Below, one piece after another: positions 1 to 64,000 of a stretch of DNA of 64,000 bases. A model generated the notes under the pieces. That model was not told where the DNA came from, made no database searches, and was given only the letters and a program-made list of their open reading frames with translations. The stretch covers positions 1 through 64,000 of the forward strand of contig JBGFSC010000021.1 of assembly GCA_041694815.1 (NCBI GenBank), written 5' to 3'. Position 1 is the stretch's first letter, and every line of letters starts with the position of its first letter. The stretch comes from Elusimicrobiota bacterium (lineage in GTDB: Bacteria; Elusimicrobiota; Elusimicrobia; UBA1565; JACRDR01). Position numbers and translations under genes: made by a program.

Positions 1-127
1 TGTCACGAATTCGCGTTCTGTCAGGGAGTGCTTGCGCCTCATTCTTTTTAATTCTTTAAACGACATCCAACAGATTTCTCGTTCTTTCGGTAGGTGGTAA
101 CGATGTGCCCGACGAGTTCTATCCAAA

Positions 128-168
128 TAGGCCCTTAGGCCCCCGGCGGCATAGGCCTTTCGCACCTG
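128..168. promoter_or_regulatory. Tandem GGNCC-N3-GGNCC-type palindromic motif (site A)
   Basis: TAGGCCCTTAGGCCC at 128 and TAGGCCTTTCGCACC at 152, 24 bp apart, upstream of CDS 202. Confidence 0.55.
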
Positions 169-201
169 TAAAAAAGCCTGACGCGGGCCCACCCTTAGGG
201 C

Positions 202-1410
202 ATGAGCGCCATCAAACGCCTGGCCGCGGTACTGACCGCGGCGGCGGTCCTACCCCCCTTCGCCCTCGGGGACGATTCATTCGACAAGCTTCACGCCAAT
301 CCGCGCGAGGCGGTGGTCAATTACGAGGGAGTCAAGGTCAGCGGCCGGGCGGCCATGTACTATAAGGAAGTCCACCGCATGGCCGACGAGCTCAAGTCCC
401 GGGGGCTCGACCTTCGGGAGAGCCTCGACGTCATGGACGACAGCTACGCCGCGGTGTGGGCCAAACTCAGCGTCATCGAAGCCGTCTCCAAGAGCCGTAA
501 CGTCGACCGGCATAACACCCATCTCGAGCAGACCCTGATGTGGGTCGACGGCGTGATGCGCGATCGCGGCAGAAACGTCGCCATCCATACCCATCAGGTC
601 TTTTTCCACCACGCCAAGAACCCCCAGTCCGAGATCAACGAGGGCATCCGCCGCATGGGCAAGACAATCGAAGAGCTCGTCGAGAACCTGGGGAGCGGCG
701 GCAAGGCGGAGGAGAAGCTCGGGAGAATCGACGAGGTGATCCTGGGATTCGACACGCGCGGGCATGAGCCGATCAAACAGTACTTGAAGGGCCAGGAGCT
801 GCAGATCGCCGCAAAGCACGGAAAGCGTTTTCGTTTCGTCTACGTCGACGAGCTCGTCCGGGTCCCTTCGGATACGCAGGCGATGCGCGCCGAGCTCAAC
901 GCCCTGACGGCGCGCTACCGGGGCCAGGGCCTGCAGAAGATCATCGAGGGAGTCATCTACAGCCGCTACGTGGGGGTTCTGCTCGAACTCAAATCCATCG
1001 AATACTTCCTCCAACGGGGCTATGCCGTGCTTCAAAGCGGGCGCGAGCTCTTCGACGCCGAGGGGATGTATATCACCGAGTTGGACGCGGTGGTGCGCGG
1101 CCCCGAGGGCCGAATCGGGATCGTCGAGGCCAAGTCGGCGCGGGTACCGATCCCCCTGGAGCAGGCGTTGGCCGACAAGGTCCTCTACAAGCTCGAGACC
1201 TACGCCAAGCACCGCGCGGCTCTGGAGTCCGCCGTCGGATCCAAGCTCGACGATGTTTTCTTCACCTTCGACGTGGGCTGCGACAACGAGGCGCTGCCGC
1301 CTTTTCTCTCCAGGCGCGAATCGGAGCTTTCGAAGCAATACGCCCTAAATGTCAAGTTCCTTTTCCTGCACAGCGATCCGCAGCCCTGCGCCGAAGCCCG
1401 CCGTCGTTGA
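202..1410 (+). CDS. Exported hypothetical protein with a C-terminal PD-(D/E)XK nuclease-like motif
   Basis: 402-aa ORF; N-terminal signal peptide (MSAIKRLAAVLTAAAVLPPFALG); motif ELDAVV...GIVEAKS. Confidence 0.65.
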   Translation: MSAIKRLAAVLTAAAVLPPFALGDDSFDKLHANPREAVVNYEGVKVSGRAAMYYKEVHRMADELKSRGLDLRESLDVMDDSYAAVWAKLSVIEAVSKSRNVDRHNTHLEQTLMWVDGVMRDRGRNVAIHTHQVFFHHAKNPQSEINEGIRRMGKTIEELVENLGSGGKAEEKLGRIDEVILGFDTRGHEPIKQYLKGQELQIAAKHGKRFRFVYVDELVRVPSDTQAMRAELNALTARYRGQGLQKIIEGVIYSRYVGVLLELKSIEYFLQRGYAVLQSGRELFDAEGMYITELDAVVRGPEGRIGIVEAKSARVPIPLEQALADKVLYKLETYAKHRAALESAVGSKLDDVFFTFDVGCDNEALPPFLSRRESELSKQYALNVKFLFLHSDPQPCAEARRR

Positions 1411-1431
1411 TTATTGTATAATCCGCTCGTT

Positions 1432-1504
1432 GAGCCCGTAGCTCAGTTGGTAGAGCACCTGACTTTTAATCAGGTTGTCGTGGGTTCGAGTCCCACCGGG
1501 CTCA
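1432..1504 (+). tRNA. tRNA-Lys(UUU)
   Basis: Canonical cloverleaf; anticodon arm CCTGA-CTTTTAA-TCAGG; GTTCGAG T-loop; TATAAT at 1417-1422 upstream. Confidence 0.97.
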
Positions 1505-1526
1505 ATGTTTCTGTATCCGGTCTTCC

Positions 1527-1598
1527 GGCCCTATCGTCTATCGGCTAGGACGCGTCCCTTTCAAGGACGAAAGAGGGGTTCGACTCCCCTTAGGGCCA
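1527..1598 (+). tRNA. tRNA-Glu(UUC)
   Basis: Acceptor GGCCCTA/TAGGGCC; anticodon arm CGTCC-CTTTCAA-GGACG. Confidence 0.95.
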
Positions 1599-1616
1599 TT
1601 CTTAACCGTCTATCAG

Positions 1617-1644
1617 GGAACTAATTCTTTGCTCGTTCGTATAT
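1617..1644 (+). promoter_or_regulatory. Putative ECF-sigma promoter of atypical tRNA 1
   Basis: GGAACT(1617-1622)-N15-CGTATAT(1638-1644); same boxes and spacing at 2952-2925 on the minus strand. Confidence 0.65.
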
Positions 1645-1654
1645 TAATTAGACC

Positions 1655-1725
1655 TGCGGGGTAGTTCAACGGTAGAACGGTCGACCGTCAATCGGACAAT
1701 GTGGGTTCGACTCCCACCCCCGCAG
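1655..1725 (+). tRNA. Atypical tRNA, anticodon GUC (Asp) on a tRNA-Asn-like body
   Basis: Acceptor TGCGGGG/CCCCGCA, G73; D arm GTTC/GAAC; T arm GTGGG-TTCGACT-CCCAC; loop CCGTCAA has C33 instead of U33; weak anticodon stem. Confidence 0.8.
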
Positions 1726-1731
1726 CGTCCA

Positions 1732-1771
1732 GAAAGCCGCAATTTCCGTAACGGTCGATATTGCGGCTTTC
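1732..1771 (+). other. Trailer hairpin of atypical tRNA 1
   Basis: GAAAGCCGCAAT/ATTGCGGCTTTC 12-bp inverted repeat with a 16-nt loop partly complementary to the anticodon arm. Confidence 0.75.
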
Positions 1772-1778
1772 GGCCTTC

Positions 1779-1807
1779 TTGACCACTATAGAAGAGTCTG
1801 CTAAGCT
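1779..1807 (+). promoter_or_regulatory. Sigma70-type promoter of small RNA 1
   Basis: TTGACC-N17-TAAGCT with TG extended -10. Confidence 0.7.
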
Positions 1808-1813
1808 ATTGCT

Positions 1814-1868
1814 GACGGTCGACTTGTTGAACTACCGGGCCCCGGGCAACCGGGGCCTTCGTTTTTCT
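1814..1868 (+). ncRNA. Small RNA antisense to atypical tRNA 1
   Basis: 1813-1823 complements tRNA 1680-1690; 1826-1836 complements tRNA 1660-1670; ends in GGCCCCGG-GCAA-CCGGGGCC plus T-tract terminator. Confidence 0.75.
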
Positions 1869-1964
1869 GTGGCGAATAGCGTGCCTTACTCCGGACGCAG
1901 CGATTTCCGGCTGCGACCCAATGCCTTCAGACAGTTGTATAATGACGGGTCGCAGCGCCCAGGC

Positions 1965-2312
1965 ATGGACATCCGACTCGTTAAAACGCCCATCCCCTTT
2001 TCGGAAGTCGCGCAATTCGCCAAAAGCCAGTTCGGCGAAATGATCAAGGCGACGGTCGACGTCCAACGGGCGGTATTGGCCCTCGGGGGAGAGCTCCATT
2101 CCGACGAGGAGGCCCTATTGATCGAGGACGGCTCCAGGCAAGAGGATCTCTGGGGAATCAACATTTACCCGGAACAGTCCGGAGAGGATCGAGTCGAATT
2201 CGACTCGATGATCAACGTCAGGCCCTCGCAAAATAACCGCTCCCGCGGCGTGGAGAACGCCGAAACGAGGGCGCGCATCCTGGAAATCGTCGGCCGACTG
2301 CTCCTCTCCTGA
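1965..2312 (+). CDS. DUF5674-like hypothetical protein
   Basis: Recognised motifs KATVDV...GGELHSD.E..L...GS.QEDLWGINIYP...FDSMINVRPSQNNRSR; ATG at 1965; TATAAT about 22 nt upstream. Confidence 0.75.
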   Translation: MDIRLVKTPIPFSEVAQFAKSQFGEMIKATVDVQRAVLALGGELHSDEEALLIEDGSRQEDLWGINIYPEQSGEDRVEFDSMINVRPSQNNRSRGVENAETRARILEIVGRLLLS

Positions 2313-2635
2313 TGGCCCAGCACGCGGACTTGGCGGCGGGCCGTTGGGCGACGCTCTCCTTACTGGAGCAGATGGGAAATATCGGAAGCGAGATTAGCCG
2401 GGCCCGGCGTTGGCAGTCGAGGGACCCGAAGCTTTTCGACGGCGCGATGATACGCGCGCTCGAATTGCTGGACCTGTCCATCGGCGACCCTCGCTGGCGG
2501 CGCCGACTCAAGGAGTTGCTGCGGGCCCGGGAGCTGCTCTGCGACGCCTGGCTCGGCGGCATGGAATATCAAACGGATCTAGAAGGGCTGGACCGCTACT
2601 TCTTCCACTTCGCCGTTGCGGCCAGGAACTCCTGA
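2312..2635 (+). CDS. Small helical hypothetical protein, partner of the DUF5674-like gene
   Basis: 107 aa, TGATG-coupled; motif RW..LSLLEQMGNIGSEISRA. Confidence 0.75.
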   Translation: MAQHADLAAGRWATLSLLEQMGNIGSEISRARRWQSRDPKLFDGAMIRALELLDLSIGDPRWRRRLKELLRARELLCDAWLGGMEYQTDLEGLDRYFFHFAVAARNS

Positions 2636-2651
2636 GCTAAGGGGCGTAATC

Positions 2652-2708
2652 AAAACTAAGAAGGGCTTCGGTTTTCCCGAAGCCCTCGGTCGTCTAAGGC
2701 TGCCTCTC
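2652..2708 (-). ncRNA. Small RNA antisense to atypical tRNA 2
   Basis: TTGAGAGGCAGC (2710-2699) and TTAGACGAC (2697-2689) complement tRNA segments 2889-2878 and 2908-2900; ends in AGGGCTTCGG-GAAAA-CCGAAGCCCT plus T-rich tail. Confidence 0.75.
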
Positions 2709-2714
2709 AATGCT

Positions 2715-2742
2715 AGTTTAGCAGATCGCCCACATAAGTCAA
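2715..2742 (-). promoter_or_regulatory. Sigma70-type promoter of small RNA 2
   Basis: TTGACT-N16-TAAACT with TG extended -10; shares TCTGCTAARCT with the promoter at 1797-1807. Confidence 0.7.
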
Positions 2743-2796
2743 TATTTTTAATAGGGCGAGTGCTCTGTGCCGTGAACAGACTCGAAGATGGCAGTC

Positions 2797-2837
2797 GGAA
2801 CCGATCAATCTGCCCCCTTACAGCCATGATCGGCTCC
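2797..2837 (-). other. Trailer hairpin of atypical tRNA 2
   Basis: GGAGCCGATCA/TGATCGGTTCC 11-bp stem (one GU) with a 19-nt loop near-complementary to the anticodon arm. Confidence 0.7.
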
Positions 2838-2843
2838 ATAAGG

Positions 2844-2913
2844 CTGGGAGGCCGGGATTCGAACCCGGATAGGCTGTTTGAGAGGCAGCTGTCTTACCGT
2901 TAGACGACTCCCA
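2844..2913 (-). tRNA. Atypical tRNA, anticodon CUC (Glu) on a tRNA-Gln-like body
   Basis: TGGGAG-TC-GTCT-AACGGTA-AGAC-A-GCTGC-CTCTCAA-ACAGC-CTAT-CCGGG-TTCGAAT-CCCGG-CCTCCCA-G; 5' acceptor strand one nt short; C:A mismatch closes the anticodon stem. Confidence 0.78.
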
Positions 2914-2924
2914 GACCCACCTCG

Positions 2925-2952
2925 ATATACGAATAACTCCGCAAAAAGTTCC
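2925..2952 (-). promoter_or_regulatory. Putative ECF-sigma promoter of atypical tRNA 2
   Basis: GGAACT-N15-CGTATAT on the minus strand. Confidence 0.65.
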
Positions 2953-2976
2953 ATCCTCTCGTTGCGTCTGAGCCAA

Positions 2977-3059
2977 TAGGTCCTTAGGCCTATCTTCTGG
3001 TAGGCCCTTTCCCTTAGCTTCTTTTCCCTAAAGGCCCCTGCCCCTGGGCCCCGCGTACC
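2977..3059. promoter_or_regulatory. Tandem GGNCC-N3-GGNCC-type motif (site B)
   Basis: TAGGTCCTTAGGCCTA at 2977, TAGGCCCTTT at 3001, two weaker units about 22 bp further on; TACTAT at 3063. Confidence 0.55.
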
Positions 3060-3072
3060 GCATACTATCGAC

Positions 3073-5367
3073 ATGAAAATAAGAATCCACTTCCTGTTTA
3101 TATTCGGCTCCCTTTTATTCGGCCTTCTGCAACGCGGCGACGCCCTAGTCCCAAAGACCTGCAACGATGAATTCGCTCGCGGCGTCCGCGCGGGCGCCAA
3201 TACGCTACTTGCATTTAATGTTTCTGGAGAGGAGATATACAACGCGTTTGCCAGCGGAACTCAAATTGAATTTGACCTAGAAAGACAGTATGGCCTTCCC
3301 GAGCATATCCGTCAAAGTCTGCCCGCCGTCTTTGTGATGGCGCTGCACGATGACGAATATTACCAAGGGGTACTACGGTGCCTCGATGCGAAGGGCTATA
3401 AGACCGATAATCTCGTCGCATGGGTTAAAAAATATCGGGATTACACCACCTCGGCGGAAATCAAACAACGCTTGGAGGAGTTGAAGCACCTTCAAGCGCC
3501 AAAAATCGCCGACGTAGCCTTTGATGGTCGCCATCTGACTGCTGAGGAGGCAGCGGCCGTGGCCGCAGGCGCCGAGGGTGGTAAAACACCGAGCCTAAAC
3601 GAATTCTCAATCGACCTGACTTCCATGGCCGCCCAGGGGAAGCTCGACCCGATCGAGGGCAGAAAGAACGAAATCAAGGCATTGGTCCAGATCCTGCTCC
3701 GCCGCAGCAAGCCCAACGCCGTGTTGATCGGCGAGCCGGGAGTCGGCAAGACCGCCATCGTCGAGGGCCTCGCCCAGAAGATCGCCGCCGGCGAGATCCC
3801 GGAACTTGCCGGAAAGCGCGTGATGCAGCTCAACATCGGAGCGCTCATCGCGGGGACGAAATACCGCGGGGAATTCGAAGAACGGGTGCAGAATATCATG
3901 AAGGAACTTAAGGCCAGCCCGGACACCATCGTGTTCATCGATGAGTTCCACACCATCATGGGCGCCGGCGCCGCGGAGGGCGCCGTCGACATCTCCAACC
4001 TGCTTAAGCCAGCGATGGCCCGCGGGGAGATCCAGATCATCGGCGCGACAACCTTGGACGAATTCCGCCGCTTCGTCGAGAAGGATGGGGCCTTGGCTCG
4101 GCGCGTGGAAGGGGTGCGGGTGGACGCCCCGACGCCCGAAGATACCCTCGCGATTCTTAAGCGCCTCAAACCGAATTACGAAAAGCACCACAAGGTGAGC
4201 TACAGCGACGCCGCGCTGGAGGCCGCCGCCCGCACGGCTCCCCGCTACCTGCCGCAGCGGCAGCTGCCCGACAGCGCCATCGACCTGATGGACAAGGCGG
4301 GAAGCCTCGCGCGCACCGCTAAAAAAACCGTAGTCGAAGAGGAGGATATACTGGCCATCCTCGCGCAGATGACCGGAATTCCGGTCGACAAGCTCAGCGT
4401 CGACGAGCAGGAACGGCTGGTCCGCATGGAGGAGCACCTGCGCAAGCGGGTCAAGGGGCAGGAACACGTGATCAAGGCGGTTTCGGAAGCGGTCCGGAGG
4501 GCTTATGCGGGGCTGCGGGTCTCGCAGGGCCCCTTGGCCAGTTTCGTCTTCTTGGGACCCACCGGCGTCGGGAAAACGGAGCTCGCGAAAGCCCTGGCCG
4601 AATTCCTTTTCGGCACGGAAAAGGCGCTTATCCGCGAGGACTTGACGAATTACATGGAGCAACATTCCGTCTCAAAGCTTATCGGCTCGCCTCCCGGCTA
4701 CGTCGGCTACGAGGACGCTCCCTTTACCGAGCGGGTGCGCCAGAAGCCGTTTTCGGTCATCCTGCTCGACGAGCTCGACAAGGCGCATCCCGCGGTGCTC
4801 AACATCCTGCTCCCGGTATTAGACGACGGACATCTGACGGACAGCCATGGCAAGACCGTCGATTTCAAGAACACGATCATCATCATGACCTCCAATCATA
4901 TGAGCCAGGCCTTTTTCGCGAAGAAGACGAAATCAGTGGGCTTCCAAAAAGCCGAGCCCCCCGCGCCGCCTAAGGCGGCAAGCAAGGAAGCGATCGTGGC
5001 CGGCTTTAAGAGTTTCCTTAAACCCGAGCAGTTTAACCGCATCGACGAGGTCGTCGTGTTCAATACCTTGACGCCGGAGATACTCGAGTCCATCCTGGAC
5101 CAAATGATCTCGTCGTTCGTCGCGGAGCTGGAGAAAACGAAGAAGGTCCGCTTAGAAGTGAGCCCGCAGGCGCGGGCATTCCTTATCCAACAGGGCTACG
5201 ACCCCGAATTGGGCGCCCGACCAATGCGCCGGGCGATCCAGACCCAGCTTCTGACGCCGCTGTCGATGGAGATCCTAAAGCCCAAGCACGGCTCGCATCT
5301 TGTCGCCAAGCTCTCGGAGGACGGCGGCAGGATCGTGGTCGTCAGCACGGATGGAGGGCGTCAATGA
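3073..5367 (+). CDS. ClpA/ClpC-type double AAA+ ATPase with a signal peptide and non-canonical N-domain
   Basis: Walker A GEPGVGKT and GPTGVGKT; Walker B FIDEFH and LLDELDK; pore loops KYRG and GYVG; SVGF loop; GARPMRR; no M-domain. Confidence 0.92.
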   Translation: MKIRIHFLFIFGSLLFGLLQRGDALVPKTCNDEFARGVRAGANTLLAFNVSGEEIYNAFASGTQIEFDLERQYGLPEHIRQSLPAVFVMALHDDEYYQGVLRCLDAKGYKTDNLVAWVKKYRDYTTSAEIKQRLEELKHLQAPKIADVAFDGRHLTAEEAAAVAAGAEGGKTPSLNEFSIDLTSMAAQGKLDPIEGRKNEIKALVQILLRRSKPNAVLIGEPGVGKTAIVEGLAQKIAAGEIPELAGKRVMQLNIGALIAGTKYRGEFEERVQNIMKELKASPDTIVFIDEFHTIMGAGAAEGAVDISNLLKPAMARGEIQIIGATTLDEFRRFVEKDGALARRVEGVRVDAPTPEDTLAILKRLKPNYEKHHKVSYSDAALEAAARTAPRYLPQRQLPDSAIDLMDKAGSLARTAKKTVVEEEDILAILAQMTGIPVDKLSVDEQERLVRMEEHLRKRVKGQEHVIKAVSEAVRRAYAGLRVSQGPLASFVFLGPTGVGKTELAKALAEFLFGTEKALIREDLTNYMEQHSVSKLIGSPPGYVGYEDAPFTERVRQKPFSVILLDELDKAHPAVLNILLPVLDDGHLTDSHGKTVDFKNTIIIMTSNHMSQAFFAKKTKSVGFQKAEPPAPPKAASKEAIVAGFKSFLKPEQFNRIDEVVVFNTLTPEILESILDQMISSFVAELEKTKKVRLEVSPQARAFLIQQGYDPELGARPMRRAIQTQLLTPLSMEILKPKHGSHLVAKLSEDGGRIVVVSTDGGRQ

Positions 5368-6095
5368 GCGCGCTAAAGGCCGTGTCGCTCGCGATATTTC
5401 TGGCGTCGAGCCTCACCATGCCGGGATTCTCCCAATTCGAAGGTGATGTGATCAATATTCCACTTATACTTACGCCGGAAGAAGAATTTACCCTAGCCAT
5501 GAAGCGCTGGTTACGGGGGCGTGATATTCCCATCGTCAATCCTCCCGAAGAATTGATCGGTGTCTGGAATCTCAGCGCCCAGATATGGAGGATCCGAAGC
5601 AAGCACGAGCGTTCAGGAGACTTTCCTACGGAACGGGAAGAAGGTTCCACTCTCATCAGCCAGCACTGGGGCTGCCTGCGCTTCGTTCCCGCTCGGCACC
5701 CGGGAAACTTGACGGATCAAAATCGGTACGTTCAAGTCGGCGTCGGTTCCAACCTGGTCCCGAATCGCGACCTCGGGCGCAACGAATTTTTCAGTAACCT
5801 GACCGGAACGCGCTACGATTGCGGCGAGCATCTTAGCTTCGCCACGAACTTTGTCCCGAACAGCATCGATGACGCCTGGAGGAACCTTTTTATTTTCTCG
5901 GTGCCCGGTGACGAGATGAGGTTCGGCTGCCGCTTCCTCTCGGAATCCCAAGAGCGCATCGGCTGCCTCGTCAATTATCGCAACGGCACGCACGGGATCG
6001 TCGAATACGTGCGCGAGCAGCCCGGCGAAAAGGCCGCGCGTCGCGGCAGAAGCAGCAACTTCCTGCGGGTCCACCCCGACTGGCAGCCCGAATAA
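5364..6095 (+). CDS. Exported hypothetical protein
   Basis: 243 aa, ATGA overlap with the clp gene, N-terminal signal peptide. Confidence 0.65.
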   Translation: MSALKAVSLAIFLASSLTMPGFSQFEGDVINIPLILTPEEEFTLAMKRWLRGRDIPIVNPPEELIGVWNLSAQIWRIRSKHERSGDFPTEREEGSTLISQHWGCLRFVPARHPGNLTDQNRYVQVGVGSNLVPNRDLGRNEFFSNLTGTRYDCGEHLSFATNFVPNSIDDAWRNLFIFSVPGDEMRFGCRFLSESQERIGCLVNYRNGTHGIVEYVREQPGEKAARRGRSSNFLRVHPDWQPE

Positions 6096-6109
6096 ACTAT
6101 AATGGCGGC

Positions 6110-6820
6110 ATGCCGCCATTGCGCGTCATCATTTGCGGGGCCCTGGGCCGCATGGGCGGCCGGGTCGCGGCCTTGGCCCAGGAAGACTCCCGTTTCGCCG
6201 TGGTCGCCGGGGTCGTCTCTTATCTTCCCGCCAACCCTCGCGCCCTTTTTCCCCTTTTGACGGAGAAAGAATTGCCCGCGCAGCTTCCCGGCGCGGATAT
6301 GCTCATCGATTTCACCTCCCCCGCGGCCAGCGCGCGCTTCGCGCGCCTGGCGGCCAAGGCGAAGACCCCCATCGTCATCGGCACGACGGGCTTAAGTTCC
6401 GCCCAGCTTTCCCTCCTTCGCCAGGCCTCCCGCAAAACCGCCGTATTCCTCTCTCCCAATTTCAGCCCCGGGATGAATGTGGTTTTCCAACTCGCGCGCA
6501 TCGCCGGAGCGGCCCTGCCGGCCTGGGACGCCTCGCTCCATGAGATCCATCACTCCGCCAAAAAGGACGCTCCCAGCGGCACCGCGCTCCGCCTGGCCGA
6601 GTCCGCGCGTCCCAAAGGGAAGGCTCCCATCGTCAGCGAGCGCGCAGGCGACATCGTGGGCGATCATACCCTGACCCTCGCCGGCCCATTCGAGCGACTC
6701 GAGCTCGTCCACCGGGCCCAGTCCCGCGACGTGTTCGCCCAGGGGGCCCTGTCGGCGGCCCTATGGCTGCGCGGGCGCCGCCCGGGCCTTTACGGCATGC
6801 AGGACATGCTCCGGTTATGA
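6110..6820 (+). CDS. dapB: 4-hydroxy-tetrahydrodipicolinate reductase
   Basis: GALGRMG, IDFT, VIGTTG, EIHHSAKKDAPSGTA motifs. Confidence 0.96.
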   Translation: MPPLRVIICGALGRMGGRVAALAQEDSRFAVVAGVVSYLPANPRALFPLLTEKELPAQLPGADMLIDFTSPAASARFARLAAKAKTPIVIGTTGLSSAQLSLLRQASRKTAVFLSPNFSPGMNVVFQLARIAGAALPAWDASLHEIHHSAKKDAPSGTALRLAESARPKGKAPIVSERAGDIVGDHTLTLAGPFERLELVHRAQSRDVFAQGALSAALWLRGRRPGLYGMQDMLRL

Positions 6821-7194
6821 GCCGCTTATCGGATTCGGCCCGTAAGACCCTGCGCCGGCTCGATGAACTGCTCCAAGAGGATCCCCGGGAACCGATCTAC
6901 GACCCCGTGCATCTGGGCGCTGCCGTCGCCATCACGATGGCCGCCCTGGGCTGCCTGTACTGGCTGCTCTGGACCCTGCTGGTCTACGAGGGCGGGATCT
7001 TCCTGAAGATCCGGGCGCTGGCCCGCCTGTTATTCACCCCGACGACCCTCAAGGATCTAGGCTACGAGGGCATGCCTTACGCGATGGGCGCATTCGAGGG
7101 TTGGGTAGGCAACGTCGGCGCGCTCGTTTTCGCTATCGCCTTCGTATGGGCCCTTCGAAACCTCTATCGCCGCGCCCAGTCGCGCGCGCGGTGA
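6817..7194 (+). CDS. Small membrane protein
   Basis: ATGA overlap with dapB; two hydrophobic segments. Confidence 0.7.
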   Translation: MSRLSDSARKTLRRLDELLQEDPREPIYDPVHLGAAVAITMAALGCLYWLLWTLLVYEGGIFLKIRALARLLFTPTTLKDLGYEGMPYAMGAFEGWVGNVGALVFAIAFVWALRNLYRRAQSRAR

Positions 7195-7640
7195 TCCGGC
7201 CAGAACAATCCTGCATCCTCGCACTCGGCTCCAATCTCGGCGACCGTGAACGCGCCCTCCGCAAGGCCCTGCGCTGGATTTCCCGCCTCCCCGGCACCCA
7301 TCTAGAACGCGTCTCCTCCATCGTCGAATCCAAGCCGCTGGGAGGAAAGCGCCAGCGGGATTATCTTAACTGCTGCGCCCTGATCAAGACCCGCCTATCT
7401 CCCATGGGCCTGCTGGTGGAACTCAAGCGCCTGGAGGCACGGGCGGGACGCAGGCCCGCGCCCCGCTGGTCTTCGCGGCCGCTCGACATCGACCTCATCG
7501 CCTACGGCCGCCGGCGCATCCGCTCCCGGTTTCTGACCATCCCCCACCCGGGCGCCATGCGCCGTGACTTCGTGCGCGGGCCTCTTTGCGAACTGGGCCG
7601 GCAAAGTGTTACAATTCTTCGTCGTGGCGCGAACCGATAA
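7191..7640 (+). CDS. folK: 2-amino-4-hydroxy-6-hydroxymethyldihydropteridine diphosphokinase
   Basis: LALGSNLGDR, RPLDIDLI, LTIPHP motifs; GTG start overlapping the previous stop. Confidence 0.93.
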   Translation: MIRPEQSCILALGSNLGDRERALRKALRWISRLPGTHLERVSSIVESKPLGGKRQRDYLNCCALIKTRLSPMGLLVELKRLEARAGRRPAPRWSSRPLDIDLIAYGRRRIRSRFLTIPHPGAMRRDFVRGPLCELGRQSVTILRRGANR

Positions 7641-8460
7641 AGTCACCACCTCCCGGCTCACCGAGATGAAGCAGAAGGGTCAGCGCATCAGCGCGCTGAC
7701 CGCCTACGACGCGCCGACAGCCGCCCTCCTGAACGAGGCCGGCGTCGACGTGATCCTCGTGGGCGACTCCGTGGGCAACGTCAAGCTGGGCTACGAAAAT
7801 ACCCTCCCCGTGACGATTGAGGAGATGCTCCACCACGTCAAGGCGGTCAAGCGGGGCAATTCCAGGGCGCTTTTGGTCGCCGACCTGCCCTACCTCTCCT
7901 ACGAGCTCGATCTGAAGGAGGCGGCGCGAAACGCCGGGCGCCTTGTCAAGGAAGGAGGCGCCGAGGCGGTCAAGCTCGAGGGGGGTCTTGAGGTGGCTCC
8001 CGTGATTAAAGAGCTGCTCCGCGTCAACATCCCCGTGATGGGACATCTCGGCCTGACCCCGCAGGCGATCCATCGCCTGGGCGGCTACAAGGTGCAGGGC
8101 CGCCGGCCGCAGGAGGCCGAGAAGATGCTCACCGACGCGCGCGTGCTCGAGGGCTCCGGCGTCTTCGCCCTCGTGCTCGAGTGCGTCCCCGAGGGGCTCG
8201 CCCGCGAGATCACGCGCAAGCTGCCGGTGCCGACCATCGGCATCGGCGCCGGCGCCGAGTGCGACGGGCAGGTGCTCGTCGTCGACGACATGCTCGGGCT
8301 CTCGCCGCAGCCGACCGCCAAGTTCGTCAAGCGCTTCGCCGAGCTCCGTCCCCTCGCGCTCAAGGCCGCGCAACAGTACGTCGCCGAGGTGCAAAACGGC
8401 GGCTTCCCCGCCCCCGAGCACAGCTACGCGAGCCCGTCGACCAAACTCAGCGAACGTTGA
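7624..8460 (+). CDS. panB: 3-methyl-2-oxobutanoate hydroxymethyltransferase
   Basis: LTAYD, ILVGDS, AVKLEGG, GHLGLTPQ, IGIGAG. Confidence 0.97.
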   Translation: MARTDKVTTSRLTEMKQKGQRISALTAYDAPTAALLNEAGVDVILVGDSVGNVKLGYENTLPVTIEEMLHHVKAVKRGNSRALLVADLPYLSYELDLKEAARNAGRLVKEGGAEAVKLEGGLEVAPVIKELLRVNIPVMGHLGLTPQAIHRLGGYKVQGRRPQEAEKMLTDARVLEGSGVFALVLECVPEGLAREITRKLPVPTIGIGAGAECDGQVLVVDDMLGLSPQPTAKFVKRFAELRPLALKAAQQYVAEVQNGGFPAPEHSYASPSTKLSER

Positions 8461-9329
8461 TCCTTCTCGCCTCGATCCTCGCCATACTGCTCGCCGCGCT
8501 TTTGGCCGTCTGCTGGTGGGGCTCCAACATCATCTTCCATTCACCGAAGATGCTCGACATGTCCGTCTGGCCGGAGCATTACGGCTTGAAAGGGGAATCG
8601 GTCGAATTCTCCACGGCGGACGGGCTGCGCCTGCGCGGCTGGCTGCTGCGCGCCGCCGAGCCCACGGAGCGCTGCGTCCTGCTGCTGCACGGCTGGGGCG
8701 ACAACAAGGGCGACCTGCTCCGACACACCCACCATTGGAACCGCAAGCTCAATCTCTTTTACATCGATTTCCGCCATCACGGCGAGAGCGAAGGCCCCCG
8801 GTCCACCATCGGCTGCGAGGAGAGTCTCGATGTTTCCGCCGCCGTCGATTTCCTGAAGAAGCATCGTCCGGCCTGGGCCGATCGCCTCGGGGTATACGGA
8901 ATCTCGATGGGGGGCGCCATGGCCCTATGGGCCGCGGCCGAGCACCCGGAGATCCGTTGCGCCGCGGTGGAGGCCCCCTTCTCCTCCTTCAATGAGGTGG
9001 TCCACCGATGGTGTCGGCTTTCGCTGGGCCTCCCCTATTTCCCCTTCGTCTGGCTCTGCCTCTGGATCATCCGCTTGCGCTTGGGGCAGAACCCGGACGC
9101 CTATAGCCCCATCCACCACGCGCATCGCGTGGCCCCACGGCCGCTGCTGTTTATCGCGGGCGCCGAGGACGCCTTGATGCCCTTGGCCGACGTCCGGCGC
9201 GTGTTCGACCGGGCCGGGGAGCCCAAGGAGCTATGGGTCGTCGATCGCGCCGCGCACGGCAAATGCGAGGAGACGGCGAAGGAGAGCTACCATCAGAAGC
9301 TCATGGAATTCTTCGAGGCGCATCTATGA
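8457..9329 (+). CDS. Membrane-anchored alpha/beta hydrolase
   Basis: N-terminal TM, LLHGWG, HGESEG, GISMGG nucleophile elbow; TTG start overlapping the panB stop. Confidence 0.88.
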   Translation: MILLASILAILLAALLAVCWWGSNIIFHSPKMLDMSVWPEHYGLKGESVEFSTADGLRLRGWLLRAAEPTERCVLLLHGWGDNKGDLLRHTHHWNRKLNLFYIDFRHHGESEGPRSTIGCEESLDVSAAVDFLKKHRPAWADRLGVYGISMGGAMALWAAAEHPEIRCAAVEAPFSSFNEVVHRWCRLSLGLPYFPFVWLCLWIIRLRLGQNPDAYSPIHHAHRVAPRPLLFIAGAEDALMPLADVRRVFDRAGEPKELWVVDRAAHGKCEETAKESYHQKLMEFFEAHL

Positions 9330-10183
9330 AGGTCTTGCGCGGCGCCGCCGCCATTGCCGCGTTGAGCGCGCGCTGGCGCGCGCGGGGGCAATCTATCGGC
9401 TTCGTCCCCACGATGGGAGCGCTGCACGCGGGCCACCGCTCCCTCATCGAGCGCGCGCGGCGGGAGAACGACCGGGTGATCGTTTCGATCTTCGTCAATC
9501 CGCTTCAATTCGGCCCCGCCGAGGATTTCGCGCGCTATCCCAGGTCCTTTTCAAAAGACCGCCGATTCTGCGCGAAGGCCGGCGTCGACGCGCTCTACCA
9601 TCCCGGCGTCGACGAGATGTATCCTCCGGGCTTCCAGACGCGGGTGGAGCTCCCGGCGCTCTCCGAAAAACTCTGCGGGAAATTCCGGCCCGGGCATTTC
9701 CAGGGCGTGGCGACCGTCGTGCTGAAGCTCTTCGAGCAGGCGCGCCCGGACCGCGCCTATTTCGGGGAGAAGGATTTCCAACAGCTCGTCGTCATCCGCC
9801 GGATGGCGAGGGACCTGGCCCTCGGAGTCCGCATCGTCGGCTGCCCTACCGTGCGCGAAAAGGACGGCTTGGCCTTGTCTAGCCGCAACGCCGGCTTGAC
9901 GCCCCGTCAGCGCTCGGAGGCTCCCGCGCTTTACCGCGCCCTACGCCTCGGGCTTACCGCTATCAAGCAGGGGGCTTCGCTTTCCCAAGCTCGAAGCATG
10001 ATGCGGAGGCGGCTCCAGGAAATCCCCGGCGCTAGGATAGACTACGCGGAGATCGTCGATCCGGATACGCTCGAGGCTCCGCGCCGAACCGATGGCCGGC
10101 TGCGCGCCCTCGCCGCGATACGCCTGGGCAAGACGAGGCTCATTGACAATATCCCGCTCTTGTGCCAGGATGGGGATCGATGA
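9326..10183 (+). CDS. panC: Pantoate--beta-alanine ligase
   Basis: FVPTMGALHAGH, SIFVNPLQF, RPGHFQGV, FGEKDFQQ, RLIDN. Confidence 0.97.
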   Translation: MKVLRGAAAIAALSARWRARGQSIGFVPTMGALHAGHRSLIERARRENDRVIVSIFVNPLQFGPAEDFARYPRSFSKDRRFCAKAGVDALYHPGVDEMYPPGFQTRVELPALSEKLCGKFRPGHFQGVATVVLKLFEQARPDRAYFGEKDFQQLVVIRRMARDLALGVRIVGCPTVREKDGLALSSRNAGLTPRQRSEAPALYRALRLGLTAIKQGASLSQARSMMRRRLQEIPGARIDYAEIVDPDTLEAPRRTDGRLRALAAIRLGKTRLIDNIPLLCQDGDR

Positions 10184-10737
10184 GCGAGCCCAAGCGCAAG
10201 CGGTTTTGGATCGACCAGCCTCTCCAATTGCGAGTCCTGCTTTTCGTCCTCTCGCTCTTGGCCGCGGCGCTCGCGCTCGCCTATCTCAGCATGGACCGCG
10301 GGCTCCTGGAGGCCTCCGAGCGCAGCCGGCGCCTGTTCTTGCCGGTCGACTGGGCGCGCGAATCCCTGCGCCAGCCCTTCCTTTTTACCGGCGCCATCGT
10401 GATGGTCGGCGGGGCCCTCTTGACCCTGCTGTGGTCGCACCGGATCATCGGCCCCCTGCTCGTCCTCATGGCCGGGCTGCGCCGCATCCGCGACGGCAAT
10501 CTCAAGGTGGACATCCGGGTGCGCGACTCCGACGCGCTGCACCGCGCCGTCGAGGATTTCTCGGCCATGCAGGCTTCCTTGCGCAAGAAGATCTCCGAGG
10601 ACCGCGAGCGGGTTGCGGCCGTTGACGAACGCCTGGCCGGGCTGGCCGAGCGGCTCAGGCATGAGCACGGCGCCCGGCGGGAGCTGGAGTCCATCCGCGA
10701 CGAGCTCCGGAAAATCACCGCCTCCTTTCATTTATAA
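10180..10737 (+). CDS. Two-TM HAMP-domain protein with a coiled-coil tail
   Basis: Two TMs, SHRIIGP...GNL..IRVRDSD HAMP pattern. Confidence 0.8.
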   Translation: MSEPKRKRFWIDQPLQLRVLLFVLSLLAAALALAYLSMDRGLLEASERSRRLFLPVDWARESLRQPFLFTGAIVMVGGALLTLLWSHRIIGPLLVLMAGLRRIRDGNLKVDIRVRDSDALHRAVEDFSAMQASLRKKISEDRERVAAVDERLAGLAERLRHEHGARRELESIRDELRKITASFHL

Positions 10738-10764
10738 TCCTAACCACGCTCGCCTAACACAAGG

Positions 10765-10825
10765 TAGGCCCTTCGCTCCATACTGCGGGGGTCCAAATGC
10801 CGGACAGGGGCTAGGCCATTGGCCT
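10765..10825. promoter_or_regulatory. Tandem GGNCC-N3-GGNCC-type motif (site C)
   Basis: Three units with centres at 10773, 10796, 10819 (23 bp period); TACAAT at 10850; GGAGG RBS. Confidence 0.55.
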
Positions 10826-10883
10826 CAGGCGTGGCTTGCTCGCCGGTGATACAATTCGATCATATTCGGATCGGAGGAATCAC

Positions 10884-11570
10884 ATGAAATCACTGCTGTC
10901 CATTATTCTTCTGCTGTGCTCGACGGCCGCGCGCGCGGCCGATCTGACGGCTCAGGTCAAGCTGACCCTTCCAGACGATCGCGTGATCGACGTCCAGGAA
11001 ACGATGCCGGAGCATTACTGGAAAAACGAGGCCCTGCGCCAGGGCGCCGATCGCGCGGCCAGCATCGCCATCAAGCAACTCTCGACGGAAAAGGGATACG
11101 GGATTCTCGCTTCGATCCAAGGCATCGATGTCATCTACGACCTCTCGCTCGAAACGATGACCGACGTATTCAAGGTCCATATCCATTTGAAGGACGGCGT
11201 GACTCGGCGCTACACGGTCGAGGTCAAGCTCATGCCGGCCTCGGCACCCGTTCCCCCCAGGGGAGCCTACGATGCCTTCTCCGGAAATCGCGCCTGCTCG
11301 CTTACCGATGCCAAGCCGATCCGCGCCTGGACCCGCGAGGAAGCGGAAGACGCCGCCCGGCGTTGCGCGGCCGAGCTCGGCCAATACTACGGCGTGAAAA
11401 TCAGCGTCAGCTTCATCAGAGATATCTATTTCTCTATCAGCGCCGGCTCGGCAAACGCCAAACAGGCACAGGCGGATATCTCGTCGGCCTTGGCCAAGCG
11501 CGGCAATCTCTTCTTCGGCTACCCCGCATGGGCCTTTATTAAACCGGATCCTGCACCTGCCCGCCCTTGA
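10884..11570 (+). CDS. Exported hypothetical protein
   Basis: GGAGG RBS; signal peptide MKSLLSIILLLCSTAARA. Confidence 0.75.
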   Translation: MKSLLSIILLLCSTAARAADLTAQVKLTLPDDRVIDVQETMPEHYWKNEALRQGADRAASIAIKQLSTEKGYGILASIQGIDVIYDLSLETMTDVFKVHIHLKDGVTRRYTVEVKLMPASAPVPPRGAYDAFSGNRACSLTDAKPIRAWTREEAEDAARRCAAELGQYYGVKISVSFIRDIYFSISAGSANAKQAQADISSALAKRGNLFFGYPAWAFIKPDPAPARP

Positions 11571-12364
11571 TGCGCTTAAGCGCCGCCATTCTGGCGGCCG
11601 CCCTCTCTTACCCCCTGCTCGCTGGCGCTGAGGAAAACGTTACGGCGGAGGAGCAGGCCACGACGGCTGGAGAGATGTTCACCGGCCCCGGGACCAAGGA
11701 CGCCGCTGCCGCGGTCCGAACATCGGCCGTGTCCGCTCCCCGCTCGGCGTCATTGGCCGACGGCGCGACGCCCGCTTCCATAAAAAAGGCTGTGCCGCCT
11801 CCGAAGCGAAGCAGCGCGCCGCAAAAAAGCGGCCCCCGAAAAATCGCGGGCGCGATGCTAGCCGCTCTTTTGGCCGTCGGCCTGCTGACCGGCTGCGGGA
11901 GCCTCGCGGCGGCGCCTCCCAAGCTCGACCCGTGCGACGTGAGCATAGCCGCGGTGCACAAGGTCGAATATTCCGTCCATAGCGCTGGCATCGCCGCGCG
12001 CTCGGCGGACACGATCGTCAAGCGCGGGGGCACGGAGGAGCCCGTGCCCGGCGTGAACGTGCTCTACGAGATCATCGGCGACGCCTACGCCAAGAACAAC
12101 GACGCCCACGTGGCCGTCGAGGAGGCCGAGTGGGCGGCGCCCGAATGCGGCCCCGAGGCCGTCTCGGCCGTCGAGAAGGCCAAGGACGCCCTGGCCAAGG
12201 CCGACGCCGCGATCGAGTCCATCGATACGGCGTTGAGTCTCAAGGACATCAATCCTCCGAAGGCGAAGGAGGAGCTCCAGATCGCGATGGAATTCTCCAA
12301 GACCAGCTCCGCCCAGGCGGACGCGCTCAAGCAAGAAGCCGGGAAGATCCCGGTCCGGGTATGA
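11570..12364 (+). CDS. Exported protein with an internal lipobox-like segment (paralog 1)
   Basis: Signal peptide, Pro/Ser/Ala linker, ALLAVGLLTGC, helical Cys-pair domain. Confidence 0.75.
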   Translation: MRLSAAILAAALSYPLLAGAEENVTAEEQATTAGEMFTGPGTKDAAAAVRTSAVSAPRSASLADGATPASIKKAVPPPKRSSAPQKSGPRKIAGAMLAALLAVGLLTGCGSLAAAPPKLDPCDVSIAAVHKVEYSVHSAGIAARSADTIVKRGGTEEPVPGVNVLYEIIGDAYAKNNDAHVAVEEAEWAAPECGPEAVSAVEKAKDALAKADAAIESIDTALSLKDINPPKAKEELQIAMEFSKTSSAQADALKQEAGKIPVRV

Positions 12365-13179
12365 TGAGAAAAGCCCCCCTCCTGCTCGCCGCCCTGCTGC
12401 TTGCGCCCACAAGCGCGTTTTCGGCCGAAAAGGATATCGAAAAAGAGCGCGTGGCCGCCGGCGCGATGTTCACCGGAGAAGCGGCGCGTCCGGACGCGCC
12501 GCAGGCGCTTCTTCCCTCGGCGGGACCGGCATCCCCGGCGGCGCTTTCCTCCGGAAGGCCGAGCGGCTCGCAGGCCGTCTCCTCCGTGCCGCCGCCGCAG
12601 GCCCCGGGCGCTCCCAGCGCCAGCAAGGGCGGGTTACGAAGGCTCTTCGGACTGGCCGCGGCGGCGCTATTGGCCGTCGGATTATTGACCGGCTGCGGAC
12701 AAGGGTTGCGCCCGCAGTTCCAGCTCAATCCCTGCCAGGTCAGCTCCGCCGCGGTCACCAAGACGATTTATGCCGTCAGCAGCGCCTCGACGGCGGCCCG
12801 CGTGACCAAAACGCTTATCAAGCATATGGCGCCGGAGTGGGACGGCATGCCCGACCAGCTCTATTACCGGATGGTTCAGGAGGCCTTCGCGAGAAACCAC
12901 GAGGCCCATCTGGCCGTCGATTACGCCTCCAAGGTGGCCGCCGATTGCGGCCCGGAGGCCGTTGAAGCGATCGAAAGCGCTAAGGAGGCGCTCGCCCAAA
13001 CCGACGCGGCCTTCAACGCCACCGCCCGCGCCTACGATATGGCCCTGACCCGCTCCTATGATCCGGCGCACCAGGAGTGGGCCTACAACGAGCTTAAGCC
13101 CGCGCTCGAGTTCGCCCAGAAAAGCCACGAGGTTTCCCAGGACCTCGAGCAGGCCGCCGCGAAGATCCCGCCGAAATAA
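12361..13179 (+). CDS. Exported protein with an internal lipobox-like segment (paralog 2)
   Basis: Shares AGxMFTG, VPPP, ALLAVGLLTGCG, PCxVS, CGPEAV, AxKIP with paralog 1. Confidence 0.75.
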   Translation: MMRKAPLLLAALLLAPTSAFSAEKDIEKERVAAGAMFTGEAARPDAPQALLPSAGPASPAALSSGRPSGSQAVSSVPPPQAPGAPSASKGGLRRLFGLAAAALLAVGLLTGCGQGLRPQFQLNPCQVSSAAVTKTIYAVSSASTAARVTKTLIKHMAPEWDGMPDQLYYRMVQEAFARNHEAHLAVDYASKVAADCGPEAVEAIESAKEALAQTDAAFNATARAYDMALTRSYDPAHQEWAYNELKPALEFAQKSHEVSQDLEQAAAKIPPK

Positions 13180-13316
13180 ACGGCAGCTTTTACGCGCTTT
13201 GGGCGCGTTGCTTGGCGCCTGCGGCGCCAAGCTTGGAATGCTCGCGAGAAACCTCGAACTTGGTCGCGCGAAGCGCGACCAAGTCACGCGCCCGAGGCGC
13301 GTAAAAGTCGCCGTTT
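13178..13316. repeat. REP-like palindromic element, inverted pair
   Basis: AAACGGCAGCTTTTACGCGC...GCGCGTAAAAGTCGCCGTTT enclosing four hairpins; related copies at 19813, 45116, 60694. Confidence 0.85.
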
Positions 13317-13377
13317 TTTCATTATTGATTTTTTAACATACGGCTGTTACACTGCATCGGGCGTTCGGAAAGACAAC

Positions 13378-14922
13378 TTGCTTACGCGTCTCTACTGCTT
13401 GCTGCTCTGCCTACCCCTGGCGGCCCAAGCCGCCACCGTCGCCTCCACCTACCGCGAGATCGAGGCCAAGGTCGCACTGGAGAATTCGCTCGAAAAGAGG
13501 CTGGAAGCCGTTCTCCAGAAGGTCCTGGATACGGAGGACTTAGTCGTCATCCTCAACGTGCAGATGCAGTCGGAGGCTGACAGCAAGGACGGCGAGATCA
13601 TGCCGGGGGTGCCTCGGCAGGACAGCTCCGCCTTCCCGGGGCTCCTGGACCCCACACGCACGGTGGTGCGCCGGGTCAGCGCGAATATCTTAATCGGCCC
13701 CTCCTCCAGCGAGGAGGACATCCAGCTGGTCAAGACCACCGCCGAGCGTCTGCTTGGGCTCATGCCCGAGCGGGGCGACAAGCTCCTAGTGGAAAGGGCG
13801 AATTTCCGCAAACAGGCCGCGGCTTCCGAACCTTTCCTTCAGAAGATGCTCCAGCCCGCCATCCTGCTGTCGGCGGGCTGGCTGATCATCGCCCTTTTCT
13901 GCTTCTTCTGGCTTTACCGTAAATTCCTGGACCCGCTGATCGCGACCATCCGGGACCTTTTTATCGCACGCCAAGGGCAGATCAACGAGCCGGCGAAACG
14001 GGAATTCGAGGAGCCAGCCGCCGACCCCGAGCCCGCTCCATCGGCCCCGGCGCCGACGGCGGGCGTTCCGGACTCCGAACCCTTGCCATTCTCCTTCATC
14101 CAAGACGGCGATCTTCCCACGCTGGCATGGATGCTAAACCTGGAATCGGCCGAGGTAGCGGCGGTCGTCATTCATTACCTCCCCCCCGCCCTGGCGGCCC
14201 GGGCCCTGGCCACCCTCGAGCCGCAGCGGCGCCAAGAGGTGAGCGCGCTACTGGGTTCGGTAACCGAACTCGATCCGGAACAGGTCCGAGCCGTCGAGCA
14301 ATCCATCAAATCACGGGTCCACTACCTGATGGGCGGGGAAGACAAGATCGTGGAGATTCTCACCAATTGCGCTCCTAGCCTCCAGCAGCAGATACTCGAA
14401 AGCCTGGCCATGCACCTGCCCGAATTGTCCGAACGCCTCAACCGGCGCCTGGTACGCTTAGAGGACCTACTCTCGCTCAGCGAAGCGGAGCTAAAGCGAC
14501 TGGCCCGGCAGGTCCCCGTCAAGAGCCTGGCGGCCGTATTCAAATCCAACCCGCAGCTGGGAGCTCAGCTCCTGCCCAAGCTGCGCAGCGGGCTCGGCGA
14601 ATGGCTCGCGCAGGAAATCGAGCTGCACGGGGAGCTTTCGCCCGCCGCGGCCGAAGAGGAGCAAAAACGCCTTCTGACGGCGTTGACCGAACTGGCACGC
14701 GCCGGGAAGGTACGCTTGCAAAAGGAGCTCGGGAGCCAAGCGCCATCCACCACGCCGCCCGCGCGGCTCAATTTATTCAAGAATGGGAAGCGGCCGCCGC
14801 TCGCCGTTCCAGCCCCGGCCCAAAAATCCGAGCTGGCCTCCGAATCGGCGGCCAAGACCTTCATCCATGAGATTTCGGTCTTGGAGCGAGAACTCCAGGG
14901 AATCGAGCTGCCGAAGGAATAG
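13378..14922 (+). CDS. Membrane-anchored FliG-domain protein with an exported N-terminal domain
   Basis: Signal peptide; TM near residues 160-180; FliG-M-like (LNLESAEVAAVVIHYLPPALAA), GG linker (MGGEDKIVEIL), FliG-C-like (RLEDLLSLSEAELKRL); promoter TTGATT-N17-TACACT upstream. Confidence 0.75.
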   Translation: MLTRLYCLLLCLPLAAQAATVASTYREIEAKVALENSLEKRLEAVLQKVLDTEDLVVILNVQMQSEADSKDGEIMPGVPRQDSSAFPGLLDPTRTVVRRVSANILIGPSSSEEDIQLVKTTAERLLGLMPERGDKLLVERANFRKQAAASEPFLQKMLQPAILLSAGWLIIALFCFFWLYRKFLDPLIATIRDLFIARQGQINEPAKREFEEPAADPEPAPSAPAPTAGVPDSEPLPFSFIQDGDLPTLAWMLNLESAEVAAVVIHYLPPALAARALATLEPQRRQEVSALLGSVTELDPEQVRAVEQSIKSRVHYLMGGEDKIVEILTNCAPSLQQQILESLAMHLPELSERLNRRLVRLEDLLSLSEAELKRLARQVPVKSLAAVFKSNPQLGAQLLPKLRSGLGEWLAQEIELHGELSPAAAEEEQKRLLTALTELARAGKVRLQKELGSQAPSTTPPARLNLFKNGKRPPLAVPAPAQKSELASESAAKTFIHEISVLERELQGIELPKE

Positions 14923-14927
14923 AACCC

Positions 14928-15713
14928 ATGGACCTGATGACGCTCATCGGCGGCGTTTCCGGCCTGGGCGTCGTCCTCTTCATACTACAGAAAGGCCAGA
15001 TGGTGCATTTCCTGCTCAATTCCGAGGCGATCGTCCTGATCTTCGGGGGCACCTTCGGTTCGGTGCTCATCAGCTACCCCTGGTCGGTGCTGCGCCAGCT
15101 CCCGACGGCGGTGAACCTGATGCTGTTCCCGCCCAAGCGCCCGGACCCCTTGCTCCTGATCGAGACCTTCTCTCGGCTCGCGGAAAAGACGCGCAAGCAG
15201 GGCGTGGAGTCCCTTGTAGTTGAAATTCCATCGGCCCCCCACCCCTTCCTGGCCGACTGCCTGCAGGCATTGGTCGACGGCCTCGACGAGCATGTTCTCT
15301 CGGACCGCTTCGCTCGGGACATCCTCGCGACCAGGCACCGCCACCAGCAGATTAGCTCCGTATTCCGATCCGCGGGCACCTTCTCTCCCATCTTCGGCCT
15401 GCTGGGCACGCTCATAGGAGTCGTGCAGGTACTGCGCAATATTACCAACCCCACGGCAATGGGCGCTTCCATGTCGGTGGCCATGACCGCCTCCTTCTAC
15501 GGCATCTTCGCCGCCAACTTCCTGTTCCTTCCGATCGCCAACAAGCTTAACTTCTACACCGAAGAAGAGATGCTTAACCGGGAACTCATTGCGAAGGGAG
15601 TGCTCGCCCTCCAACAGGGTGAGGCTCCCTGGCTGGTGTCGCGCAAGCTGGAAGCCTACCTTTCCTTTCATCTGCGGCGCGGTGGAGTCCGGCGCCAACG
15701 CGTTCCCGCGTAA
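14928..15713 (+). CDS. motA: MotA/PomA-family stator subunit
   Basis: IFGGTFG, RKQGVESL, PIFGLLGTLIG, ASFYGIFAANFLFLPIANKL. Confidence 0.92.
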   Translation: MDLMTLIGGVSGLGVVLFILQKGQMVHFLLNSEAIVLIFGGTFGSVLISYPWSVLRQLPTAVNLMLFPPKRPDPLLLIETFSRLAEKTRKQGVESLVVEIPSAPHPFLADCLQALVDGLDEHVLSDRFARDILATRHRHQQISSVFRSAGTFSPIFGLLGTLIGVVQVLRNITNPTAMGASMSVAMTASFYGIFAANFLFLPIANKLNFYTEEEMLNRELIAKGVLALQQGEAPWLVSRKLEAYLSFHLRRGGVRRQRVPA

Positions 15714-15718
15714 GCGCC

Positions 15719-16369
15719 ATGCTCCCGTTCCTCCACCGCGCCACTCCTACGACCATGGAGGAAAATCCCCTCTGGCTCGTGGTGCTGGCCGACATGATGA
15801 CCAATCTCATGCTCTTCTTCCTCGTCCTTTTCGCCCTGACGAGGCAAAACCTCGCCACGCAGAAGCTGGCGGAGCGCGTCTTCGCGGCGGAGGAACTCAT
15901 CGATACGCGCCATCCGAGCGAGGAGGCCGCGCGATTCCAGGAGGAGAAGTCCATCGCCGCCCTGCGCGAGCTTTTCGAGGACGTCAGCGAGACGGAGAGG
16001 CAGGTGCGCGTCCGCCTCAAGGACCGCATCCTATTCGCGACGGGCAAGGCCTCCCTATCGCCCGAGAGCGCGCGGACCTTGGAGGCCTTGGCACGGATCT
16101 TGAACCAAATGCCCAACGAGGTCGTCGTGGAGGGCCACACCGATGACGCGCCCATCGTCGGTGGGCCGTACCGGACCAACTGGGAGCTCTCGGTGGCACG
16201 CTCTTATTCCGTCATCGAGGGGCTTATCCGTTCGGGGGTCGACGCCAAGAGGCTGGTGACCTCCGGCTACGGCCCACACCATCCCTTGGTCCCCAACGAC
16301 GGCCCCACGGGCCGCGCCAGGAACCGGAGGGTGGAGATCGTCATTCTGCGCCCGGACGCCGATGGATGA
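15719..16369 (+). CDS. motB: MotB-family stator subunit 1
   Basis: WLVVLADMMTNL TM with conserved Asp; OmpA-like domain VEGHTD, NWELSVAR, NRRVEI. Confidence 0.92.
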   Translation: MLPFLHRATPTTMEENPLWLVVLADMMTNLMLFFLVLFALTRQNLATQKLAERVFAAEELIDTRHPSEEAARFQEEKSIAALRELFEDVSETERQVRVRLKDRILFATGKASLSPESARTLEALARILNQMPNEVVVEGHTDDAPIVGGPYRTNWELSVARSYSVIEGLIRSGVDAKRLVTSGYGPHHPLVPNDGPTGRARNRRVEIVILRPDADG

Positions 16370-17009
16370 GGATTTAAGCCAGCTGTGGATGGTTCCCTAC
16401 GCCGACCTGATGTCGACCCTGGTCATTCTTTTCATGTCCCTATTTGCCCTTTCCTACTCCGAGCGTTCGGCCGAATACCAGAGGGCCTTGGCTGACATCG
16501 AGGCGGGAATGGCCCCGAAAGAGAAATCGGCGCGAGCGCGTCAGCGCCTGGAGGAGGCCCATCTCGCCGTCCAATTGCAGGAAGATCTCCGCGGCCTGGC
16601 CCTGGCCGAGTTCGGGCTCAAGGTCACGGCGCGCCAGGTGCGGCTCAGTCTCCCATCACCCGTTTTGTTCGCCGAGGGCTCGGCCTCCCTGAGCCCCGCG
16701 GCCGCGCGACTCCTGGAACCCTTATCGAGATTGCTTTCCAAGGTGGACAATCCGATACTTGTCGAAGGGCATACGGACAACGTCCCTATCGCCTCGGGGC
16801 ATTACCGGACTAATTGGGAGTTATCGGCGGCGCGGGCCTTCTCGGTGATCGATTATTTCATCGCCCAGCGGGGGCTCAGACCCGAACGCTTCCATGCTCG
16901 TGGATTCGGCGAGCACCGTCCGGTCGCCTCCAACGACGACGCGATCGGACGGCGGCGCAACCGGCGCATCGAGATAAGCCTCATCCGGGAGCTCGAGCCG
17001 AACCCATGA
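16362..17009 (+). CDS. motB: MotB-family stator subunit 2
   Basis: WMVPYADLMSTL; VEGHTD, NWELSAAR, NRRIEI. Confidence 0.92.
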   Translation: MDEDLSQLWMVPYADLMSTLVILFMSLFALSYSERSAEYQRALADIEAGMAPKEKSARARQRLEEAHLAVQLQEDLRGLALAEFGLKVTARQVRLSLPSPVLFAEGSASLSPAAARLLEPLSRLLSKVDNPILVEGHTDNVPIASGHYRTNWELSAARAFSVIDYFIAQRGLRPERFHARGFGEHRPVASNDDAIGRRRNRRIEISLIRELEPNP

Positions 17010-17890
17010 GAGCGCCGCTTTTTCTGCTGTTGTGGCTACCCGCGCCCGCCCACGCGGTCGACGCCTCCCAGACGGCGGCCATCCAGGAATACTATAAAGA
17101 CGCCCTGAGGCTCTACAGCGAAGGCGACTATCGCCGCGCGGTGGCGAAATGGACCGAGATACTCAAGGTGGATCCCGATCAAAAGTCCGCCCAGGAGATG
17201 ATCGTCAAGGCCAGGGAGCTAATTGAGGCCGCCACCGCGGAGCGGCACAAGCGCATCCGCCAGCGCATCACCGAGGGCCGCTACAACGACGCCAGGCTCG
17301 AACTCCAGGCCTTGCTCGACCAGGACCCCAATGAACCCGTGCATCTGGAGACGCAGCGGCGTTTGGCACAGATCATTGATATCGTCGGAGAACGCGCGGG
17401 GACGGGAAAGGCCTGGCGCATGGCGGCATTGGGTCTTTCCGGCTATCTCGGGAGCCCCGAGCGGCCGCATCTTGCCTTCGACGCCCTGCGCTACGCCAAG
17501 GAGCTCGACCCCGCCGAGCCCAAGTTCTCCGCACTGCTCGATCTGCTCTTGACCGCTCATCCGGCCTTCTCCGAGGAGCGAATCACCTCTGGCATGAAAT
17601 TGCTCGAATACAAGCATTTCATGGCCCTGCACAACATCTACGGCGGCAATTATCCCGGGGCCGTCACCCTGCTCGAGGAGATACTCGCATTGGAGCCGAA
17701 CGACTTGACGGCCTTAAAGCGGCTGGGCACCGCCTTCTACTCCTTGAAGGAATGGGATAAAGCCAGGAGCGCCTGGAGGCGGGCGCAGGCCATGGCTCCC
17801 AAGGACCCGATGCTCAAAAAGTTTATTGCCCGGGCCGAGCGCCAGCTCAGAACGAATAAGAGATCCGCAATGAGACGGTCATCTCGGTGA
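17006..17890 (+). CDS. Exported tetratricopeptide-repeat protein
   Basis: Signal peptide MRAPLFLLLWLPAPAHA; several TPR-like helical pairs; overlaps the convergent gene by 44 bp. Confidence 0.82.
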   Translation: MRAPLFLLLWLPAPAHAVDASQTAAIQEYYKDALRLYSEGDYRRAVAKWTEILKVDPDQKSAQEMIVKARELIEAATAERHKRIRQRITEGRYNDARLELQALLDQDPNEPVHLETQRRLAQIIDIVGERAGTGKAWRMAALGLSGYLGSPERPHLAFDALRYAKELDPAEPKFSALLDLLLTAHPAFSEERITSGMKLLEYKHFMALHNIYGGNYPGAVTLLEEILALEPNDLTALKRLGTAFYSLKEWDKARSAWRRAQAMAPKDPMLKKFIARAERQLRTNKRSAMRRSSR

Positions 17891-19766
17891 TGTCTATAGG
17901 CGATATCCCCTTATCTTTCTGTTTATTGGCGCCCAGGCCGAAGGCGAGATTGAGCTGGCGGTCATAATTCCACGTGAACTCGGAGTTTGCCGAGGCGTTC
18001 GTACTATCGGTCGGGAACTTCGGCGATGTATTCTTCGTCGTGTTGTAACTCCCCCAAAACTGCCCGGTCCAATTCTTGGCCATCGGGGTGGTGAAGCTCG
18101 GGCCCACCGAACGACTGGTTCTCTTGGAGCCGTCGATCCTGTTCTTGGTCTCCGAGGAGGTCACTCCGAAGGAGAGGCCTCGAGACTTGGGCAGCCTCCA
18201 GCTCGAGGACAAGGTCAGGGTCAAGGTATCGAGGTCGTGCGCCAGTTTGTTCTTGTCCCTGAATTGGCTCAATTGCCCCCCGAGGGAAACCCCATGCCCC
18301 GCCTGGAAGCTCTGGCCCAGGCTCAGGCCGACGGTGGTCGTTTGATTGTTTAACGCCGTAGAAGGTTTTCCCTGGGCCGTGTTGAGATTCGCGCTGAGAT
18401 TGACGTTGGTTCTAGTCGGCAATTGCAGCCCTTGCAGCAGGGTCACGGAACGCTGCGTCGTGGTGACGAAGCGCGGGTTGTTGTCCAAGTTGTCGCGGAA
18501 CTGATTGAATGAGATGTTGGCGTTATACCAGGACACTGGAAAGACGGTCAGGTTGCCGTCATAAGTGAGACGGTTGCCGATCACTGCGGGAGCCCCAAAG
18601 GTAATGAAATTCGGTCCCGCGCGTTGGATGAAGGTCTTGATCTTAAAGAAGGAGTGCTCCCAGGAGATATCCCCCCGCCATGCCTTGTCCTGGGCTCCGG
18701 CCTTGGTGGTGTCCGCGAAGAAGCGGTCGATCTGGTAGGCTCCCGAAAAGGAAAGCTTGGGGCGAGGATTCCATGCCAGCGTCCCTCCATAGCCGCTATT
18801 TTTCTGCGCCGCCAGGGTAGGGCCTCGATAATTCGGGGATTTGGGATCGGTGCTGAGCGATCCGGTCTCATCGGCGCTTAGGAAATAATTGATCGAGGCG
18901 CGCAGGTTCCATGGCAGCTCGCGGCCGAGCTTGGCCCCGTAAAGCGAGCGGGCGTAACGGCCGTTGACCGTCAGGGTGCCCGGCTGCGAGGTGATGGTCT
19001 GCCCTCCCAGTACCGTCCACTCCCAATCGTTGCGCCGTTGCTCCAAGGCCGCGCCGCGCATACCCTGGCCGGCGACCGAAAGGGGGCCAAGCACCGGCGC
19101 GACGTCGCCGGCATAGATCGTGCCCCAGGGGGCGTAATAGGTGGCTAGGATGATGGCGGGGTCGAACACGTTGCCCGGTAGATGCCGCAGGTACGCGTTG
19201 ATGAGGTAGGAGGAGTCGCGCAGCTTACCCACCGCGTTGAGGCTGGTCGCGCCTTGATGATTGCTCCAGCCGTTCCGGCTGAAATTCTTGTAAAACGCGG
19301 TGATGTTGCCTTCCAAACGATAATTGACCACCTCGGGAGGCGGCGGGATGGGACGTTCGACGACTTGGAAAGGCTTGAAATCGGATTGGATCAACGTGCG
19401 CCCTTCCTTAATGAGAAAGACGCGGTAGAGATGCCTTCCAAACATCGTCGGAGGAACCGGGAAGGGCACCGAGATGGAGGCGACGCCGCCAGGCGCCACC
19501 GCCTCGCGCGGCGAGATCTGCTCGGTCCGAGCGACCATTTGATTCTCGAGATCATAGATCTCGGCATACCAATAATAGCTTCCGCCTTCCCAGCTCAGCG
19601 CTCCCGTGTTGACCGCCAAGGCTTGGATGGAGAGCACCTCACCCGCGGGCACCGGATCAGGAGCGGGAATCGTGAATTGAAGGCTGGCCGAATCGGTGGT
19701 TTGCGCCGCGGCGTGGCGGAGGCAGAAGGCAAGCGCGAAGACGAGGAGACTAACTCGCCGGCGCAT
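17847..19766 (-). CDS. Outer-membrane beta-barrel protein with an N-terminal Ig-like domain
   Basis: Signal peptide, alternating beta-strand pattern, C-terminal LRISYSF. Confidence 0.78.
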   Translation of the reverse strand: MRRRVSLLVFALAFCLRHAAAQTTDSASLQFTIPAPDPVPAGEVLSIQALAVNTGALSWEGGSYYWYAEIYDLENQMVARTEQISPREAVAPGGVASISVPFPVPPTMFGRHLYRVFLIKEGRTLIQSDFKPFQVVERPIPPPPEVVNYRLEGNITAFYKNFSRNGWSNHQGATSLNAVGKLRDSSYLINAYLRHLPGNVFDPAIILATYYAPWGTIYAGDVAPVLGPLSVAGQGMRGAALEQRRNDWEWTVLGGQTITSQPGTLTVNGRYARSLYGAKLGRELPWNLRASINYFLSADETGSLSTDPKSPNYRGPTLAAQKNSGYGGTLAWNPRPKLSFSGAYQIDRFFADTTKAGAQDKAWRGDISWEHSFFKIKTFIQRAGPNFITFGAPAVIGNRLTYDGNLTVFPVSWYNANISFNQFRDNLDNNPRFVTTTQRSVTLLQGLQLPTRTNVNLSANLNTAQGKPSTALNNQTTTVGLSLGQSFQAGHGVSLGGQLSQFRDKNKLAHDLDTLTLTLSSSWRLPKSRGLSFGVTSSETKNRIDGSKRTSRSVGPSFTTPMAKNWTGQFWGSYNTTKNTSPKFPTDSTNASANSEFTWNYDRQLNLAFGLGANKQKDKGISPIDITEMTVSLRISYSF

Positions 19767-19812
19767 GGTGTCGTACAAAGGAACTCATTTCAAAAACAGC
19801 CTCCGTACCGCT

Positions 19813-19892
19813 AAACGACAGCTTTTACGCGCTTTGAGCGCGTGACTCGTCGCGCTTCGCGCGACGAGTTCGAGTTTCCTCGCGAGTATTCC
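19813..19892 (+). repeat. REP-like element, single unit
   Basis: AAACGACAGCTTTTACGCGCTTTGAGCGCGT plus hairpin CTCGTCGCGC-TTC-GCGCGACGAG. Confidence 0.85.
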
Positions 19893-19893
19893 G

Positions 19894-20628
19894 CTACTGC
19901 TTCTCAAACTTCAACTTAATCGACTTCTGCTTGCCCCCCTTATCGATCATGTTGAGCTCGAGATTCCGTATCCGATCCGCTTCCTTATTGAGTCTCTCGA
20001 TATTCTGGTCCAGGTTGACCGGCAACAACTGGCTTTGCCAATTGCCGTAATCATTGGCGCCCATCGGCCGCGGCGCCTCAGGCGCCTGACCGGCCCCCCC
20101 GACCTGGGTCATCTCCCCTGCCTTGAGCGACGATCTCCCCTGGTCGTTGTAGACATCGACCAATCCCTCGTAGACCTTGACCGTCATCCGCTTGCCGATG
20201 TCGACGTCGGCCTCCGTTCCGCGCACCGAGGCCACCGCGATCGGCCCCCGCATCAATAGTCCCGCGTGTCCGTGCAAAAGGCGCGTCCACGCCTGGCCCA
20301 GCTTGGTCTTAAGGCTGGCGGGCTTCGAACCCCCGCCAGACTCGACCTCGAAGCTCGAGTTCTCGTTGATGCGGAACTCCGCTCCGCCAATGAGCGCCAA
20401 GGACACGCGCTCGCCGTTGCGAGTCTCAATGGTGTCTCCCTCGTAGACGAACTGATTAAGCTTGAGGGCCTTCATGCCTGCCTTGTCGGCTGATTGAACC
20501 CTTGGCTTGCCAACGATCGCCACGACGACCCCCGCCGCGGGGCGCTGAGCCCAGGCGGGCTGCGCCGCGGCGAGGGCCAGCGCGCAGACAGCCGCCAGCC
20601 TACCGAACGCCATCATTAAGTTTTTCAT
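19894..20628 (-). CDS. FecR-domain exported protein
   Basis: Signal peptide; GDTIET, INENS, AVASVRGT, VYEGLVDV. Confidence 0.85.
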   Translation of the reverse strand: MKNLMMAFGRLAAVCALALAAAQPAWAQRPAAGVVVAIVGKPRVQSADKAGMKALKLNQFVYEGDTIETRNGERVSLALIGGAEFRINENSSFEVESGGGSKPASLKTKLGQAWTRLLHGHAGLLMRGPIAVASVRGTEADVDIGKRMTVKVYEGLVDVYNDQGRSSLKAGEMTQVGGAGQAPEAPRPMGANDYGNWQSQLLPVNLDQNIERLNKEADRIRNLELNMIDKGGKQKSIKLKFEKQ

Positions 20629-22387
20629 TATAAGCCTCCGCTTTTTGGAATTGGACCTCGCCTTCCGGCTTGGCGATAACGCGCAAAAGATAGGGCACGC
20701 GGCTTCGGCTCGCGGCCATCCGGGGGCCCATCACCCCGAGCATGCGCTCATGCACGACCAAACGGTAGCGCACAAGCGCCTTGCCCACTAGCTCCTGCAC
20801 CGACTCGATCTCCACGCGATCGGCTCGATCCGACGGATTGGCCAGGATGCCGATGACCGCGTATCTCTCGAAATCGATCTCGGGAGGCTCATCGTCCCTT
20901 AGGCGGCTCCACAATCGCTTAAAGCTCGAGCCGTTCTTGACGGATCCAAGGAAAATCTTATTTCCCGGGCCCGGCTCGGCCATTCCGGCCCATTCCCGCC
21001 CCACCAGGTCCTTTGCCTTCTCCTCGGTCGGAGCCGGCGGCTGAGCGGCGGGAGGCCTGGCGACGACTGGAATCAGAGGCTGGGCCCGGCGCTGGGAAGG
21101 GATATGGACCACCGGCGGACCGGTGAGATTAACTAACGCCTGTCCCTGCCTTAAGGCATCGAGGAGGGCTGCGAGCTCGTCGGCGGTCAGGCTACCGTCC
21201 ATCCCGACAAGCCTGAAACCGTCCAAGGATATGCCGCGAGCCTTGAGCAACTCCTTAATTGCCTGCCAGATCTGATCGCGGGTCATCGGGGCCGAGGAGA
21301 GCCCTCCGGAGGCGGGGGCCGTCGATGAAGCGGCCTGGGTGACACTGAGCGTCTTGCAATTATTAATGACAATATCATCGAAGAGCTCCACGCAGGCAAT
21401 GGCCAGGCTCTGGCTCTGCCCGGTCGGGAAGCTGGCTGTAAAATCGTATTGACGCGTGTCGCCCGGGTTCATCGAAGCGACGGTGACGGGCGTGTTAGGG
21501 GCCGGCAACCCGCCCAGGCTAAAGCGCAGCGGGAAGTTTCCCTCGCTCGTGCTGCCCTGATCCTTGATCGTGACACGGAAGGGAATGGCCCCGCCGGGAC
21601 CCGGCGCGCCCGCCGCCTCCACCGCGGTGACGGCGATGTCCTTGGTCATGGCCACTAATTGCACCGAAAAGCTGAAGGGGATCTGGCTCACTCCGATCAG
21701 ATTGCCCACCGAGTCGAGGGCCTCGACCTGCCAATAATAGACGGTTCCCGCCGTCAGGCGCTGCAGGGCATCGGTCGGATTTTGGGGATATGTCAGGAAG
21801 CTCTCGCTAGCGGAGGTCGTCTGCACGAAACGGGCGTTGTAGAGCGAAGGATTGTCCGCCACCGTTACGCGGTAGCGCGAGGCGCCGCTGGAGATCCAAC
21901 GAAAGGTCAAGGGATTGTCGGTTAAATCGCGGGCGCCGTTGGGCGGATAGGTCAAGAGTATGTTCGGGGACGAGACGACAAAGCTCGCCGTCTGGGTCAC
22001 GGTCTGCCCGTCTAGCGTTGCGGAAGCCTGGAGATTGTAATTGCCGGGCGAGGTGTAGAACCGGGAGATGGGGATTCCCGAGACCTGGCTGGCGGCGTTG
22101 CCCACGCTTCCGGGGACGGCGTTGCCGTTATGTTCGAACACCTGGGAGCCGTTGGGACCGAAGATCTGGAAGCGAAAAACCGTGCGGCCCGAACTGGCGG
22201 CCCCGTTGAACACCCGCTGCTGTAGGGTGATGGACTCCGTATTGGTGAAGGAGGTCCGAGCCCCCCCGGTTTGGTCCAAGATCGACACCCCTTGGGCCGA
22301 GAGCAGGCCGGCCCAGGCCGTTTTCCCGACAATAGCGGTCAACGCCGCCAGCAACGCCACTGCGCTTAGAGTTTGCGGTCTCTTCAT
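20600..22387 (-). CDS. Exported multi-Ig protein (FN3/CARDB-like; PrcB-C-like tail)
   Basis: Signal peptide; FRW, LTAGTVYYWQVEA; DIAVTAV...NNC; PPEIDFERYAVIGI. Confidence 0.7.
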   Translation of the reverse strand: MKRPQTLSAVALLAALTAIVGKTAWAGLLSAQGVSILDQTGGARTSFTNTESITLQQRVFNGAASSGRTVFRFQIFGPNGSQVFEHNGNAVPGSVGNAASQVSGIPISRFYTSPGNYNLQASATLDGQTVTQTASFVVSSPNILLTYPPNGARDLTDNPLTFRWISSGASRYRVTVADNPSLYNARFVQTTSASESFLTYPQNPTDALQRLTAGTVYYWQVEALDSVGNLIGVSQIPFSFSVQLVAMTKDIAVTAVEAAGAPGPGGAIPFRVTIKDQGSTSEGNFPLRFSLGGLPAPNTPVTVASMNPGDTRQYDFTASFPTGQSQSLAIACVELFDDIVINNCKTLSVTQAASSTAPASGGLSSAPMTRDQIWQAIKELLKARGISLDGFRLVGMDGSLTADELAALLDALRQGQALVNLTGPPVVHIPSQRRAQPLIPVVARPPAAQPPAPTEEKAKDLVGREWAGMAEPGPGNKIFLGSVKNGSSFKRLWSRLRDDEPPEIDFERYAVIGILANPSDRADRVEIESVQELVGKALVRYRLVVHERMLGVMGPRMAASRSRVPYLLRVIAKPEGEVQFQKAEAYNEKLNDGVR

Positions 22388-22418
22388 GGAATTGTCAATG
22401 CTATTTTCGTCACTCTCA

Positions 22419-25400
22419 TTATTTCACCACCGCAATTTTCTTAGTCACCGAGGCCGTCTGCTGTTCGGAACCCCCTCTCACCTTCACCGTAAATAAATAT
22501 ACGCCGGAGGCCACCCCTTCTCCCCTTGAGTTATTCAAATCCCATGCCGCGTGGTAAACGCCGGGAGCACTCGATACCATCTCGGAGCCGGGGATCTCGC
22601 GCAGCAGGTTGCCGGCGATATCGAAGATCATCACCTGGGCCTCCAGGGGTGCCAAGGACGTCGCGAAACGGATCGTCGTGGATCGGCGGGCCGGGTTCGG
22701 GAAGGCGAAGACCTTATCGTTGGGTAGGGGATTGACGACGAAACCCACGTCCTTGGTCTCGCCCTCCCCGAGCTGTATGGTATTCATCTCCGTGTATTCG
22801 AGGCCGTTGTAGGCGCGCACCCCGTACTTACCGGGGAGCAAATTCGGGATCGTCCATCGCCCGTTAGGCGCGACCGCGACCTCCGCGGCCTTCCTGCCCT
22901 CGACATAGAGCTCGACGTGGCTCTTGGCGAAATCTTGGGCCGTGATGATCGAGGAGGCCGGGGCGTAGCGGGAGGGCGAAAATCCCCCGGACTTGGAGAC
23001 GGTCAAGGTATGGAGCGTCCCTGTCAAGGTCGAGAGGGTATAGTTGACGTTGAGCACGAAGTCCACGTTCACCGAACCCACGGCGATATTATCCTGCCAC
23101 ACCGAGCTCGTGATGCCGTTGGCCGTCCACGTCGCCTGCAGCTTATAGACGCCGGGGGGCACGTTGTTCAAGGTGAAGCTGCCGCTGCCGTCGGCGACGG
23201 TGAAGACGGTCTGCGAATAGCCGCTGGCCGTGCAGTCGATCTGCACCGCGGTGATGCCCTGGCTGCTCACGTTCATGACATGGCCCGTGATCTGCGTAGC
23301 GCCAAAGGCCACGGCAGCGGTCGAGTTCGAGATGCCGGACCAATTGCCGATCGTGTCCTGCACCCACATCCGGAAAAAGTACGTGGTCCCGGGCGTCAAA
23401 CCGCTGATGGTCTGACTACGTTTGGTGCCGGGAATCATGTTCGCCGTTACGGTAACGACCTGGGCGTTTTGGGTCGAATAGACCACCCCCGCGGTGAAGG
23501 TCGAATACTGGACGGCGGTCTTACCCGTCGTGATCGTCCCCACCGCCCCATCGTCACCCGGAGAGGTCCAGGTCAGAAGCACCTGCCCGGCGCTGACCGT
23601 CGTCGACGAGGCGGAGGCGCTCAAGTCCGTGACCGCCGCCGGGGGCGTGACGTCGACGGTCAATTGCGTGAGCGTGGACCCTAGCACGGCGAACGCCGTG
23701 GCCACCCCGTTGTGATTGATCGCCTGGACGTCGACGTAGTAGGTCACGTTGAGCGTCAAGCCGGAGAAGAGGGAAGAAAGGCTTAGGGTCGTGGAGCTCA
23801 AATTTCCGGCGAAGCCGTTCGTCGAGGGCGATGCGCCCGAGGAAAGCACCGCGCGGTAGCGGGTACCCGCCGGATTGCCGTTCGCCGTCCAGTTGGCCGT
23901 CAACGCGCTGCTCGAGACGTTGGTGAAGGCCGCCGCCGTCGGGACCGTGGCCAAGGTCGCCGTCGATCCAATGTTTAGGAACGCGCTTGCCGCCGCGCCG
24001 TTGGTGGCCCGCACGCGCAGGTAATGCGTCGTGTTTGGAGTAAGGGTAAAGGCGCCGCCGCCGAAGACCGCGGAGGTGCTCAACGTAGTCGAGGTCAGCA
24101 GGACTGTCGCGAAATTATCGACCGAGATCTCCGCCGCGTAGCTCGTTTGCGGACCGTTGTCTCCGGGGCTCCAACGCGCCTCCAAGGAGAATTCGGAGAC
24201 GTTCGCCAGGGCCGGGACGACCGCCCCCGGCGGCGGGATTAGGGTCCGCGTGGAACCCAGGGCGACAAAGGCCGTCGACTGCGAGTAGCCCTCCGCCCGG
24301 ACCTGGAAGGCATAGGTGGCACCCGGGGCGAGGCCGGAGAACACCGCCGAGGTATTGAGCGTACGGCTCGAATCGTTGACCGTATTGAAGCTGTCCGTCG
24401 ATATCTGCGCCAGGTAGAAGGTGTTGGTGGAATTGCCGTTGCCCAGCCAATTGGCCGTGATGGAGTACGAGCTGATGGCCGTCTGCGCGGCGGCGATAGG
24501 CGGCGCGGGCAGGGTCGCGGAAGAGGGCGCGGGAACGGCCGCGGTGGCCGCGCCGCTGAAGCTGATCGCCGACACCTGCAGGTAGTAGGTCGTATTGGAA
24601 GCGAGCCCGGAGAAGGTCGCCGTGCTGCTTAAGGTCTGGCTCGAGGCGCTGACCGTGGAGAAATTATCCGTCGAAACCTGGGCCAGGAAGGTCGTGCCCG
24701 CGGGATTGGAGTTCGTATTCCAGCTCATCGTAATGGCGGAAATCCCTGCGGCCACGGCGGCGGGGGAAGTCGGGGCGTTGGCGAGCGTCGCCGTCGAGCC
24801 CATGGAGGCGAAGGCCGTGGCCATGCCGTTGAAATTGAGCGCCTGGACCTCCACGAAATAGACCGTGTTCGGGGTCAGGCCGGAGAAAACCTTGGAGGTG
24901 GCGGTGACGCTCGAGAGCTGGTTGCCGCCGAAACCGTTGGTGCTAGGCGAGGCGCCGCTGGAAAGGACGACGGTATAGGTGGTGCGGTTCAATGGATTTC
25001 CCGCATTCGACCAATTCGCCTGTAGGGAAGCCCCGGTCACCGCGGTATAGGGAAGCGCCGTCGGCAGCGCCGCCAGCGTGGCCGTCGATCCCAAGGGGAC
25101 CACGGCCGTCGCGACATCGTTATTATTGATCGCCCGTACATCGACGAAATAGGTGGTGTTCGGTATCAGCGAGACAGGGGCAACGGCGAAGGAATTGAGC
25201 GTGCTGGAGCTCGCATTGCCTGCGAAGGCGTTCGTGCTGGGCGACGCGCCGGTGGAAAATACCGCCACGTAACGGGTTCCGAGGGGGTTGGTCGAAGTCC
25301 AGTTGGCCCGGATGGACTCGGAGCTCAAGGCGGTAAACAGCGGCGTATCCGCCACAGGGGCCGCGGCCAAGGTGGAGGTCGAGCCGAGTTGGATGAAGCC

Positions 25401-28400
25401 GCTCGAAAGAGAACCATTGGTTGCCTTGACCTGGAAGAAATAGGTGGTATTCGCGATGAGGGCTCCCCCGGCTCCGCCCGTGCCAAAATTCGCCGAGAGA
25501 TTCGCCGTCGAAGAGCTAAAAAGAACCGGCGAGAATCCGGCGTTGTCGGCGATCTCGGCGACGTAGACGGTCCCCGGACCGTTGCCGCCGTCCGACCACT
25601 GGACCACGATATTCGAGACATTCGTAGCTAGGAAACGCGGGGTCGCGACGGCAGGAGGCAGCGGGGTGGTGATCGTCGAGGGCAGGATCACGAAGGCCGT
25701 CGTCGCACTGTAGCCGCGAGCTTGCACTCGCGCATAGTAGGTGGTACTGGCTAGAAGGCCCGAAAAGGCTACGGAATTATTGAGAGTATCCGTAGTCGCG
25801 CTGATCTCGTTACTGCCGCTCGCCGGAGAAAAGCTCGCATAAGTCGATATTTGTGCGGTATAAACCGTATTCGTTGAATTGCTATTGCCTCCCCAATTGA
25901 GCGTCAGTGACGTGGCCGCCACGGCGCTGGGAGCTTGGGAAATCGGTAGGGCGACCGTCGTCGCGGTCGCGGCGGCCGTCACGAAGCCCGTGGCCAGGCC
26001 GAAGCCGTTGATCGCCTCGACGCGGAGAAAATAGCTCGTGTTGGCCAACAACCCGACGAAGACCGCCGCCGTGCTCAGGGTTTGGCTGGAGTTGTTGACG
26101 GTGGCAAAGCTGTCCGTGGAAATTTGGGCCCGGTAGAGAGTACCGACCGGATTCACGCTCGGGGACCAAACCAATACCGCCGAAGACACGCTCACACTGG
26201 TGGTCGGGCTCATAGGATATACTGCCTGCGTAAACGTAGAACCGATAACCGTAAACGTGGAACTAACGCCGTTGTAATTGACCGCCTTGGTTCTCAGATA
26301 ATAGAGCGTGTTGGCAGCGAGGGCTGGACCATAACCCCCGGCCCCAAAGCGCGCTGAATTGCTTGCGGTCGTTGAAGATAGGTTAACGGTTACAAAGTTA
26401 TCCGTGGAGATTTCCGCCACGTATAATGTGCCGGTCGGATTATTATTGGGAGTCCACACGGGTGACACCCAGCTCTCGCCGAAGACGATGTTCGAAGCGA
26501 TGGGGGCGGCCGCCCATGTGACCGTAGACCCCAATGCCGCGACGCTCGTTTCGATCCCGTTATGGTTTCTCGCCCGCACGTCGAAGTAGTACGTGGTATT
26601 GGGCGTCAAGCCGGGGCGCATCAGGCTGGTGTAGAGCGTGTTCGAGCTGAGATTGCCCGAGAATCCGTTATTGTAAGGGGATGGGCCCGTCGAGACGAGA
26701 ACGGTGAAGGTCGTCTTCATCATCGGATTCCCGTTGCCGCCCCAATTGACCTGGACGGTCGTCGTATCGATGTTGCTCACGGCTGCGGCGATGGGGGCGG
26801 CGGCCAGGGTCGCGGTCGAACCCAACGGCAGCACGCTGCTCCCCAAAGCGCCATTGTTGGCCTGGACTCGGAAATAGTAGCTCGTGTTGGCGATAAGGGC
26901 CGGCCCTTCTCCCGTGGCTCCGAAAAGCGCCGAGAGGCTCAGTGTCGAGGAGGAGGCGTTGATCGTCGCGAAATCATCGGTCGAGACCTGGGCGACATAG
27001 AGCGTCGACGGGCCGTTGCCGTTGGCGGTCCATTGCACGCTGACGCTCGATATTTCAACCTTGGTGTAGGTCGGGGAGGCAAGGCCCGGCGGCTGCGGCA
27101 GGGTGATCGTGGAAGGCAACATCACGAAGGCGGTCTCTCCCGTGAACCCCTGCGCCTTCACGCGGAAATAATAGGTATTGGCCGACAACAACCCCGCGAA
27201 GATGGCATTATTATTGAATGTCTGGCTGGATTGGCCGACTTCGGCGTTCGGGCTGCTCGGAGAGAATCCGCTATAGGTCGAAATCTGGGCGGTATAGACA
27301 GTGTGCGTCGAGTTGCCGTTGATTCCCCAATTCGCGGTGATCTGTCCCGAGCCGACTCCGCTTGGCGCCAAGGCGACGGGAGCGGCGACCAATGTCGCCG
27401 TGGTCAATGCCGAGGTGAAGGAGGTTCCCGTCCCCCCGCTGTTGAGCGCCTGCACCTTTAGGTAATAGGTCGCGTTAGACGTCAGTCCCGCGAAGGTCGC
27501 CGTGGAGCCGAAGGTGACGCTAGAGGCGTTCACGCTGCCGAAGCTATCGGTGGATATCTGCGCGTTATAGAGAGTCCACGTAGAGTTGGCATTGGTATTC
27601 CACGTCAAGGAGATCGAGGTAACGTTGGTCGCGAGGGACGCGCTCGTGGGCGGGTTGGCCAGCGTGCTCGTCGAGCCCAGGGCGGTGAAGCTGGAGCTCA
27701 CATTGTCGGCGCTGATGGCCTTGACCTTGAGGAAATAGGTCGTGTTCGCCAGAAGGGCGGGGCCGAAACCGCCCGTGCCGAATTGGGCGAATGAGTTTAC
27801 GGTGGTCGAGGCAAGATTAAGCGAGATGAAATTATCCGTTGAGATTTCGGCGACGTACTGGGTTCCGACCGGATTGCCGTTGGCGTTCCAGTTGGCGCGG
27901 AGGCCGGCCGCAGACACGTTACTGAAGGCGGCGGCACCGGGAGGAGCCGCGCGAGTCCTCGTGGAGCCGATCGAGGCGTAATCCGTCTCGGTGCCGTAGG
28001 TATTCCTGGCCTTGGCGCGGAGATAATAGAGGGTGTTCGGGATAAGGCCGAGGGCGCTGCTAGAACCCATTACCCCCCACGCGGAGATCTGATCCCCGGG
28101 GAAGTTGAAAGCCGCGCTGGAGGAGATTTGGAAGCGGTATTCGGTGCTTCCCGGATTATTATTGGCGCCCCACTGGAAGGTGACGGAATCGGCGTGGATG
28201 GACAAAAACGGGGCGGCGAGTTCCAGCGGCTGGGCGGCGAACGTATAGGTCGAGAAGGAGGGCGATTCGGGGCTTTCCGTGCCGGCGGCGTTGCGGCTCT
28301 TGGCCTTGAAGGTGTAGAGCGTGTTCGGGGTCAGGCCGTTGAACACCGCGGAAACGCCGGGGTCGTACTCCTCGTTGCGATTATGCCCCGTGCCGTCGTC

Positions 28401-31400
28401 GCCGCCGATGGCGTAAATCTTGCCTCGGGCAGCCGCGGCGGCAAGCCCCATGCGCGCGTTCGGCATCGGGGCCCGCGCGGTCCAAGTGTCGGCCGCTGGG
28501 TCGTATTCTTCGTTGATATTGAGTCGGGAACCGTTCGTGCCGCCGAGGACGTAGATCTTGCCTCCGATGACTGCCGCCGCCATACGGCTCCGGCCGGTCG
28601 GCATCGGCGCCTTCGTCACCCAGTTGTTGGCTTGGAGGTCGTATTTTTCGGTCTTGGTTAATGCGGCCGAACCGCCGATTACATAGACATTGCTCGAAAC
28701 GGAGGCGGCAATCATGTAGCTCCGGGTGATCGGCGCCTTCGAATCCCATTGATTCGTCAGGGTGTCGTAGGCGTCCGTCTCCGCGAAGTCCCCGCCAAAG
28801 GCGTAGATCGTCTTGTTGATGGCCGCCGCGGCCAATCCGGCCTTGGCGGAGGTAATATCCGGCAGGCCCGCCCAGGTTTCGCTCGCGGGATTATAAGCCT
28901 CAAACGCCTGGGTAGGTATCGGTCCGGTAGTCTTACCTGCCACTACGTAAATCTTCCCATCCAGCGCCGCGGCCGCGGCCTCGGTACGCGGTGTGGTGAT
29001 CGGCTTGGTGGAGGTCCAGGTATTGAAAGCGGGGTCATACACCTCGTTTTTATCCAGAATGCTAGCTCCATTGTAGCCGCCGACCGCGTAAATTTTGCCC
29101 AAGACTGCCGCGGCCGTAAGATCATAGCGGCCCGTGATCATGGAGCTGACGACCGTCCAAGTATTTCCCTTTCTCCAAGCGCCATAGGCTCCATCCTTGG
29201 CGATATTCGTGGCCGACAGGCCCTGGTCGAGGTTCATGAAGGCCGGAGTCGGGGCATAGGCCGAGGCGACAATGGTGTTGCTCGTCACCTCATCAATGTA
29301 GACCTGAGTCGGGGTGGCCGAGAGTGTCAAGGTCGAGCCGATGGTCAGATAGGGGCTGGCGACGGAATTATGATTGACGGCCCGGACGAAGGCCGTATAG
29401 GTAGTGTTGTCGAGCAGGCCGCTCACCGTCGCGAACGGAGTGGCGCCGGTCGGCGCAGTCGACAGCCTCACGTCACCACTGTAGTTTAAAGTGGGCAAAC
29501 TGCCCGTTGTGAACACGACCGTGTATGTGGTCACATTGATTGGATTCCCGTTGCTGTTCCACTTCACGCTGACATTGTTGGCGTTGACCTTCGCGATGGC
29601 ATTGGCCACCAAGGACGGGGTCGCCGCAAGCGACGCGGTGGAACCCAAGAAGGAGTAATTCGTCTGAACGCCGGCATGGTTAACCGCGTTGACGAATAGA
29701 GAGTAGGTGGTGTTGGGGGAGAGGCCCGCCAGCATCACGGAGGCGAAGTTAATCGTGACGGTCGACGCGTTTCCGCTGTTGGAATTTGGGTAGTCCGAAG
29801 AGGTCGTCAACACGACCGTGTAGGTCGTGACCCCGATCGGGTTCGTGCCGCCAAGCCACGTGGAGGCGATCGAGTACGAGGAGATCGAAGTAAACGTCGG
29901 GCTCGCCTGGACCGCGAGCGCGGCGAGGGTCACCGTCGACACTGAAGTCGGGTTATAGGCGATATAATCGCCCCAGACGGCCGCCACCCAGAAGTGATAG
30001 GTCGTATTTGTCAACAAGGAACCGGGTGACAGCGGGGAAGCGGCTCCGACGGCGCTATAGATGTCGCCGCTGAAATCTGATGCCGTCGTCGCATCCACCC
30101 GATAGGCGTCGGCGTTCGGGGTAGTACCGCTGAAGGCGATCGTGGCGCTCGAGACGTATGACGCGCTGACCGAAGGCGCGCCGGGCGGATCGGGCGTCTT
30201 CGAGGCCTCGGCGGTCCCTCCAGTGGAGCCTAGGTTGGCCCTAGCCCCATTGGGCGAGGGCTCGGAGGAAAACGCCTCGCTGGGCTCTGCGGCGTCTAGG
30301 GTTCCCGAGGTAGTCGTATCGCTGACAAAGCCGCCGGGAGTCCAGCGTCCTGCCTGCGAGCGAGGATGGAAATTTTCTGTTCCTACGGAGGGATCGAACC
30401 ATCGCGGATTTAGGGAGATCGAATCGCGGTCATAACCCGTCGCGTTCTGCCAGCCGCCCGAAGACAGGGAGTAGGCGTAATTTCCCCATATCGCCGTATT
30501 GACGCCGTTGGGGCTAAACCAGTCGTTATAGTCGGAATAAAACGTCGATTGGCTGTCGGTTCCGACTACGATCGAGGCCGACGAGCCGCTCACCGTCCAG
30601 GAACTTAAAAAGATGTTGCTTTTCACGGTATTGCCAGTTGAAAACGAGCTCAGGCGTATCTGGTAGGCGTCCGTCAGACTGGTACCGGTGCTGTTGAAAT
30701 CGTTGAATTTCAAGGCGCTGCCAACCGTCGCCGAGAAGAATATGGTTTCGACGCTGCCCGCGTTGATCATGCCCGGATTTGAAAAGCGGTTGTGGTCGAT
30801 CGCCAATTGCGAGGAGTTGTAGGCATATAGGCCGTAACTGCGGTTCCCCGCGCCGCCTCCCGCGTTGCGCCAATAAATCCCATTATTTCGAACGACAGCG
30901 CTGCTCACCTTGCTGAAATAGAGCCCATACGTGCTCCAGCTCGCTGGCGGAGTTACCAATACCGTATTGGAGGTAAGGAAAATAGACGCGCTGGCCACGG
31001 GCGTCGAAATCAAAATTCCGTACCGCGCCCCGGATAAGACGGTATTGGTCGCAAGAACAATACTGCCGGCCGCGCCGATATCGATCGATACTCCAGCTCC
31101 CTGGCTGCCGCCGACAATCGTGTTCAACGACGCCGTCAGGCTTACATTCCCTCCTGTAAGCCTTAGGCCGTCTCCGGTCGAGGCGCTGGCCTCGAATTGG
31201 CAGGCGTTAAGCGTTGTCCCCGTTGAGCCAAAGACGCGGATGGCGCCTGAGCCTCGAATATAGGTCCCGGTGATCGTGATGGAAGACACGGCGTCGAGGT
31301 CGGCCCCAAAGCCGCCTCCGCTGGTGATACTGCTGTTGCTTATCGTATTGTACGCGGCACCGCTGTACAATGACGCCGCCGTAGCGTTGATGCCGGAATT

Positions 31401-32987
31401 GGATATATAGCTCTGAGTAATGGTGTTTGAGGAAGCACCCCCGACCGCTAAGGTGGCCCAGCCGCCATTACTGATCATGGAGCTTTGGCCTATCGTATTG
31501 TTGTAAACACCCGAGCCGGATAGCGCGGCCGCGGCGCCGGAGGGGTTGGACATCGTGCTGCCCAAAAATTGATTCCAAGCGGAATAATAAAGATAGAGGG
31601 CGTACTGCGAGCCGTTGCTGGTGATGGTGCTTTGGCTGATCACGTTGTAGGAAGAAAATTCCAAGTAGGCGGCGATGCCTGAAGGATTCGACATATAGGA
31701 CTGGGTAACCGTATTAGAAGAGGAAGAAATGAGGCGCAACGCCCCCGCGCCAGAAACGTTGCTCGTCATGGAGCTTCGACTGATCGTGTTATAGTTCGAG
31801 GCAGACTCAATTTTAACCGCGTTGTCTGCTGGATTGGCGAAATTGCTTTCAATAATGCTGTTGGAGGAAGCGGCGATAAGCGATAGAGCGGCTGCCGATA
31901 GCACATTGGTCGTAGCCGTGCTGTTGGAGATCGTCGAATTGCTCCCGACGAGCTGAATGCCGTGGGCGCTAGTCATCGTGACGCTGGAATAAGACAGCGA
32001 TGAGAAACTGCTGATAACGATGCCCGCCGTAGTAATGGGAGTATAGACGGAGACGCTGCTGATACGCACCTGCGCCGAAGAGGCGAAAATGCCGTATTTG
32101 TGGTCCATCGCGGTCATCGGCCTGATCTCGAGGCCCTGCACCACGACGCTGGTGTTGCGGATCGTAAATACCGCGCTGCTTGTCGCCACGGTATTAGGCC
32201 CCAACACAGGCCTCGAACTCACGAAGGTCGGGTCCGACATGACCTTAAGCAGATAGCCGTTGCTGGCAAAGCCCTCCACCGTTACCCGCTCCGTGTATGT
32301 CGCCGTATCCCGGATCACCACGCAGGTATCCGTCGTCAGATTTTTGTTTAGAGCGCTGATGGCGGCCTGAATACTCGAATAGGTTCGGCTGCCGTCCTTG
32401 GCCACGTTATTGCCTGCGCCGCAGCCGGGGGGCAACTCGGGATGTGTCGTGGCGCTGCTCAAATTCAGCGGCCCCGCATCGTCGCCATCCATATAAGACG
32501 TAAAAATCCGGGCGAAATAGGTGGTATTATCGCGCAGTCCGATAACTGTGGCACTATTGCCGAAACTAAAAGCGGTAAACGTGCTGCCGCTGAAATCGGA
32601 CATGGACGACACCGTAACGATGTACTGCGCCCCGGCAGGGTTGCCGGGGTTAGACCACTGGAACGTGATGGAGGTGATGAACACGGTCGACGAGACGTTG
32701 ACGGGAGACTGCACGAGCGCCGAGAAATAGCCGGCCTCGGCCGTCGTTTTCGACACGAGCTCCTGCATCCCGAGCGTGCCAACTTGACCGAGGCTTACGT
32801 CGACCGTCACCCCACCGCCGCTCAAACCCACGCTGCCGGCCGCGCCGGTGGTCAGGTCATCGACGATGACGGTGCTCCCATTGGATTTCTGCCCAGCCGC
32901 GAACAGCGGCTGAACGGCCCATAGAGCGGCCGCGCAGAGCATCAGCGGCGCTTTTCGTGCGATCGTCTTTAGGTGACTACCGATCAC
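22419..32987 (-). CDS. Giant (3522 aa) surface protein: beta-helix, many FN3-like repeats, Kelch propeller, T9SS-type/FlgD-Ig C-terminal domain
   Basis: Repeats W..NGNP.GT.Y.A.ISTDNF...L..NTTYY..V.A; GKIYxxGG Kelch blades; C-terminus FPNP..IFDIAG..WDL.N..G..VASGVY..KIAVVK. Confidence 0.9.
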   Translation of the reverse strand: MIGSHLKTIARKAPLMLCAAALWAVQPLFAAGQKSNGSTVIVDDLTTGAAGSVGLSGGGVTVDVSLGQVGTLGMQELVSKTTAEAGYFSALVQSPVNVSSTVFITSITFQWSNPGNPAGAQYIVTVSSMSDFSGSTFTAFSFGNSATVIGLRDNTTYFARIFTSYMDGDDAGPLNLSSATTHPELPPGCGAGNNVAKDGSRTYSSIQAAISALNKNLTTDTCVVIRDTATYTERVTVEGFASNGYLLKVMSDPTFVSSRPVLGPNTVATSSAVFTIRNTSVVVQGLEIRPMTAMDHKYGIFASSAQVRISSVSVYTPITTAGIVISSFSSLSYSSVTMTSAHGIQLVGSNSTISNSTATTNVLSAAALSLIAASSNSIIESNFANPADNAVKIESASNYNTISRSSMTSNVSGAGALRLISSSSNTVTQSYMSNPSGIAAYLEFSSYNVISQSTITSNGSQYALYLYYSAWNQFLGSTMSNPSGAAAALSGSGVYNNTIGQSSMISNGGWATLAVGGASSNTITQSYISNSGINATAASLYSGAAYNTISNSSITSGGGFGADLDAVSSITITGTYIRGSGAIRVFGSTGTTLNACQFEASASTGDGLRLTGGNVSLTASLNTIVGGSQGAGVSIDIGAAGSIVLATNTVLSGARYGILISTPVASASIFLTSNTVLVTPPASWSTYGLYFSKVSSAVVRNNGIYWRNAGGGAGNRSYGLYAYNSSQLAIDHNRFSNPGMINAGSVETIFFSATVGSALKFNDFNSTGTSLTDAYQIRLSSFSTGNTVKSNIFLSSWTVSGSSASIVVGTDSQSTFYSDYNDWFSPNGVNTAIWGNYAYSLSSGGWQNATGYDRDSISLNPRWFDPSVGTENFHPRSQAGRWTPGGFVSDTTTSGTLDAAEPSEAFSSEPSPNGARANLGSTGGTAEASKTPDPPGAPSVSASYVSSATIAFSGTTPNADAYRVDATTASDFSGDIYSAVGAASPLSPGSLLTNTTYHFWVAAVWGDYIAYNPTSVSTVTLAALAVQASPTFTSISSYSIASTWLGGTNPIGVTTYTVVLTTSSDYPNSNSGNASTVTINFASVMLAGLSPNTTYSLFVNAVNHAGVQTNYSFLGSTASLAATPSLVANAIAKVNANNVSVKWNSNGNPINVTTYTVVFTTGSLPTLNYSGDVRLSTAPTGATPFATVSGLLDNTTYTAFVRAVNHNSVASPYLTIGSTLTLSATPTQVYIDEVTSNTIVASAYAPTPAFMNLDQGLSATNIAKDGAYGAWRKGNTWTVVSSMITGRYDLTAAAVLGKIYAVGGYNGASILDKNEVYDPAFNTWTSTKPITTPRTEAAAAALDGKIYVVAGKTTGPIPTQAFEAYNPASETWAGLPDITSAKAGLAAAAINKTIYAFGGDFAETDAYDTLTNQWDSKAPITRSYMIAASVSSNVYVIGGSAALTKTEKYDLQANNWVTKAPMPTGRSRMAAAVIGGKIYVLGGTNGSRLNINEEYDPAADTWTARAPMPNARMGLAAAAARGKIYAIGGDDGTGHNRNEEYDPGVSAVFNGLTPNTLYTFKAKSRNAAGTESPESPSFSTYTFAAQPLELAAPFLSIHADSVTFQWGANNNPGSTEYRFQISSSAAFNFPGDQISAWGVMGSSSALGLIPNTLYYLRAKARNTYGTETDYASIGSTRTRAAPPGAAAFSNVSAAGLRANWNANGNPVGTQYVAEISTDNFISLNLASTTVNSFAQFGTGGFGPALLANTTYFLKVKAISADNVSSSFTALGSTSTLANPPTSASLATNVTSISLTWNTNANSTWTLYNAQISTDSFGSVNASSVTFGSTATFAGLTSNATYYLKVQALNSGGTGTSFTSALTTATLVAAPVALAPSGVGSGQITANWGINGNSTHTVYTAQISTYSGFSPSSPNAEVGQSSQTFNNNAIFAGLLSANTYYFRVKAQGFTGETAFVMLPSTITLPQPPGLASPTYTKVEISSVSVQWTANGNGPSTLYVAQVSTDDFATINASSSTLSLSALFGATGEGPALIANTSYYFRVQANNGALGSSVLPLGSTATLAAAPIAAAVSNIDTTTVQVNWGGNGNPMMKTTFTVLVSTGPSPYNNGFSGNLSSNTLYTSLMRPGLTPNTTYYFDVRARNHNGIETSVAALGSTVTWAAAPIASNIVFGESWVSPVWTPNNNPTGTLYVAEISTDNFVTVNLSSTTASNSARFGAGGYGPALAANTLYYLRTKAVNYNGVSSTFTVIGSTFTQAVYPMSPTTSVSVSSAVLVWSPSVNPVGTLYRAQISTDSFATVNNSSQTLSTAAVFVGLLANTSYFLRVEAINGFGLATGFVTAAATATTVALPISQAPSAVAATSLTLNWGGNSNSTNTVYTAQISTYASFSPASGSNEISATTDTLNNSVAFSGLLASTTYYARVQARGYSATTAFVILPSTITTPLPPAVATPRFLATNVSNIVVQWSDGGNGPGTVYVAEIADNAGFSPVLFSSSTANLSANFGTGGAGGALIANTTYFFQVKATNGSLSSGFIQLGSTSTLAAAPVADTPLFTALSSESIRANWTSTNPLGTRYVAVFSTGASPSTNAFAGNASSSTLNSFAVAPVSLIPNTTYFVDVRAINNNDVATAVVPLGSTATLAALPTALPYTAVTGASLQANWSNAGNPLNRTTYTVVLSSGASPSTNGFGGNQLSSVTATSKVFSGLTPNTVYFVEVQALNFNGMATAFASMGSTATLANAPTSPAAVAAGISAITMSWNTNSNPAGTTFLAQVSTDNFSTVSASSQTLSSTATFSGLASNTTYYLQVSAISFSGAATAAVPAPSSATLPAPPIAAAQTAISSYSITANWLGNGNSTNTFYLAQISTDSFNTVNDSSRTLNTSAVFSGLAPGATYAFQVRAEGYSQSTAFVALGSTRTLIPPPGAVVPALANVSEFSLEARWSPGDNGPQTSYAAEISVDNFATVLLTSTTLSTSAVFGGGAFTLTPNTTHYLRVRATNGAAASAFLNIGSTATLATVPTAAAFTNVSSSALTANWTANGNPAGTRYRAVLSSGASPSTNGFAGNLSSTTLSLSSLFSGLTLNVTYYVDVQAINHNGVATAFAVLGSTLTQLTVDVTPPAAVTDLSASASSTTVSAGQVLLTWTSPGDDGAVGTITTGKTAVQYSTFTAGVVYSTQNAQVVTVTANMIPGTKRSQTISGLTPGTTYFFRMWVQDTIGNWSGISNSTAAVAFGATQITGHVMNVSSQGITAVQIDCTASGYSQTVFTVADGSGSFTLNNVPPGVYKLQATWTANGITSSVWQDNIAVGSVNVDFVLNVNYTLSTLTGTLHTLTVSKSGGFSPSRYAPASSIITAQDFAKSHVELYVEGRKAAEVAVAPNGRWTIPNLLPGKYGVRAYNGLEYTEMNTIQLGEGETKDVGFVVNPLPNDKVFAFPNPARRSTTIRFATSLAPLEAQVMIFDIAGNLLREIPGSEMVSSAPGVYHAAWDLNNSRGEGVASGVYLFTVKVRGGSEQQTASVTKKIAVVK

Positions 32988-33020
32988 TTTTCCTCGATCT
33001 GGAGAATCACTGAACCAGCA

Positions 33021-34664
33021 TTATTGGCACACGATCCTGACACAGGCTCCGCCCGACACCGAGCTGACGCTGCACGAATTAACCCCGACGCAGTCAAATT
33101 TGATAAAGCGAGTGGCACCGCCCATATAGAGTATCGATGGACAGGTGCTGCTGGAGTCGTCGCCGACGGCGAATGTCACCACCCTTCCGGAACTGCAGTT
33201 GGCAGTCGCCGTACACGGATGCATGCAGCCGGCTGGGACCACTTCCGGCGTGCGGCTGAGTCCGAGGTATGTTCCCCCGTTCTCGGACACCTGGAATTTG
33301 TTAGACGTTGAATCGAAGTAAATCGCCCCTTGGCCTGCCGAGGAGAGAGGGGGCGCCGAGACGCCGGCGAGTGTCATGGAACTGCGCAGGATCATGCCGC
33401 CGTCGACGTCCAGCTTTCTTGCCGGCGACGTGGTGCCGATGCCGACGCTCCCTACGCTTGTTACGGTCAATGTTGCGGTTCCCACTTGGAATAAGGTTCC
33501 TGCTGCCGGCGCTGACACTCCCAAGGTCAACGTGTCGTAAATACGGACATTCCTGCTACCGACCACGGTTCCGGCTCCTACGACGCTCATGGAGTTTGCA
33601 TCAAAGATTCGGTAATCGATTGATCCGGCGTCGGTGGCGTCTCCCGCATTCTGCTGCATCCGCCACTGCCTGCCTCCCAGGTTCGCCATCGATGTGGAAT
33701 CGCTGCCCGCCGAACCGCTGATGCTCAACGGCGCCTGCGGATTCGTCGTCCCGATCCCTACCCTTCCGGTGCTTGTAATCTGCATGACCCGATCGTTTAT
33801 ATTCGGTCCCGTGCTCACGATTAACGGGATGACGCCGGCGGACCCTTGGATCTCCATTCTCGATATGGGGCTGGTGGTCCCGACTCCGACGGTTCCATCC
33901 GCCCGCACGACGAGCCGATCCTGCCCCCCGCCCGAGGAAGCCTGAAATACGAAAACCGACGCGGAGCCCACCGATGTGGAGACATGCAAGGTCGCGGTCG
34001 GCGCTGTCGTCCCGATGCCCACGTTTCCGCCCTGGTTGATCTGGAAAACCTTCGCGTTTACGGACGAGTCGTAAAAAGCGATGTTGTCCGCAGGAGCCCC
34101 GTAATTCTCGGTCAAAAGCCATTTCTCCGAATCAGAGCGCGAGAAGGTGAGGGTAGGATTGGAGCCTCCGGACTCATTGATCCTTATGGCCGGATTGCTG
34201 CCGGTAATCTTGAAGTTCCGGCTATTGATGAACACCTCGGTAGATATCGTCACTCCGGCCCCGTAGGGATTGCCGACCAGCGTCGTCGCGCTGGAGGCGT
34301 ACATGGCAAAAGGGGTGGCGGTCAGCCGCTCGCGCGGAGATAACGTTGTCGCGGGTGGATCGATGCTGCCGACGACTACCTCGACCCACCATTGCCCGCT
34401 GGTCAGGTCCACGCTGGCGGGCACCGTGAACGTGGAGCGGAAAAGACCGTTCGTGACGCCGACGCCCTGGCTGCCCGTATCGATGCAGCCGCCGCCGCTC
34501 TCGCTGGGGCAGAGATAAATCCTCACGAATCGATTGCCCGTGACGGGTATATTCGACTCCTTCAGTCGTCCCTGATACGTCGCGATGCTGGGCGCCGCCC
34601 CCCATGTTTCGCCAGCCGAAAAGGCCGCCAGGGTGGCCGCCAGGATAATGTTTGTCCTTTTCAT
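33021..34664 (-). CDS. Exported fibre-like protein with GxVGIGTT repeats
   Basis: AAGGAG RBS, signal peptide, YQGRL N-domain, four GNVGIGTT-type repeats, Cys-rich tip. Confidence 0.8.
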   Translation of the reverse strand: MKRTNIILAATLAAFSAGETWGAAPSIATYQGRLKESNIPVTGNRFVRIYLCPSESGGGCIDTGSQGVGVTNGLFRSTFTVPASVDLTSGQWWVEVVVGSIDPPATTLSPRERLTATPFAMYASSATTLVGNPYGAGVTISTEVFINSRNFKITGSNPAIRINESGGSNPTLTFSRSDSEKWLLTENYGAPADNIAFYDSSVNAKVFQINQGGNVGIGTTAPTATLHVSTSVGSASVFVFQASSGGGQDRLVVRADGTVGVGTTSPISRMEIQGSAGVIPLIVSTGPNINDRVMQITSTGRVGIGTTNPQAPLSISGSAGSDSTSMANLGGRQWRMQQNAGDATDAGSIDYRIFDANSMSVVGAGTVVGSRNVRIYDTLTLGVSAPAAGTLFQVGTATLTVTSVGSVGIGTTSPARKLDVDGGMILRSSMTLAGVSAPPLSSAGQGAIYFDSTSNKFQVSENGGTYLGLSRTPEVVPAGCMHPCTATANCSSGRVVTFAVGDDSSSTCPSILYMGGATRFIKFDCVGVNSCSVSSVSGGACVRIVCQ

Positions 34665-34674
34665 ATTCGTCTCC

Positions 34675-35688
34675 TTACCTGCCATGGGTGCCTCCGAAGC
34701 GGAGGGATGCGGAAAAGCGATGGGCGTTGCCGAGCTCCCCGTAAGGCATGATGGCGTAGTCCAGGCTGCCCAATTTCGAATTAAAGCCCGCGCCCATGAA
34801 CATGCCGTAGAACTCCGAAAGGCCCGAGCCCGTGCTGCCTAAGGCCTTGCCCAGCACCGCCCCGCGCTGGACGCTGCTGAAGGTGCGGTACCCCGCGCGG
34901 AGGTTGAACGGCCCGAAGGCCGCGTACTCGAAGCCGAGCCGCAGCACCGGGTCGGAATCCCGCGCGAAATCCATGCCGATGCTCAAGGCGTGCGGGAAGG
35001 ATTTCGAGAGCCCGTAGGTCACGCCGGTGCGCAGGACCAGTGGCAGCGGCGAACTTTCCTCCACGAATTTAAGCCCGGTGCCGATATTGGCGAGCCCGAC
35101 GCCGATGGAGAAGGGACGGGAGAAGCGGTAGAGCGCCCCCAAATCCGCGGCGTAGGCCGTGGCCGAATAGGTTCCGATCGTTTCCCGGATGTACTTTCCC
35201 GTGACCCCCAGTCCCAAGCCGCCGAATTTGCGGCCGTAGCTGAGCCCCAAGCACATGTCGGAAGCGCCGAAGGAGCCGTCCGGAGCGGCCGTCTCGCTGG
35301 TGCGCGCCTCGATATCGCCCAGGGTAAGATAGGTCATGCTGATGCCAAAGGGCCGGCGGGCGAAGGCCATCTGCGTGAGCCGGATGTCCTGGATATGAAA
35401 CGACTGAGACATGAATACCTCGTAAGGGCGATATCCCGGCGAGGAAAATGAGGCGGGATAGGCAAGCCCGGCTGGATTGTAATGGATCCCCGACACATCG
35501 TCAGCCATGGCCACGAAGGATTCCCCCATCCCCAGGGCCCGCGCGCCGAAGCCCAGCTTGAGGAAAGCTGCCGACGAGGTTCCCGGGCCGGCGGCCTGAA
35601 CGCCGAGTGAAAAAAGCATTGGGGCTAAAGCGGAAAAGAATATCGCCAGGGCAAGGCGGCGGTGGACGGCTTGAAGCGGGTGTATTAT
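34675..35688 (-). CDS. PorV/PorQ (UPF0164)-family beta-barrel protein, probable ATA start
   Basis: AAFLKLGFGARALGMGE, YNPAGL, DYA..PYGELG.AHRFS; signal peptide complete only from ATA 35688, with AGGAG upstream. Confidence 0.85.
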   Translation of the reverse strand: MIHPLQAVHRRLALAIFFSALAPMLFSLGVQAAGPGTSSAAFLKLGFGARALGMGESFVAMADDVSGIHYNPAGLAYPASFSSPGYRPYEVFMSQSFHIQDIRLTQMAFARRPFGISMTYLTLGDIEARTSETAAPDGSFGASDMCLGLSYGRKFGGLGLGVTGKYIRETIGTYSATAYAADLGALYRFSRPFSIGVGLANIGTGLKFVEESSPLPLVLRTGVTYGLSKSFPHALSIGMDFARDSDPVLRLGFEYAAFGPFNLRAGYRTFSSVQRGAVLGKALGSTGSGLSEFYGMFMGAGFNSKLGSLDYAIMPYGELGNAHRFSASLRFGGTHGR

Positions 35689-35808
35689 CGATTTCTCCTG
35701 ATAAATACCGCACTAATATGGAAGGCTCGTTTGACGATTTTGTTACGGCGGTTATACAAAAATGAGTCGTGACAAAAGTCACAAAGAAGCCTGAAGGAGC
35801 CTCCAAAA

Positions 35809-35837
35809 TTGACAAGAATGGACGCCTCTGTTATCCT
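35809..35837 (+). promoter_or_regulatory. Sigma70-type promoter
   Basis: TTGACA-N17-TATCCT. Confidence 0.7.
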
Positions 35838-35846
35838 ACCCGCGAA

Positions 35847-36476
35847 ATGGGTCGCTTCTCGATAGGAGCGGCGACGGCCCTTGCCTTCTCGATCCATGCG
35901 ACGCCGCTGGCGGCCGTCGAACCGAGCCGCCCCGCGGCTTCCTCCTCCACCTCGCCCGCGGTCGGCATGCCTTCGACGCTCGGCGAGCTGTTGGCCGAAA
36001 TCAAGTCGGCCTACGGCCGCGGCGACTACAACCGTGGGCTGGCGCTGGTCCAGCGGGCCTTCGAGCTCGAGGGCACCGACGTCTCCTCGATGGACCGGAT
36101 CGGCTCGGTGTACTACGTCCTCGGCCGCTACGGGGAAGCCATAACGATCTGGCAGCGCTCGCTCCCTTTGGAGCACAGCCCCTTGCGTCGCCGCCAACTG
36201 GAGAATTCGATCGCGGTCGCCCGCCGCAGCCTGGGGCTGGCCCCGCCGCCGACGGCCGGCGCCCCCGCCGCCAAGCCCATCCGCCGCCGCGCGCGCAAAC
36301 GCGCCGACCCGCGCCAAGTCGCCAAGCTTTACAAGAGCGGCATACGCTACTACGCGCAGGGGGAGTACCTGCAGGCCACCACCGCGTTCCTGCGCGTGCT
36401 GGAGCTCGATCCCGAGAACGCGGACGCCAAACGAGCCCTCAAGCGGCTGCGTTTGGAGCCGGGCCCCGCCCCATGA
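35847..36476 (+). CDS. Exported TPR protein
   Basis: Signal-like N-terminus; TPR motifs (IGSVYYVLGRYGEA; VLELDPEN). Confidence 0.82.
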   Translation: MGRFSIGAATALAFSIHATPLAAVEPSRPAASSSTSPAVGMPSTLGELLAEIKSAYGRGDYNRGLALVQRAFELEGTDVSSMDRIGSVYYVLGRYGEAITIWQRSLPLEHSPLRRRQLENSIAVARRSLGLAPPPTAGAPAAKPIRRRARKRADPRQVAKLYKSGIRYYAQGEYLQATTAFLRVLELDPENADAKRALKRLRLEPGPAP

Positions 36477-37825
36477 CGATACAGGCAAAACTCGCCTCCG
36501 TCCTAAGCGTCACGGTGGCGCTCTCCGTCGCCGCATGCTGCCTCGCCTTCGTGGAAATCCAGCGCGACGCCCTCCGTCGCTCGGAGACCGAGAAGGAGAA
36601 TCTGCTGCTGGAAAGCGTGGGGAAAGTCGCCCAAGAATCCCTGGTGGCCTCTGACCCCTTGATGCTGATCTCCTATCTCACCTTCCTGCGCCGCGAGCGG
36701 CATGAGATCGTGGGCTGCCGGGTGCTCATCGATGGCGACTGGCAAGACATCCTGGCCCCGCGCCCCTCGGACCCCGTTTCGCCCTCCGACGGCAGGGGGC
36801 CGCGCCTCGTCGAAGCCGAACTCCCGGGAGCCAAACGCGCCGTGGAGCTCTCCCTCTCTTCGAGCCTGCTCGCGCGGCGGGAGCGCCTGGAGTTCGAGGC
36901 CATGCTGCGCCGGGTCGCCGCAGTCGGTGTCTCGGCCGTGCTCCTGGGGGCGTTACTGTCGGTCCCGCTAAGCCGGACCATGACCCGGCGCCTCGTCGCC
37001 GTCGAGCGCGCCTTGGGCGAGATCGGCGCCGAGAATTACGCGCAGGCCGTCGAGGTAACCGGCAACGACGAGATCGCCCGCCTCTCGCGCGGCGTCAACG
37101 AGATGGCCCGAAAGCTCGGTGAGTTGGAGGAGATGAAAAAGCTGCTTGTCGCCTCCGTCAGCCACGAGCTCCGCTCGCCCCTGGGAGCCATCGAAAGCCA
37201 GGTGCGCCAAATGCTCTCCGAGAACGGGCATCTGGGCGAGGCGGCGCGCGCCCATCTGGATTCCATCCGGAAGCACGCCTCACGCCTAGAACATTTCGTC
37301 TCCTCGATGCTCGAGGTCGCCAAGATCGAACGGGGGCGGTTGGAATACTTCCCGCGAGTCTCCCACATCGGCCCCGTCGTCGAGGACGCCGCCCTCTTTT
37401 TCTCGCAGCGCGCCCGCGATGCCTCTCTCCGCCTGGAAGCGGACGTCGAGCCGGGCTTGCCGGCCTCCAAGTTCGACCCGGACCTCATCGGCCAGGCCCT
37501 CGCCAACCTTCTCTCGAACGCGATCAAGTTCACTCCGGCGGGGGGCCTCATCCGGCTCCGCGCGGGGCGGGCGGGGGATCGGATCATCCTCTCCGTCGAG
37601 GATACCGGGGTCGGGATTCCCGCCGAGGCGATGGGCCGTATCTTCGCCCCCTTCGAACGGGTCGCCAATCCCCTGCACGCCACTGGGACCGGACTCGGCT
37701 TGGCCATCACCAAGGCGATCGTGGAACGGCATAGGGGCCGCATCCGAGTCCAGTCGACGCCCGGCAAGGGCAGCGCCTTCTCCATCGAACTGCCGATCTC
37801 GGAAACTAAGCCCGCCGCGTCTTAG
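36473..37825 (+). CDS. HAMP sensor histidine kinase
   Basis: SHELRSPL, NLLSNAIKF, DTGVGI, GTGLGL. Confidence 0.95.
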   Translation: MTIQAKLASVLSVTVALSVAACCLAFVEIQRDALRRSETEKENLLLESVGKVAQESLVASDPLMLISYLTFLRRERHEIVGCRVLIDGDWQDILAPRPSDPVSPSDGRGPRLVEAELPGAKRAVELSLSSSLLARRERLEFEAMLRRVAAVGVSAVLLGALLSVPLSRTMTRRLVAVERALGEIGAENYAQAVEVTGNDEIARLSRGVNEMARKLGELEEMKKLLVASVSHELRSPLGAIESQVRQMLSENGHLGEAARAHLDSIRKHASRLEHFVSSMLEVAKIERGRLEYFPRVSHIGPVVEDAALFFSQRARDASLRLEADVEPGLPASKFDPDLIGQALANLLSNAIKFTPAGGLIRLRAGRAGDRIILSVEDTGVGIPAEAMGRIFAPFERVANPLHATGTGLGLAITKAIVERHRGRIRVQSTPGKGSAFSIELPISETKPAAS

Positions 37826-38507
37826 CCTCCGCCTCGCGTAACCGGTAGCCGATGCCTACGAGGGTCTCAAGCAGGCCCCCATAGGCCCCCATTTTGGTCC
37901 TCAGCGAATGGATATGGCGGTCGACGGCCCGCGCCCCTCGGGAACCGTCGCCGCGCCATAGGGCATGAATCAAATACCCGCGCGTGAGCACTCGTCTGGG
38001 ATTGCGCATGAATTGAAGGAGGATGTCGAATTCCAAGCGGGTCAGCCTCCTTTCCTCGTCGTCGATGCGGCAGACACGGCTTTCCGGATAGACGGCAATC
38101 CCGGCGCATCGCAAGCTTGTCTCCGGCGCCGCGAGGGCCTCGCGCGAAAGCAGGGAATGCAACCTGGCCACCAGCAGCCTAGGATCCGGCGGCTTGAAGA
38201 AGAATTCGTCCGCCCCCGCGTCGAAGACGGCCGCCACATCCTCCTCGGCGCGCGGCTTGCCCGATAGGGCGATGATGGGAAGGCGCCGCGTCTTAGGGCT
38301 GCCACGCAGGGCCCGCAGCATCTCGCGACCTTCCATCCCCGGCATATGCAGGTCCATGAGCAGCGCATCGAAGGAGGCGCGCAGTAGAGAATCCAAGAAC
38401 CTGCCCAAGGTGGCGAACAGGAAGACTCGAAACCCCTGCTCGATCAAAAGGTGCTCGATGCCGCGCGCCGCCCGTAGGTCCGCATCCACGAGGGCCGCTC
38501 GCTTCAT
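37806..38507 (-). CDS. OmpR-family response regulator
   Basis: MDLHMPG receiver; LTRLEF...VDRHIHSLR...GIGYR winged helix. Confidence 0.92.
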   Translation of the reverse strand: MKRAALVDADLRAARGIEHLLIEQGFRVFLFATLGRFLDSLLRASFDALLMDLHMPGMEGREMLRALRGSPKTRRLPIIALSGKPRAEEDVAAVFDAGADEFFFKPPDPRLLVARLHSLLSREALAAPETSLRCAGIAVYPESRVCRIDDEERRLTRLEFDILLQFMRNPRRVLTRGYLIHALWRGDGSRGARAVDRHIHSLRTKMGAYGGLLETLVGIGYRLREAEAKTRRA

Positions 38508-38866
38508 CCCAGCGCGGCGCGCACTCGTCGCAGAAGATCGTCTGGGTCGAACGGCTTGAGCACGTAGTCGACCGCCCCCCCTTCGACGGCGCGGGCCAAG
38601 GAGGAGGCCGCGGAACGCACGGTGCAAAAGAGCACCGGCGTCGCCCGAGCGCCCTTGGAGCGAAGCTGCTTGTATAATTCGAAACCCGTCATATCGGGAA
38701 GCACGACGTCGAGAAGGATCAAGTCGGGCTTGCCGCCCTCGAAGAGCTCCAAGGCCTTACGCCCGTTGGCCGCGGCGGCGACCTCGTAGCCGGCCTCTTG
38801 CAGCACTCGGCCAAGCAGAAGCCGATATTCCGCCTCATCCTCGGCGACGAGTATCTTTTTCGGCAC
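38504..38866 (-). CDS. Single-domain response regulator
   Basis: ILVAEDE, LLDVVLPD, DYVLKPF; GTG start just after TTGACA-N17-TATCCT (38901-38873). Confidence 0.92.
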   Translation of the reverse strand: MPKKILVAEDEAEYRLLLGRVLQEAGYEVAAAANGRKALELFEGGKPDLILLDVVLPDMTGFELYKQLRSKGARATPVLFCTVRSAASSLARAVEGGAVDYVLKPFDPDDLLRRVRAALG

Positions 38867-38918
38867 GGGGCTAGGATAACCCGGCCTCCTGGCCTTGTCA
38901 AGCAACCCCGGCCGAGGC

Positions 38919-38956
38919 TTGACTTATTCATATTCATATAGCATAATATGCATATG
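38919..38956 (+). promoter_or_regulatory. TA operon promoter/operator
   Basis: TTGACT-N17-CATAAT overlapped by CATAT/ATATG repeats. Confidence 0.6.
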
Positions 38957-39190
38957 CCCAGAACCACGGTAGTCGCGGAAAATGCCCTATTGTTTCAGGC
39001 ACGCTCCTTGGCGCGTCGCCGACGGGTATCCCTGTCCGAAATCGTGCGTTGCGCGCTCGCGGAGTACGTCGCGCGCGCGGAGTCCAAGGAGGGAAAACCC
39101 TCTTTCATCGGCATAGCCGCCAGCGGGGGTAAACGCAATCTTTCGGAGCGAGCGGAGGAATTGCTTTTCGAGGAAAAAAGAAAAGGCTGA
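38954..39190 (+). CDS. Ribbon-helix-helix antitoxin (VapB-like)
   Basis: RTTV...ARRRRVSLSEIVRCAL; TGATG-coupled to the PIN gene. Confidence 0.85.
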   Translation: MPRTTVVAENALLFQARSLARRRRVSLSEIVRCALAEYVARAESKEGKPSFIGIAASGGKRNLSERAEELLFEEKRKG

Positions 39191-39600
39191 TGACGATCAC
39201 TTTGCTCGACACCGGGGTGCTGATAGCGATGCTCGACCGCGACGACCGCCACCACGCCCAGGCACGGGCGATATTTGATGCCGGCAAAGGCCCCCTGATC
39301 GTCCCCTTGGTCGTAGTTCCGGAAGTCTGCTATCTTTCCCACAAATACTTGGGACCCAACGCGGAACAGGCGTTCCTTTCAAGCCTGGCGGACGAGGAGT
39401 TGGCCATTGACTGGGGGGTACCGGCCGATCTGCGCCGCGCCGTGGAATTGCTTCGTGAGCGTCCCGAATTAGGCTTCGTGGACACGATGATCGTCTCGGT
39501 GGCTGAACGCCTCAAGGTGCGCCGGATCGCCACCTTAGACCGGCGTCACTTCGCGACTTTAAGGCCACGGCATTGCACGGCGTTCGAATTAGTGCCTTAG
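39190..39600 (+). CDS. vapC: PIN-domain toxin (VapC family)
   Basis: LLDTGVL, PEV, GFVD, IATLDRRHF. Confidence 0.92.
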   Translation: MTITLLDTGVLIAMLDRDDRHHAQARAIFDAGKGPLIVPLVVVPEVCYLSHKYLGPNAEQAFLSSLADEELAIDWGVPADLRRAVELLRERPELGFVDTMIVSVAERLKVRRIATLDRRHFATLRPRHCTAFELVP

Positions 39601-39602
39601 CG

Positions 39603-40304
39603 CTAACGACTGCTGGCGTCGAAGCGGTACCCTAGTCCGGGCACGCTGACGATCCTGCGGCCGAGTCGGGGACCGAGCTTTCGCCGGAGCGAGGAGACAT
39701 GGGTTTCGATGGTATGGGGGTCGTTGTATTCCGCCGTATCGTAGCCCCAGATGGTCTCGAGCAGGAACTCGGGATTGAGCACCCGGCCGGGCTTGCGCAG
39801 GAAGGTGCTCAAGAGATCGAACTCCTTGCGAGTCAGCGCGATGCGCTCCTTCTTGAGTGCCGCCGTCCGTGCCGCGCAGTCGAGCACTAGTCCCTGGAAT
39901 TTGAGCAGCTCCCCCGGCTCCCCGTTCGATTGCGAGCGCTTGAGCAGCGAGCGGATTTTAGCCAACAGCAGTCGGGGGGTGAACGGCTTGAGCAGATAAT
40001 CGTCGGCACCCTGCTCGATGCCCACGGCCTGCTCCTCGAGTCCTTTTTGAACCCCGGACATCAGGATAAGCGGGATGGCCGCGGTAACGCGGTCGCCCTT
40101 GACCGCCTTGCAGAGGCCGAGCCCACCCATGCCGGGCATGAAGACGTCGGAGAGAATCAAATGAGGGCGAGCGTCGCGGGCGGCGACCATGGCCTCAGCG
40201 GCGCGGTCCGCCACGGTGACGGAGAAGCCCTCTTTTTCAAGCAATCCCTTGAGGAAATTAAGATTGTCGCGATCGTCGTCGACGACAAGCAGGCGGGGCC
40301 TCAT
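39603..40304 (-). CDS. OmpR-family response regulator
   Basis: VVDDD, SDVFMPG, GADDYLLKPF, LTRKEFDLL, GLGYRF. Confidence 0.95.
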   Translation of the reverse strand: MRPRLLVVDDDRDNLNFLKGLLEKEGFSVTVADRAAEAMVAARDARPHLILSDVFMPGMGGLGLCKAVKGDRVTAAIPLILMSGVQKGLEEQAVGIEQGADDYLLKPFTPRLLLAKIRSLLKRSQSNGEPGELLKFQGLVLDCAARTAALKKERIALTRKEFDLLSTFLRKPGRVLNPEFLLETIWGYDTAEYNDPHTIETHVSSLRRKLGPRLGRRIVSVPGLGYRFDASSR

Positions 40305-40498
40305 CGCAGGGATCGGACCAGTTTCTTGCAGCGGTTGGCGGCCCGCTCGATCGCCCGTAGATACGTCGCGGCCGGATGTCCGTCTGGCAGGCTCTCCAAG
40401 GCCACGTGGCAGCAGCCGAGGATAATGGTCAGCGGATTATTGAGCTCGTGCGCCAGCGCCAGCGGCTGCGCGGCCTTCCCGTTGGAAAGCTTGGTCAA
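40301..40498 (-). CDS. Stand-alone HisKA (DHp) mini-protein
   Basis: 65 aa with H-box AHELNNPL; AGGAGG RBS before TTG; ATGA overlap with the regulator. Confidence 0.7.
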   Translation of the reverse strand: MTKLSNGKAAQPLALAHELNNPLTIILGCCHVALESLPDGHPAATYLRAIERAANRCKKLVRSLR

Positions 40499-40565
40499 CA
40501 GGGCCTCCTACCGACTAACAGTTAACTATACGGGCCTACGGGAGGCAAGCAAAGTTCTGGTAAAC

Positions 40566-42395
40566 TTATCGTAACTTTTGAAGCAGCGCCGAAGCGTCCT
40601 TTAAATGATCGCCCGCCTCGGCCGGATCGTCGGGACGGGAAACGGCGAAAAGCCTTTCGAGCAGCGCCTTGGCCTTCTCCCGCTCGCCCATAGCCATATA
40701 GAATTCCGCCAAGGGCGGATAGGCCGCCGTGTGCGTCGGCCGCAGCTCGATGCTTTTCTCCAGGTGCTTGATCGCCTCCCGCTTGGATCCTCCGGCCATG
40801 CGGGGCAATTGCCATAGCATTTCTCCCAGCACGTGGTAGGCCGGAGCGTAGGCGGGATCGAGGGCGATGGCCTGGCGCAGCTCGCGGCGGATTGGATCCA
40901 CTAGGAAAAGGGACTTGAAAAGTCCTTGAACCTCCCCGCGGCGACCGTACGCGATGGCCAGCCAGCAATGCGCCGGGGCGCTCTTAGGATCCAAAAGCAC
41001 GGACTGCTCGAGCGCGCGCTCGGCCTCGCGGATCGCACTCAACTTCATTTCCTTAGACGGCTCACCCTCCGATCGGCGCAACAGGCATCTTCCGAGCCGC
41101 CAGAGCGCCTCCGGATCCGCTTCGTCCTGCTTGAGCGACGCCCGCAACAGGACCTCAGCCTCCCGGAGCCGGCCAGGCCGGTTCCGCTCGAAGTAGAGCT
41201 TGTCAGCACGCGTGATCATCTCCGTGCTCGAGGGCTGCGCCGCGCCGGGAAAGGGGAGAAGGGCGGCCAGGAGGGCGGCTAGCGACGAGGCTGCGGTCCG
41301 AGCGGCCCTGCGCAACCGGCCCCGGGCTTGGGCCATGGCGGCCTCTGGGCGGCCGTCCGCCGACAGGTTGAAGACGGCCGCGCCGTAATCCCGCTCTAAG
41401 CGTCGCGCGGCCCTAGGCTCGGCGCTCCCGCAGATGAAGCCTACGGGAATGCACCGATTCCGCGCCCGAGCGGCCAGAGCGACCGGGGCCTTCCCGAAAA
41501 AACTCTGCCGGTCGAGCCGGCCCTCGCCCGTGAGCACCAGGTCGGAGGCCGCGATCCTACGCGCGGCGCCCAGCCGGCGCAGGACCCAGGGCGCCCCGTC
41601 TAGAAGCGGGGCGCCGCAGAACGCGGCGAGGCCGGCCCCGGCCCCCCCCGCCGCCCCCGCCCCGGGCATGCGCCTCACGTCAACGCCGAGATCGCGACGC
41701 AGCACCCTCGCATAGCGCGAAAGCGCCTTCTCGAGCACGGCCACCTCGCGGGGGCCGGCGCCCTTTTGGGGCCCGTAGACGCGGGCGGAGCCGTCGGGTC
41801 CCGTCAACGGGTTGCGCACGTCCGAGATCCCGATTACGCGCACGCCACGCAGGAAGGACCTGAGTCTCGACGCGTCGACCCGATCCAATCGGAGAAGCGC
41901 CGCGGCGCCCGCCGGCAGCCTGCGGCCGCCCTCGCCCAAAAGCTCCGCGCCGAGCGCCGCCGCCAGGCCGGCCCCGCCGTCGCTGGAGGCGGAGCCGCCC
42001 AACCCGAGCACGACGCGCCTGGCCCCGCGGCGGAGAGCGTCGGCGATCAGCTCCCCTGTCCCCCAGGAGCTCGCGCCCAAGGGATCCAGGAGATCCTTGG
42101 GCAAGCCCGCTATTCCCGAGGCCTGCGCCATTTCGACGACGGCGGTAGCACGTCCGATCATCGCGTAGCACGCCCGCCTCCGCTCACCAAGGGGGCCTTG
42201 GACCATCCTATAGATCCGCCGTCCCCCGAAACGGCGCAGCAGCACCTCCATGAGACCGTCGCCCCCATCGGAAATAGGCATAAGGTCGATGGTGGCCCGG
42301 GGCCTGGCGCGGCGAACGCCGGCCGCCATGGCGCGCGCGGCGGCGAAGGCGCTCAGGCAGCCCTTAAACGCGTTGGGCGCGATCAGTACTCTCAT
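40566..42395 (-). CDS. Glycerate kinase in frame with a C-terminal exported-type TPR domain
   Basis: APNAFKG, SDGGDG, GLGGSA, GAGAAGG, TGEGRLD; then a signal-like segment and TPR repeats with no intervening stop. Confidence 0.88.
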   Translation of the reverse strand: MRVLIAPNAFKGCLSAFAAARAMAAGVRRARPRATIDLMPISDGGDGLMEVLLRRFGGRRIYRMVQGPLGERRRACYAMIGRATAVVEMAQASGIAGLPKDLLDPLGASSWGTGELIADALRRGARRVVLGLGGSASSDGGAGLAAALGAELLGEGGRRLPAGAAALLRLDRVDASRLRSFLRGVRVIGISDVRNPLTGPDGSARVYGPQKGAGPREVAVLEKALSRYARVLRRDLGVDVRRMPGAGAAGGAGAGLAAFCGAPLLDGAPWVLRRLGAARRIAASDLVLTGEGRLDRQSFFGKAPVALAARARNRCIPVGFICGSAEPRAARRLERDYGAAVFNLSADGRPEAAMAQARGRLRRAARTAASSLAALLAALLPFPGAAQPSSTEMITRADKLYFERNRPGRLREAEVLLRASLKQDEADPEALWRLGRCLLRRSEGEPSKEMKLSAIREAERALEQSVLLDPKSAPAHCWLAIAYGRRGEVQGLFKSLFLVDPIRRELRQAIALDPAYAPAYHVLGEMLWQLPRMAGGSKREAIKHLEKSIELRPTHTAAYPPLAEFYMAMGEREKAKALLERLFAVSRPDDPAEAGDHLKDASALLQKLR

Positions 42396-43368
42396 CCCGG
42401 ACGTTGGGATTGACAGAATTGGAAGGCAGCGCGCCGCGGACCAGGAAATCCACCAAACTCGACGCGGCGAGATTGCCCATGGCGGTTCGAGTCTCCACCG
42501 TGGCGCTGGCCAGATGCGGCGCGAGCACGACATTGGGCAATTGCAATAGGCCCGGAGCGGTCTTAGGCTCGTCCTCGTAGACGTCTAAGGCGGCGCTGCG
42601 GATCCAGCCGGAGCGCAAGGCCTTCACCAGGGCCTTCTCGTCGACGATCGGGCCTCGGGCCGAGTTGACCAGGCAGGCACTCGGCTTCATCCGCCGCAAC
42701 CTCGACTCGTCGATGAGATGCCGGGTCGAGGGGTCCAAGACGGTATGGATCGAGACGAAATCGGCCTTCTCCAACAGCTCCTCCAGCCCGACCTTCGAGG
42801 CCCCGAGCTTGCCTTCAACCTCCGGGCTGGCGCGTTGAGTGTCGTGATAGAGCACGCGCATGGAAAAACCCAGGGCGCGCCGAGCCACGGCCTGCCCGAT
42901 CCTGCCGAAGCCGATTAGCCCCAAGGTCTTGCCGTGCACGTCGCCACCCAGAAGCATCAGGGGATCCCAGGCTTTATAGCGGCCGGCGCGCATCATCCTC
43001 TCCCCCTCGGGGATGCGGCGGGCCGCCGCCAAGAGCAGGGCCCAGGCGAAATCCGCGCAGGTCTCGGTCAGCACACCCGGAGTATGCGTCACCAGCACCC
43101 TGCGCCGAGTCGCCTCGGCCACGTCGATATGGTCGAGCCCTACGGAGAACGTCGCGACGATCCTAAGTTCCGGCGCGGCGTCTAAGAGCCCCGCGTCGAT
43201 CTTTTCCGTCAGAAGGCAAAGCAAGCCTTGCGCCCCACGAACGCGCCTGAGGAGTTCGCGCCGGGGGATGGGCACGGAACGACCATAATAATCGATGTCG
43301 AAATGGGGCCTGAGCATGCTCAACGACGGCTCGGGGATGTTGCGGGTGACGAGGATGCGGGGTTTTAT
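42364..43368 (-). CDS. D-glycerate/glyoxylate reductase (D-2-hydroxyacid dehydrogenase), probable ATA/ATT start
   Basis: KPRILVTR N-terminus; GFGRIG, NSARGPIVDE, ALDVYEDEP, PHLASAT. Confidence 0.93.
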   Translation of the reverse strand: MKPRILVTRNIPEPSLSMLRPHFDIDYYGRSVPIPRRELLRRVRGAQGLLCLLTEKIDAGLLDAAPELRIVATFSVGLDHIDVAEATRRRVLVTHTPGVLTETCADFAWALLLAAARRIPEGERMMRAGRYKAWDPLMLLGGDVHGKTLGLIGFGRIGQAVARRALGFSMRVLYHDTQRASPEVEGKLGASKVGLEELLEKADFVSIHTVLDPSTRHLIDESRLRRMKPSACLVNSARGPIVDEKALVKALRSGWIRSAALDVYEDEPKTAPGLLQLPNVVLAPHLASATVETRTAMGNLAASSLVDFLVRGALPSNSVNPNVRDESTDRAQRV

Positions 43369-43380
43369 AATCCCCCCGTC

Positions 43381-44685
43381 TTAAGGAAAAACGCCGCGGA
43401 TGCGCACCGCCTGTGCCAAGCGCCTGAGCCCCAGCATGAAGGCCGCCAGGCGCAGGTCCACCTTCTCCTTCTCGTGGATCTCGTAGACCTCCCGGAAGCT
43501 CTTGACGATGATGTCCTGGAGCTTCGCGTTGACGGCCTTCTCATCCCAGAAGAACGCCTGGATGTCCTGCACCCACTCGAAATAGCTGACCGTGACTCCC
43601 CCGGCGTTGGCCAGGATATCGGGCACCACGGTGATACCCCGCTGGTTGAGGATGCGGTCGGCCGCCGTCGAGGTTGGCCCGTTGGCGCCCTCGACGATGT
43701 ACTTGGCCTGGACGCGCGGGGCGTTGACGTGCGTGATCTGGTTCTCCATCGCGGCCGGGATAAGAAGCTCGCACGGCACCTCGAGGAACCGCTCGGTAGG
43801 GATTTTTTGAGCCTTGGGAAATTTCGCGATCGATTCGTGCCGCGCGCGGTATTCGATCAGGGCATCGATGTCTATGCCCTCCGGGTTGTAGAGTCCCCCC
43901 ATCACGTCGCTGACGCCCACCACCTTGCAGCCGTGCTGGGCGAAAATCTTGGCGGCATTCATGCCCACGTTGCCGAAGCCCTGGATGGCGACCGGAGCGT
44001 TGCGCAGGTCAAACTGCTTCATCGCGGCCAATTCCCGGGACACGTAGAAAACCCCGCGCCCCGTCGCCTCCCGCCGCCCCAAGGAACCGCCAACCTCCAG
44101 GGGCTTGCCCGTTACGACTCCGGGGGCGGAGTAGCCGATGGTCATGGAGTAGGTGTCCATGATCCAGCCCATGATCTGCTCGTTGGTATTAACATCGGGG
44201 GCAGGGATATCCTTGTCGGGACCGATGATGATGGAAATCTCCGCCGTATAGCGCCTCGTCAAGCGCTCGATCTCTCCCCGAGACATTTCCTTGGGGTTGC
44301 AGATCACACCGCCCTTGGCGCCCCCATAGGGAAGGTTCACCACGGCGCATTTCATGGTCATCCAGAAGGCGAGCGCCTTGACCTCGTCCATCGAAACCTG
44401 AGGGTGGAAGCGTATGCCGCCCTTCGCCGGGCCCCGGTCCAAATTGTGCTGGACGCGGTAGCCTTCGAATATCCTTACATGGCCGTCGTCCATTTTCACC
44501 GGCACCGAAACGGTCAGGATGCGCTTGGGATGGCGCAACCGCTCGGCAATGTAATCCTCGAGATTCATTTTCCGCGCGGCGCGGTCGAGCTGCTCCATCG
44601 CCTGGCTCCATGGATTGGCCTCTTGGGCGCTCAGTGCGCCATTGAGGTTCTCCTTGGCGGCCTTTCCAGAAACTTTTACGGCCAT
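43381..44685 (-). CDS. gdhA: Glu/Leu/Phe/Val (glutamate) dehydrogenase
   Basis: KGGIRFHP, GGAKGG, DIPAPD, QGFGNVG, NAGGVTVSYFEWVQ. Confidence 0.95.
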   Translation of the reverse strand: MAVKVSGKAAKENLNGALSAQEANPWSQAMEQLDRAARKMNLEDYIAERLRHPKRILTVSVPVKMDDGHVRIFEGYRVQHNLDRGPAKGGIRFHPQVSMDEVKALAFWMTMKCAVVNLPYGGAKGGVICNPKEMSRGEIERLTRRYTAEISIIIGPDKDIPAPDVNTNEQIMGWIMDTYSMTIGYSAPGVVTGKPLEVGGSLGRREATGRGVFYVSRELAAMKQFDLRNAPVAIQGFGNVGMNAAKIFAQHGCKVVGVSDVMGGLYNPEGIDIDALIEYRARHESIAKFPKAQKIPTERFLEVPCELLIPAAMENQITHVNAPRVQAKYIVEGANGPTSTAADRILNQRGITVVPDILANAGGVTVSYFEWVQDIQAFFWDEKAVNAKLQDIIVKSFREVYEIHEKEKVDLRLAAFMLGLRRLAQAVRIRGVFP

Positions 44686-44691
44686 AGTACG

Positions 44692-45102
44692 TTACCTCCC
44701 CAATCGGCTCAGATGCTGTCGCATCAGGCAATCGTCCATCACGACCCGCAGCCCCGCCTGGCGGGCCATGGCCGCCGCCTCGGGGACGCTGATGCCGTCC
44801 TGCATCCAAATGGCTTTGGCCTTGATCTCGACGGCCTCGCGAGTCAGCTCGAGCACTTCCTCCGGACGGCGGAAGATATCGACGACGTCGACGCTTTCCT
44901 GCACGTCGGAGAGCCGGCCGTAGCACTTCTCGCCCAGGATTTCTCCATGCAACGGATTGACCGGGATGACGCGGTAGCCGGCGTCCATCAAATAGGAAGC
45001 CACCTGGTAGGAGGGCCTCTCCCGTTTAGGCGAGCAGCCGACCACGGCCACGCTCTGCATTTTCAAGATGGCCTCGATATCCTCGTTGGAATTGGGCGCC
45101 AT
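44692..45102 (-). CDS. CoA-binding protein (YccU-like)
   Basis: VAVVGCSP, GYRVIPVNP, DVVDIFR, IWMQDG. Confidence 0.92.
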   Translation of the reverse strand: MAPNSNEDIEAILKMQSVAVVGCSPKRERPSYQVASYLMDAGYRVIPVNPLHGEILGEKCYGRLSDVQESVDVVDIFRRPEEVLELTREAVEIKAKAIWMQDGISVPEAAAMARQAGLRVVMDDCLMRQHLSRLGR

Positions 45103-45115
45103 CGGGGCCATGATA

Positions 45116-45187
45116 GCAGTTTTAGGCTTTTACGCGCCTTGGGCGCGTGGCTTCGTCGCGCTTTGCGCGACGAAGCTCGAAAACTGC
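45116..45187 (+). repeat. REP-like element, single unit
   Basis: GCTTTTACGCGCCTTGGGCGCGT plus GCTTCGTCGCGC-TTT-GCGCGACGAAGC, closed by GCAGTTTT/AAAACTGC. Confidence 0.8.
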
Positions 45188-45214
45188 CACTCCCAAATTT
45201 TATATTTTAGAAGC

Positions 45215-45673
45215 ATGGACCTCGCCAACCGGAAAAAGGCGATGGTTTGGATCGCAACCGCCGCCGCGCTGGCGCTGGTGACCGTTCCCTCGGCGATGCT
45301 GTTGCGTACCCTGCGGAATTATTACCGCTTCCTTTCCGGTTGGGACCCGGGGGTGCTCAAGCCCGTTGAGGTCCGTCGCGTTCCGCACCGAGGGGCTGCC
45401 GCCGGCGAGGCTCCCCGCGTCCGCTTCGTCGAATTCTCGTTGCATGCCCCGCGGGCAAAAAAGGTATTCTTGGCGGGCGATTTCAACCATTGGAAGCCCG
45501 AGACAATGCCTCTTTCCAAGGCGAGATCCGGACGATGGCAGATACTACTTCCCCTACCGCCGGGACGCTATAGCTATTTATTCCAAGTCGATGGAGACTG
45601 GGTGCTGGATCCATCGGCCCGCGACACCTCTGTTTACGGTGAAATGAAAACTTCCATGAGGCATATCCAATGA
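45215..45673 (+). CDS. Membrane-anchored glycogen-binding (CBM48/AMPK-beta-like) protein
   Basis: VFLAGDFNHW, LPPGRYSYLFQVDGDWVLDP. Confidence 0.88.
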   Translation: MDLANRKKAMVWIATAAALALVTVPSAMLLRTLRNYYRFLSGWDPGVLKPVEVRRVPHRGAAAGEAPRVRFVEFSLHAPRAKKVFLAGDFNHWKPETMPLSKARSGRWQILLPLPPGRYSYLFQVDGDWVLDPSARDTSVYGEMKTSMRHIQ

Positions 45674-47073
45674 AAAAAGTCCTATGGCTCCTGCTGATCT
45701 GCGTTTTATCCGTCCCTCGGGCCTCGGCAGCCAACCCGGCGCTCGGCGCGGCCATGCAGCTTCAGGAGGCCTTCGCCGAGGTCGCTTCCAAGGCCAAGCC
45801 GGCCGTCGTGAATATATCCACGGTCTACGAGGGTCGCGTGCAGGTCCCAGCCCCCCCGTCTTTCTTTTTCGGCGATCCCGAGGACATGTTCCAGCAGTTC
45901 TGGGGCCAGCCGCCGTATCGGACATACAAGTACAAGAGCCAGGGAACCGGCTCAGGGTTCATTATCGACGCGAGGGGGTACGTGCTCACCAATTACCACG
46001 TAGTCGAAGGCGCCAACGAGATCCAAGTAGCCCGCACTCTTGCCGACGGCAAAATCGTGACGCACCCCGGCCGCGTCATCGGGCGAGACCCGACCCTGGA
46101 CCTGGCGGTCATCAAGATAGACTCCAAGGAGACCTTCCCGCATTTGGGCTTCGCCGATTCCTCGAAGCTCCGCGTCGGCGAATGGGCGATCGCCATCGGC
46201 TCGCCCTTCTCCTTGGAGCAGACCGTCACCGCCGGGATCATCTCGGCCGTCCGTCAATCGCTGACGATCGAGGGCCGCCGCTACACCGGCATGATCCAGA
46301 CCGACGCGGCCATCAACCGCGGCAATTCCGGAGGCCCGCTCCTCAACCTGCGCGGCGAGGTGATCGGCATCAATACCGCCATCTATTCTCCCAGCGGCGC
46401 GTCGGCGGGGATCGGGTTCGCGATCGCCTCCAACGAGGCCAAAACCGTGCTGGATGTGCTGCTCGCCGGGAAATCCCGCGGCTGGATCGGCGTCGAGGCG
46501 GCGCCGGTCGATGAAGTGATCCGCCGGCGCTTCGCCCTCCCATCGGCGCAGGGCGTGCTCGTCAACGCGGTGTTCAAGGGTAGCCCCGCGGAAAAGGCCG
46601 GGATACGCCGCGGCGATGTCATCTTCAGCTTCGATGGGACCCTGATCAAGGCGCCCCAGGATTTGGTCGCTGCGGCCGCGCATAAGGCCGCCGGGCAGAA
46701 GGTGGAGCTGGAGCTCTACCGCCGGGGGGCCCCGTTGACGGTCAAGCTGACGCTGGGGCGCAGGCCTGAGGAAGGCCGCCTGGAGCCCGCCGGACCGCCG
46801 GCTGCGGAGGAGGAAGCCGCACCGCGCGCGAAATACACCTGGGAGGGGGTGGAGTTCGGCTCTACGGAGCACGGCGTACGCGTCGAAAATATCCGCAGGG
46901 ACTCTCCCCTATTCGGCTTCCTGAAAAAGGACGACATCGTTCGCGGCCTGGGAGACGTTTCGATCGAAAGCTTGGACGATCTCAAGCGGGCCGCTGCCAA
47001 GTCCAAGCCCTCCGAAGGTCTCTTCCTCGACATCGTCCGCAACGGCCAGGAGATGTATCTGAGCATCAAGTAG
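45670..47073 (+). CDS. HtrA/DegP-family serine protease with two PDZ domains
   Basis: GSGFII, TNYHVV, DLAVIK, QTDAAINRGNSGGPL. Confidence 0.95.
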   Translation: MKKVLWLLLICVLSVPRASAANPALGAAMQLQEAFAEVASKAKPAVVNISTVYEGRVQVPAPPSFFFGDPEDMFQQFWGQPPYRTYKYKSQGTGSGFIIDARGYVLTNYHVVEGANEIQVARTLADGKIVTHPGRVIGRDPTLDLAVIKIDSKETFPHLGFADSSKLRVGEWAIAIGSPFSLEQTVTAGIISAVRQSLTIEGRRYTGMIQTDAAINRGNSGGPLLNLRGEVIGINTAIYSPSGASAGIGFAIASNEAKTVLDVLLAGKSRGWIGVEAAPVDEVIRRRFALPSAQGVLVNAVFKGSPAEKAGIRRGDVIFSFDGTLIKAPQDLVAAAAHKAAGQKVELELYRRGAPLTVKLTLGRRPEEGRLEPAGPPAAEEEAAPRAKYTWEGVEFGSTEHGVRVENIRRDSPLFGFLKKDDIVRGLGDVSIESLDDLKRAAAKSKPSEGLFLDIVRNGQEMYLSIK

Positions 47074-47081
47074 TTCCTCTG

Positions 47082-48500
47082 TCATGGCTCATAGGTCACT
47101 ACCCGAACGACCTCCTTCTCTCGGCCGCGCCCGTCGCTGATGACGAATCTGTAACGGTTTTCCCCCTTTTGGAGGGACACGTCGAAGGAGAAATTGCCTT
47201 CCTCGTCCGGATTGATCGGGATATTATTCATCAGTACAGTAAATTCGCTGTGGGTCTTGCCAACGATCCGGTATTGCGGGAGATGAGCCGTTTCCCCCTC
47301 CTCGGGAGGCCGGATCACCTCGAAGCGTCCCGCAAAGGGATCCCGTTCTATCGAAGCGCCCTGTGCGCCGACTAAGTACTGCCGGGGCTCCGAGAATCCG
47401 CCTTTAGCACCCAGCAGGTCGACGATGGCCACGCGGACCCAGTAGCGTCCCGCCGGCAGCCCTAGCTCGACGCGCTCGTCCGCCTCGAAGGTCTTCTGCA
47501 CGACCAGACTGGTGAAATCGGGGGTCTTGGCCACCTGGACATGATAGGCCGCGACCGGTATACCGACCTGGAGGGCCTTGAGGTCGAAGCGGATCTGTTC
47601 GATATCCCGCGGGTCGTCGGCCGACAGAAGCGTGCTCCAGTTAGGGACCGCTCCGGCCAGCACCCTTTCCCGCTCGGCCTCGGCCAGGGTCGCCTTGACC
47701 GGCGGCAGCACCTTCGCGGCAAAGACGTCGCCGCCCGACATCCGCTCCATGAATTCGGCAGTCCGGGGCAGGGCGACGGGCTCTATCGGCGGACGATTGA
47801 GGGAAATTTCCGTTCCGTGGCCCGCGCGCACCTCCACCACCTTGCCCTGCCCCTCCACGTCCGCCGCGCCTGTGTAGACTTGAACGGAGGTGCTCAAGTC
47901 CTCGCGCACCTTGGCGCTGTAGCGGGTTCCCTTAAGCTTGGGCGTTATGCGGGCCGCAGGAGTAATCACGCGAGAGGCGCCGGCATGTATCTCGCCGCGG
48001 CGGAGCTCCAGGTCGGCGTTGCTGTTCTTGGGTTTGAGTATGGCCATGGAATTTTCGTCCAGGTTGAGCAATTCACCGTTGACGAATCGCACCCTGGCCC
48101 TGGAGGCCTTAAGGGTCCTGAGCCCATCGTCGCGAAACAGCTGCATCTTGAGCACGGCAGCCTTCCATTCGGGAGTCTGGCGTTTTCTCGCCAGCACCTC
48201 GTTAATCGTATAGACCAAGGACGCGGCCAACATGTTTTCCTTAATAAGGGAGACGGGCACTCGAAGGACGAGCCCGGGCAAAGCCACGGTCGGATCGGAG
48301 CTGGGAAGGGTATTGTGCTTTAAAATCTCATTCCAACGCGTGGGGTCCTTCAAATACCTATTGGCGATCGCCCAAAGCGTGTCTCCGGGCCGGACGGTGA
48401 CTTCCTGGAAACCCCTTTCGGCGCGCGCCTGGGCCGCGAGCTCGGCAGGGAAGACGAGCGCGATCCAGAACGCCCATAGGAAAAGCGTGGCAGCCTTCAT
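47082..48500 (-). CDS. LysM + FecR-like exported protein with Ig-like C-terminus
   Basis: VRPGDTLWAIA LysM; D.LRT...LDENS...KGT...VYTG FecR pattern. Confidence 0.85.
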   Translation of the reverse strand: MKAATLFLWAFWIALVFPAELAAQARAERGFQEVTVRPGDTLWAIANRYLKDPTRWNEILKHNTLPSSDPTVALPGLVLRVPVSLIKENMLAASLVYTINEVLARKRQTPEWKAAVLKMQLFRDDGLRTLKASRARVRFVNGELLNLDENSMAILKPKNSNADLELRRGEIHAGASRVITPAARITPKLKGTRYSAKVREDLSTSVQVYTGAADVEGQGKVVEVRAGHGTEISLNRPPIEPVALPRTAEFMERMSGGDVFAAKVLPPVKATLAEAERERVLAGAVPNWSTLLSADDPRDIEQIRFDLKALQVGIPVAAYHVQVAKTPDFTSLVVQKTFEADERVELGLPAGRYWVRVAIVDLLGAKGGFSEPRQYLVGAQGASIERDPFAGRFEVIRPPEEGETAHLPQYRIVGKTHSEFTVLMNNIPINPDEEGNFSFDVSLQKGENRYRFVISDGRGREKEVVRVVTYEP

Positions 48501-50671
48501 GCGGGGCCGACGGCCGCCGCCTTCCGGACGACTTTTCCGCCCTCCCCGGGAGCCAGGTCCTTGGGCACGGAGGCGTAAAAACGAGCCCCGTGCCCTGGCT
48601 CGGACTCCACCCAAATGCGTCCTAAATGCGCTTCCAGGATCAAGCGGCAAATCGTCAAGCCCAGGCCCGTGCCGCCGCGCCTCTGCCCCGGAACCTGCTC
48701 GAATTTCTCGAAGATCTTGCCCAAGAACTGGGGCGGGATGCCCTCGCCATCGTCGGCGACGCAGAACTCCACGGCGTCGCCCTTGTCCTGGACGCTCACC
48801 TTCACCTTTCCGTCCTCGGCGGCGAATTTGATCGCGTTGCCCACCAGGTTGATCAGCACGCGCTCCATGAGGTCCCCGTCGGCCATGATCGTAAATTCCT
48901 CGGCCGCCTCCAACTCCATCTTGAGCCCGCGCCGCTGCGCCAGCGGGGTCAGAAGGTTGAGGGCGTGCCCGGCCACGCCCGCCATGGACACCTCCTGCAG
49001 CTTAACTTCCAAATGGCCCGCCTCCATCTTGGCCAAGTCGAGTATATTGTTCACCATGCCCAATAGCCTAGTAGCGGCCTTGCGTATCGATTCCACCATC
49101 GAGGACTGCTGCGGGTTGAGCACGCCGACGACCCCCTTGAGCAGGAACTCGGAGAAGCCGACCACGGAGCCGATCGGATTGCGCAAGTCGTGCGTGATGG
49201 AATGGAGAAACTCCTCCTTCATCTTGTCTAGCTCTTTCTCGTAGGTCACGTCCCGCACCGCGGTGACGACTCCCAGCTCGATGCCTTTCTTGGGCACCAT
49301 CACCGGCTGGGCGGACACCCGGATGATCCTCCGGTACTGATCGCTCGACAGGTTCACCTCGTGGAACGCGTTGGGCTTCGGATCTTGCCGCGCCCGTTCG
49401 AGAGCCTCGCGCAACGGGCCCTCGGCCACGCATTCGACCAGGGCGCGCCCGTTAATGTTCTCCTCCATGCTCACGCCCAGGAGCTCCTTGGCTCGCCGAT
49501 TCGCGAGCTGGATACTCCCCTCCTTATCCGTCATCAAGATCCCGTCCCCGATCGAGAATAGGATGGCCTCGGTTTTGCGCTGCTCCTCCACCAGGCGGTC
49601 GACCTGCATTTCCGCGTACATCCTCAGGCGCCCGACCATGAGGTTGAACGTATCCGCGAGGTCTTGCAGCTCGTCTCCCGTCTGGATGCCGACCGGCTCG
49701 GGAAAACTCCCGTCGGCGACCTGGGTCGCGGCGCGGGTCAGCGCCAGCAGGGGGCGCGTCAGGCGGCCCGCCATCCATACCGCCAACGCGAAGGCCAAGA
49801 CGCCGAAAATGACGAACCAGATCGTGGCGGTGCGGATCATCTGGGCGGCCGCATGGTAGGCCTCGTCCTTGGGCTGCTCGATGATGACGGCTCCTTGCAT
49901 CTCCTGCAGCGGGGCGTACGCGCCGACCCGCCAGAGCCCCCGAAGGTCGCGAAATTCGCTGGAACCCACCGTGACGGCCCGAAGCGCCTGCTGCACGATC
50001 AATAGCCGGTTGAGCTGGGGGCGCAGGCCGGCCTCAAGCCTCTGCGGCGGATAAAACAGTGGCCGGCCCTCGCCGTCGATCACCATCGCGAACCCAGTCC
50101 CGCCCACGCTTTCGGCGCCGATGCTTTCCCAAAGCCTCCGGGCGGACAGGGAAACGCGCAGACTGACGACCTCGTTCAACGGGTAATATATTTCAAGCTG
50201 CGGGGCCTGGTCCTCGCGGGGCGTTATCCAAAGCGTCCGGCTCTTGGATTTATTGAAGCGCTGGAAGGCGGGCTCCGCTGCCCGCGACGACAGCTCCGGC
50301 CGACCGGGCAGAGAGGGGCTGTAGACCTTAAGGAGCTCTAAACCGCGCCGATTGAGGACCGAAATCTCCTCGATGTCGGCGTTCGCGTCGATGAGGCCCC
50401 GCAGAAGCTCCTGCTTCTCCGTCCAGCCCATATTCGACCGAGAGAGCACGCCGAGAGTGAAACGCAGCTTGTCATCGAGGGCGCGGAGATAGCCGTCGAC
50501 GCCCTCCGCCAGCTTTTCGGCGAGCTTGGTATGGAGTTCCAGCACGGAGGCCTGCAGTCCCTTACGATTGATCTGAAGCAACAGCGCCCCGATGAATACC
50601 GATGGGATCAGCGCCAGCGCGACGGTAGCGGAAATGAAACGAAAATAGAGGCCGGCTCGGATTCGGCGCAT
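48497..50671 (-). CDS. Cache-HAMP-PAS sensor histidine kinase
   Basis: Two TMs, TGDELQDL, THDLRNP, NLVGNAIKF, GTGLGL; TTGACA-N17-TATCCT at 50722-50694. Confidence 0.95.
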   Translation of the reverse strand: MRRIRAGLYFRFISATVALALIPSVFIGALLLQINRKGLQASVLELHTKLAEKLAEGVDGYLRALDDKLRFTLGVLSRSNMGWTEKQELLRGLIDANADIEEISVLNRRGLELLKVYSPSLPGRPELSSRAAEPAFQRFNKSKSRTLWITPREDQAPQLEIYYPLNEVVSLRVSLSARRLWESIGAESVGGTGFAMVIDGEGRPLFYPPQRLEAGLRPQLNRLLIVQQALRAVTVGSSEFRDLRGLWRVGAYAPLQEMQGAVIIEQPKDEAYHAAAQMIRTATIWFVIFGVLAFALAVWMAGRLTRPLLALTRAATQVADGSFPEPVGIQTGDELQDLADTFNLMVGRLRMYAEMQVDRLVEEQRKTEAILFSIGDGILMTDKEGSIQLANRRAKELLGVSMEENINGRALVECVAEGPLREALERARQDPKPNAFHEVNLSSDQYRRIIRVSAQPVMVPKKGIELGVVTAVRDVTYEKELDKMKEEFLHSITHDLRNPIGSVVGFSEFLLKGVVGVLNPQQSSMVESIRKAATRLLGMVNNILDLAKMEAGHLEVKLQEVSMAGVAGHALNLLTPLAQRRGLKMELEAAEEFTIMADGDLMERVLINLVGNAIKFAAEDGKVKVSVQDKGDAVEFCVADDGEGIPPQFLGKIFEKFEQVPGQRRGGTGLGLTICRLILEAHLGRIWVESEPGHGARFYASVPKDLAPGEGGKVVRKAAAVGPA

Positions 50672-50735
50672 GGAGGGAATTTCTCCGTCCGTTAGGATAA
50701 GGCCGGCCGAGTGCTTTGTCAAGGCGATGACATCC

Positions 50736-50811
50736 TAGGCCTGAGGGCCCAATCCCCGTGGGCCTTTTGGCCAAAATCTCCTAGGCCTAAAGACTCCTGC
50801 ACAATAGGCCG
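50736..50811. promoter_or_regulatory. Tandem GGNCC-N3-GGNCC-type motif (site D)
   Basis: GGCC units at 50738, 50761, 50784, 50807 (exact 23 bp period); CATACT at 50820. Confidence 0.6.
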
Positions 50812-50831
50812 GGTTGTGGCATACTACGCTC

Positions 50832-51824
50832 ATGTCGGGGCGAACATCCGGCGGCGCTTGGCGGGAATCGTCAGTCCACTCCGTCATTGCCGCGTATTTT
50901 TTAGTGTTATCTTTTAGCATCTGCCCCAGATCCGCCAAAGCCTCCGAAGCCGAGAAGGACAAGGCCGGCACGGACGCCAGTTGGGAGCTCATCGAACGGG
51001 AAGCGAAGGATCCCGTCCACAGCACGCTCTGGGCCAACAAGCTTTTCTTGCGGGCCCTTCCGCCGCAGTGGCTCGCGGAGATCAACCGGAAAGAAACCGA
51101 ACGCTTGAACCAGACCCCGCCGGAAGTTCCCGTTTCCACCGACGCCCTTCCCTCCGAGGGACGCATCGCCCGGGTCGTCGACGGCGATACGCTGGAAATC
51201 GAGGGACTGGGGCAGGTGCGGCTGGCGGGCGTCGACACCCCCGAAAAGAGCCACCCCACCAAGCCGGTGCAATTCCTATCCGAGGAGGCCACTCAGTTCG
51301 TCAAGGAGCTCGCGCCACAAGGCACGGCGATCAAGATCGAGGCCGCCAGTGACGAATTGCGAGACATCTTCGGCCGGCTCATCCTGGTACTTTACCTTCC
51401 GGACGGACGGATGTTGAACGCGGAAGTGGTGAAGGCCGGATATGGAATCGCCTTCACGCGCTACCCCTTCAAGTACGAGACGGAATTCGTCGGCTACATG
51501 GACGAAGCAATCGCGCAACGCAAAGGCCTATGGGCCAAATCAGGCCTCGAAGAGATTGAGTGGCTGCGCGCGAAAGGCAAGGAGGACCAGTTCGTCGTAA
51601 CGCCGCTGAGCTACGAGCGGTGGGCCGTGCGCTACGGCAAGCTGCTCTTGGCGGGGCTCACGCAGCATCAGCTGCTGGTGGAGCTCAAGTGGCTTCGCAG
51701 GGACCTGTACACGTTCGGGCCGATGGACTTGGATGCCGAACTTCGGCGCAGGGGATACCAGGACGATCCGGGCCCCGGCCCGGAATCGGGGGAAGAGGGG
51801 CAACCGCAGGCGAATCAAAGCTGA
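50832..51824 (+). CDS. Exported thermonuclease (SNase family)
   Basis: RVVDGDTL, VRLAGVDTPE, RDIFGRL, NAEVVKAGY, RKGLW. Confidence 0.9.
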   Translation: MSGRTSGGAWRESSVHSVIAAYFLVLSFSICPRSAKASEAEKDKAGTDASWELIEREAKDPVHSTLWANKLFLRALPPQWLAEINRKETERLNQTPPEVPVSTDALPSEGRIARVVDGDTLEIEGLGQVRLAGVDTPEKSHPTKPVQFLSEEATQFVKELAPQGTAIKIEAASDELRDIFGRLILVLYLPDGRMLNAEVVKAGYGIAFTRYPFKYETEFVGYMDEAIAQRKGLWAKSGLEEIEWLRAKGKEDQFVVTPLSYERWAVRYGKLLLAGLTQHQLLVELKWLRRDLYTFGPMDLDAELRRRGYQDDPGPGPESGEEGQPQANQS

Positions 51825-51840
51825 TCATCAAGGGGGATGG

Positions 51841-52662
51841 ATGAGCCGAATTCTCGCCGTAGGCTGGCTGTTGTTGTGTCCGTGGATTGCGGGAGCGAAC
51901 GAGCCGGACGCTAAGCCGCCCGCTCTAGGCCAATTATCGTCGCAGGTCCCGCAACAGCTGGGCGAAGTTCCGGAAGTGCTGGCCGTTCCCGTCGAAGGAA
52001 ACGGCTCCCCGACCCCTCCGGCCTCAATCGACTGGAAAGAAGCCTCCAAATTCGTCGGGCAGAAGGTCCAGGTGGAGGGCGAGATCGTCGCCGTCTACCA
52101 TTTTGAAAAGGTCACTTTCCTCAAATTCAGCAATACCCGAAGCCAGCTCGCGGGGGTCATCTTCAAGTCCGTCTACGGGAAATTCTCACAGGACCCGGCC
52201 GCTTTCGATCCGAAGGCCGCATTCGCGCGCAAGATCGTGCGCATCGTGGGGACCGTCAAGGAATACAAGGGCGGCCTGGAAATCGTCATCGACGATCCGG
52301 CGCAGATCACCGTCATAGGGCAGAAAGAAATCAAGGTGCTCAATTGGGAGGAAGTTACGCCAGCCCTCCTGGGCCAGCAGGTTACGATCGAAGGAACCGT
52401 AGTCTCCGGCTACTCCTCCGCCAAGGTCGTATTCCTCAACTTCCACAATAATTGGACCCGCTACGTTGCCGTCGTCATGTTCCAACGGACCTTCCCCGGA
52501 CTGATCCGCACGCCGGAGCCCGACCCCGAGGCGCAGGGCAAGAAGGTGCTTGAGCTGTTCAAAGGCAAAAAGATCCGCGCCACCGGCACCATCAAGACCT
52601 TCAACGAAAGGCTGGAACTGATCGTCAATACAGCCTCCGACATCCAAATACTGCCCGACTGA
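51841..52662 (+). CDS. Exported tandem OB-fold protein
   Basis: Signal peptide; two repeats W.E....GQ.V..EG.V....FL.F...K.VR..GT.K.Y...LEIV. Confidence 0.78.
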   Translation: MSRILAVGWLLLCPWIAGANEPDAKPPALGQLSSQVPQQLGEVPEVLAVPVEGNGSPTPPASIDWKEASKFVGQKVQVEGEIVAVYHFEKVTFLKFSNTRSQLAGVIFKSVYGKFSQDPAAFDPKAAFARKIVRIVGTVKEYKGGLEIVIDDPAQITVIGQKEIKVLNWEEVTPALLGQQVTIEGTVVSGYSSAKVVFLNFHNNWTRYVAVVMFQRTFPGLIRTPEPDPEAQGKKVLELFKGKKIRATGTIKTFNERLELIVNTASDIQILPD

Positions 52663-52669
52663 GGCCGTC

Positions 52670-53758
52670 GTGAAATTGCTCGCGCTGTTCTTGGCCGCCG
52701 CTTCGGCGGCCCAAGCTCCGGCGACTTATTCAGGGCTTAACCTCCACAACCACAGCTACTGTTCCGACGGCCAGGACACCCCGGAGACGCTCGTAGCCAA
52801 GGCCAAGGCCGCGGGGATACGCTACCTGGGCCTCACGGATCACGACAACGTGGAATGCCTATCGCGAGCCAGGGCGGCGGCCCGGCAGGCGGGCTTAAAT
52901 CTCGTCGCCGGCATCGAGGTCAGCACGGAGGACGATTCGATCCATCTACTGGGGCTCCATATCCGCCCATCCGACCCCGAGATCCTCTCCTTGATCCGCC
53001 AGACCCTCAAAGCGCGGCTCGACCGCGCCCGCGCCATCCTGGCGAAGCTGCGCAAGCAGGACATCCCTGTCTCCTTTAAGGATCTGTTGGTCTCCAAATT
53101 GCGCTTCCGGCGCGGCCTGGATCCATCCCTGCCCCCCTACCGCCCGGGCGAACTAGAAGCCAAGGGTGAAAAGGCACTGCTCGCGGAGCTGGGCGAACTG
53201 CCCCTCACTCGTCCGGATATCGCGCGGTTGCTCATCGAGAAGGGCGTGGCCTCCGATCACAAGCTTCTCTACGACAAGTACCTGGGCGAGAACGGCTGCT
53301 GCGGCGTGCCCCTGGCCGGGCCCTCGTACCGCCGCGTCATCGACGCCGTCCACCGGGCCGGAGGGATCGTGGTCCTGGCCCACCCGTACACGCTGCACCA
53401 ATTCACCGCGTTTCCCCGCAAATACTCCGGGCTGGAGTTCCAGGATTTCGAGTCCCTGGCCGGGGCCTTGCTGGACGCCGGCCTGGATGGCTTCGAGCAG
53501 TACAAGCAGCGCTCGGGGCCAGAGGAGCAGGTTCTCAAGGTCATCGCCGATTTCAGCCGGCGCTCGAAACGGACGGTATACCTGACGCCCGGCTCCGATT
53601 ATCACGGCGATTCGACCGGCAAGATCGGTCCCGCGGAGCTTAAGGCCATCTCCATCCCCCAGCCGGAAGCCGACAAGCTGCTGCGGGTCGTCGATCCACT
53701 CGCCGCCTGCCGCGACCTAAAAAACTCCCGGACATTCCAGAACCCGCCGAATTTTTAG
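52670..53758 (+). CDS. PHP-family phosphoesterase with a signal peptide
   Basis: LHNHSYCSDG, LTDHD, GIEVS, IHLLG, VLAHP, GSDYHG. Confidence 0.9.
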   Translation: MKLLALFLAAASAAQAPATYSGLNLHNHSYCSDGQDTPETLVAKAKAAGIRYLGLTDHDNVECLSRARAAARQAGLNLVAGIEVSTEDDSIHLLGLHIRPSDPEILSLIRQTLKARLDRARAILAKLRKQDIPVSFKDLLVSKLRFRRGLDPSLPPYRPGELEAKGEKALLAELGELPLTRPDIARLLIEKGVASDHKLLYDKYLGENGCCGVPLAGPSYRRVIDAVHRAGGIVVLAHPYTLHQFTAFPRKYSGLEFQDFESLAGALLDAGLDGFEQYKQRSGPEEQVLKVIADFSRRSKRTVYLTPGSDYHGDSTGKIGPAELKAISIPQPEADKLLRVVDPLAACRDLKNSRTFQNPPNF

Positions 53759-53759
53759 T

Positions 53760-54771
53760 TGGTGCCAGGCATCCACTTTCTACACTTTCTCAACTTTTGG
53801 AACTTTTAGGCCTCCTCATTCGTACTTGAGGTATGGGCCGCCAACCGAGACTGCATTTCCCCGGAGCTATCTTCCATGTGAGCGCCCGCGGCAATGGACG
53901 ACAGACTATCTTTTTTGATTCTCAAGACTGGAACAAGTTTCTTGATATTCTAGGCGAATTAAAACGAATCCGTCCCTTCAAGCTTTACGCTTACTGCCTT
54001 ATGGGCAATCATATCCATTTGCTGATCGAACCTTCTGGTCCCAAATTGTCCCTAATTATGGGCTTATTACTTGCGCGTTATGCCAAGTACCTTAACGCCA
54101 GATTTAAGCGCAACGGGCATGTTTTTCAGAATCGATTTCATGCGCGTCTTTGTGGAAAAGACTCTTATTTCCAACAAGTCATCCGATATATTCATTTAAA
54201 TCCCGTAGAGGCGGGACTTGCCGATGAACCGTCACGGTGGCCGTACTCGGGACACCTGGAATATCTCGGAAAATCTACCCGCCATCTTATCGATCAGGAA
54301 CAGCTTTTATCAATGTTGGGCTCTGATATTAGAACGGCACGGGCCGCCTATAGCCAATTTGTCTTGGGTGCGTTAAAAGACGATTATCTTTCTGTGGGCG
54401 AGACCGAGGACTTATCCAACGCTCGCGAATCTGACATTCACTTTAAAGCCGTCCAAGTCCATGTTAACGAGAAAAGTCTAGATGAAATTTGCGCGGAATT
54501 TAAGCCGATCTCATTGGAAATACTGCGAAGCTCGAGCAAGGTACGGACGGTTTGTCGCGCTCGACATCGTTTTATCGCCTGTGCTTTTGCGGCAGGCTAT
54601 TCGCTCACTGAAGTCGCGGCCTATCTTGGATTATCTTTGTCTGCGGTTTCAAAAGCACTAAACACCAAAGAACCTAAGGCTTGCCTGAGATCAGCTAATC
54701 GAATTTATGTGGACGACGGCAGGCAGCTATTAGAAAGTCAATAAAGTGTAGAAAGTGGATGCCTGGCACCA
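53760..54771. mobile_element. Y1-transposase element bounded by perfect 29-bp inverted repeats
   Basis: TGGTGCCAGGCATCCACTTTCTACACTTT at 53760-53788, reverse complement at 54743-54771; visibly AT-richer than the flanks. Confidence 0.85.
53833..54744 (+). CDS. RAYT-like HUH (Y1) transposase with a C-terminal HTH
   Basis: FHVSARGN, AYCLMGNHIHLL, GHVFQNRF, YIHLNPVEAGL, WPYS. Confidence 0.92.
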   Translation: MGRQPRLHFPGAIFHVSARGNGRQTIFFDSQDWNKFLDILGELKRIRPFKLYAYCLMGNHIHLLIEPSGPKLSLIMGLLLARYAKYLNARFKRNGHVFQNRFHARLCGKDSYFQQVIRYIHLNPVEAGLADEPSRWPYSGHLEYLGKSTRHLIDQEQLLSMLGSDIRTARAAYSQFVLGALKDDYLSVGETEDLSNARESDIHFKAVQVHVNEKSLDEICAEFKPISLEILRSSSKVRTVCRARHRFIACAFAAGYSLTEVAAYLGLSLSAVSKALNTKEPKACLRSANRIYVDDGRQLLESQ

Positions 54772-54774
54772 CAA

Positions 54775-55791
54775 TCAGTCCTTCTTATCGTCAGGTACGA
54801 AGGACAGGAGAAGCTTCTTAATATCACTGTCGAATTGCTCGACGACGGGCTTATCCATTCCCCAGCCGCCCCGTTTGCGCGCGGCCTCGAGCTGCATAAC
54901 GGCCTGGCGGATGGGGACCGCCATGGTGATGCCGCCGAACTGGGTCGACGGCAAGCGGGTGACGATGATCTCTACGATCCCGACGACCTCGCCGCGGCTG
55001 TTGAGCAGCGGGCCGCCGGAATTGCCCGGGTTGGCGACCGCGTCGGTCTGGATCACCCGGCGCATGACGCGCCGCCCCATGGGGTCGGTCAACGGCTCCC
55101 CGTTCTCCGTCTCGACCGGCCATAACCTCTCCGGACCGCTGATGGAGCCGCAATTGAAGCTCCAGTCATAGCCCATGCCGTGGCCGATGGAGCAGACGAT
55201 TTCGCCGATCTTGGGCGTCTCCTGGGCCAAGGGGAGGGTGGGCAGGTTTTCCCCCTCGATCTTGATGAGCGCCACGTCGAGGTACTTGTCGGCCGCGACC
55301 ACCCGCGCGTCCACACGCTTCTTCTCATCGCCAAAGAGCTCCACCGAGATATCGGCGCCGGTTTCAACCGCTTCGATCACGTGGTGATTGGTAAGTATGT
55401 AGCCGGAGGGATGGATTAAAAATCCCGTTCCCCCTCCCACCGGCTCGCGGTCGGCACCGCGCTGTTCCTCGGCCAATGGGGAGACGGGATTCACCTTCCT
55501 ACTGCTGTTGACCTTGACCACCGCCGGAGCCGCCTGTTCGAATAGCGCGTTCATCTCCATGCCCAGCTCGCGGAGCAGGCGCCCTCCACCGTTGGGGTTG
55601 GGGTTGAGCCGCCGGACGCCTTTAAGGTCCGGTATCTCGGGGGAATTAAACGGCGTGAAAGACCTTATCTGATCGAGGAAATCCGGAGCGCCGTCCGGCT
55701 CCTGGGAATGAGCCCGAAGGGCGCCCGCATGGACGAGGATAGAGACGGAAAGGAAAAACACGCCCGCCGCCCGGAACGCACGACACATCAT
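54775..55791 (-). CDS. Exported trypsin-like serine protease (HtrA-like, no PDZ)
   Basis: AGGAGG RBS; GTGFLI, TNHHVI, DVALIK, NPGNSGGPL. Confidence 0.9.
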   Translation of the reverse strand: MMCRAFRAAGVFFLSVSILVHAGALRAHSQEPDGAPDFLDQIRSFTPFNSPEIPDLKGVRRLNPNPNGGGRLLRELGMEMNALFEQAAPAVVKVNSSRKVNPVSPLAEEQRGADREPVGGGTGFLIHPSGYILTNHHVIEAVETGADISVELFGDEKKRVDARVVAADKYLDVALIKIEGENLPTLPLAQETPKIGEIVCSIGHGMGYDWSFNCGSISGPERLWPVETENGEPLTDPMGRRVMRRVIQTDAVANPGNSGGPLLNSRGEVVGIVEIIVTRLPSTQFGGITMAVPIRQAVMQLEAARKRGGWGMDKPVVEQFDSDIKKLLLSFVPDDKKD

Positions 55792-55834
55792 GAACCGCCT
55801 CCTGTCCTCTATTAGTACGCGCCGTCGCGGTATT

Positions 55835-57103
55835 TTAACGTTCGCCGTCGGCCCGGGCAAGGCACGAAGGGCCTACGCTGTCTTGGGTCCTAGGGCCTGG
55901 GAACTTCAAGCGAAGCAGGCGCGGCAGGGACTCGACGTATTGGAGCGCGACGAGGACGCATACGCACGCGCCGATGCTGACCGTCCATGGCGCGCCAACC
56001 TTGGTGGCGAGCCAGCCGGCCCCGAAGTTCCCGATCGGCGTGGCCCCCATGAACATCATGGTGTAAAAGGCCATGACCCTGCCCCGGAAACGATCCGAGG
56101 AAAGGTCCTGGAGCAAGGTATTGACCCCCGCCATCTGCAGCATCACCCCGAGCCCCACGACGGCCATGAGCAACGCCGACAGCCATAAGGCGCGCGAGAG
56201 CGAGAAGCCGATCAAGGCCGCCCCGAAGAGAAGGGTGGTGCGCAGGACCAGGCGGTCGAGCCCATCGGGACCGGGGCGCCGAGCCAAGAACAATGATCCC
56301 AAGGTCGCCCCGACTCCGGAAGCCCCCATCAGCAAGCCCAAACCCGCCGAGCCGGCATGCAGCACCTCCTCGGCGAATACCGGCATGAGAACGACGAAGG
56401 GCATGCCCGCCAGGCTGACGACTCCCAGGAGGATCAAAATGATCCGGATGGGCTCCTCGCGGAGCACGTAATCGACGCCGCTGCGGATCTCCTTGAGCGC
56501 GGAGGCACCCGCCTCCGGCGCGGCCGGCCCAGGGAGGCCGCGCATCATCCGCAGCCCGACGAGCACGGCCAGGAAGCTGGCGGCGTTGATCGCAAAGCAC
56601 ACGCCCTCGCCCCAGAGACCGACAATCAGGCCCGCCGCGGAGGGGCCCAAGATCCGCGAGCCGTTGACGATCGTCGAATTCAAGGCGATGGCGTTGTGCC
56701 GGTCGGAGGCCGGCACCAGCTCGCCAATGAGCACTTGGCGCGCCGGTATGTCGAAGGCGTTCACGATCCCCAGCAGTGCGGCCAGCGAGTAGATATGCCA
56801 GACCTCGATGCGCCCCGACAGCGTTAAGAAGGCGAGCAGCAGCGCCTGCGCCAGGGCCAGGGCTTGGGTCCACAATACCAGCCGCCTCCTGTCGGTGCAG
56901 TCTACGACCACACCGGCATAAAGGCCGGCCAAAAAGCCCGGAAACTGCCCGGCGAAACCCACCAGTCCCAACTGGAACGGGTCTCGGGTGAGGCGATAGA
57001 CGAGCCATGACAATGCTACCTGCTGCATCCAAGAGCCGGTAAGCGATACGAATTGCCCGATAAAAAACAGTCGATAATTCCTATATTTTAGGGACTTAAA
57101 CAC
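55835..57103 (-). CDS. MFS transporter
   Basis: About 12 TMs; RNYRLFFIGQFVSLTGSWMQ, GVVVD..DRRR, PARQ. Confidence 0.93.
   Translation of the reverse strand: MFKSLKYRNYRLFFIGQFVSLTGSWMQQVALSWLVYRLTRDPFQLGLVGFAGQFPGFLAGLYAGVVVDCTDRRRLVLWTQALALAQALLLAFLTLSGRIEVWHIYSLAALLGIVNAFDIPARQVLIGELVPASDRHNAIALNSTIVNGSRILGPSAAGLIVGLWGEGVCFAINAASFLAVLVGLRMMRGLPGPAAPEAGASALKEIRSGVDYVLREEPIRIILILLGVVSLAGMPFVVLMPVFAEEVLHAGSAGLGLLMGASGVGATLGSLFLARRPGPDGLDRLVLRTTLLFGAALIGFSLSRALWLSALLMAVVGLGVMLQMAGVNTLLQDLSSDRFRGRVMAFYTMMFMGATPIGNFGAGWLATKVGAPWTVSIGACVCVLVALQYVESLPRLLRLKFPGPRTQDSVGPSCLARADGER
55861..55898. promoter_or_regulatory. Tandem GGNCC-N3-GGNCC-type motif (site E)
   Basis: GGCACGAAGGGCCTA and GGTCCTAGGGCCT, centres 24 bp apart, upstream of the minus-strand protease. 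Confidence 0.5.
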
Positions 57104-57152
57104 TTGATTAGTATAACAAATCGACTTCGGCGGGCTTTTGGTATAATAAACT

Positions 57153-59207
57153 GTGAGTTCTTTTCGACTTATTTCCGATTTCAAACCCGCCGGAGACCAG
57201 CCCAAGGCGATCGAGGAGTTGAGCGCGGGCCTGAGGGGCGGCGCTCAACCGCAGGTCCTGCTCGGAGTCACCGGCTCGGGGAAGACGTTCACCATGGCCG
57301 CCGTCATCGAGCGGCTCGACCGACCCACCTTGGTCATATCTCCCAATAAGGTCCTCGCCGCGCAATTGTACGCGGAATTCAAGGCCTTTTTCCCCCAAAA
57401 CGCCGTGGAGTACTTCATATCGTACTACGACTATTACCAGCCGGAAGCCTACGTACCATCGACCGACACCTACATCGAGAAGGATTCGGCGGTCAACGAG
57501 CATATCGACATGCTGCGGCTGAAGGCTACCAGTTCCCTCTTGTCCCGGCGCGACGTCATCGTGGTGGCCTCGGTGTCTTGCATCTACAACATCGGCTCCC
57601 CCGAAAACTACAAGGAGCTTTGCCTCGGGCTGCGCGTCGGACAGGCGATCTCGCGAGAGGAGATACTGGGCGGCCTAGTCGCCACCCATTACGAACGCAA
57701 CGAGACGGAGTTCGCCCGTGGCAAATTCCGGGTCAAGGGCGGCGTCATCGACGTATTCCCCGCCTACGGCGACAGCGCCGTGCGCGTCTGCCTCGAGGAC
57801 GGGCGTATCGCCTCCTTGAGCGGCCTGCATCCCTTGACGGGATCGAAGACCGCCGAGTTCGAGCAATGCTTCATCTACCCCGCCAAGCACTATCTCACGA
57901 CCCGGCCAGAGCTAGACCGGGCCCTCGGCACCATCGAGGCCGAGCTCCAGGAGCGCCTCGCCTACTTCAAGGACCGGGGCAAGCTGCTGGAGGCGCAGCG
58001 GCTCGAGCAGAGGACCCGCTACGACATGGAGATGCTCCGCGAGCTGGGTTTCTGCCATGGCGTCGAGAATTACTCGAGGCACCTTTCGGGGCGGCCTCCC
58101 GGCGCCCGTCCCTTCTGCCTGCTCGACTATTTCCCCCGGGATTACCTCCTCTTCATCGACGAGTCTCACGTGACGGTGCCGCAGATACGCGGCATGTACG
58201 AGGGCGACCGCGCGAGGAAGGCGACCTTGGTCGACTTCGGCTTCAGGCTGCCGTCGGCGATGGACAATCGGCCCCTCAAGTTCGACGAGTTCGAGTCCCT
58301 GGTGGGGCACAGCGTCTTCGTCTCGGCCACTCCCGGCCCTTACGAGCTGCGCAAGTCCGGCGGCGCGGTCGTCGAGCAGGTGATACGGCCCACCGGCTTA
58401 GTCGACCCCGAGGTACTGCTACACCCGACGGAAGGACAGATCCCGCACCTCATCGGACTCATCGCGGAGCGCGCGGCGAAAAAAGAGCGCACGCTCGTGA
58501 CCACCCTGACCAAGAGGACCGCCGAGGATCTGACCACCTATCTCGCGGGCAAGGGGCTCAAGGTCCGCTACCTCCACTCCGATATCGACTCGCTCACCCG
58601 GGTGGAGATACTCAAGGAGCTGCGCCTCGGACGATTCGACGTGCTCGTCGGCATCAACCTGCTCCGCGAGGGGCTTGACCTTCCCGAGGTTTCCCTGGTC
58701 GCCGTGCTCGACGCCGCCAACGAGGGCTTCCTGCGCAGCGAGACGACCCTGATCCAGATCGCGGGGCGCGCCGCCAGGCACCTGGGCGGCCAGGTGGTCT
58801 TTTACGCCGACGCCGTCACGGGCTCGATGCGCCGCGCCTTGGATGAGATGCAGCGGCGGCGGGCCCTCCAACTGGAATACAATCGGACGCATCATATCAC
58901 GCCGAGGGGCATACAAAAGGCCGTGCAGGACTTAGAGGAATTCCAGACCCATGCCAAGACCGAAGCGCTCTCCATGGTGCGCAGCGCCCAAGCCAAGCCC
59001 CTCAACAGAAAAAATTTGCCCCATCTGGTGGCGGACTTGGAGCGCCAGATGAAGGAGGCCGCCGACAATCTCGACTTCGAGCTGGCGGCGGCCCTGCGCG
59101 ACAGCATCATCGAGCTCCGGGAGATGAGCGGACTCAAAGCCCCTCTTTCGCGCGAACGCCGGGACGGCTCGACCCGGCGCGGCGCCAAGCGCGCCGTCCG
59201 CAGGTAA
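57153..59207 (+). CDS. uvrB: Excinuclease ABC subunit B
   Basis: GVTGSGKT, YYDYYQPEAY, IDESH, GINLLREGLD, C-terminal UVR domain. Confidence 0.98.
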   Translation: MSSFRLISDFKPAGDQPKAIEELSAGLRGGAQPQVLLGVTGSGKTFTMAAVIERLDRPTLVISPNKVLAAQLYAEFKAFFPQNAVEYFISYYDYYQPEAYVPSTDTYIEKDSAVNEHIDMLRLKATSSLLSRRDVIVVASVSCIYNIGSPENYKELCLGLRVGQAISREEILGGLVATHYERNETEFARGKFRVKGGVIDVFPAYGDSAVRVCLEDGRIASLSGLHPLTGSKTAEFEQCFIYPAKHYLTTRPELDRALGTIEAELQERLAYFKDRGKLLEAQRLEQRTRYDMEMLRELGFCHGVENYSRHLSGRPPGARPFCLLDYFPRDYLLFIDESHVTVPQIRGMYEGDRARKATLVDFGFRLPSAMDNRPLKFDEFESLVGHSVFVSATPGPYELRKSGGAVVEQVIRPTGLVDPEVLLHPTEGQIPHLIGLIAERAAKKERTLVTTLTKRTAEDLTTYLAGKGLKVRYLHSDIDSLTRVEILKELRLGRFDVLVGINLLREGLDLPEVSLVAVLDAANEGFLRSETTLIQIAGRAARHLGGQVVFYADAVTGSMRRALDEMQRRRALQLEYNRTHHITPRGIQKAVQDLEEFQTHAKTEALSMVRSAQAKPLNRKNLPHLVADLERQMKEAADNLDFELAAALRDSIIELREMSGLKAPLSRERRDGSTRRGAKRAVRR

Positions 59208-60067
59208 TGAAAACCCCGGAGGTATCCGCACTGATCCGCGCGGCGTTGCGGGAGGACTTAGGAAACGGCGGAGACCTCAGCACGCGTTTCTTCGTGCCCG
59301 TCGGCGTCCGGCTCCGCGGCAGGATCGTGGCCAGGCAGTCCGGCGTCATTTGCGGGATGGGGGTCGCCAGGGAGGTGTTCAAGGCCGTTTCGCCGGCTAT
59401 CCGATTCAAAGCCTTGGCGCGAGACGGCGACCGGGTCGGGCCGCACGCCGTCGTGGCGCGACTGGAGGGGCCGCGGCAGATCCTGACGGCGGAACGCACC
59501 GCGCTTAATTTCCTCCAACGCCTCTCGGGCGTCGCGACCCGGGCCCGCGCGTTCGCCGAGCGCGTCCGGGGGACGCGCGCCCGCGTCTACGATACCCGCA
59601 AGACCTTGCCGGGATGGAGGGCTCTCGATAAATACGCGGTCCGCTGCGGCGGGGCCAGCAACCACCGCATGGGCCTCTATGACATGGCCATGCTCAAGGA
59701 CAATCATCTGCGATTCGGTGGCGCGCGCCTCAAGAAGGCCGTGGCGGCTTTCCGTAGGCGCCACCCCAGGACGCCGCTGTTGATGGAGGCCAAAACCCGC
59801 GCGCAGGTCAAAGCGGCCCTCTCCTGCGGCGCCGACATCATCTTGCTAGACAACATGCCGCTGCGGCGCCTGCGCCGCGAGATCGCGCATATCCGCCGCG
59901 CCGCGCCCTCCAAGCACATCGAAGTCTCGGGAGGCGTCTGCTTGTCGAACGTGCGCCGCATCGCGCGCCTGGGCCCGGACCGCATCTCGGTGGGCGCGCT
60001 CACCCATTCCGCTCCCGCCCTAGACCTCAGCCTGGAGATCGACCATGGAATTGCCCGGAATACGTAA
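59207..60067 (+). CDS. nadC: Nicotinate-nucleotide diphosphorylase (carboxylating)
   Basis: ERTALNFLQ, DTRKTLPG, HRMGLYD, KDNH, LLDNM, GALTHS. Confidence 0.96.
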   Translation: MKTPEVSALIRAALREDLGNGGDLSTRFFVPVGVRLRGRIVARQSGVICGMGVAREVFKAVSPAIRFKALARDGDRVGPHAVVARLEGPRQILTAERTALNFLQRLSGVATRARAFAERVRGTRARVYDTRKTLPGWRALDKYAVRCGGASNHRMGLYDMAMLKDNHLRFGGARLKKAVAAFRRRHPRTPLLMEAKTRAQVKAALSCGADIILLDNMPLRRLRREIAHIRRAAPSKHIEVSGGVCLSNVRRIARLGPDRISVGALTHSAPALDLSLEIDHGIARNT

Positions 60068-60695
60068 GCTCGTCCATCGCCCACTCGTGGACTCGACGCA
60101 GACCGTCGCCCGTGAATTGGCGGAGCACGGCGCCGAGGAGGGAACCCTCGTCTGGGCGGACGAGCAAAGCCGCGGCCGAGGCCGCATGGAGCGCAGCTGG
60201 CAGTCGCCCCCCGGGGGGCTTTACCTCTCGCTCATCCTGCGCCCCAAGATGGCACCGCAGCGCCTAGCGGAGCTTAGCCTCGCCGCGGCCGAAGCCGTCG
60301 CCAAGGCCCTCAGCCATGCCACCGGGCTCGAGACGGCGGTCAAACCCCCCAACGACGTTTTCGCCAAGGCGCCCGGCCCCTCCCCTGAAGCCGAGGCCTC
60401 GCCTAATCCCGGGCGCCTCAGCGCCCAAGACGTTCCCGCTGGATATAAGAAGGTGTCGGGAATACTCGTCGAAGCGTCCGGAGGGCCTTCCCACATCGAT
60501 TGGATCCTCATCGGCATCGGCGTGAACGTCAACAACGAGGCCCCTAAATCCATCCCCTTGGCCGGGTCCCTCAAGGATTTGGCTGGCAGGCAGTTCGAGA
60601 TCGAGGCTCTGCTGCGCCTCATCTTGGAGGAATTTCAGTCTAAATACCGCGGTATCCTGAGCGCCTCCAATGGGCACATGGAAAAGCCGCATTAA
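60045..60695 (+). CDS. birA: Biotin--protein ligase (catalytic domain only)
   Basis: VDSTQ, QSRGRGR, KPPND, KVSGILVE, GIGVNV. Confidence 0.9.
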   Translation: MELPGIRKLVHRPLVDSTQTVARELAEHGAEEGTLVWADEQSRGRGRMERSWQSPPGGLYLSLILRPKMAPQRLAELSLAAAEAVAKALSHATGLETAVKPPNDVFAKAPGPSPEAEASPNPGRLSAQDVPAGYKKVSGILVEASGGPSHIDWILIGIGVNVNNEAPKSIPLAGSLKDLAGRQFEIEALLRLILEEFQSKYRGILSASNGHMEKPH

Positions 60696-60721
60696 CGGCA
60701 ATTTTTACGCGCTTTGAGCGC
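60694..60721 (+). repeat. REP-like element, partial
   Basis: AACGGCAATTTTTACGCGCTTTGAGCGC. Confidence 0.65.
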
Positions 60722-60782
60722 TTTTAGAAAGGCCGCCGTTGAAAATGCGGCGGCCTCGAAGAAAAAATGGTATAAAATGCCG

Positions 60783-61256
60783 ATGGCAGAGACCTATTTG
60801 ACACGCGCCGGCTACGAGAAGCTCGTAAGCGACCTACAGGCCCTCAAGCGGCGCAAGACCCAGCTCTCCAAAGAAATCGGGGAAGCCGCCGAGAAAGGAG
60901 ACCTCCGCGAGAACGCCGACTACACCTCCGCCAAGGAAAAGCAGGCCGAGGTGCTGCGCCGCATCCACGAGCTCGAGGACAAGCTCAAGGGCGTACGTCT
61001 CATCGATGATCTCAAGATCAAGGACGGCGAGGTGCAGATCGGCGTGCGGGTGACGCTCCGCGAAAAGGATTCGGGCGAGGAATACGTATGGACCTTGGTC
61101 GGCGCCGACGAGGCCGATCCGGCCGCCGGGAAGATATCCGTATACGCCCCGCTTTCCCAAGGGATCCTCGGCAAGAAGGTGGGCGAAGAGGTCAAGGTCC
61201 AGCTTCCCGCCGGCCCCAAATCCTTCAAGATCCTGAAAACGGAACCGGCGCTTTAA
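60783..61256 (+). CDS. greA: Transcription elongation factor GreA
   Basis: GDLRENADY, ISVYAPL, GKKVGE. Confidence 0.95.
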   Translation: MAETYLTRAGYEKLVSDLQALKRRKTQLSKEIGEAAEKGDLRENADYTSAKEKQAEVLRRIHELEDKLKGVRLIDDLKIKDGEVQIGVRVTLREKDSGEEYVWTLVGADEADPAAGKISVYAPLSQGILGKKVGEEVKVQLPAGPKSFKILKTEPAL

Positions 61257-61269
61257 GCGCCGCCAGGCG

Positions 61270-62313
61270 ATGGACGCCAAGACGCTCTCGGATTCCATCC
61301 GCGCCAAGGCGCGCTCCCTCGGCGCCGATCTGGTCGGCATTGCCCCGGCTCTCCTTCCAGAGGCTTCCGGCGGCCCTCAAGCCTACCGCGAGTGGATCGA
61401 GAACGGCATGCACGCGACGATGGCCTATATGGCCCGCGATCCCCAGGGCCGGGACTCCATCACCCGTTGGTTTCCTGCCGCCAAGTCCGTCGTCCTGCTG
61501 GGATTTAGCTACGCCGGACAGCCGCCTCTTTCCGGCCCCGACGAGCCCTCGGGCACCGGCCGCGTCGCCCGTTACGCCGTTTCCAAGGACTACCACGACA
61601 CGCTCAAGCACAAGCTCAAGGAGCTCCTGGCTTGGATCCGTGAGCAGTCCGCGCCCATCTCGGGGAAGTTCTTCGTGGACAGCAGCCCCGTACTCGAGCG
61701 GCTCTATGCACGATACGCGGGGCTCGGCTGGGTCGGAAAGAACACCCTCCTGATCCACCCGAAACTAGGCTCCTTTTTCTTCCTGACCGGCCTGGCATTG
61801 GACCGCGAGCTCGAGGCCGACGAGCCGCTGCCCGACCATTGTGGAAAATGCAACCGCTGCGTCGAATCCTGCCCGACGGACGCCTTCCCCCAAGCCCGGG
61901 TATTGGACGCCTCGCGCTGCATCGCGTACCTGACCATCGAGCATCGAGGCCCCATCCCTGAGGGACTTCGGGAGGGGACCGGCGACTGGATTTTCGGCTG
62001 CGACATTTGCCAGGATGTCTGTCCCTGGAACCGGTTTTCGAGGCCGAATCCCCTGTTTTCCCCACAGATCCCCCAACGCCTTGAGCTCGAGTCCGTCGCG
62101 GCGCTTTCCGACACCCAATTCGACGAGCGCTTCGCCCAGACGCCGGTAGAGCGCGCCGGCCGGCGGGGCCTAGTCCGCAACGCCCTCCTGGCCATGGGGA
62201 ACTCCGGCGACCCGGCGCACCGCCCGCAGCTGGAGAAATTCGCCGAAGACCACGATCCGATGCTCGCCGAACAGGCCCGCTGGAGCCTGGCCCGCTTGGG
62301 GAGGATCGCATGA
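61270..62313 (+). CDS. queG: tRNA epoxyqueuosine reductase
   Basis: DYH, VDSSPVLER, GKNTLL, CGKCNRCVESCPT, GCDICQDVCPWN. Confidence 0.96.
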   Translation: MDAKTLSDSIRAKARSLGADLVGIAPALLPEASGGPQAYREWIENGMHATMAYMARDPQGRDSITRWFPAAKSVVLLGFSYAGQPPLSGPDEPSGTGRVARYAVSKDYHDTLKHKLKELLAWIREQSAPISGKFFVDSSPVLERLYARYAGLGWVGKNTLLIHPKLGSFFFLTGLALDRELEADEPLPDHCGKCNRCVESCPTDAFPQARVLDASRCIAYLTIEHRGPIPEGLREGTGDWIFGCDICQDVCPWNRFSRPNPLFSPQIPQRLELESVAALSDTQFDERFAQTPVERAGRRGLVRNALLAMGNSGDPAHRPQLEKFAEDHDPMLAEQARWSLARLGRIA

Positions 62314-63611
62314 TCCGCGCGGGCCTTTTGCTGATGGCGTTAAACGCCGGCGCCTGGGCCTCCCCCATCCCGCATGACCGCCATGACCCGCATGAGGTGG
62401 TCCCTCCCAAGAAAATTCCCGAAGGGATGGGGGAAGACGAAGGGGAGCCCTGGCCGGTGCGCCTAATCGTATGGCCCATCCGACGCGGCATGTTCCTGCC
62501 CTTGCCCGTCGTCGACACGGACCCCAATCGAGGCGTGACCATGGGCATGATGCCGATCTGGGTGATCCAGCACCGCAGCGAGGAGCGCATCGAGCATATC
62601 TTCGCGCCTTCGCTGACGTACAACCATATTTTCCAAGGTAACCCGACCCTGCGCTACTATTATTACCGGACCCCGCAATCCCAAATAGTCCTGCGGGGCT
62701 CGATGGCCTTCCTCAACGACCGGGAACTCTTCGGGGAATACGTCGACAGCGATTTCCTGGGCAGGGGCATGGTGGCCGAGCTGCAGGGGCAATACAACGT
62801 CGATGGCTCGATGCGTTTTTTCGGCATCGGTCCGGCGACGCCAAGATCCAACGAGACCAATTACAGCCTGGACGTCATCTCCTACCGCGCCGCCCTGGGC
62901 CTCCCGATGTTCTCTAAGGGAAGCCCCTGGATGTTCAAGTTCTCGCACGAAATGGCCGGCACCAAGATTTCCAACGGGCCCATCAACTCCGTGCCCGATC
63001 TCCGAGCGCGTTTCCCGCAGCTCGAGCCCGCCCACCGCCACCAGATTTCGCGCTTTAGGTGGATGCTGGAGTACGATACCCGCGACAACGAGATCACCAC
63101 GTCCCGCGGCAGCTACGCGCATATCTTCATCGATGGCTCGCGCCGTGGCTTCGGCAGCGAATACCTCTACCATTTCTACGGCGCCGACCTGCGACAATTC
63201 TACCGGCCTTCCCCCGAATCCCCATTCGTGACAGCGGGCAACGTCAAATTCCAGCAGATCGTCGGGGACGCCCCTTTTTGGTTGATGCCCCAATTGGGAG
63301 GCAAATACATCCACCGCGCCTACGGCGACGGCCGCTATATCGACAACGGCCTCCTGGTCGCCAACATCGAGGAGCGCTACACTTTTTATCAAGTGAGGAT
63401 GTCGGGGGTCACCACCGAATTCGAGCTCGCCCCCTTCGTCGGCGTGGGCACGGTCTTCGACACGCCGGGGCGTATGCGTTCCAATTACGCCCGGCCGGTT
63501 TACGGCGCCGCGATCCGGGCCGTCGCGCGGCCCCAGGTGGTCGGCTCCGTCGATTTCGGCGTGGGCCAGGAAGGCCTGGCGGCCTTCATGGACATCAACT
63601 ACTCGTTCTAG
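62310..63611 (+). CDS. Omp85/BamA-TamA-like barrel protein without POTRA domains
   Basis: YDTRD, LGG...RAY...RY.D motif; C-terminal INYSF. Confidence 0.75.
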   Translation: MIRAGLLLMALNAGAWASPIPHDRHDPHEVVPPKKIPEGMGEDEGEPWPVRLIVWPIRRGMFLPLPVVDTDPNRGVTMGMMPIWVIQHRSEERIEHIFAPSLTYNHIFQGNPTLRYYYYRTPQSQIVLRGSMAFLNDRELFGEYVDSDFLGRGMVAELQGQYNVDGSMRFFGIGPATPRSNETNYSLDVISYRAALGLPMFSKGSPWMFKFSHEMAGTKISNGPINSVPDLRARFPQLEPAHRHQISRFRWMLEYDTRDNEITTSRGSYAHIFIDGSRRGFGSEYLYHFYGADLRQFYRPSPESPFVTAGNVKFQQIVGDAPFWLMPQLGGKYIHRAYGDGRYIDNGLLVANIEERYTFYQVRMSGVTTEFELAPFVGVGTVFDTPGRMRSNYARPVYGAAIRAVARPQVVGSVDFGVGQEGLAAFMDINYSF

Positions 63612-63631
63612 ACAATTTCTCACGCCGGGGC

Positions 63632-63668
63632 GGACCTAAAGGCCTATCGCCCCCAGGACCATTGGCCC
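63632..63668. promoter_or_regulatory. Tandem GGNCC-N3-GGNCC-type motif (site F)
   Basis: GGACCTAAAGGCCTA and GGACCATTGGCCC, centres 23 bp apart. Confidence 0.55.
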
Positions 63669-63706
63669 ATGCGACTACGCTATTTTAATGGCATACCTAT
63701 TAGGTC

Positions 63707-64000
63707 ATGCCTTCGTTTACCCGTAAGGCACTCTATTTCACGATAGTTCCATATTACCTGGCGCTCCCCGCGCGCCTGGCCGCAGAATTCGACAATGCGG
63801 ACCTCGTTGAGTGGGCCAGGAAAGAGATCCATCAGGAAAATGGACCTAATCTTAAAGTACATGAGAATCCGAATCCGGTGCAGTTGCCTCTGCGCAACTC
63901 GGAAGGCACCTTATTCTTGCCCGAAGAGTGCTTTCCCGACTCGAAATTAAGCGCCGCCGTCATGAACGAGGTAGATGCCTATCTGGCTGTTGCCCCGAAC
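63707..64000 (+). CDS. Hypothetical protein with a possible signal peptide (runs off the window)
   Basis: 98 open codons from ATG: MPSFTRKALYFTIVPYYLALPARLAAEFDN... Confidence 0.55.
   Translation, partial: MPSFTRKALYFTIVPYYLALPARLAAEFDNADLVEWARKEIHQENGPNLKVHENPNPVQLPLRNSEGTLFLPEECFPDSKLSAAVMNEVDAYLAVAPN

What the first reader, a model, noticed from the sequence alone, without database searches (positions are those of the whole stretch)
1779..1868. Small RNA 1 starts with the cognate codon GAC and clamps tRNA 1 at two sites
Seen: TGACGGTCGAC (1813-1823) is the reverse complement of tRNA 1680-1690, including the anticodon. GTTGAACTACC (1826-1836) is the reverse complement of 1660-1670. A TT linker spans the 9 skipped tRNA nt. 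The G seven nt after the -10 box begins GAC, the Asp codon. A GCAA-tetraloop terminator follows immediately.
Basis: seen in the sequence. Interest (0 to 1): 0.86.

Follow-up and report, generated by a model that had tools for sequence, protein, structure and literature searches.

The report
Private antisense RNA for odd tRNA
A small RNA gene sits next to an unusual stress-promoter-driven tRNA gene and is built to base-pair with that tRNA's anticodon arm; the pair co-evolves across a whole order of Elusimicrobiota bacteria and looks like an off-switch for a tRNA that could misread the genetic code.

Summary
Window 1655-1725 is a non-canonical tRNA(GUC): U1-A72, G73, C33, a short D loop, no encoded CCA, behind an ECF-sigma-type promoter. 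The genome has a canonical tRNA-Asp elsewhere.

About 90 nt downstream, a sigma70-type promoter is predicted to drive a ~55-nt RNA. Its 5' end is antisense to the tRNA's anticodon arm (11 nt) and D arm (11 nt), and a GCAA-loop terminator follows. A second unit, tRNA(CUC) plus its own sRNA, lies at 2952-2650 on the minus strand.

In 36 units from related genomes, tRNA positions 27-36 pair with the neighbouring sRNA in 96% of cells, against 24-48% in slid registers. All 10 columns show compensatory changes. A tRNA-blind search for the sRNA in metagenomes recovered the tRNA in 7 of 10 loci.

Best reading: a private antisense off-switch for a stress-induced hybrid-identity tRNA. In this genome (no AsnRS or GlnRS found, GatB present), the tRNA is predicted to carry Asn to Asp codons. 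The CUC unit would carry Gln to Glu codons.

There are no expression data. Seven literature searches found no description. This scan has noted similar tRNA/antisense pairs in other phyla.

The parts
1617..1642 (+). ECF-sigma-type promoter of tRNA-like gene 1 (GGAAC-N16-CGTAT)
   Evidence: Read. The same motif precedes the tRNA-like gene in 37 related units. In this genome a tight class of about 27 such sites exists. Most are followed 7 nt later by an ATG, and one precedes an ECF sigma gene. Function as a promoter is inferred.
1655..1725 (+). Non-canonical tRNA(GUC): U1-A72, G73, C32-C33, 7-nt D loop, 4-nt variable loop, no encoded CCA
   Evidence: ARAGORN. Rfam tRNA model 58.7 bits against a gathering score of 29. 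A canonical tRNA-Asp with G1-C72 and CCA lies at contig C6:44454-44532. The nearest own-genome tRNA is tRNA-Asn at 70% identity.
1733..1770 (+). Hairpin 1 (11-bp stem, 16-nt loop). Loop bases 1751-1758 ACGGTCGA are antisense to tRNA 1681-1688.
   Evidence: An equivalent hairpin with an antisense loop was marked in roughly half of the 36 related units, read by eye from the printout. Its role (terminator or trailer of the tRNA transcript) is inferred.
1779..1807 (+). Sigma70-type promoter of sRNA 1: -35 TTGACC, 17-nt spacer, extended -10 TGCTAAGCT
   Evidence: The family consensus TTGACA-16/17-TGnTAnACT was found in 25 of 36 units. The tool's strict consensus scan did not call this one.
1813..1823 (+). 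sRNA 1 seed, antisense to the tRNA anticodon arm (1680-1690)
   Evidence: Family covariation.
1826..1836 (+). sRNA 1 second clamp, antisense to tRNA 1660-1670 (acceptor end and D arm)
   Evidence: An exact match of 8 nt or more is present in 11 of 36 related units, against 9% of non-cognate pairs.
1837..1868 (+). Intrinsic terminator of sRNA 1 (GCAA tetraloop hairpin plus U run)
2927..2952 (-). ECF-type promoter of tRNA-like gene 2 (GGAAC-N16-CGTAT)
2844..2913 (-). Non-canonical tRNA(CUC): U1-A72, G73, short D loop, 4-nt variable loop
   Evidence: (45 bits). A canonical tRNA-Glu(CUC) lies on contig C54.
2797..2837 (-). Hairpin 1 of unit 2. The loop carries GGGGGCAG, imperfectly antisense to the anticodon arm.
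   Evidence: read by eye.
2715..2742 (-). Sigma70-type promoter of sRNA 2 (TTGACT-16-TAAACT with a TG extension)
2650..2710 (-). sRNA 2: seed TTGAGAGGCAGC (2710-2699, antisense to the anticodon arm of tRNA 2), D-arm clamp TTAGACGAC (2697-2689), terminator 2687-2661 plus U run

Best explanation
The locus is a two-RNA module.

(1) An accessory tRNA of hybrid identity is transcribed from an ECF-sigma-type (stress) promoter.

(2) A ~55-nt sRNA is made from its own sigma70-type promoter. Its single-stranded 5' end nucleates on the tRNA's anticodon loop and zips into the 5' strand of the anticodon stem. In this copy a second segment invades the D arm. This unfolds or sequesters the tRNA and possibly marks the duplex for a double-strand RNase. 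The sRNA therefore acts as a private off-switch or threshold: the tRNA is free only when ECF-driven synthesis exceeds the sRNA supply.

(3) Why it would need a switch. The tRNA combines the Asp anticodon GUC and G73 with U1-A72 and a short D loop, which are the marks bacterial GatCAB uses to amidate Asp-tRNA(Asn). This genome shows no AsnRS or GlnRS and has GatB. The tRNA should therefore be aspartylated, amidated to Asn-tRNA(GUC), and insert Asn at Asp codons. The sister unit (CUC) should insert Gln at GAG.

Shown here: the sequences, the fold, the complementarity, its covariation, the promoter and terminator motifs, and the enzyme repertoire.

Inferred: transcription, binding in vivo, the fate of the duplex, charging, amidation and decoding.
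For: - The tRNA fold is real and under selection. It scores 58.7 and 45 bits against a gathering score of 29. Anticodon stems have 4-5 of 5 pairs in 33 of 37 units, with covariation.
- In 33 of 36 order units, the longest reverse-complement match between the tRNA and its own 330-nt downstream is 8-17 nt and lies on the anticodon arm. Three ordinary tRNAs that matched the promoter pattern by chance give 6-7 nt at other places.
- Cognate versus non-cognate match length: mean 11.8 against 6.3 nt.
- Per-column pairing of positions 27-36 is 88-100%, with 2-6 pair types per column. The paired fraction over positions 27-37 is 0.934, against 0.671 +/- 0.017 for permuted partners (max 0.735 in 1000 permutations).
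- Pairing in register is 0.958, against 0.24-0.48 when slid. 10 of 10 columns show double changes. 35 distinct target segments occur in 36 units.
- Promoter geometry: 25 of 36 units have one, and the seed starts 3-7 nt after the -10.
- Energetics and orthogonality.
- A search anchored only on the sRNA promoter and terminator returned 10 metagenome loci. Seven have an ECF-motif tRNA upstream with 9-17 nt of complementarity, including a G34-to-A change matched in the sRNA.
- The ECF motif precedes an ECF sigma gene (Sigma70_r2 7e-13, r4_2 1e-14).
- Enzymes: the best asnS hit is 83 bits against a cut-off of 343, the best glnS hit is 63.5 against 426, and gatB scores 573 bits.
- Bailly et al. 2006 (PMC1635274; abstract, section 13 passages and Table 1 read). 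U1-A72 is the amidation determinant and U20A the antideterminant. tRNAAsn(C36), which carries the GUC anticodon, and tRNAAsp(U1-A72, delta-U20A) are both amidated about as well as the wild type. The anticodon is not read by the amidotransferase. Nakamura et al. 2010 (PMC2811023, abstract) agree.
- Within the genome, the GUC tRNA is closest to tRNA-Asn (70%) and tRNA-Gln (64%), not to tRNA-Asp.
Against: - No RNA data: no sequencing run was listed for this stretch, so neither transcript is shown.
- C33 occurs here and in 13 of 37 units. It replaces the near-universal U33 and may weaken decoding.
- 9 of 37 units carry other anticodons (GAC x3, GCU x2, GCC, GGC, GUA, one odd), and AUC and GCC appear in metagenomes. 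The Asp-to-Asn / Glu-to-Gln logic cannot explain these members. The unit set is also biased towards the GUC type by the pattern used.
- Of 5 multi-copy relatives, 2 have AsnRS and GlnRS over the cut-off. GatB is over the cut-off in 4 of 5 and lies in two pieces at contig ends in the fifth.
- The cognate sRNA is the strictly best partner in only 22 of 36 units, because kin share stems.
- My registers were chosen by best match, and the units are related, so the statistics overstate independence.
- Hairpin 1 often lacks a U run. The ECF transcript may therefore read through into the sRNA region, which would put tRNA and antisense on one precursor.
- sRNA 2 also pairs fairly well with the canonical tRNA-Glu(CUC) (-28.8 against -33.2 kcal/mol).
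Confidence: 0.55

Rival explanations
1. Sponge logic in the other direction. The sRNA is the working regulator of other targets (mRNAs), and the stress-induced tRNA-like RNA is a decoy that titrates it. This would resemble the tRNA-precursor spacer 3'ETS-leuZ that sponges RyhB/RybB in E. coli (recalled, not looked up).
For: Mutual titration is symmetrical, so the pairing data fit this equally well. The sRNA has the constitutive-type promoter and the tRNA the inducible one. Three orphan sRNA genes without a tRNA exist: C19 in this genome, and L203 and L208. The seed of sRNA 1 has 12-13-nt complements elsewhere in the genome.
Against: The seed is hypervariable: 35 distinct target segments in 36 units. 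It tracks only the neighbouring tRNA, so no conserved mRNA target can exist. The extra genomic complements lie inside coding regions and arise from Walker-A 'GKSTV' codons or their antisense strand. The decoy keeps a complete, covarying tRNA cloverleaf with acceptor and T arms, which a mere sponge would not need.
Confidence: 0.12
2. An RNA-only toxin/antidote or stress-signal module in which the tRNA acts without decoding correctly. One version: an unchargeable or poorly charged tRNA enters the ribosomal A site and triggers the stringent response. Another: it ties up a synthetase, EF-Tu, RNase P or a tRNA-cleaving toxin.
For: Anticodons drift within one scaffold (GUC, CUC, GCC, GUA, AUC, GCU, GAC), nearly all with G34, which reads the abundant NNC codons. 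C33 is frequent. The distribution is patchy and multi-copy: 16 of 101 order genomes by the strict pattern, with up to 5 copies. Some neighbours look like HicB antitoxins by my own reading of their N-termini (no Pfam scan was run on them), and retropepsin-like, HNH and RelE-like genes use the same promoter type. Mukai et al. 2017 (PMC5389517, passages) report that other odd tRNAs are toxic when expressed and are associated with toxin-antitoxin genes.
Against: 28 of 37 units keep an Asp or Glu anticodon. All in-order units checked keep U1-A72/G73 or close variants. That specificity is not needed for a generic uncharged-tRNA signal. No conserved protein partner lies next to the units.
Confidence: 0.15
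3. Cis-acting precursor structure. The complementary segments (the hairpin-1 loop and the 'sRNA') are parts of one long ECF-driven precursor and control folding or processing of the tRNA, rather than acting as a separate RNA.
For: Hairpin 1 carries a second antisense copy in its loop in roughly half of the units (by eye) and often lacks a U run, so read-through is plausible. tRNA and antisense are always on the same strand and within about 40-180 nt of each other.
Against: A sigma70-type promoter with correct spacing sits immediately before the antisense segment in 25 of 36 units. The tool called it for unit 2. Orphan copies with a promoter but no tRNA exist. One tRNA (L045) has two promoter-equipped sRNAs.
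Confidence: 0.1
4. Evolutionary debris: an inverted partial duplication of the tRNA gene or an integration scar with no function.
For: tRNA genes are common integration sites, and the first 11-mer is a fairly frequent word in this genome.
Against: Complementarity is maintained by compensatory change across 36 units with 35 different target sequences. The promoter and terminator are conserved. Integration scars are direct repeats of tRNA 3' ends, not inverted copies of the 5' half (general knowledge).
Confidence: 0.02

Closest known systems
Natural mistranslating tRNAs: tRNA-ProX family of Streptomyces (Schuntermann et al. 2023, PMC10404621) and allo-tRNAs (Mukai et al. 2017, PMC5389517)
   Same: These are accessory bacterial tRNA genes whose acceptor identity and anticodon disagree. 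They are toxic when expressed constitutively and are proposed to be used under stress. They are patchy in distribution, and allo-tRNAs are associated with toxin-antitoxin genes (passages read).
   Different: Those tRNAs rely on a dedicated synthetase (ProRSx) or on Ser identity with 8/4 or 9/3 acceptor branches. Here the cloverleaf is ordinary 7/5, and the predicted mis-acylation goes through the amidotransferase GatCAB. Neither paper contains the word 'antisense' (0 occurrences), and no RNA antidote is described for them.
Antisense-RNA control modules: IS10 RNA-OUT/RNA-IN, CopA/CopT, RNAI/RNAII of ColE1, and type I toxin-antitoxin pairs such as hok/Sok (recalled, not looked up)
   Same: A short, constitutively made RNA pairs with a hairpin loop of its partner and then zips up. 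In IS10 the single-stranded 5' end belongs to the target RNA-IN and the loop to the antisense RNA-OUT. The pairs co-evolve into private specificities, and the outcome is neutralisation of a potentially harmful product.
   Different: In all of those the target is an mRNA or a replication primer. Here the target is a complete tRNA cloverleaf and no peptide is encoded. The two genes lie in tandem on the same strand, not overlapping on opposite strands.
GatCAB substrates tRNA-Asn and tRNA-Gln (Bailly et al. 2006, PMC1635274; Nakamura et al. 2010, PMC2811023)
   Same: They share U1-A72, a short D loop without 20A, and G73. The window's GUC tRNA is closest to the genome's tRNA-Asn. It is the natural counterpart of the engineered tRNAAsn(C36), which was amidated efficiently.
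   Different: The anticodon reads Asp (GUC) or Glu (CUC) codons instead of Asn or Gln. The gene has an ECF-type promoter and an antisense partner. C33 replaces U33.
tRNA-derived sRNA sponge 3'ETS-leuZ of E. coli (recalled, not looked up)
   Same: Both involve base-pairing between a product of a tRNA transcription unit and a trans-acting sRNA, with threshold or titration behaviour.
   Different: There the pairing partner is the discarded spacer, not the tRNA body. The sRNAs have conserved mRNA regulons, and no private co-evolving pairs exist.
Mycobacterial GatCAB-dependent mistranslation (cited in the review PMC11415595, passage read)
   Same: Errors in the indirect Asn/Gln pathway are used or tolerated as adaptive mistranslation between acid and amide residues.
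   Different: The direction is opposite (Asn to Asp and Gln to Glu, through weak GatCAB). No special tRNA and no RNA regulator are involved.

Membership tests
tRNA (Rfam RF00005), canonical elongator | Cloverleaf with 7/5 acceptor/T branch and conserved D and T loops | tested here: met
   cmscan gives 58.7 bits (unit 1) and 45.0 bits (unit 2) against a gathering score of 29. ARAGORN also calls both.
tRNA (Rfam RF00005), canonical elongator | U33 preceding the anticodon | tested here: not met
   The loop is CCGUCAA, so position 33 is C. In the family, position 33 is C in 13, U in 23 and A in 1 of 37 units.
Housekeeping tRNA-Asp of this genome | G1-C72, long D loop, encoded CCA as in the genome's other tRNA-Asp; sole or essential isoacceptor | tested here: not met
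   The window copy has U1-A72, a 7-nt D loop and no CCA. The canonical copy is at C6:44454-44532. No match was found in the 5 other genomes of the same family sampled. One search's looser pattern found a GCC-anticodon unit in one of them (G004).
GatCAB substrate tRNAs (tRNA-Asn / tRNA-Gln) | U1-A72 first base pair | tested here: met
   The rule comes from PMC1635274.
GatCAB substrate tRNAs (tRNA-Asn / tRNA-Gln) | Short D loop lacking the supernumerary 20A/20B | tested here: met
   The D loop is AACGGUA (7 nt), like the genome's tRNA-Gln and tRNA-Asn. The canonical Asp and Glu tRNAs have longer loops.
GatCAB substrate tRNAs (tRNA-Asn / tRNA-Gln) | Anticodon GUU or YUG | tested here: not met
   The anticodons are GUC and CUC.
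GatCAB substrate tRNAs (tRNA-Asn / tRNA-Gln) | Actual aspartylation/glutamylation and amidation | not testable with these tools
   This needs enzymology. Only the presence of gatB and the absence of asnS and glnS were shown.
T-box riboswitch (RF00230) | Specifier codon in a long leader plus a T-box sequence pairing with the NCCA end, upstream of an aminoacyl-tRNA-related gene | tested here: not met
   No Rfam family matched 1779-1868 at E<=1. The element is about 55 nt long and ends in its own terminator. The pairing covers 11+11 nt of the tRNA body, not the acceptor end. The downstream gene is DUF5674.
Type I toxin-antitoxin | Antisense RNA against an mRNA encoding a small toxic peptide | tested here: not met
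   The target is a tRNA cloverleaf. No conserved protein gene accompanies the units.
Allo-tRNA (Mukai 2017) | 8/4 or 9/3 acceptor/T branch with Ser identity | tested here: not met
   The structure is standard 7/5 with a class I body.
Any described sRNA family (Rfam 15) | Covariance-model match | tested here: not met
   No match was found at E<=1 in 1-6000 other than tRNAs and one sub-threshold chance hit on the antisense strand of tRNA-Lys at 1432-1505. For the orphan copy there is only a sub-threshold chance hit, sX12 at 19 bits against 106.

The most novel reading that the evidence does not exclude
An order of Elusimicrobiota carries a programmable recoding device. The tRNAs have an amide-type body (U1-A72, short D loop) and acid anticodons. 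They exploit the indirect GatCAB pathway to write Asn at Asp codons and Gln at Glu codons across the proteome when an ECF sigma factor fires. Each such tRNA is held off in unstressed cells by its own co-evolving antisense RNA. If so, dedicated 'anti-tRNA' sRNAs are a general, overlooked class that gates natural mistranslating tRNAs. Earlier notes of this scan suggest look-alike pairs in other phyla.
Probability: 0.3. Interest if true: 0.95.

Novelty: categorically new. Interest (0 to 1): 0.86.

Why it matters
Small RNAs are known to regulate mRNAs and to be sponged by other RNAs. A dedicated, co-evolving antisense RNA whose target is a whole tRNA was not described in anything I could find.

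If it is real, it adds a new layer of control over the decoding machinery. It would also give a mechanism by which cells can safely keep tRNAs that break the genetic code: a stress promoter plus an RNA antidote.

The hybrid identity makes a sharp, testable prediction that links two fields, tRNA-dependent amide synthesis and adaptive mistranslation. The prediction is Asn at Asp codons and Gln at Glu codons via GatCAB.

The orthogonal tRNA/antisense pairs could also be useful parts for synthetic control of suppressor or recoding tRNAs.

Tried and rejected
- **Expression.** The look-up of sequencing runs on 1380-3060 listed no run, so no RNA holder was listed and read laying was not used.
- **Wide genome scan.** It was almost all chance: of the 80 loci fetched, only L143 (record titled Elusimicrobia bacterium UBA9639) is genuine.
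- **Viral contigs.** The sRNA pattern gave 1 locus with no tRNA and only a 6-nt match. It is not a member.
- **Loose promoter pattern.** GGAAC-N16-17-CGTAN alone is not enriched in the genome: 67 hits against 80 for the reversed control. Only the tight T-rich class is meaningful.
- **D-arm clamp scoring.** A G-U-tolerant 10-nt window score for the D-arm clamp does not separate cognate from non-cognate pairs (8.8 against 8.3). I replaced it with exact matches.
- **Protein partner.** Clustering ORFs from the loci found only local synteny groups and no conserved neighbouring protein.
- **Orphan copy.** An Rfam scan around the orphan sRNA on C19 found no tRNA remnant.
- **Other readings considered and rejected.** T-box leader, integration scar, type I toxin-antitoxin (see membership tests).
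- **Literature.** Seven searches found no description of an antisense RNA dedicated to a tRNA. Word searches inside PMC5389517, PMC10404621 and PMC11415595 found 'antisense' 0 times in each. Subscription-only papers are not covered, and no supplements were read.
Full report
**1. The observation**

- 1813-1823 (TGACGGTCGAC) is the reverse complement of 1680-1690.
- 1826-1836 (GTTGAACTACC) is the reverse complement of 1660-1670.
- TT bridges the nine skipped tRNA bases.
- A TTGACC / 17 nt / TGCTAAGCT promoter-like site precedes the segment, and G1814 is the seventh base after it.
- A GCAA-tetraloop hairpin with a U run follows. The terminator scan called it.

The same tool did not call this promoter, because its -10 matches the consensus at only 3 of 6 positions. 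It did call the equivalent promoter of a sister unit on the other strand.

The first 11-mer is not rare in this 63% G+C genome. It occurs 11 times on both strands, partly because its complement spells Walker-A codons. The second occurs only 3 times, all within this system.

Against all 48 tRNAs that ARAGORN finds in the genome, the sRNA's first 25 nt rank the neighbouring tRNA first: -39.3 kcal/mol, next best -23.0, remainder mean -17.1, sd 2.6.

**2. What the tRNA is**

The gene at 1655-1725 folds as a tRNA (Rfam 58.7 bits against a gathering score of 29), but it is not the cell's ordinary tRNA-Asp.
- It has U1-A72, G73, C32-C33 before the GUC anticodon, a 7-nt D loop, a 4-nt variable loop and no encoded CCA.
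- A canonical tRNA-Asp with G1-C72, a long D loop and encoded CCA sits on contig C6.
- Among the genome's own tRNAs it is closest to tRNA-Asn (70%) and tRNA-Gln(CUG) (64%). The canonical tRNA-Asp is not among the eight nearest.
- Immediately upstream lies GGAAC-N16-CGTAT.

In this genome a tight class of about 27 such sites exists (GGAACTTTT...TCGTAT/C), most followed 7 nt later by an ATG, which suggests leaderless mRNAs. One site precedes a gene that Pfam identifies as an ECF-type sigma factor. I therefore read the motif as the autoregulated promoter of that sigma factor. That is an inference. The loose pattern alone is not enriched (67 hits against 80 for a reversed control).

**3. A second unit and an orphan**

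On the minus strand the same architecture recurs:
- ECF-type motif, 2952-2927;
- tRNA(CUC) with U1-A72 and G73, 2913-2844;
- a hairpin;
- a TTGACT-16-TAAACT promoter, 2742-2715;
- an sRNA whose 5' end (2710-2699) is antisense to that tRNA's anticodon arm and whose next segment (2697-2689) is antisense to its D arm;
- a terminator, 2687-2661.

A third sRNA gene with its own promoter and terminator, but no tRNA beside it, lies on contig C19. It also ranks tRNA 1 first.

Cofolding predicts that cognate dimers are favoured over the separately folded RNAs (ddG -18.5 and -13.7 kcal/mol). The crossed pairs gain nothing (0.0 and -1.1).

**4. Relatives**

Searches of related genomes gave the following.
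- A BLAST-type search of 41 relatives found the tRNA, and separately the sRNA end, in several genomes of the same order.
- The strict pattern 'ECF motif + TGCGGGGT' matched 16 of 101 genomes of the order, with up to five copies per genome.
- A pattern that fixes only the promoter motif and the T loop matched 27 of 401 genomes of the phylum. The matches were concentrated in the window's order (families f1 1/1, f2 13/48, f3 4/10). They were at chance level elsewhere (for example f4 1/118, f16 1/89).

From the fetched loci I collected 40 distinct tRNAs preceded by the motif. Of these, 37 are from the order and 3 are ordinary tRNAs elsewhere, which serve as negative controls.

Results on the 36 order units that have at least 150 nt of downstream sequence:
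- In 33, the longest reverse-complement match between the tRNA and its own downstream 330 nt is 8-17 nt and lies on the anticodon arm. In two (L003, L005) the longest match is the D-arm clamp, with a 9-10-nt anticodon-arm match as well. One (L018) has only an imperfect match. The three controls give 6-7 nt at unrelated positions.
- Cognate matches average 11.8 nt against 6.3 for non-cognate combinations. The cognate is the strict best in 22 of 36, and the ties come from relatives that share a stem.
- Column by column, tRNA positions 27-36 pair with the sRNA in 88-100% of units, with 2-6 pair types per column.
- Pairing over positions 27-36 is 0.958 in register against 0.24-0.48 when the partner is slid by 1-3. 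All 10 columns show changes on both sides. The 36 units carry 35 different target sequences.
- Permuting partners gives 0.671 +/- 0.017 against 0.934 observed for positions 27-37.

These statistics have limits. I chose each register by best match, the units are related, and the set is enriched for the GUC type by the pattern.

As an independent route, I searched metagenome contigs for the sRNA's promoter and terminator only, without reference to any tRNA. This gave 10 loci.
- Seven (six distinct sequences) have an ARAGORN tRNA with the ECF motif upstream and 9-17 nt of complementarity. One of them has an A34 anticodon matched by the corresponding change in the sRNA.
- Two are orphans.
- One has too little upstream sequence to judge.

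**5. Anatomy of the family**

- The tRNA keeps a normal cloverleaf. Its anticodon stem has 4-5 of 5 pairs in 33 of 37 units and itself covaries.
- Position 33 is U in 23, C in 13 and A in 1 of 37 units.
- Anticodons: GUC 24, CUC 4, others 9.
- The sRNA promoter (TTGAC-like, 16-17 nt, TAnnnT, usually with TGn) is found in 25 of 36 units. The complementarity starts 3-7 nt (mode 6) after the -10, which is at the predicted 5' end of the RNA.
- The D-arm/acceptor clamp is present as an exact match of 8 nt or more in 11 of 36 units, against 9% of non-cognate pairs. A looser score did not discriminate. The two-site clamp of this window is therefore a common option, not the rule.
- Roughly half of the units also have, between tRNA and sRNA promoter, a strong hairpin whose loop repeats the antisense sequence. 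I read this from the printout by eye. In this window that hairpin is 1733-1770, with loop bases 1751-1758 antisense to the tRNA.
- No protein-coding gene is conserved beside the units. In this window the two units flank a DUF5674 gene and an unassigned 107-codon ORF.

**6. How it most likely works**

The pairing geometry resembles classical antisense control of the IS10 and plasmid copy-number type (recalled, not looked up). A single-stranded 5' end meets a 7-nt hairpin loop, then extends into one strand of the stem, and here into the D arm.

It would remove the anticodon from use and unfold the tRNA core. The cofold model keeps only the T arm.

The sRNA has a housekeeping-type promoter and the tRNA a stress-type one. 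The simplest logic is therefore a threshold: leaky tRNA is mopped up, and free tRNA appears only on strong induction. This is inference. No transcript has been observed, and no sequencing run was listed.

**7. Why a tRNA would need this**

- The genome is 97.8% complete. It has no AsnRS (best 83 bits against a cut-off of 343) and no GlnRS (63.5 against 426), but it has GatB at 573 bits. Asn-tRNA and Gln-tRNA must therefore be made by amidation on the tRNA.
- Bailly et al. 2006 (PMC1635274; abstract, section 13 passages and Table 1 read) showed three things for bacterial amidotransferases. U1-A72 is the determinant. The extra D-loop base of tRNA-Asp is the antideterminant. The anticodon is not read.
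- In the same work, a tRNA-Asn given the GUC anticodon, and a tRNA-Asp given U1-A72 and a shortened D loop, were both amidated about as well as the wild type. Nakamura et al. 2010 (PMC2811023, abstract) agree.
- The window's tRNA is the natural equivalent of those constructs. It should be aspartylated (anticodon GUC, G73; AspRS identity is recalled, not looked up) and then converted to Asn-tRNA(GUC). The sister unit should become Gln-tRNA(CUC).

Constitutive expression of code-breaking tRNAs is toxic in the known cases (PMC5389517 and PMC10404621, passages read). That would explain double control by a stress promoter and an antidote.

Evidence against generalising this reading:
- Nine of 37 units carry other anticodons, for which this logic fails.
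- C33 may hamper decoding.
- Two of five multi-copy relatives do have AsnRS and GlnRS. GatB passes the cut-off in four of the five, and in the fifth it lies in two pieces at contig ends.

**8. Comparison with known systems and novelty**

- No Rfam family matches the sRNA.
- It is not a T-box, a type I toxin-antitoxin pair or an allo-tRNA (see the membership tests).
- Seven literature searches found no description of an sRNA dedicated to a tRNA. Word searches inside three papers on odd and mistranslating tRNAs found 'antisense' zero times in each. Subscription-only literature and supplements were not covered.
- Earlier AI notes of this scan report look-alike 'odd tRNA plus own antisense RNA' pairs in Thermoleophilia, in candidate-phyla bacteria and elsewhere. 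I did not test those, and they are not independent evidence. If they hold, the phenomenon is general.

**9. Verdict**

The finding is real, strongly supported by covariation, and undescribed as far as I could search. The antisense off-switch reading is well supported in silico. The Asp-to-Asn / Glu-to-Gln recoding reading is a specific, testable prediction with moderate probability.

Noticed in passing
window 2650-2952 (minus strand): A complete second unit lies here: ECF-type motif, tRNA(CUC) with U1-A72, a hairpin, a sigma70-type promoter, an sRNA antisense to that tRNA's anticodon and D arms, and a terminator. The two units point towards each other and flank a DUF5674 gene (1965-2309) and an unassigned 107-codon ORF (2312-2632).
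   Followed up: yes
G000 contig C19:20738-20792 (minus strand); locus L077: An orphan third sRNA gene has its own TTGACA-17-TATATT promoter and terminator. Its seed differs at two bases from sRNA 1, its D-arm clamp is identical, and no tRNA lies nearby. Just upstream is a 13-nt inverted copy of a tRNA T arm. The seed matches the anticodon stem of the unit in relative G097 (L035), as if the partner tRNA had been lost.
   Followed up: partly
L028, L038, L045 (genome G023) and L143 (record titled Elusimicrobia bacterium UBA9639): Some family members carry a conserved insertion of roughly 65-70 nt inside the T loop (between GGGTTCG and AGTCCC) with several alternative hairpins. ARAGORN does not call these genes. 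They still have the ECF motif and a matching sRNA. An insertion at that position is unusual for bacterial tRNAs.
   Followed up: no
G000, about 27 sites; in the window at 53798 before the ORF at 53833-54744: A tight promoter class GGAACTTTT-N-TCGTA(T/C) is followed 7 nt later by ATG, which suggests leaderless mRNAs. It heads an ECF sigma gene (Pfam-confirmed, C36) and genes that, by my reading of their N-termini only (no scan), look like four retropepsin-like proteins, HNH/DUF222-like genes, an MT-A70-like methylase, SpoVG, a RelE-like gene and an IS200/RAYT-like transposase. This looks like the regulon of one ECF sigma, rich in accessory genes.
   Followed up: partly
L063, L064 (genomes G010, G093); L055, L059-L061: Other ECF-driven tRNAs with their own antisense sRNAs have an Arg-type D arm (GCUCA..GGAUAGAGC) with a GCU (Ser AGY) anticodon on a class I body, or GAC/GGC anticodons. 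From memory, ArgRS reads A20 and C35 but not position 34, so the GCU ones might carry Arg to Ser codons. This was not tested.
   Followed up: no
L030 (G042) and L045 (G023): Units can be tandemly arrayed: two tRNA+sRNA units lie head to tail in L030. One tRNA (L045) can have two promoter-equipped sRNAs in a row.
   Followed up: no
window 1677-1688: The anticodon arm of tRNA 1 contains a perfect 12-nt palindrome, ACGGTCGACCGT. The sRNA seed is therefore partly identical as well as complementary to it. The seed's complement AAGTCGACCGTCA also equals Walker-A 'GKSTV' codons, which gives 12-13-nt matches in several ATPase genes. This is probably coincidence.
   Followed up: partly
sRNA terminators across loci (for example window 1837-1858): The terminator hairpin GGCCCCGG-GNRA-CCGGGGCC is nearly identical in sequence across many genomes of the order. 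An earlier scan note (e1-1089565) reports a conserved terminator 'module' in this genome. I did not check whether it is the same sequence, or whether it is more than a terminator.
   Followed up: no

What the first reader, a model, noticed from the sequence alone, without database searches (positions are those of the whole stretch)
2652..2742. Small RNA 2 starts with the cognate codon GAG and clamps tRNA 2 at two sites
Seen on the minus strand: TTGAGAGGCAGC-C-TTAGACGAC, complementary to 12 nt of the anticodon arm and 9 nt at the 5' D-arm of tRNA 2, then a 10-bp terminator hairpin. The G seven nt after the -10 box begins GAG (Glu codon), exactly as in unit 1. It matches the canonical tRNA-Glu(UUC) poorly, suggesting specificity.
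Basis: seen in the sequence. Interest (0 to 1): 0.86.

Follow-up and report, generated by a model that had tools for sequence, protein, structure and literature searches.

The report
Antisense small RNA guarding odd tRNA
A short RNA gene beside an extra, oddly built glutamate tRNA is complementary to that tRNA's anticodon and D arms, and the same tRNA-plus-antisense pair recurs with matching sequence changes in related bacteria, which points to an undescribed RNA-only switch that keeps a possibly miscoding tRNA in check.

Summary
On the minus strand, 2742-2652 holds a sigma-70-like promoter, a 12-nt and a 9-nt block complementary to nt 25-36 and 6-14 of the neighbouring tRNA-Glu(CUC) (2913-2842), then an 11-pair terminator. 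It is one member of a conserved module. In 30 of 30 related units, from about 17 genomes of one order (probably Elusimicrobiota), an aberrant tRNA behind an ECF-type promoter is followed on the same strand by a small promoter-to-terminator RNA complementary to its own anticodon arm. Positions 27-36 are Watson-Crick matched in 27-30 of 30 units although the stem sequences differ (27 distinct), so tRNA and small RNA co-evolve. The two window tRNAs are the only duplicated elongator tRNAs of the genome. They combine acid anticodons (Asp GUC, Glu CUC) with the U1-A72 pair and short D loop otherwise seen only in tRNA-Asn and tRNA-Gln. The genome has GatB, one AspRS and one GluRS, but no AsnRS or GlnRS. 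My best reading is that a constitutive antisense RNA neutralises a conditionally expressed, potentially harmful (Asp-to-Asn, Glu-to-Gln miscoding) tRNA. Pairing is strongly supported; expression, toxicity and charging are untested. I found nothing like it in Rfam or in seven completed literature searches.

The parts
2927..2952 (-). ECF-type promoter motif (GGAAC, 16 nt, CGTAT) 13 nt upstream of tRNA 2
   Evidence: Motif scan of the genome. The same motif precedes related odd tRNAs in 17 of 19 units found by BLAST without regard to the promoter. Of the 48 tRNAs of the genome, only the two odd ones have it.
2842..2913 (-). tRNA 2: extra tRNA-Glu(CUC) with U1-A72, G73, 7-nt D loop, 4-nt variable loop, a C31/A39 mismatch, and one base missing in the 5' acceptor strand
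   Evidence: ARAGORN. Infernal 45.0 bits with a gap at acceptor position 6. A canonical Glu(CUC) copy lies on contig C54.
2797..2837 (-). Trailer hairpin just 3' of tRNA 2. Its loop carries GGCUGU and GGCAG, which match the two strands of the anticodon stem.
   Evidence: Fold (z = -1.8 for the whole 99-nt spacer). In relatives, 20 of 30 units carry an exact 7-10-nt antisense block 21-30 nt after the tRNA. In unit 2 the match is only partial (read from the sequence).
2715..2742 (-). Sigma-70-like promoter of small RNA 2 (TTGACT, 16 nt, TAAACT, TG-extended)
   Evidence: An equivalent promoter stands in 24 of 30 related units.
2699..2710 (-). Antisense block 1: complementary to tRNA 2 nt 25-36 (5' strand of the anticodon stem, loop and anticodon); contains the codon GAG
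   Evidence: Unique perfect target in the genome. Co-variation.
2689..2697 (-). Antisense block 2: complementary to tRNA 2 nt 6-14 (end of the acceptor stem, nt 8-9, 5' strand of the D stem)
   Evidence: An equivalent block is present in 15 of 30 units.
2652..2687 (-). Intrinsic terminator of small RNA 2 (hairpin 2687-2661, T-rich tail to 2652)
1617..1642 (+). ECF-type promoter motif of unit 1
1655..1726 (+). tRNA 1: extra tRNA-Asp(GUC) with U1-A72, G73, 7-nt D loop, C33 and a G27/A43 mismatch
   Evidence: (58.7 bits). A canonical Asp copy lies on contig C6.
1732..1772 (+). Trailer hairpin of unit 1, with ACGGTCGA (antisense to tRNA 1 nt 27-34) in its loop
   Evidence: z = -3.7.
1779..1866 (+). 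Small RNA 1: TTGACC, 17 nt, TAAGCT; block TGACGGTCGAC (1813-1823; tRNA 1 nt 26-36); block GTTGAACTACC (1826-1836; nt 6-16); terminator 1837-1858 and T run
   Evidence: (terminator). The consensus scan did not list this promoter, because its -10 is weaker.

Best explanation
Small RNA 2 is a real, independently transcribed RNA of about 55 nt. Its single-stranded 5' end base-pairs with the neighbouring extra tRNA-Glu(CUC). Contact probably starts at the exposed anticodon (codon GAG against CUC) and runs into the 5' strand of the weakened anticodon stem. A second segment captures the 5' strand of the D stem. The tRNA is thereby unfolded and its anticodon hidden, so it can be neither charged nor used on the ribosome. 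The pair is one copy of an RNA-only two-gene module: an aberrant tRNA driven by an ECF-type (alternative sigma) promoter, and an antisense RNA driven by a housekeeping-type promoter. I read it as an antidote-and-poison, or threshold, device. The constitutive small RNA soaks up the tRNA unless the tRNA is strongly induced or the small RNA decays. The tRNA is probably harmful when free because it is a chimera. It has an acid anticodon on a body carrying the marks (U1-A72, short D loop) that make bacterial GatCAB amidate the attached amino acid. In this organism, which lacks AsnRS and GlnRS, it should therefore put Gln at GAG codons (and unit 1 Asn at GAC/GAU). Shown here: the complementarity, its co-variation, the motifs, the tRNA anatomy and the enzyme inventory. 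Inferred: transcription, binding in the cell, charging, amidation and toxicity.
For: The pairing is real and selected. In 30 of 30 units chosen only by promoter motif plus a tRNA call, the 300 nt downstream on the same strand hold an exact complement of the unit's own anticodon arm (7-15 nt, mean 11.8). The mean for 870 non-cognate pairs is 6.3, and for 25 of 30 tRNAs no foreign region beats the cognate one. The anticodon is covered in 30 of 30 units and nt 28-36 in 24 of 30, with 27 distinct stem strands. Positions 27, 30, 31 and 33 vary, yet are Watson-Crick matched in 27-28 of 30 units with 3-4 pair types each, against 0.26-0.52 for swapped partners. Controls with the reversed or opposite strand reach 7 at most.

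It looks like an independent gene. A sigma-70-like promoter stands in 24 of 30 units, ending 3-7 nt before the block in 23 of those 24. All 30 have a GC hairpin and T run. An orphan copy with its own promoter and terminator lies on contig C19. In a genome-wide scan, 3 of the 5 promoter-complement-terminator sites were the three small RNAs aimed at the odd tRNAs.

Specificity is shown.

The tRNA is extra and aberrant. Only Asp-GUC and Glu-CUC are duplicated among the elongator tRNAs. In the family, the anticodon stem is fully paired in 9 of 30 units against 44 of 46 canonical tRNAs, and position 33 is not U in 11 of 30 against 0 of 46.

Chimera argument. In this genome U1-A72 occurs only in tRNA-Asn, the two tRNA-Gln and the two odd tRNAs. 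U1-A72 is present in 23 of 26 acid-anticodon members against 1 of 4 others. GatB scores 573 bits. There is no GlnRS or AsnRS above cut-off, and one AspRS and one GluRS. The abstracts of PMC1635274 and PMC2811023 state that bacterial GatCAB is promoted by U1-A72 and blocked by G1-C72 plus an extra D-loop base.

Different promoters. The GGAAC...CGTAT motif occurs at 33 sites in the genome, including in front of an ECF-type sigma gene.

Decay pattern like that of poison genes. The tRNA is damaged while the small RNA is kept: one base is missing in tRNA 2, an insertion of about 65 nt sits in a G010 copy, and there is the orphan small RNA.
Against: No transcript, start site or abundance is known. 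Promoters and terminators are consensus matches only.

The 30 units are relatives, so counts overstate independence.

Not all members fit the amidation idea. Four carry Gly, Ser or Val anticodons. Three acid-anticodon members lack a clear U1-A72 (two have C1-G72, one is ambiguous). Position 33 is C in tRNA 1 and in 10 of 30 units, which should weaken decoding. The base before position 1 can pair with base 73 in 25 of 30 units (13 of 46 canonical tRNAs), which might change 5' processing and recognition. U1-A72 may simply be inherited from a tRNA-Gln-like ancestor.

tRNA 2 itself has a defective acceptor stem and may be inactive.

Flanking genes are mostly ordinary metabolic genes. Only the G010 array lies beside a ParE-type toxin module, so an 'addiction island' setting is not general.

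If the tRNA transcript reads through its trailer into the small-RNA terminator, both RNAs would be made 1:1 and induction could not outrun the antidote.

Folded, modified tRNAs resist invasion, and the energy figures ignore tertiary structure.
Confidence: 0.5

Rival explanations
1. Regulated stress tRNA, not a poison. The odd tRNAs serve a useful purpose when the alternative sigma factor is active, for example deliberate recoding or supply of an aminoacyl-tRNA to a non-ribosomal process. The small RNA only sets a threshold and sharpens the switch.
For: The tRNA promoters belong to a motif family that also precedes an ECF-type sigma gene and competence-type genes (ComEC, ComM/YifB, a ComF-like protein). 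The module is kept in about 17 genomes. Flanks are ordinary chromosomal genes.
Against: Distribution is patchy within the order: 12 of 60 genomes by the strict pattern. Copy number varies from 1 to 5. Some tRNA copies are damaged while their small RNAs stay intact. There is no conserved protein partner that could use such a tRNA.
Confidence: 0.2
2. Uncharged decoy tRNA. The odd tRNA cannot be aminoacylated or processed normally. It acts by occupying ribosomal A sites at frequent codons, or by triggering the stringent response, causing growth arrest. The small RNA is its antidote.
For: The family's anticodons read common codons: GAG ranks 3, GGC 2, GUC 9 and GAC 10 in long ORFs of this genome. 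This fits the Gly and Val members better than the amidation idea does. Structural oddities (pairing of base -1 with 73, C33, mismatched stems, a Ser anticodon on a short-variable-loop body) are listed.
Against: G73 is kept in 24 of 30 units, and G10 in all but one by my reading of the D stems printed. With the anticodon, these are recalled AspRS identity marks; their retention is not expected for an RNA selected to stay uncharged. AGC (the Ser member) ranks only 26, and the commonest codon, GCC, is never used.
Confidence: 0.12
3. Maturation device. The antisense segments (trailer hairpin loop and small RNA) act on the precursor to guide or delay processing or folding of an unstable tRNA, not to inactivate it.
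For: A second, cis antisense block sits in the loop of a hairpin 21-30 nt after the tRNA in 20 of 30 units. The anticodon stems are weak.
Against: The small RNA has its own promoter in 24 of 30 units, and an orphan copy exists. Pairing would disrupt, not build, the cloverleaf.
Confidence: 0.08
4. The tRNA is the sponge. The small RNA's real targets are mRNAs or the housekeeping tRNAs, and the odd tRNA titrates it.
For: Small RNA 2 keeps 8+4 nt of complementarity to the housekeeping tRNA-Glu(CUC) (duplex -28.8 kcal/mol).
Against: The seed follows every change of its own partner's stem. That would not be so if a conserved outside target constrained it. There is no other perfect 12-nt target in the genome. 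Net predicted gain on the housekeeping tRNA is small (-4.4).
Confidence: 0.07
5. Non-functional relic of an inverted partial duplication of the tRNA gene, or chance.
For: The blocks are short. An inverted copy of a tRNA 5' half with a 10-nt deletion would look like this.
Against: 30 of 30 units are affected, with 27 different stems matched. A block of 12 nt arose in 1 of 3000 shuffles. Promoter and terminator are conserved.
Confidence: 0.03

Closest known systems
Type I toxin-antitoxin systems (hok/sok-type antisense RNA antidotes; recalled, no paper read here)
   Same: A short, constitutively made antisense RNA with its own promoter and terminator sits next to the gene it neutralises by base pairing. 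There are orphan antidotes and decayed poison genes.
   Different: The target here is a tRNA, not a toxin mRNA. No peptide is involved. The genes are in tandem, not overlapping. Toxicity was not tested.
Type VIII toxin-antitoxin pairs / CreTA (PMC8501985, abstract in the listing)
   Same: RNA-only logic. In CreTA the translation apparatus is hit through a tRNA: the CreT RNA sequesters a tRNA.
   Different: In CreTA the small RNA is the poison that traps a housekeeping tRNA, and the antidote is a CRISPR-like guide acting with Cascade. Here the small RNA looks like the antidote, and the trapped tRNA is a private, aberrant copy. No Cas link was seen.
Dual-identity mistranslating tRNAs, tRNA-ProX of Streptomyces and Kitasatospora (PMC11415595, passages read)
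   Same: Extra bacterial tRNA genes that combine the body of one identity with the anticodon of another.
   Different: tRNA-ProX has a Pro body with Ala, Asn or Thr anticodons. In the passages I read there is no antisense partner. Here the proposed miscoding runs through GatCAB, and each tRNA has a dedicated small RNA.
T-box riboswitch leaders (Rfam RF00230; knowledge recalled)
   Same: An RNA reads a specific tRNA by pairing a codon with its anticodon.
   Different: No T-box match. No downstream gene and no acceptor-end contact. Pairing invades the stems and would unfold the tRNA.
tRNA-precursor spacer sponges such as 3'ETS-leuZ (recalled)
   Same: Interplay between a tRNA transcription unit and small RNAs by base pairing.
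   Different: There, a spacer of the precursor traps small RNAs that regulate mRNAs. Here the mature body of the tRNA is the paired partner.
Archaeal box C/D guide RNAs aimed at tRNAs (recalled)
   Same: Two short guide segments complementary to nearby sites of one tRNA.
   Different: No C/D box motifs in the 59-nt sequence (read). This is a bacterium with a terminator-ended RNA, and the guides overlap the anticodon.

Membership tests
tRNA (Rfam RF00005), for tRNA 2 | Cloverleaf scoring above the gathering threshold of 29 bits | tested here: met
   45.0 bits, E = 3.1e-07, with a gap in the acceptor stem and flagged non-standard pairs. ARAGORN calls Glu(CUC).
Canonical elongator tRNA | U33, a fully paired 5-bp anticodon stem and a 7-bp acceptor stem | tested here: not met
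   tRNA 2 has a C31/A39 mismatch and one base missing in the acceptor 5' strand. tRNA 1 has C33 and G27/A43. Among the 46 canonical tRNAs, 46 have U33 and 44 have full stems.
Intrinsically terminated sigma-70 small-RNA gene | -35/-10 hexamers with 16-18-nt spacing, then a GC hairpin and a T run | tested here: met
   (9 of 12 matches, TG-extended; 11-pair hairpin). (z = -4.0). These are consensus matches only.
Intrinsically terminated sigma-70 small-RNA gene | A detectable transcript with defined ends | not testable with these tools
   No sequencing run was listed for 1400-3000.
Trans-acting antisense RNA with a dedicated target | Complementarity kept through compensatory change in relatives | tested here: met
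   Positions 27-36 are matched in 27-30 of 30 units, with 3-4 pair types at the variable positions. Cognate mean 11.8 nt against non-cognate 6.3 nt.
Type I toxin-antitoxin | The target is an mRNA for a small toxic peptide | tested here: not met
   The target is a tRNA gene. The only ORF across the region (2579-2839, minus strand, 86 aa) matches no Pfam family and spans the promoter and terminator.
Type VIII (RNA-RNA) toxin-antitoxin | The RNA partner is toxic when the antisense RNA is absent | not testable with these tools
   Only indirect hints: an orphan small RNA and damaged tRNA copies.
T-box riboswitch | Match to the T-box model, with a specifier loop and a T-box sequence upstream of a regulated gene | tested here: not met
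   No Rfam hit other than tRNA at E <= 1 in window 1-8000, or at E <= 0.1 in nine related loci. The RNA ends at a terminator with no gene behind it.
Box C/D guide RNA | C (RUGAUGA) and D (CUGA) boxes flanking the guides | tested here: not met
   The motifs are absent from the 59-nt sequence printed (read by eye; the motifs are recalled).
GatCAB substrate tRNA (bacterial tRNA-Asn/tRNA-Gln type) | U1-A72 first pair and no extra D-loop base | tested here: met
   tRNA 1 and tRNA 2 have U1-A72 and the 7-nt D loop AACGGUA. In this genome U1-A72 is otherwise only in Asn and Gln x2. The rule is taken from the abstracts of PMC1635274 and PMC2811023.
GatCAB substrate tRNA (bacterial tRNA-Asn/tRNA-Gln type) | Is charged with Asp or Glu and then amidated | not testable with these tools
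   Only the enzyme inventory is known: GatB present, no AsnRS or GlnRS, a single AspRS and a single GluRS.
ECF sigma-dependent promoter | -35 with AAC and -10 with CGT at about 16-nt spacing, shared by a regulon that includes the sigma gene itself | tested here: inconclusive
   The motif occurs at 33 sites. One precedes a gene with Sigma70_r2 and r4_2 domains. 12 of 22 downstream ORFs start exactly 7 nt after it. The hallmark is recalled, and no binding or expression data exist.

The most novel reading that the evidence does not exclude
An RNA-only poison-antidote module in which the poison is a chimeric tRNA. It has an acid anticodon (Asp GUC or Glu CUC) on a tRNA-Gln/Asn-type body. In a bacterium that makes Asn and Gln only on tRNA, it would be charged by the non-discriminating synthetase and amidated by GatCAB, rewriting Asp to Asn and Glu to Gln across the proteome. 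It is switched on by an alternative sigma factor that also heads competence-type genes. It is held in check by a co-evolving small RNA that uses the codon-anticodon contact as a toehold to unfold it.
Probability: 0.25. Interest if true: 0.95.

Novelty: categorically new. Interest (0 to 1): 0.87.

Why it matters
Small RNAs are known to control mRNAs and to be soaked up by tRNA spacers. A small RNA gene devoted to one private tRNA and co-evolving with it would be a new class of RNA-RNA control, acting directly on the decoding machinery. If the tRNAs are amide-body, acid-anticodon chimeras, this would be a natural, switchable system for proteome-wide Asp-to-Asn and Glu-to-Gln miscoding. That bears on how cells tolerate, use or weaponise mistranslation, and on how the indirect Asn/Gln pathway can be subverted. 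The pair would also be a ready-made, programmable 'tRNA off-switch' for synthetic biology. The module is small (about 250 nt) and all-RNA, so every step can be tested in vitro.

Tried and rejected
- **RNA evidence.** The look-up of sequencing runs on 1400-3000 listed no run, and no RNA holder was listed.
- **Promoter-to-T-loop pattern in viral contigs.** ARAGORN called 14 tRNAs in them, 5 with the motif by chance, and none had more than 6 nt of downstream anticodon-arm complement. There is no sign of phage carriage in those rows.
- **Genome-wide 10-mer complement search.** Uninformative, because 10-mers recur by chance. I replaced it with an architecture-aware scan.
- **Link to the DUF5674 gene pair that lies between the two units.** Rejected: 0 of 13 homologous loci in relatives have an odd tRNA within about 1.5 kb.
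- **Conserved protein partner.** None. No flanking protein cluster is shared by more than 6 of 30 loci. The top clusters look like frames running across the RNA genes, or syntenic neighbours of close relatives. Pfam of 78 flanking ORFs from 24 loci shows mixed metabolic genes.
- **Coding reading of the region.** The 86-aa ORF at 2579-2839 (minus strand) matches no Pfam family.
- **Rfam.** Only tRNA matches; a 23.5-bit BjrC68 match is below threshold.
- **Literature.** Seven full-text searches found no tRNA-targeting small-RNA module. A review of tRNA mistranslation has no occurrence of 'antisense' (find only).
- **Earlier notes of this scan.** Nothing on this stretch or on look-alike stretches.
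- **Not done.** The metagenome scan and a covariance model of the small RNA.
Full report
**What is in the window.** ARAGORN finds four tRNA genes. Lys(UUU), Glu(UUC) and Asp(GUC) lie on the plus strand at 1431-1726, and Glu(CUC) lies on the minus strand at 2913-2842. Rfam/Infernal agrees, and gives the last one the lowest score (45.0 bits), with a gap in the 5' strand of the acceptor stem.

On the minus strand downstream of that tRNA, the exact-complement search finds two blocks separated by one C:
- TTGAGAGGCAGC (2710-2699), complementary to tRNA nt 25-36;
- TTAGACGAC (2697-2689), complementary to nt 6-14.

The consensus scan puts a sigma-70-like promoter (TTGACT, 16 nt, TAAACT, TG-extended) at 2742-2715. 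It also places an 11-pair hairpin with a T-rich tail at 2687-2652. The 59-nt RNA folds into an open 5' part and the hairpin (z = -4.0).

**More than chance.**
- A 12-nt complement to the anticodon arm appeared in 1 of 3000 shuffles of the 300 nt behind the tRNA.
- Among all 48 tRNAs of the genome, the two odd tRNAs of this window have the longest downstream complement (12 and 11 nt). The next is 9, and the mode is 6.
- The 12-nt target exists nowhere else in 2.77 Mb apart from the small-RNA gene's own opposite strand.
- A genome-wide scan for 'promoter, then a complement of at least 9 nt covering an anticodon, then a terminator' kept 5 of 7,437 word hits. Three of the five are small RNA 1, small RNA 2 and a third, orphan copy on contig C19. 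All three are aimed at the two odd tRNAs.

**The tRNAs are extra and aberrant.** The genome (97.8% complete, 54 contigs) has 48 tRNA genes. Besides the usual three CAU genes, only Asp-GUC and Glu-CUC are present twice.
- The copies on contigs C6 and C54 are canonical: G1-C72, large D loops, encoded CCA.
- The window copies have U1-A72, G73, the 7-nt D loop AACGGUA, a 4-nt variable loop and imperfect anticodon stems. tRNA 1 has C at position 33. tRNA 2 lacks one base in the acceptor 5' strand relative to its closest relative scaffold.
- With correct registration, U1-A72 occurs in this genome only in tRNA-Asn, the two tRNA-Gln and these two genes.

**A conserved module.** A BLAST search of 1420-2960 against 41 related genomes (G000 included) picked up similar tRNAs. 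In the 19 stretches fetched, each such tRNA was followed on the same strand by a complement of its own anticodon arm. Laid side by side, the units share one plan:
- an ECF-type motif (GGAAC, about 16 nt, CGTAT) 12-17 nt before the tRNA, in 17 of 19 units, with one variant and one lacking it;
- often a hairpin just after the tRNA whose loop carries a short antisense block;
- a sigma-70-like promoter, then the antisense block at the very start of the predicted transcript;
- often a second block against the D arm;
- a GC hairpin and a T run.

A strict pattern (promoter motif to T loop) searched in 401 genomes of the phylum matched 36 places in 18 genomes. By my reading of the printed matches, 29 places in 12 genomes run into a tRNA. 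All 12 lie in the window's own order, of which 60 genomes were searched. The other 7 places (six genomes) do not run into a tRNA. The reversed-pattern control gave 5 hits in 401 genomes. Adding the BLAST-found units gives about 17 genomes. Two more units came from named records, one titled 'Elusimicrobia bacterium'. Earlier notes of this scan also call this genome Elusimicrobiota (an unchecked label).

**Co-variation.** I collected 30 distinct units, defined only by promoter motif, an ARAGORN call and at least 150 nt of downstream sequence. Their anticodons are GUC 22, CUC 4, GAC 2, GCU 1 and GCC 1.
- All 30 have an exact complement of their own anticodon arm downstream (7-15 nt, mean 11.8). 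For the 870 swapped pairs the mean is 6.3. For 25 of 30 tRNAs no foreign downstream region beats their own.
- The block covers the anticodon in 30 of 30 units and nt 28-36 in 24 of 30. There are 27 different 5' stem strands.
- Position by position, nt 27-36 are Watson-Crick matched in 27-30 of 30 units. At the variable positions 27, 30, 31 and 33 there are three or four pair types, against 26-52% matching with swapped partners. The small RNA even follows the odd C33 and A33.
- The reversed sequence and the opposite strand give at most 7 nt.

The units are relatives, so these counts are not independent events. Even so, the number of different matched stems leaves little room for anything but selection on pairing. 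The D-arm block is less general: at least 8 of 9 matches in 15 of 30 units, and 6 or fewer in 11 of 30. The proximal cis block (at least 7 nt, 21-30 nt after the tRNA) is present in 20 of 30. A sigma-70-like promoter is recognisable in 24 of 30. Its -10 ends 3-7 nt before the block in 23 of those 24, most often 5-6 nt.

In several relatives the block begins exactly with GAC or GAG at that distance. In others it extends 2-5 nt further 5'. A start at the codon is therefore common and plausible, but it is not a rule and was not measured.

**Specificity.** Predicted net gain on binding (cofold minus separate folds):

| Small RNA | Cognate odd tRNA | Other tRNAs |
|---|---|---|
| Small RNA 2 | -14.6 kcal/mol (tRNA 2) | -7.6 next best; -4.4 housekeeping Glu(CUC); 0.0 Glu(UUC) |
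| Small RNA 1 | -19.0 (tRNA 1) | -8.3 housekeeping Asp |
| Orphan small RNA | -15.2 (tRNA 1, its best partner) | |

The predicted complex opens the D and anticodon arms and leaves the T arm intact. These figures ignore tertiary structure and modifications.

**Why the tRNA might be dangerous.** The genome encodes GatB (573 bits), a single bacterial AspRS (716 bits) and a single GluRS (544 bits). It has no GlnRS or AsnRS above the family cut-offs. By established knowledge of the indirect pathway, both synthetases must then be non-discriminating, and Asn and Gln are made on the tRNA.

The abstracts of Bailly et al. 2006 (PMC1635274) and Nakamura et al. 2010 (PMC2811023) state two things. Bacterial GatCAB amidation is promoted by U1-A72. 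It is prevented by G1-C72 and an extra D-loop base, and the enzyme reads the first pair and the D loop.

tRNA 1 and tRNA 2 carry exactly these marks together with Asp and Glu anticodons. Their acceptor stems and D loop also resemble this genome's tRNA-Gln(CUG). The simplest prediction is Asn-tRNA reading GAC/GAU and Gln-tRNA reading GAG. Together these codons are about 9% of all codons in long ORFs. In the family, U1-A72 goes with acid anticodons in 23 of 26 members, against 1 of 4 others.

Several points count against this idea:
- There are Gly, Ser and Val members.
- Two acid-anticodon members have C1-G72.
- Position 33 is C in 10 of 30 units.
- The base before position 1 can pair with base 73 in 25 of 30 units, against 13 of 46 canonical tRNAs. 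From recalled work on RNase P, this could shift 5' processing.
- Shared ancestry could explain U1-A72.
- tRNA 2 itself has a damaged acceptor stem.

**Regulatory logic.** The GGAAC...CGTAT motif occurs at 33 sites in the genome. Of 22 downstream ORFs of at least 90 aa, 12 begin exactly 7 nt after it, which suggests leaderless transcripts and fixes the likely start point.

Twenty of these ORFs were scanned against Pfam. They include a gene with ECF-type sigma domains (Sigma70_r2, r4_2), ComEC, ComM/YifB, a ComF-like phosphoribosyltransferase, PC4-like and ORF6N proteins, two HNH nucleases, an IS200-like transposase, two XRE regulators, four retropepsin-like proteins, an MT-A70 methyltransferase and SpoVG.

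Of the 48 tRNAs, only the two odd ones have the motif. The tRNA is thus wired to an alternative sigma factor and the small RNA to the housekeeping one. That is the arrangement expected for a threshold device or an antidote-poison pair. Read-through from the tRNA into the small RNA cannot be excluded.

**Hints of poison-like evolution.**
- An orphan small RNA without a tRNA.
- tRNA 2 with a one-base deletion.
- In G010, a near-identical second Asp unit whose tRNA carries an insertion of about 65 nt in the T arm, while its promoter, hairpin and small RNA are intact.
- In G010 the units alternate with a ParE-type toxin gene (45.7 bits).

Elsewhere the flanks are ordinary genes, and no protein is shared among loci. 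The module is therefore RNA-only and self-contained. The DUF5674 pair lying between the two window units is not linked to it (0 of 13 loci).

**Comparison with what is known.** Rfam 15 has no family for the small RNAs. Seven full-text searches and a look into a 2024 review of tRNA mistranslation (passages only) turned up no small RNA dedicated to a tRNA.

The nearest concepts are:
- type I antisense antidotes (but the target here is not an mRNA);
- RNA-RNA pairs such as CreTA, where a small RNA poison traps a housekeeping tRNA (the roles are reversed here);
- the dual-identity tRNA-ProX genes (no antisense partner in the passages I read);
- T-box leaders (a codon-anticodon reading without unfolding).

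The module works like an antisense antidote, but it meets the defining features of none of these families. I therefore rate it as a new kind of module, with the caveat that expression and phenotype are untested.

**Verdict.** The anticodon-arm clamp is universal in the family and the D-arm clamp is optional. Confidence that the small RNA evolved to pair with its tRNA is about 0.85-0.9. Confidence that it neutralises a harmful tRNA is about 0.5. Confidence that the harm is Asp-to-Asn and Glu-to-Gln miscoding through GatCAB is about 0.25.

Noticed in passing
Outside the window: G000 contig C19, about 20735-20830, minus strand: A third, orphan anti-tRNA small RNA has its own TTGACA, 17 nt, TATATT promoter and a terminator. 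No tRNA gene lies upstream (it follows a repetitive protein gene). Its best predicted partner is tRNA 1, with two mismatches in the stem part.
   Followed up: partly
window 53799-54744 (+), and about 30 other sites in the genome: The ECF-type motif GGAAC, about 16 nt, CGTAT precedes many genes whose start codon lies exactly 7 nt after it (12 of 22), which suggests leaderless mRNAs. The set includes an ECF-type sigma gene, ComEC, ComM/YifB, a ComF-like gene, HNH nucleases, an IS200-like transposase (window 53833-54744), retropepsin-like proteins, MT-A70 and SpoVG. This may be a competence- or mobile-DNA-related regulon.
   Followed up: partly
window 2842-2913 (-): tRNA 2 lacks one G in the 5' acceptor strand compared with the same scaffold in relative G004. 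This leaves a 6-bp stem with a bulge or a U/C mismatch, so this copy may be hypomorphic or dead.
   Followed up: partly
L161 (G010:C34) 13068-13207 (-), and 11829-12083 (-): In a tandem array of Ser-, Asp-, Ser- and Asp-type units, one Asp tRNA is split by an insertion of about 65 nt in the T arm, while its promoter, trailer hairpin and small RNA are intact. A ParE_toxin-family gene with an upstream partner sits between units.
   Followed up: partly
L161 10712-10785 and 12476-12550; L162 7549-7621; L118: Sub-types with Ser(GCU) anticodons on a short-variable-loop body, and with Val(GAC) anticodons, have G1-C72. Their small RNAs pair with the anticodon arm plus the variable/T region, or with both strands of the anticodon stem, instead of the D arm.
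   Followed up: no
window 1965-2635 (+): A DUF5674 gene (114 bits) and an overlapping 107-aa ORF with no Pfam match lie between the two units. Homologous pairs occur in at least 13 relatives, away from any odd tRNA.
   Followed up: partly
window 3073-5367 (+): A ClpA/ClpB-like double-AAA ATPase (764 aa as called) starts with a hydrophobic, signal-peptide-like N-terminus. This is unusual for this family and may reflect a wrong start codon.
   Followed up: no
window 202-1410 (+): A 402-aa ORF upstream of the tRNA cluster matches no Pfam family.
   Followed up: no
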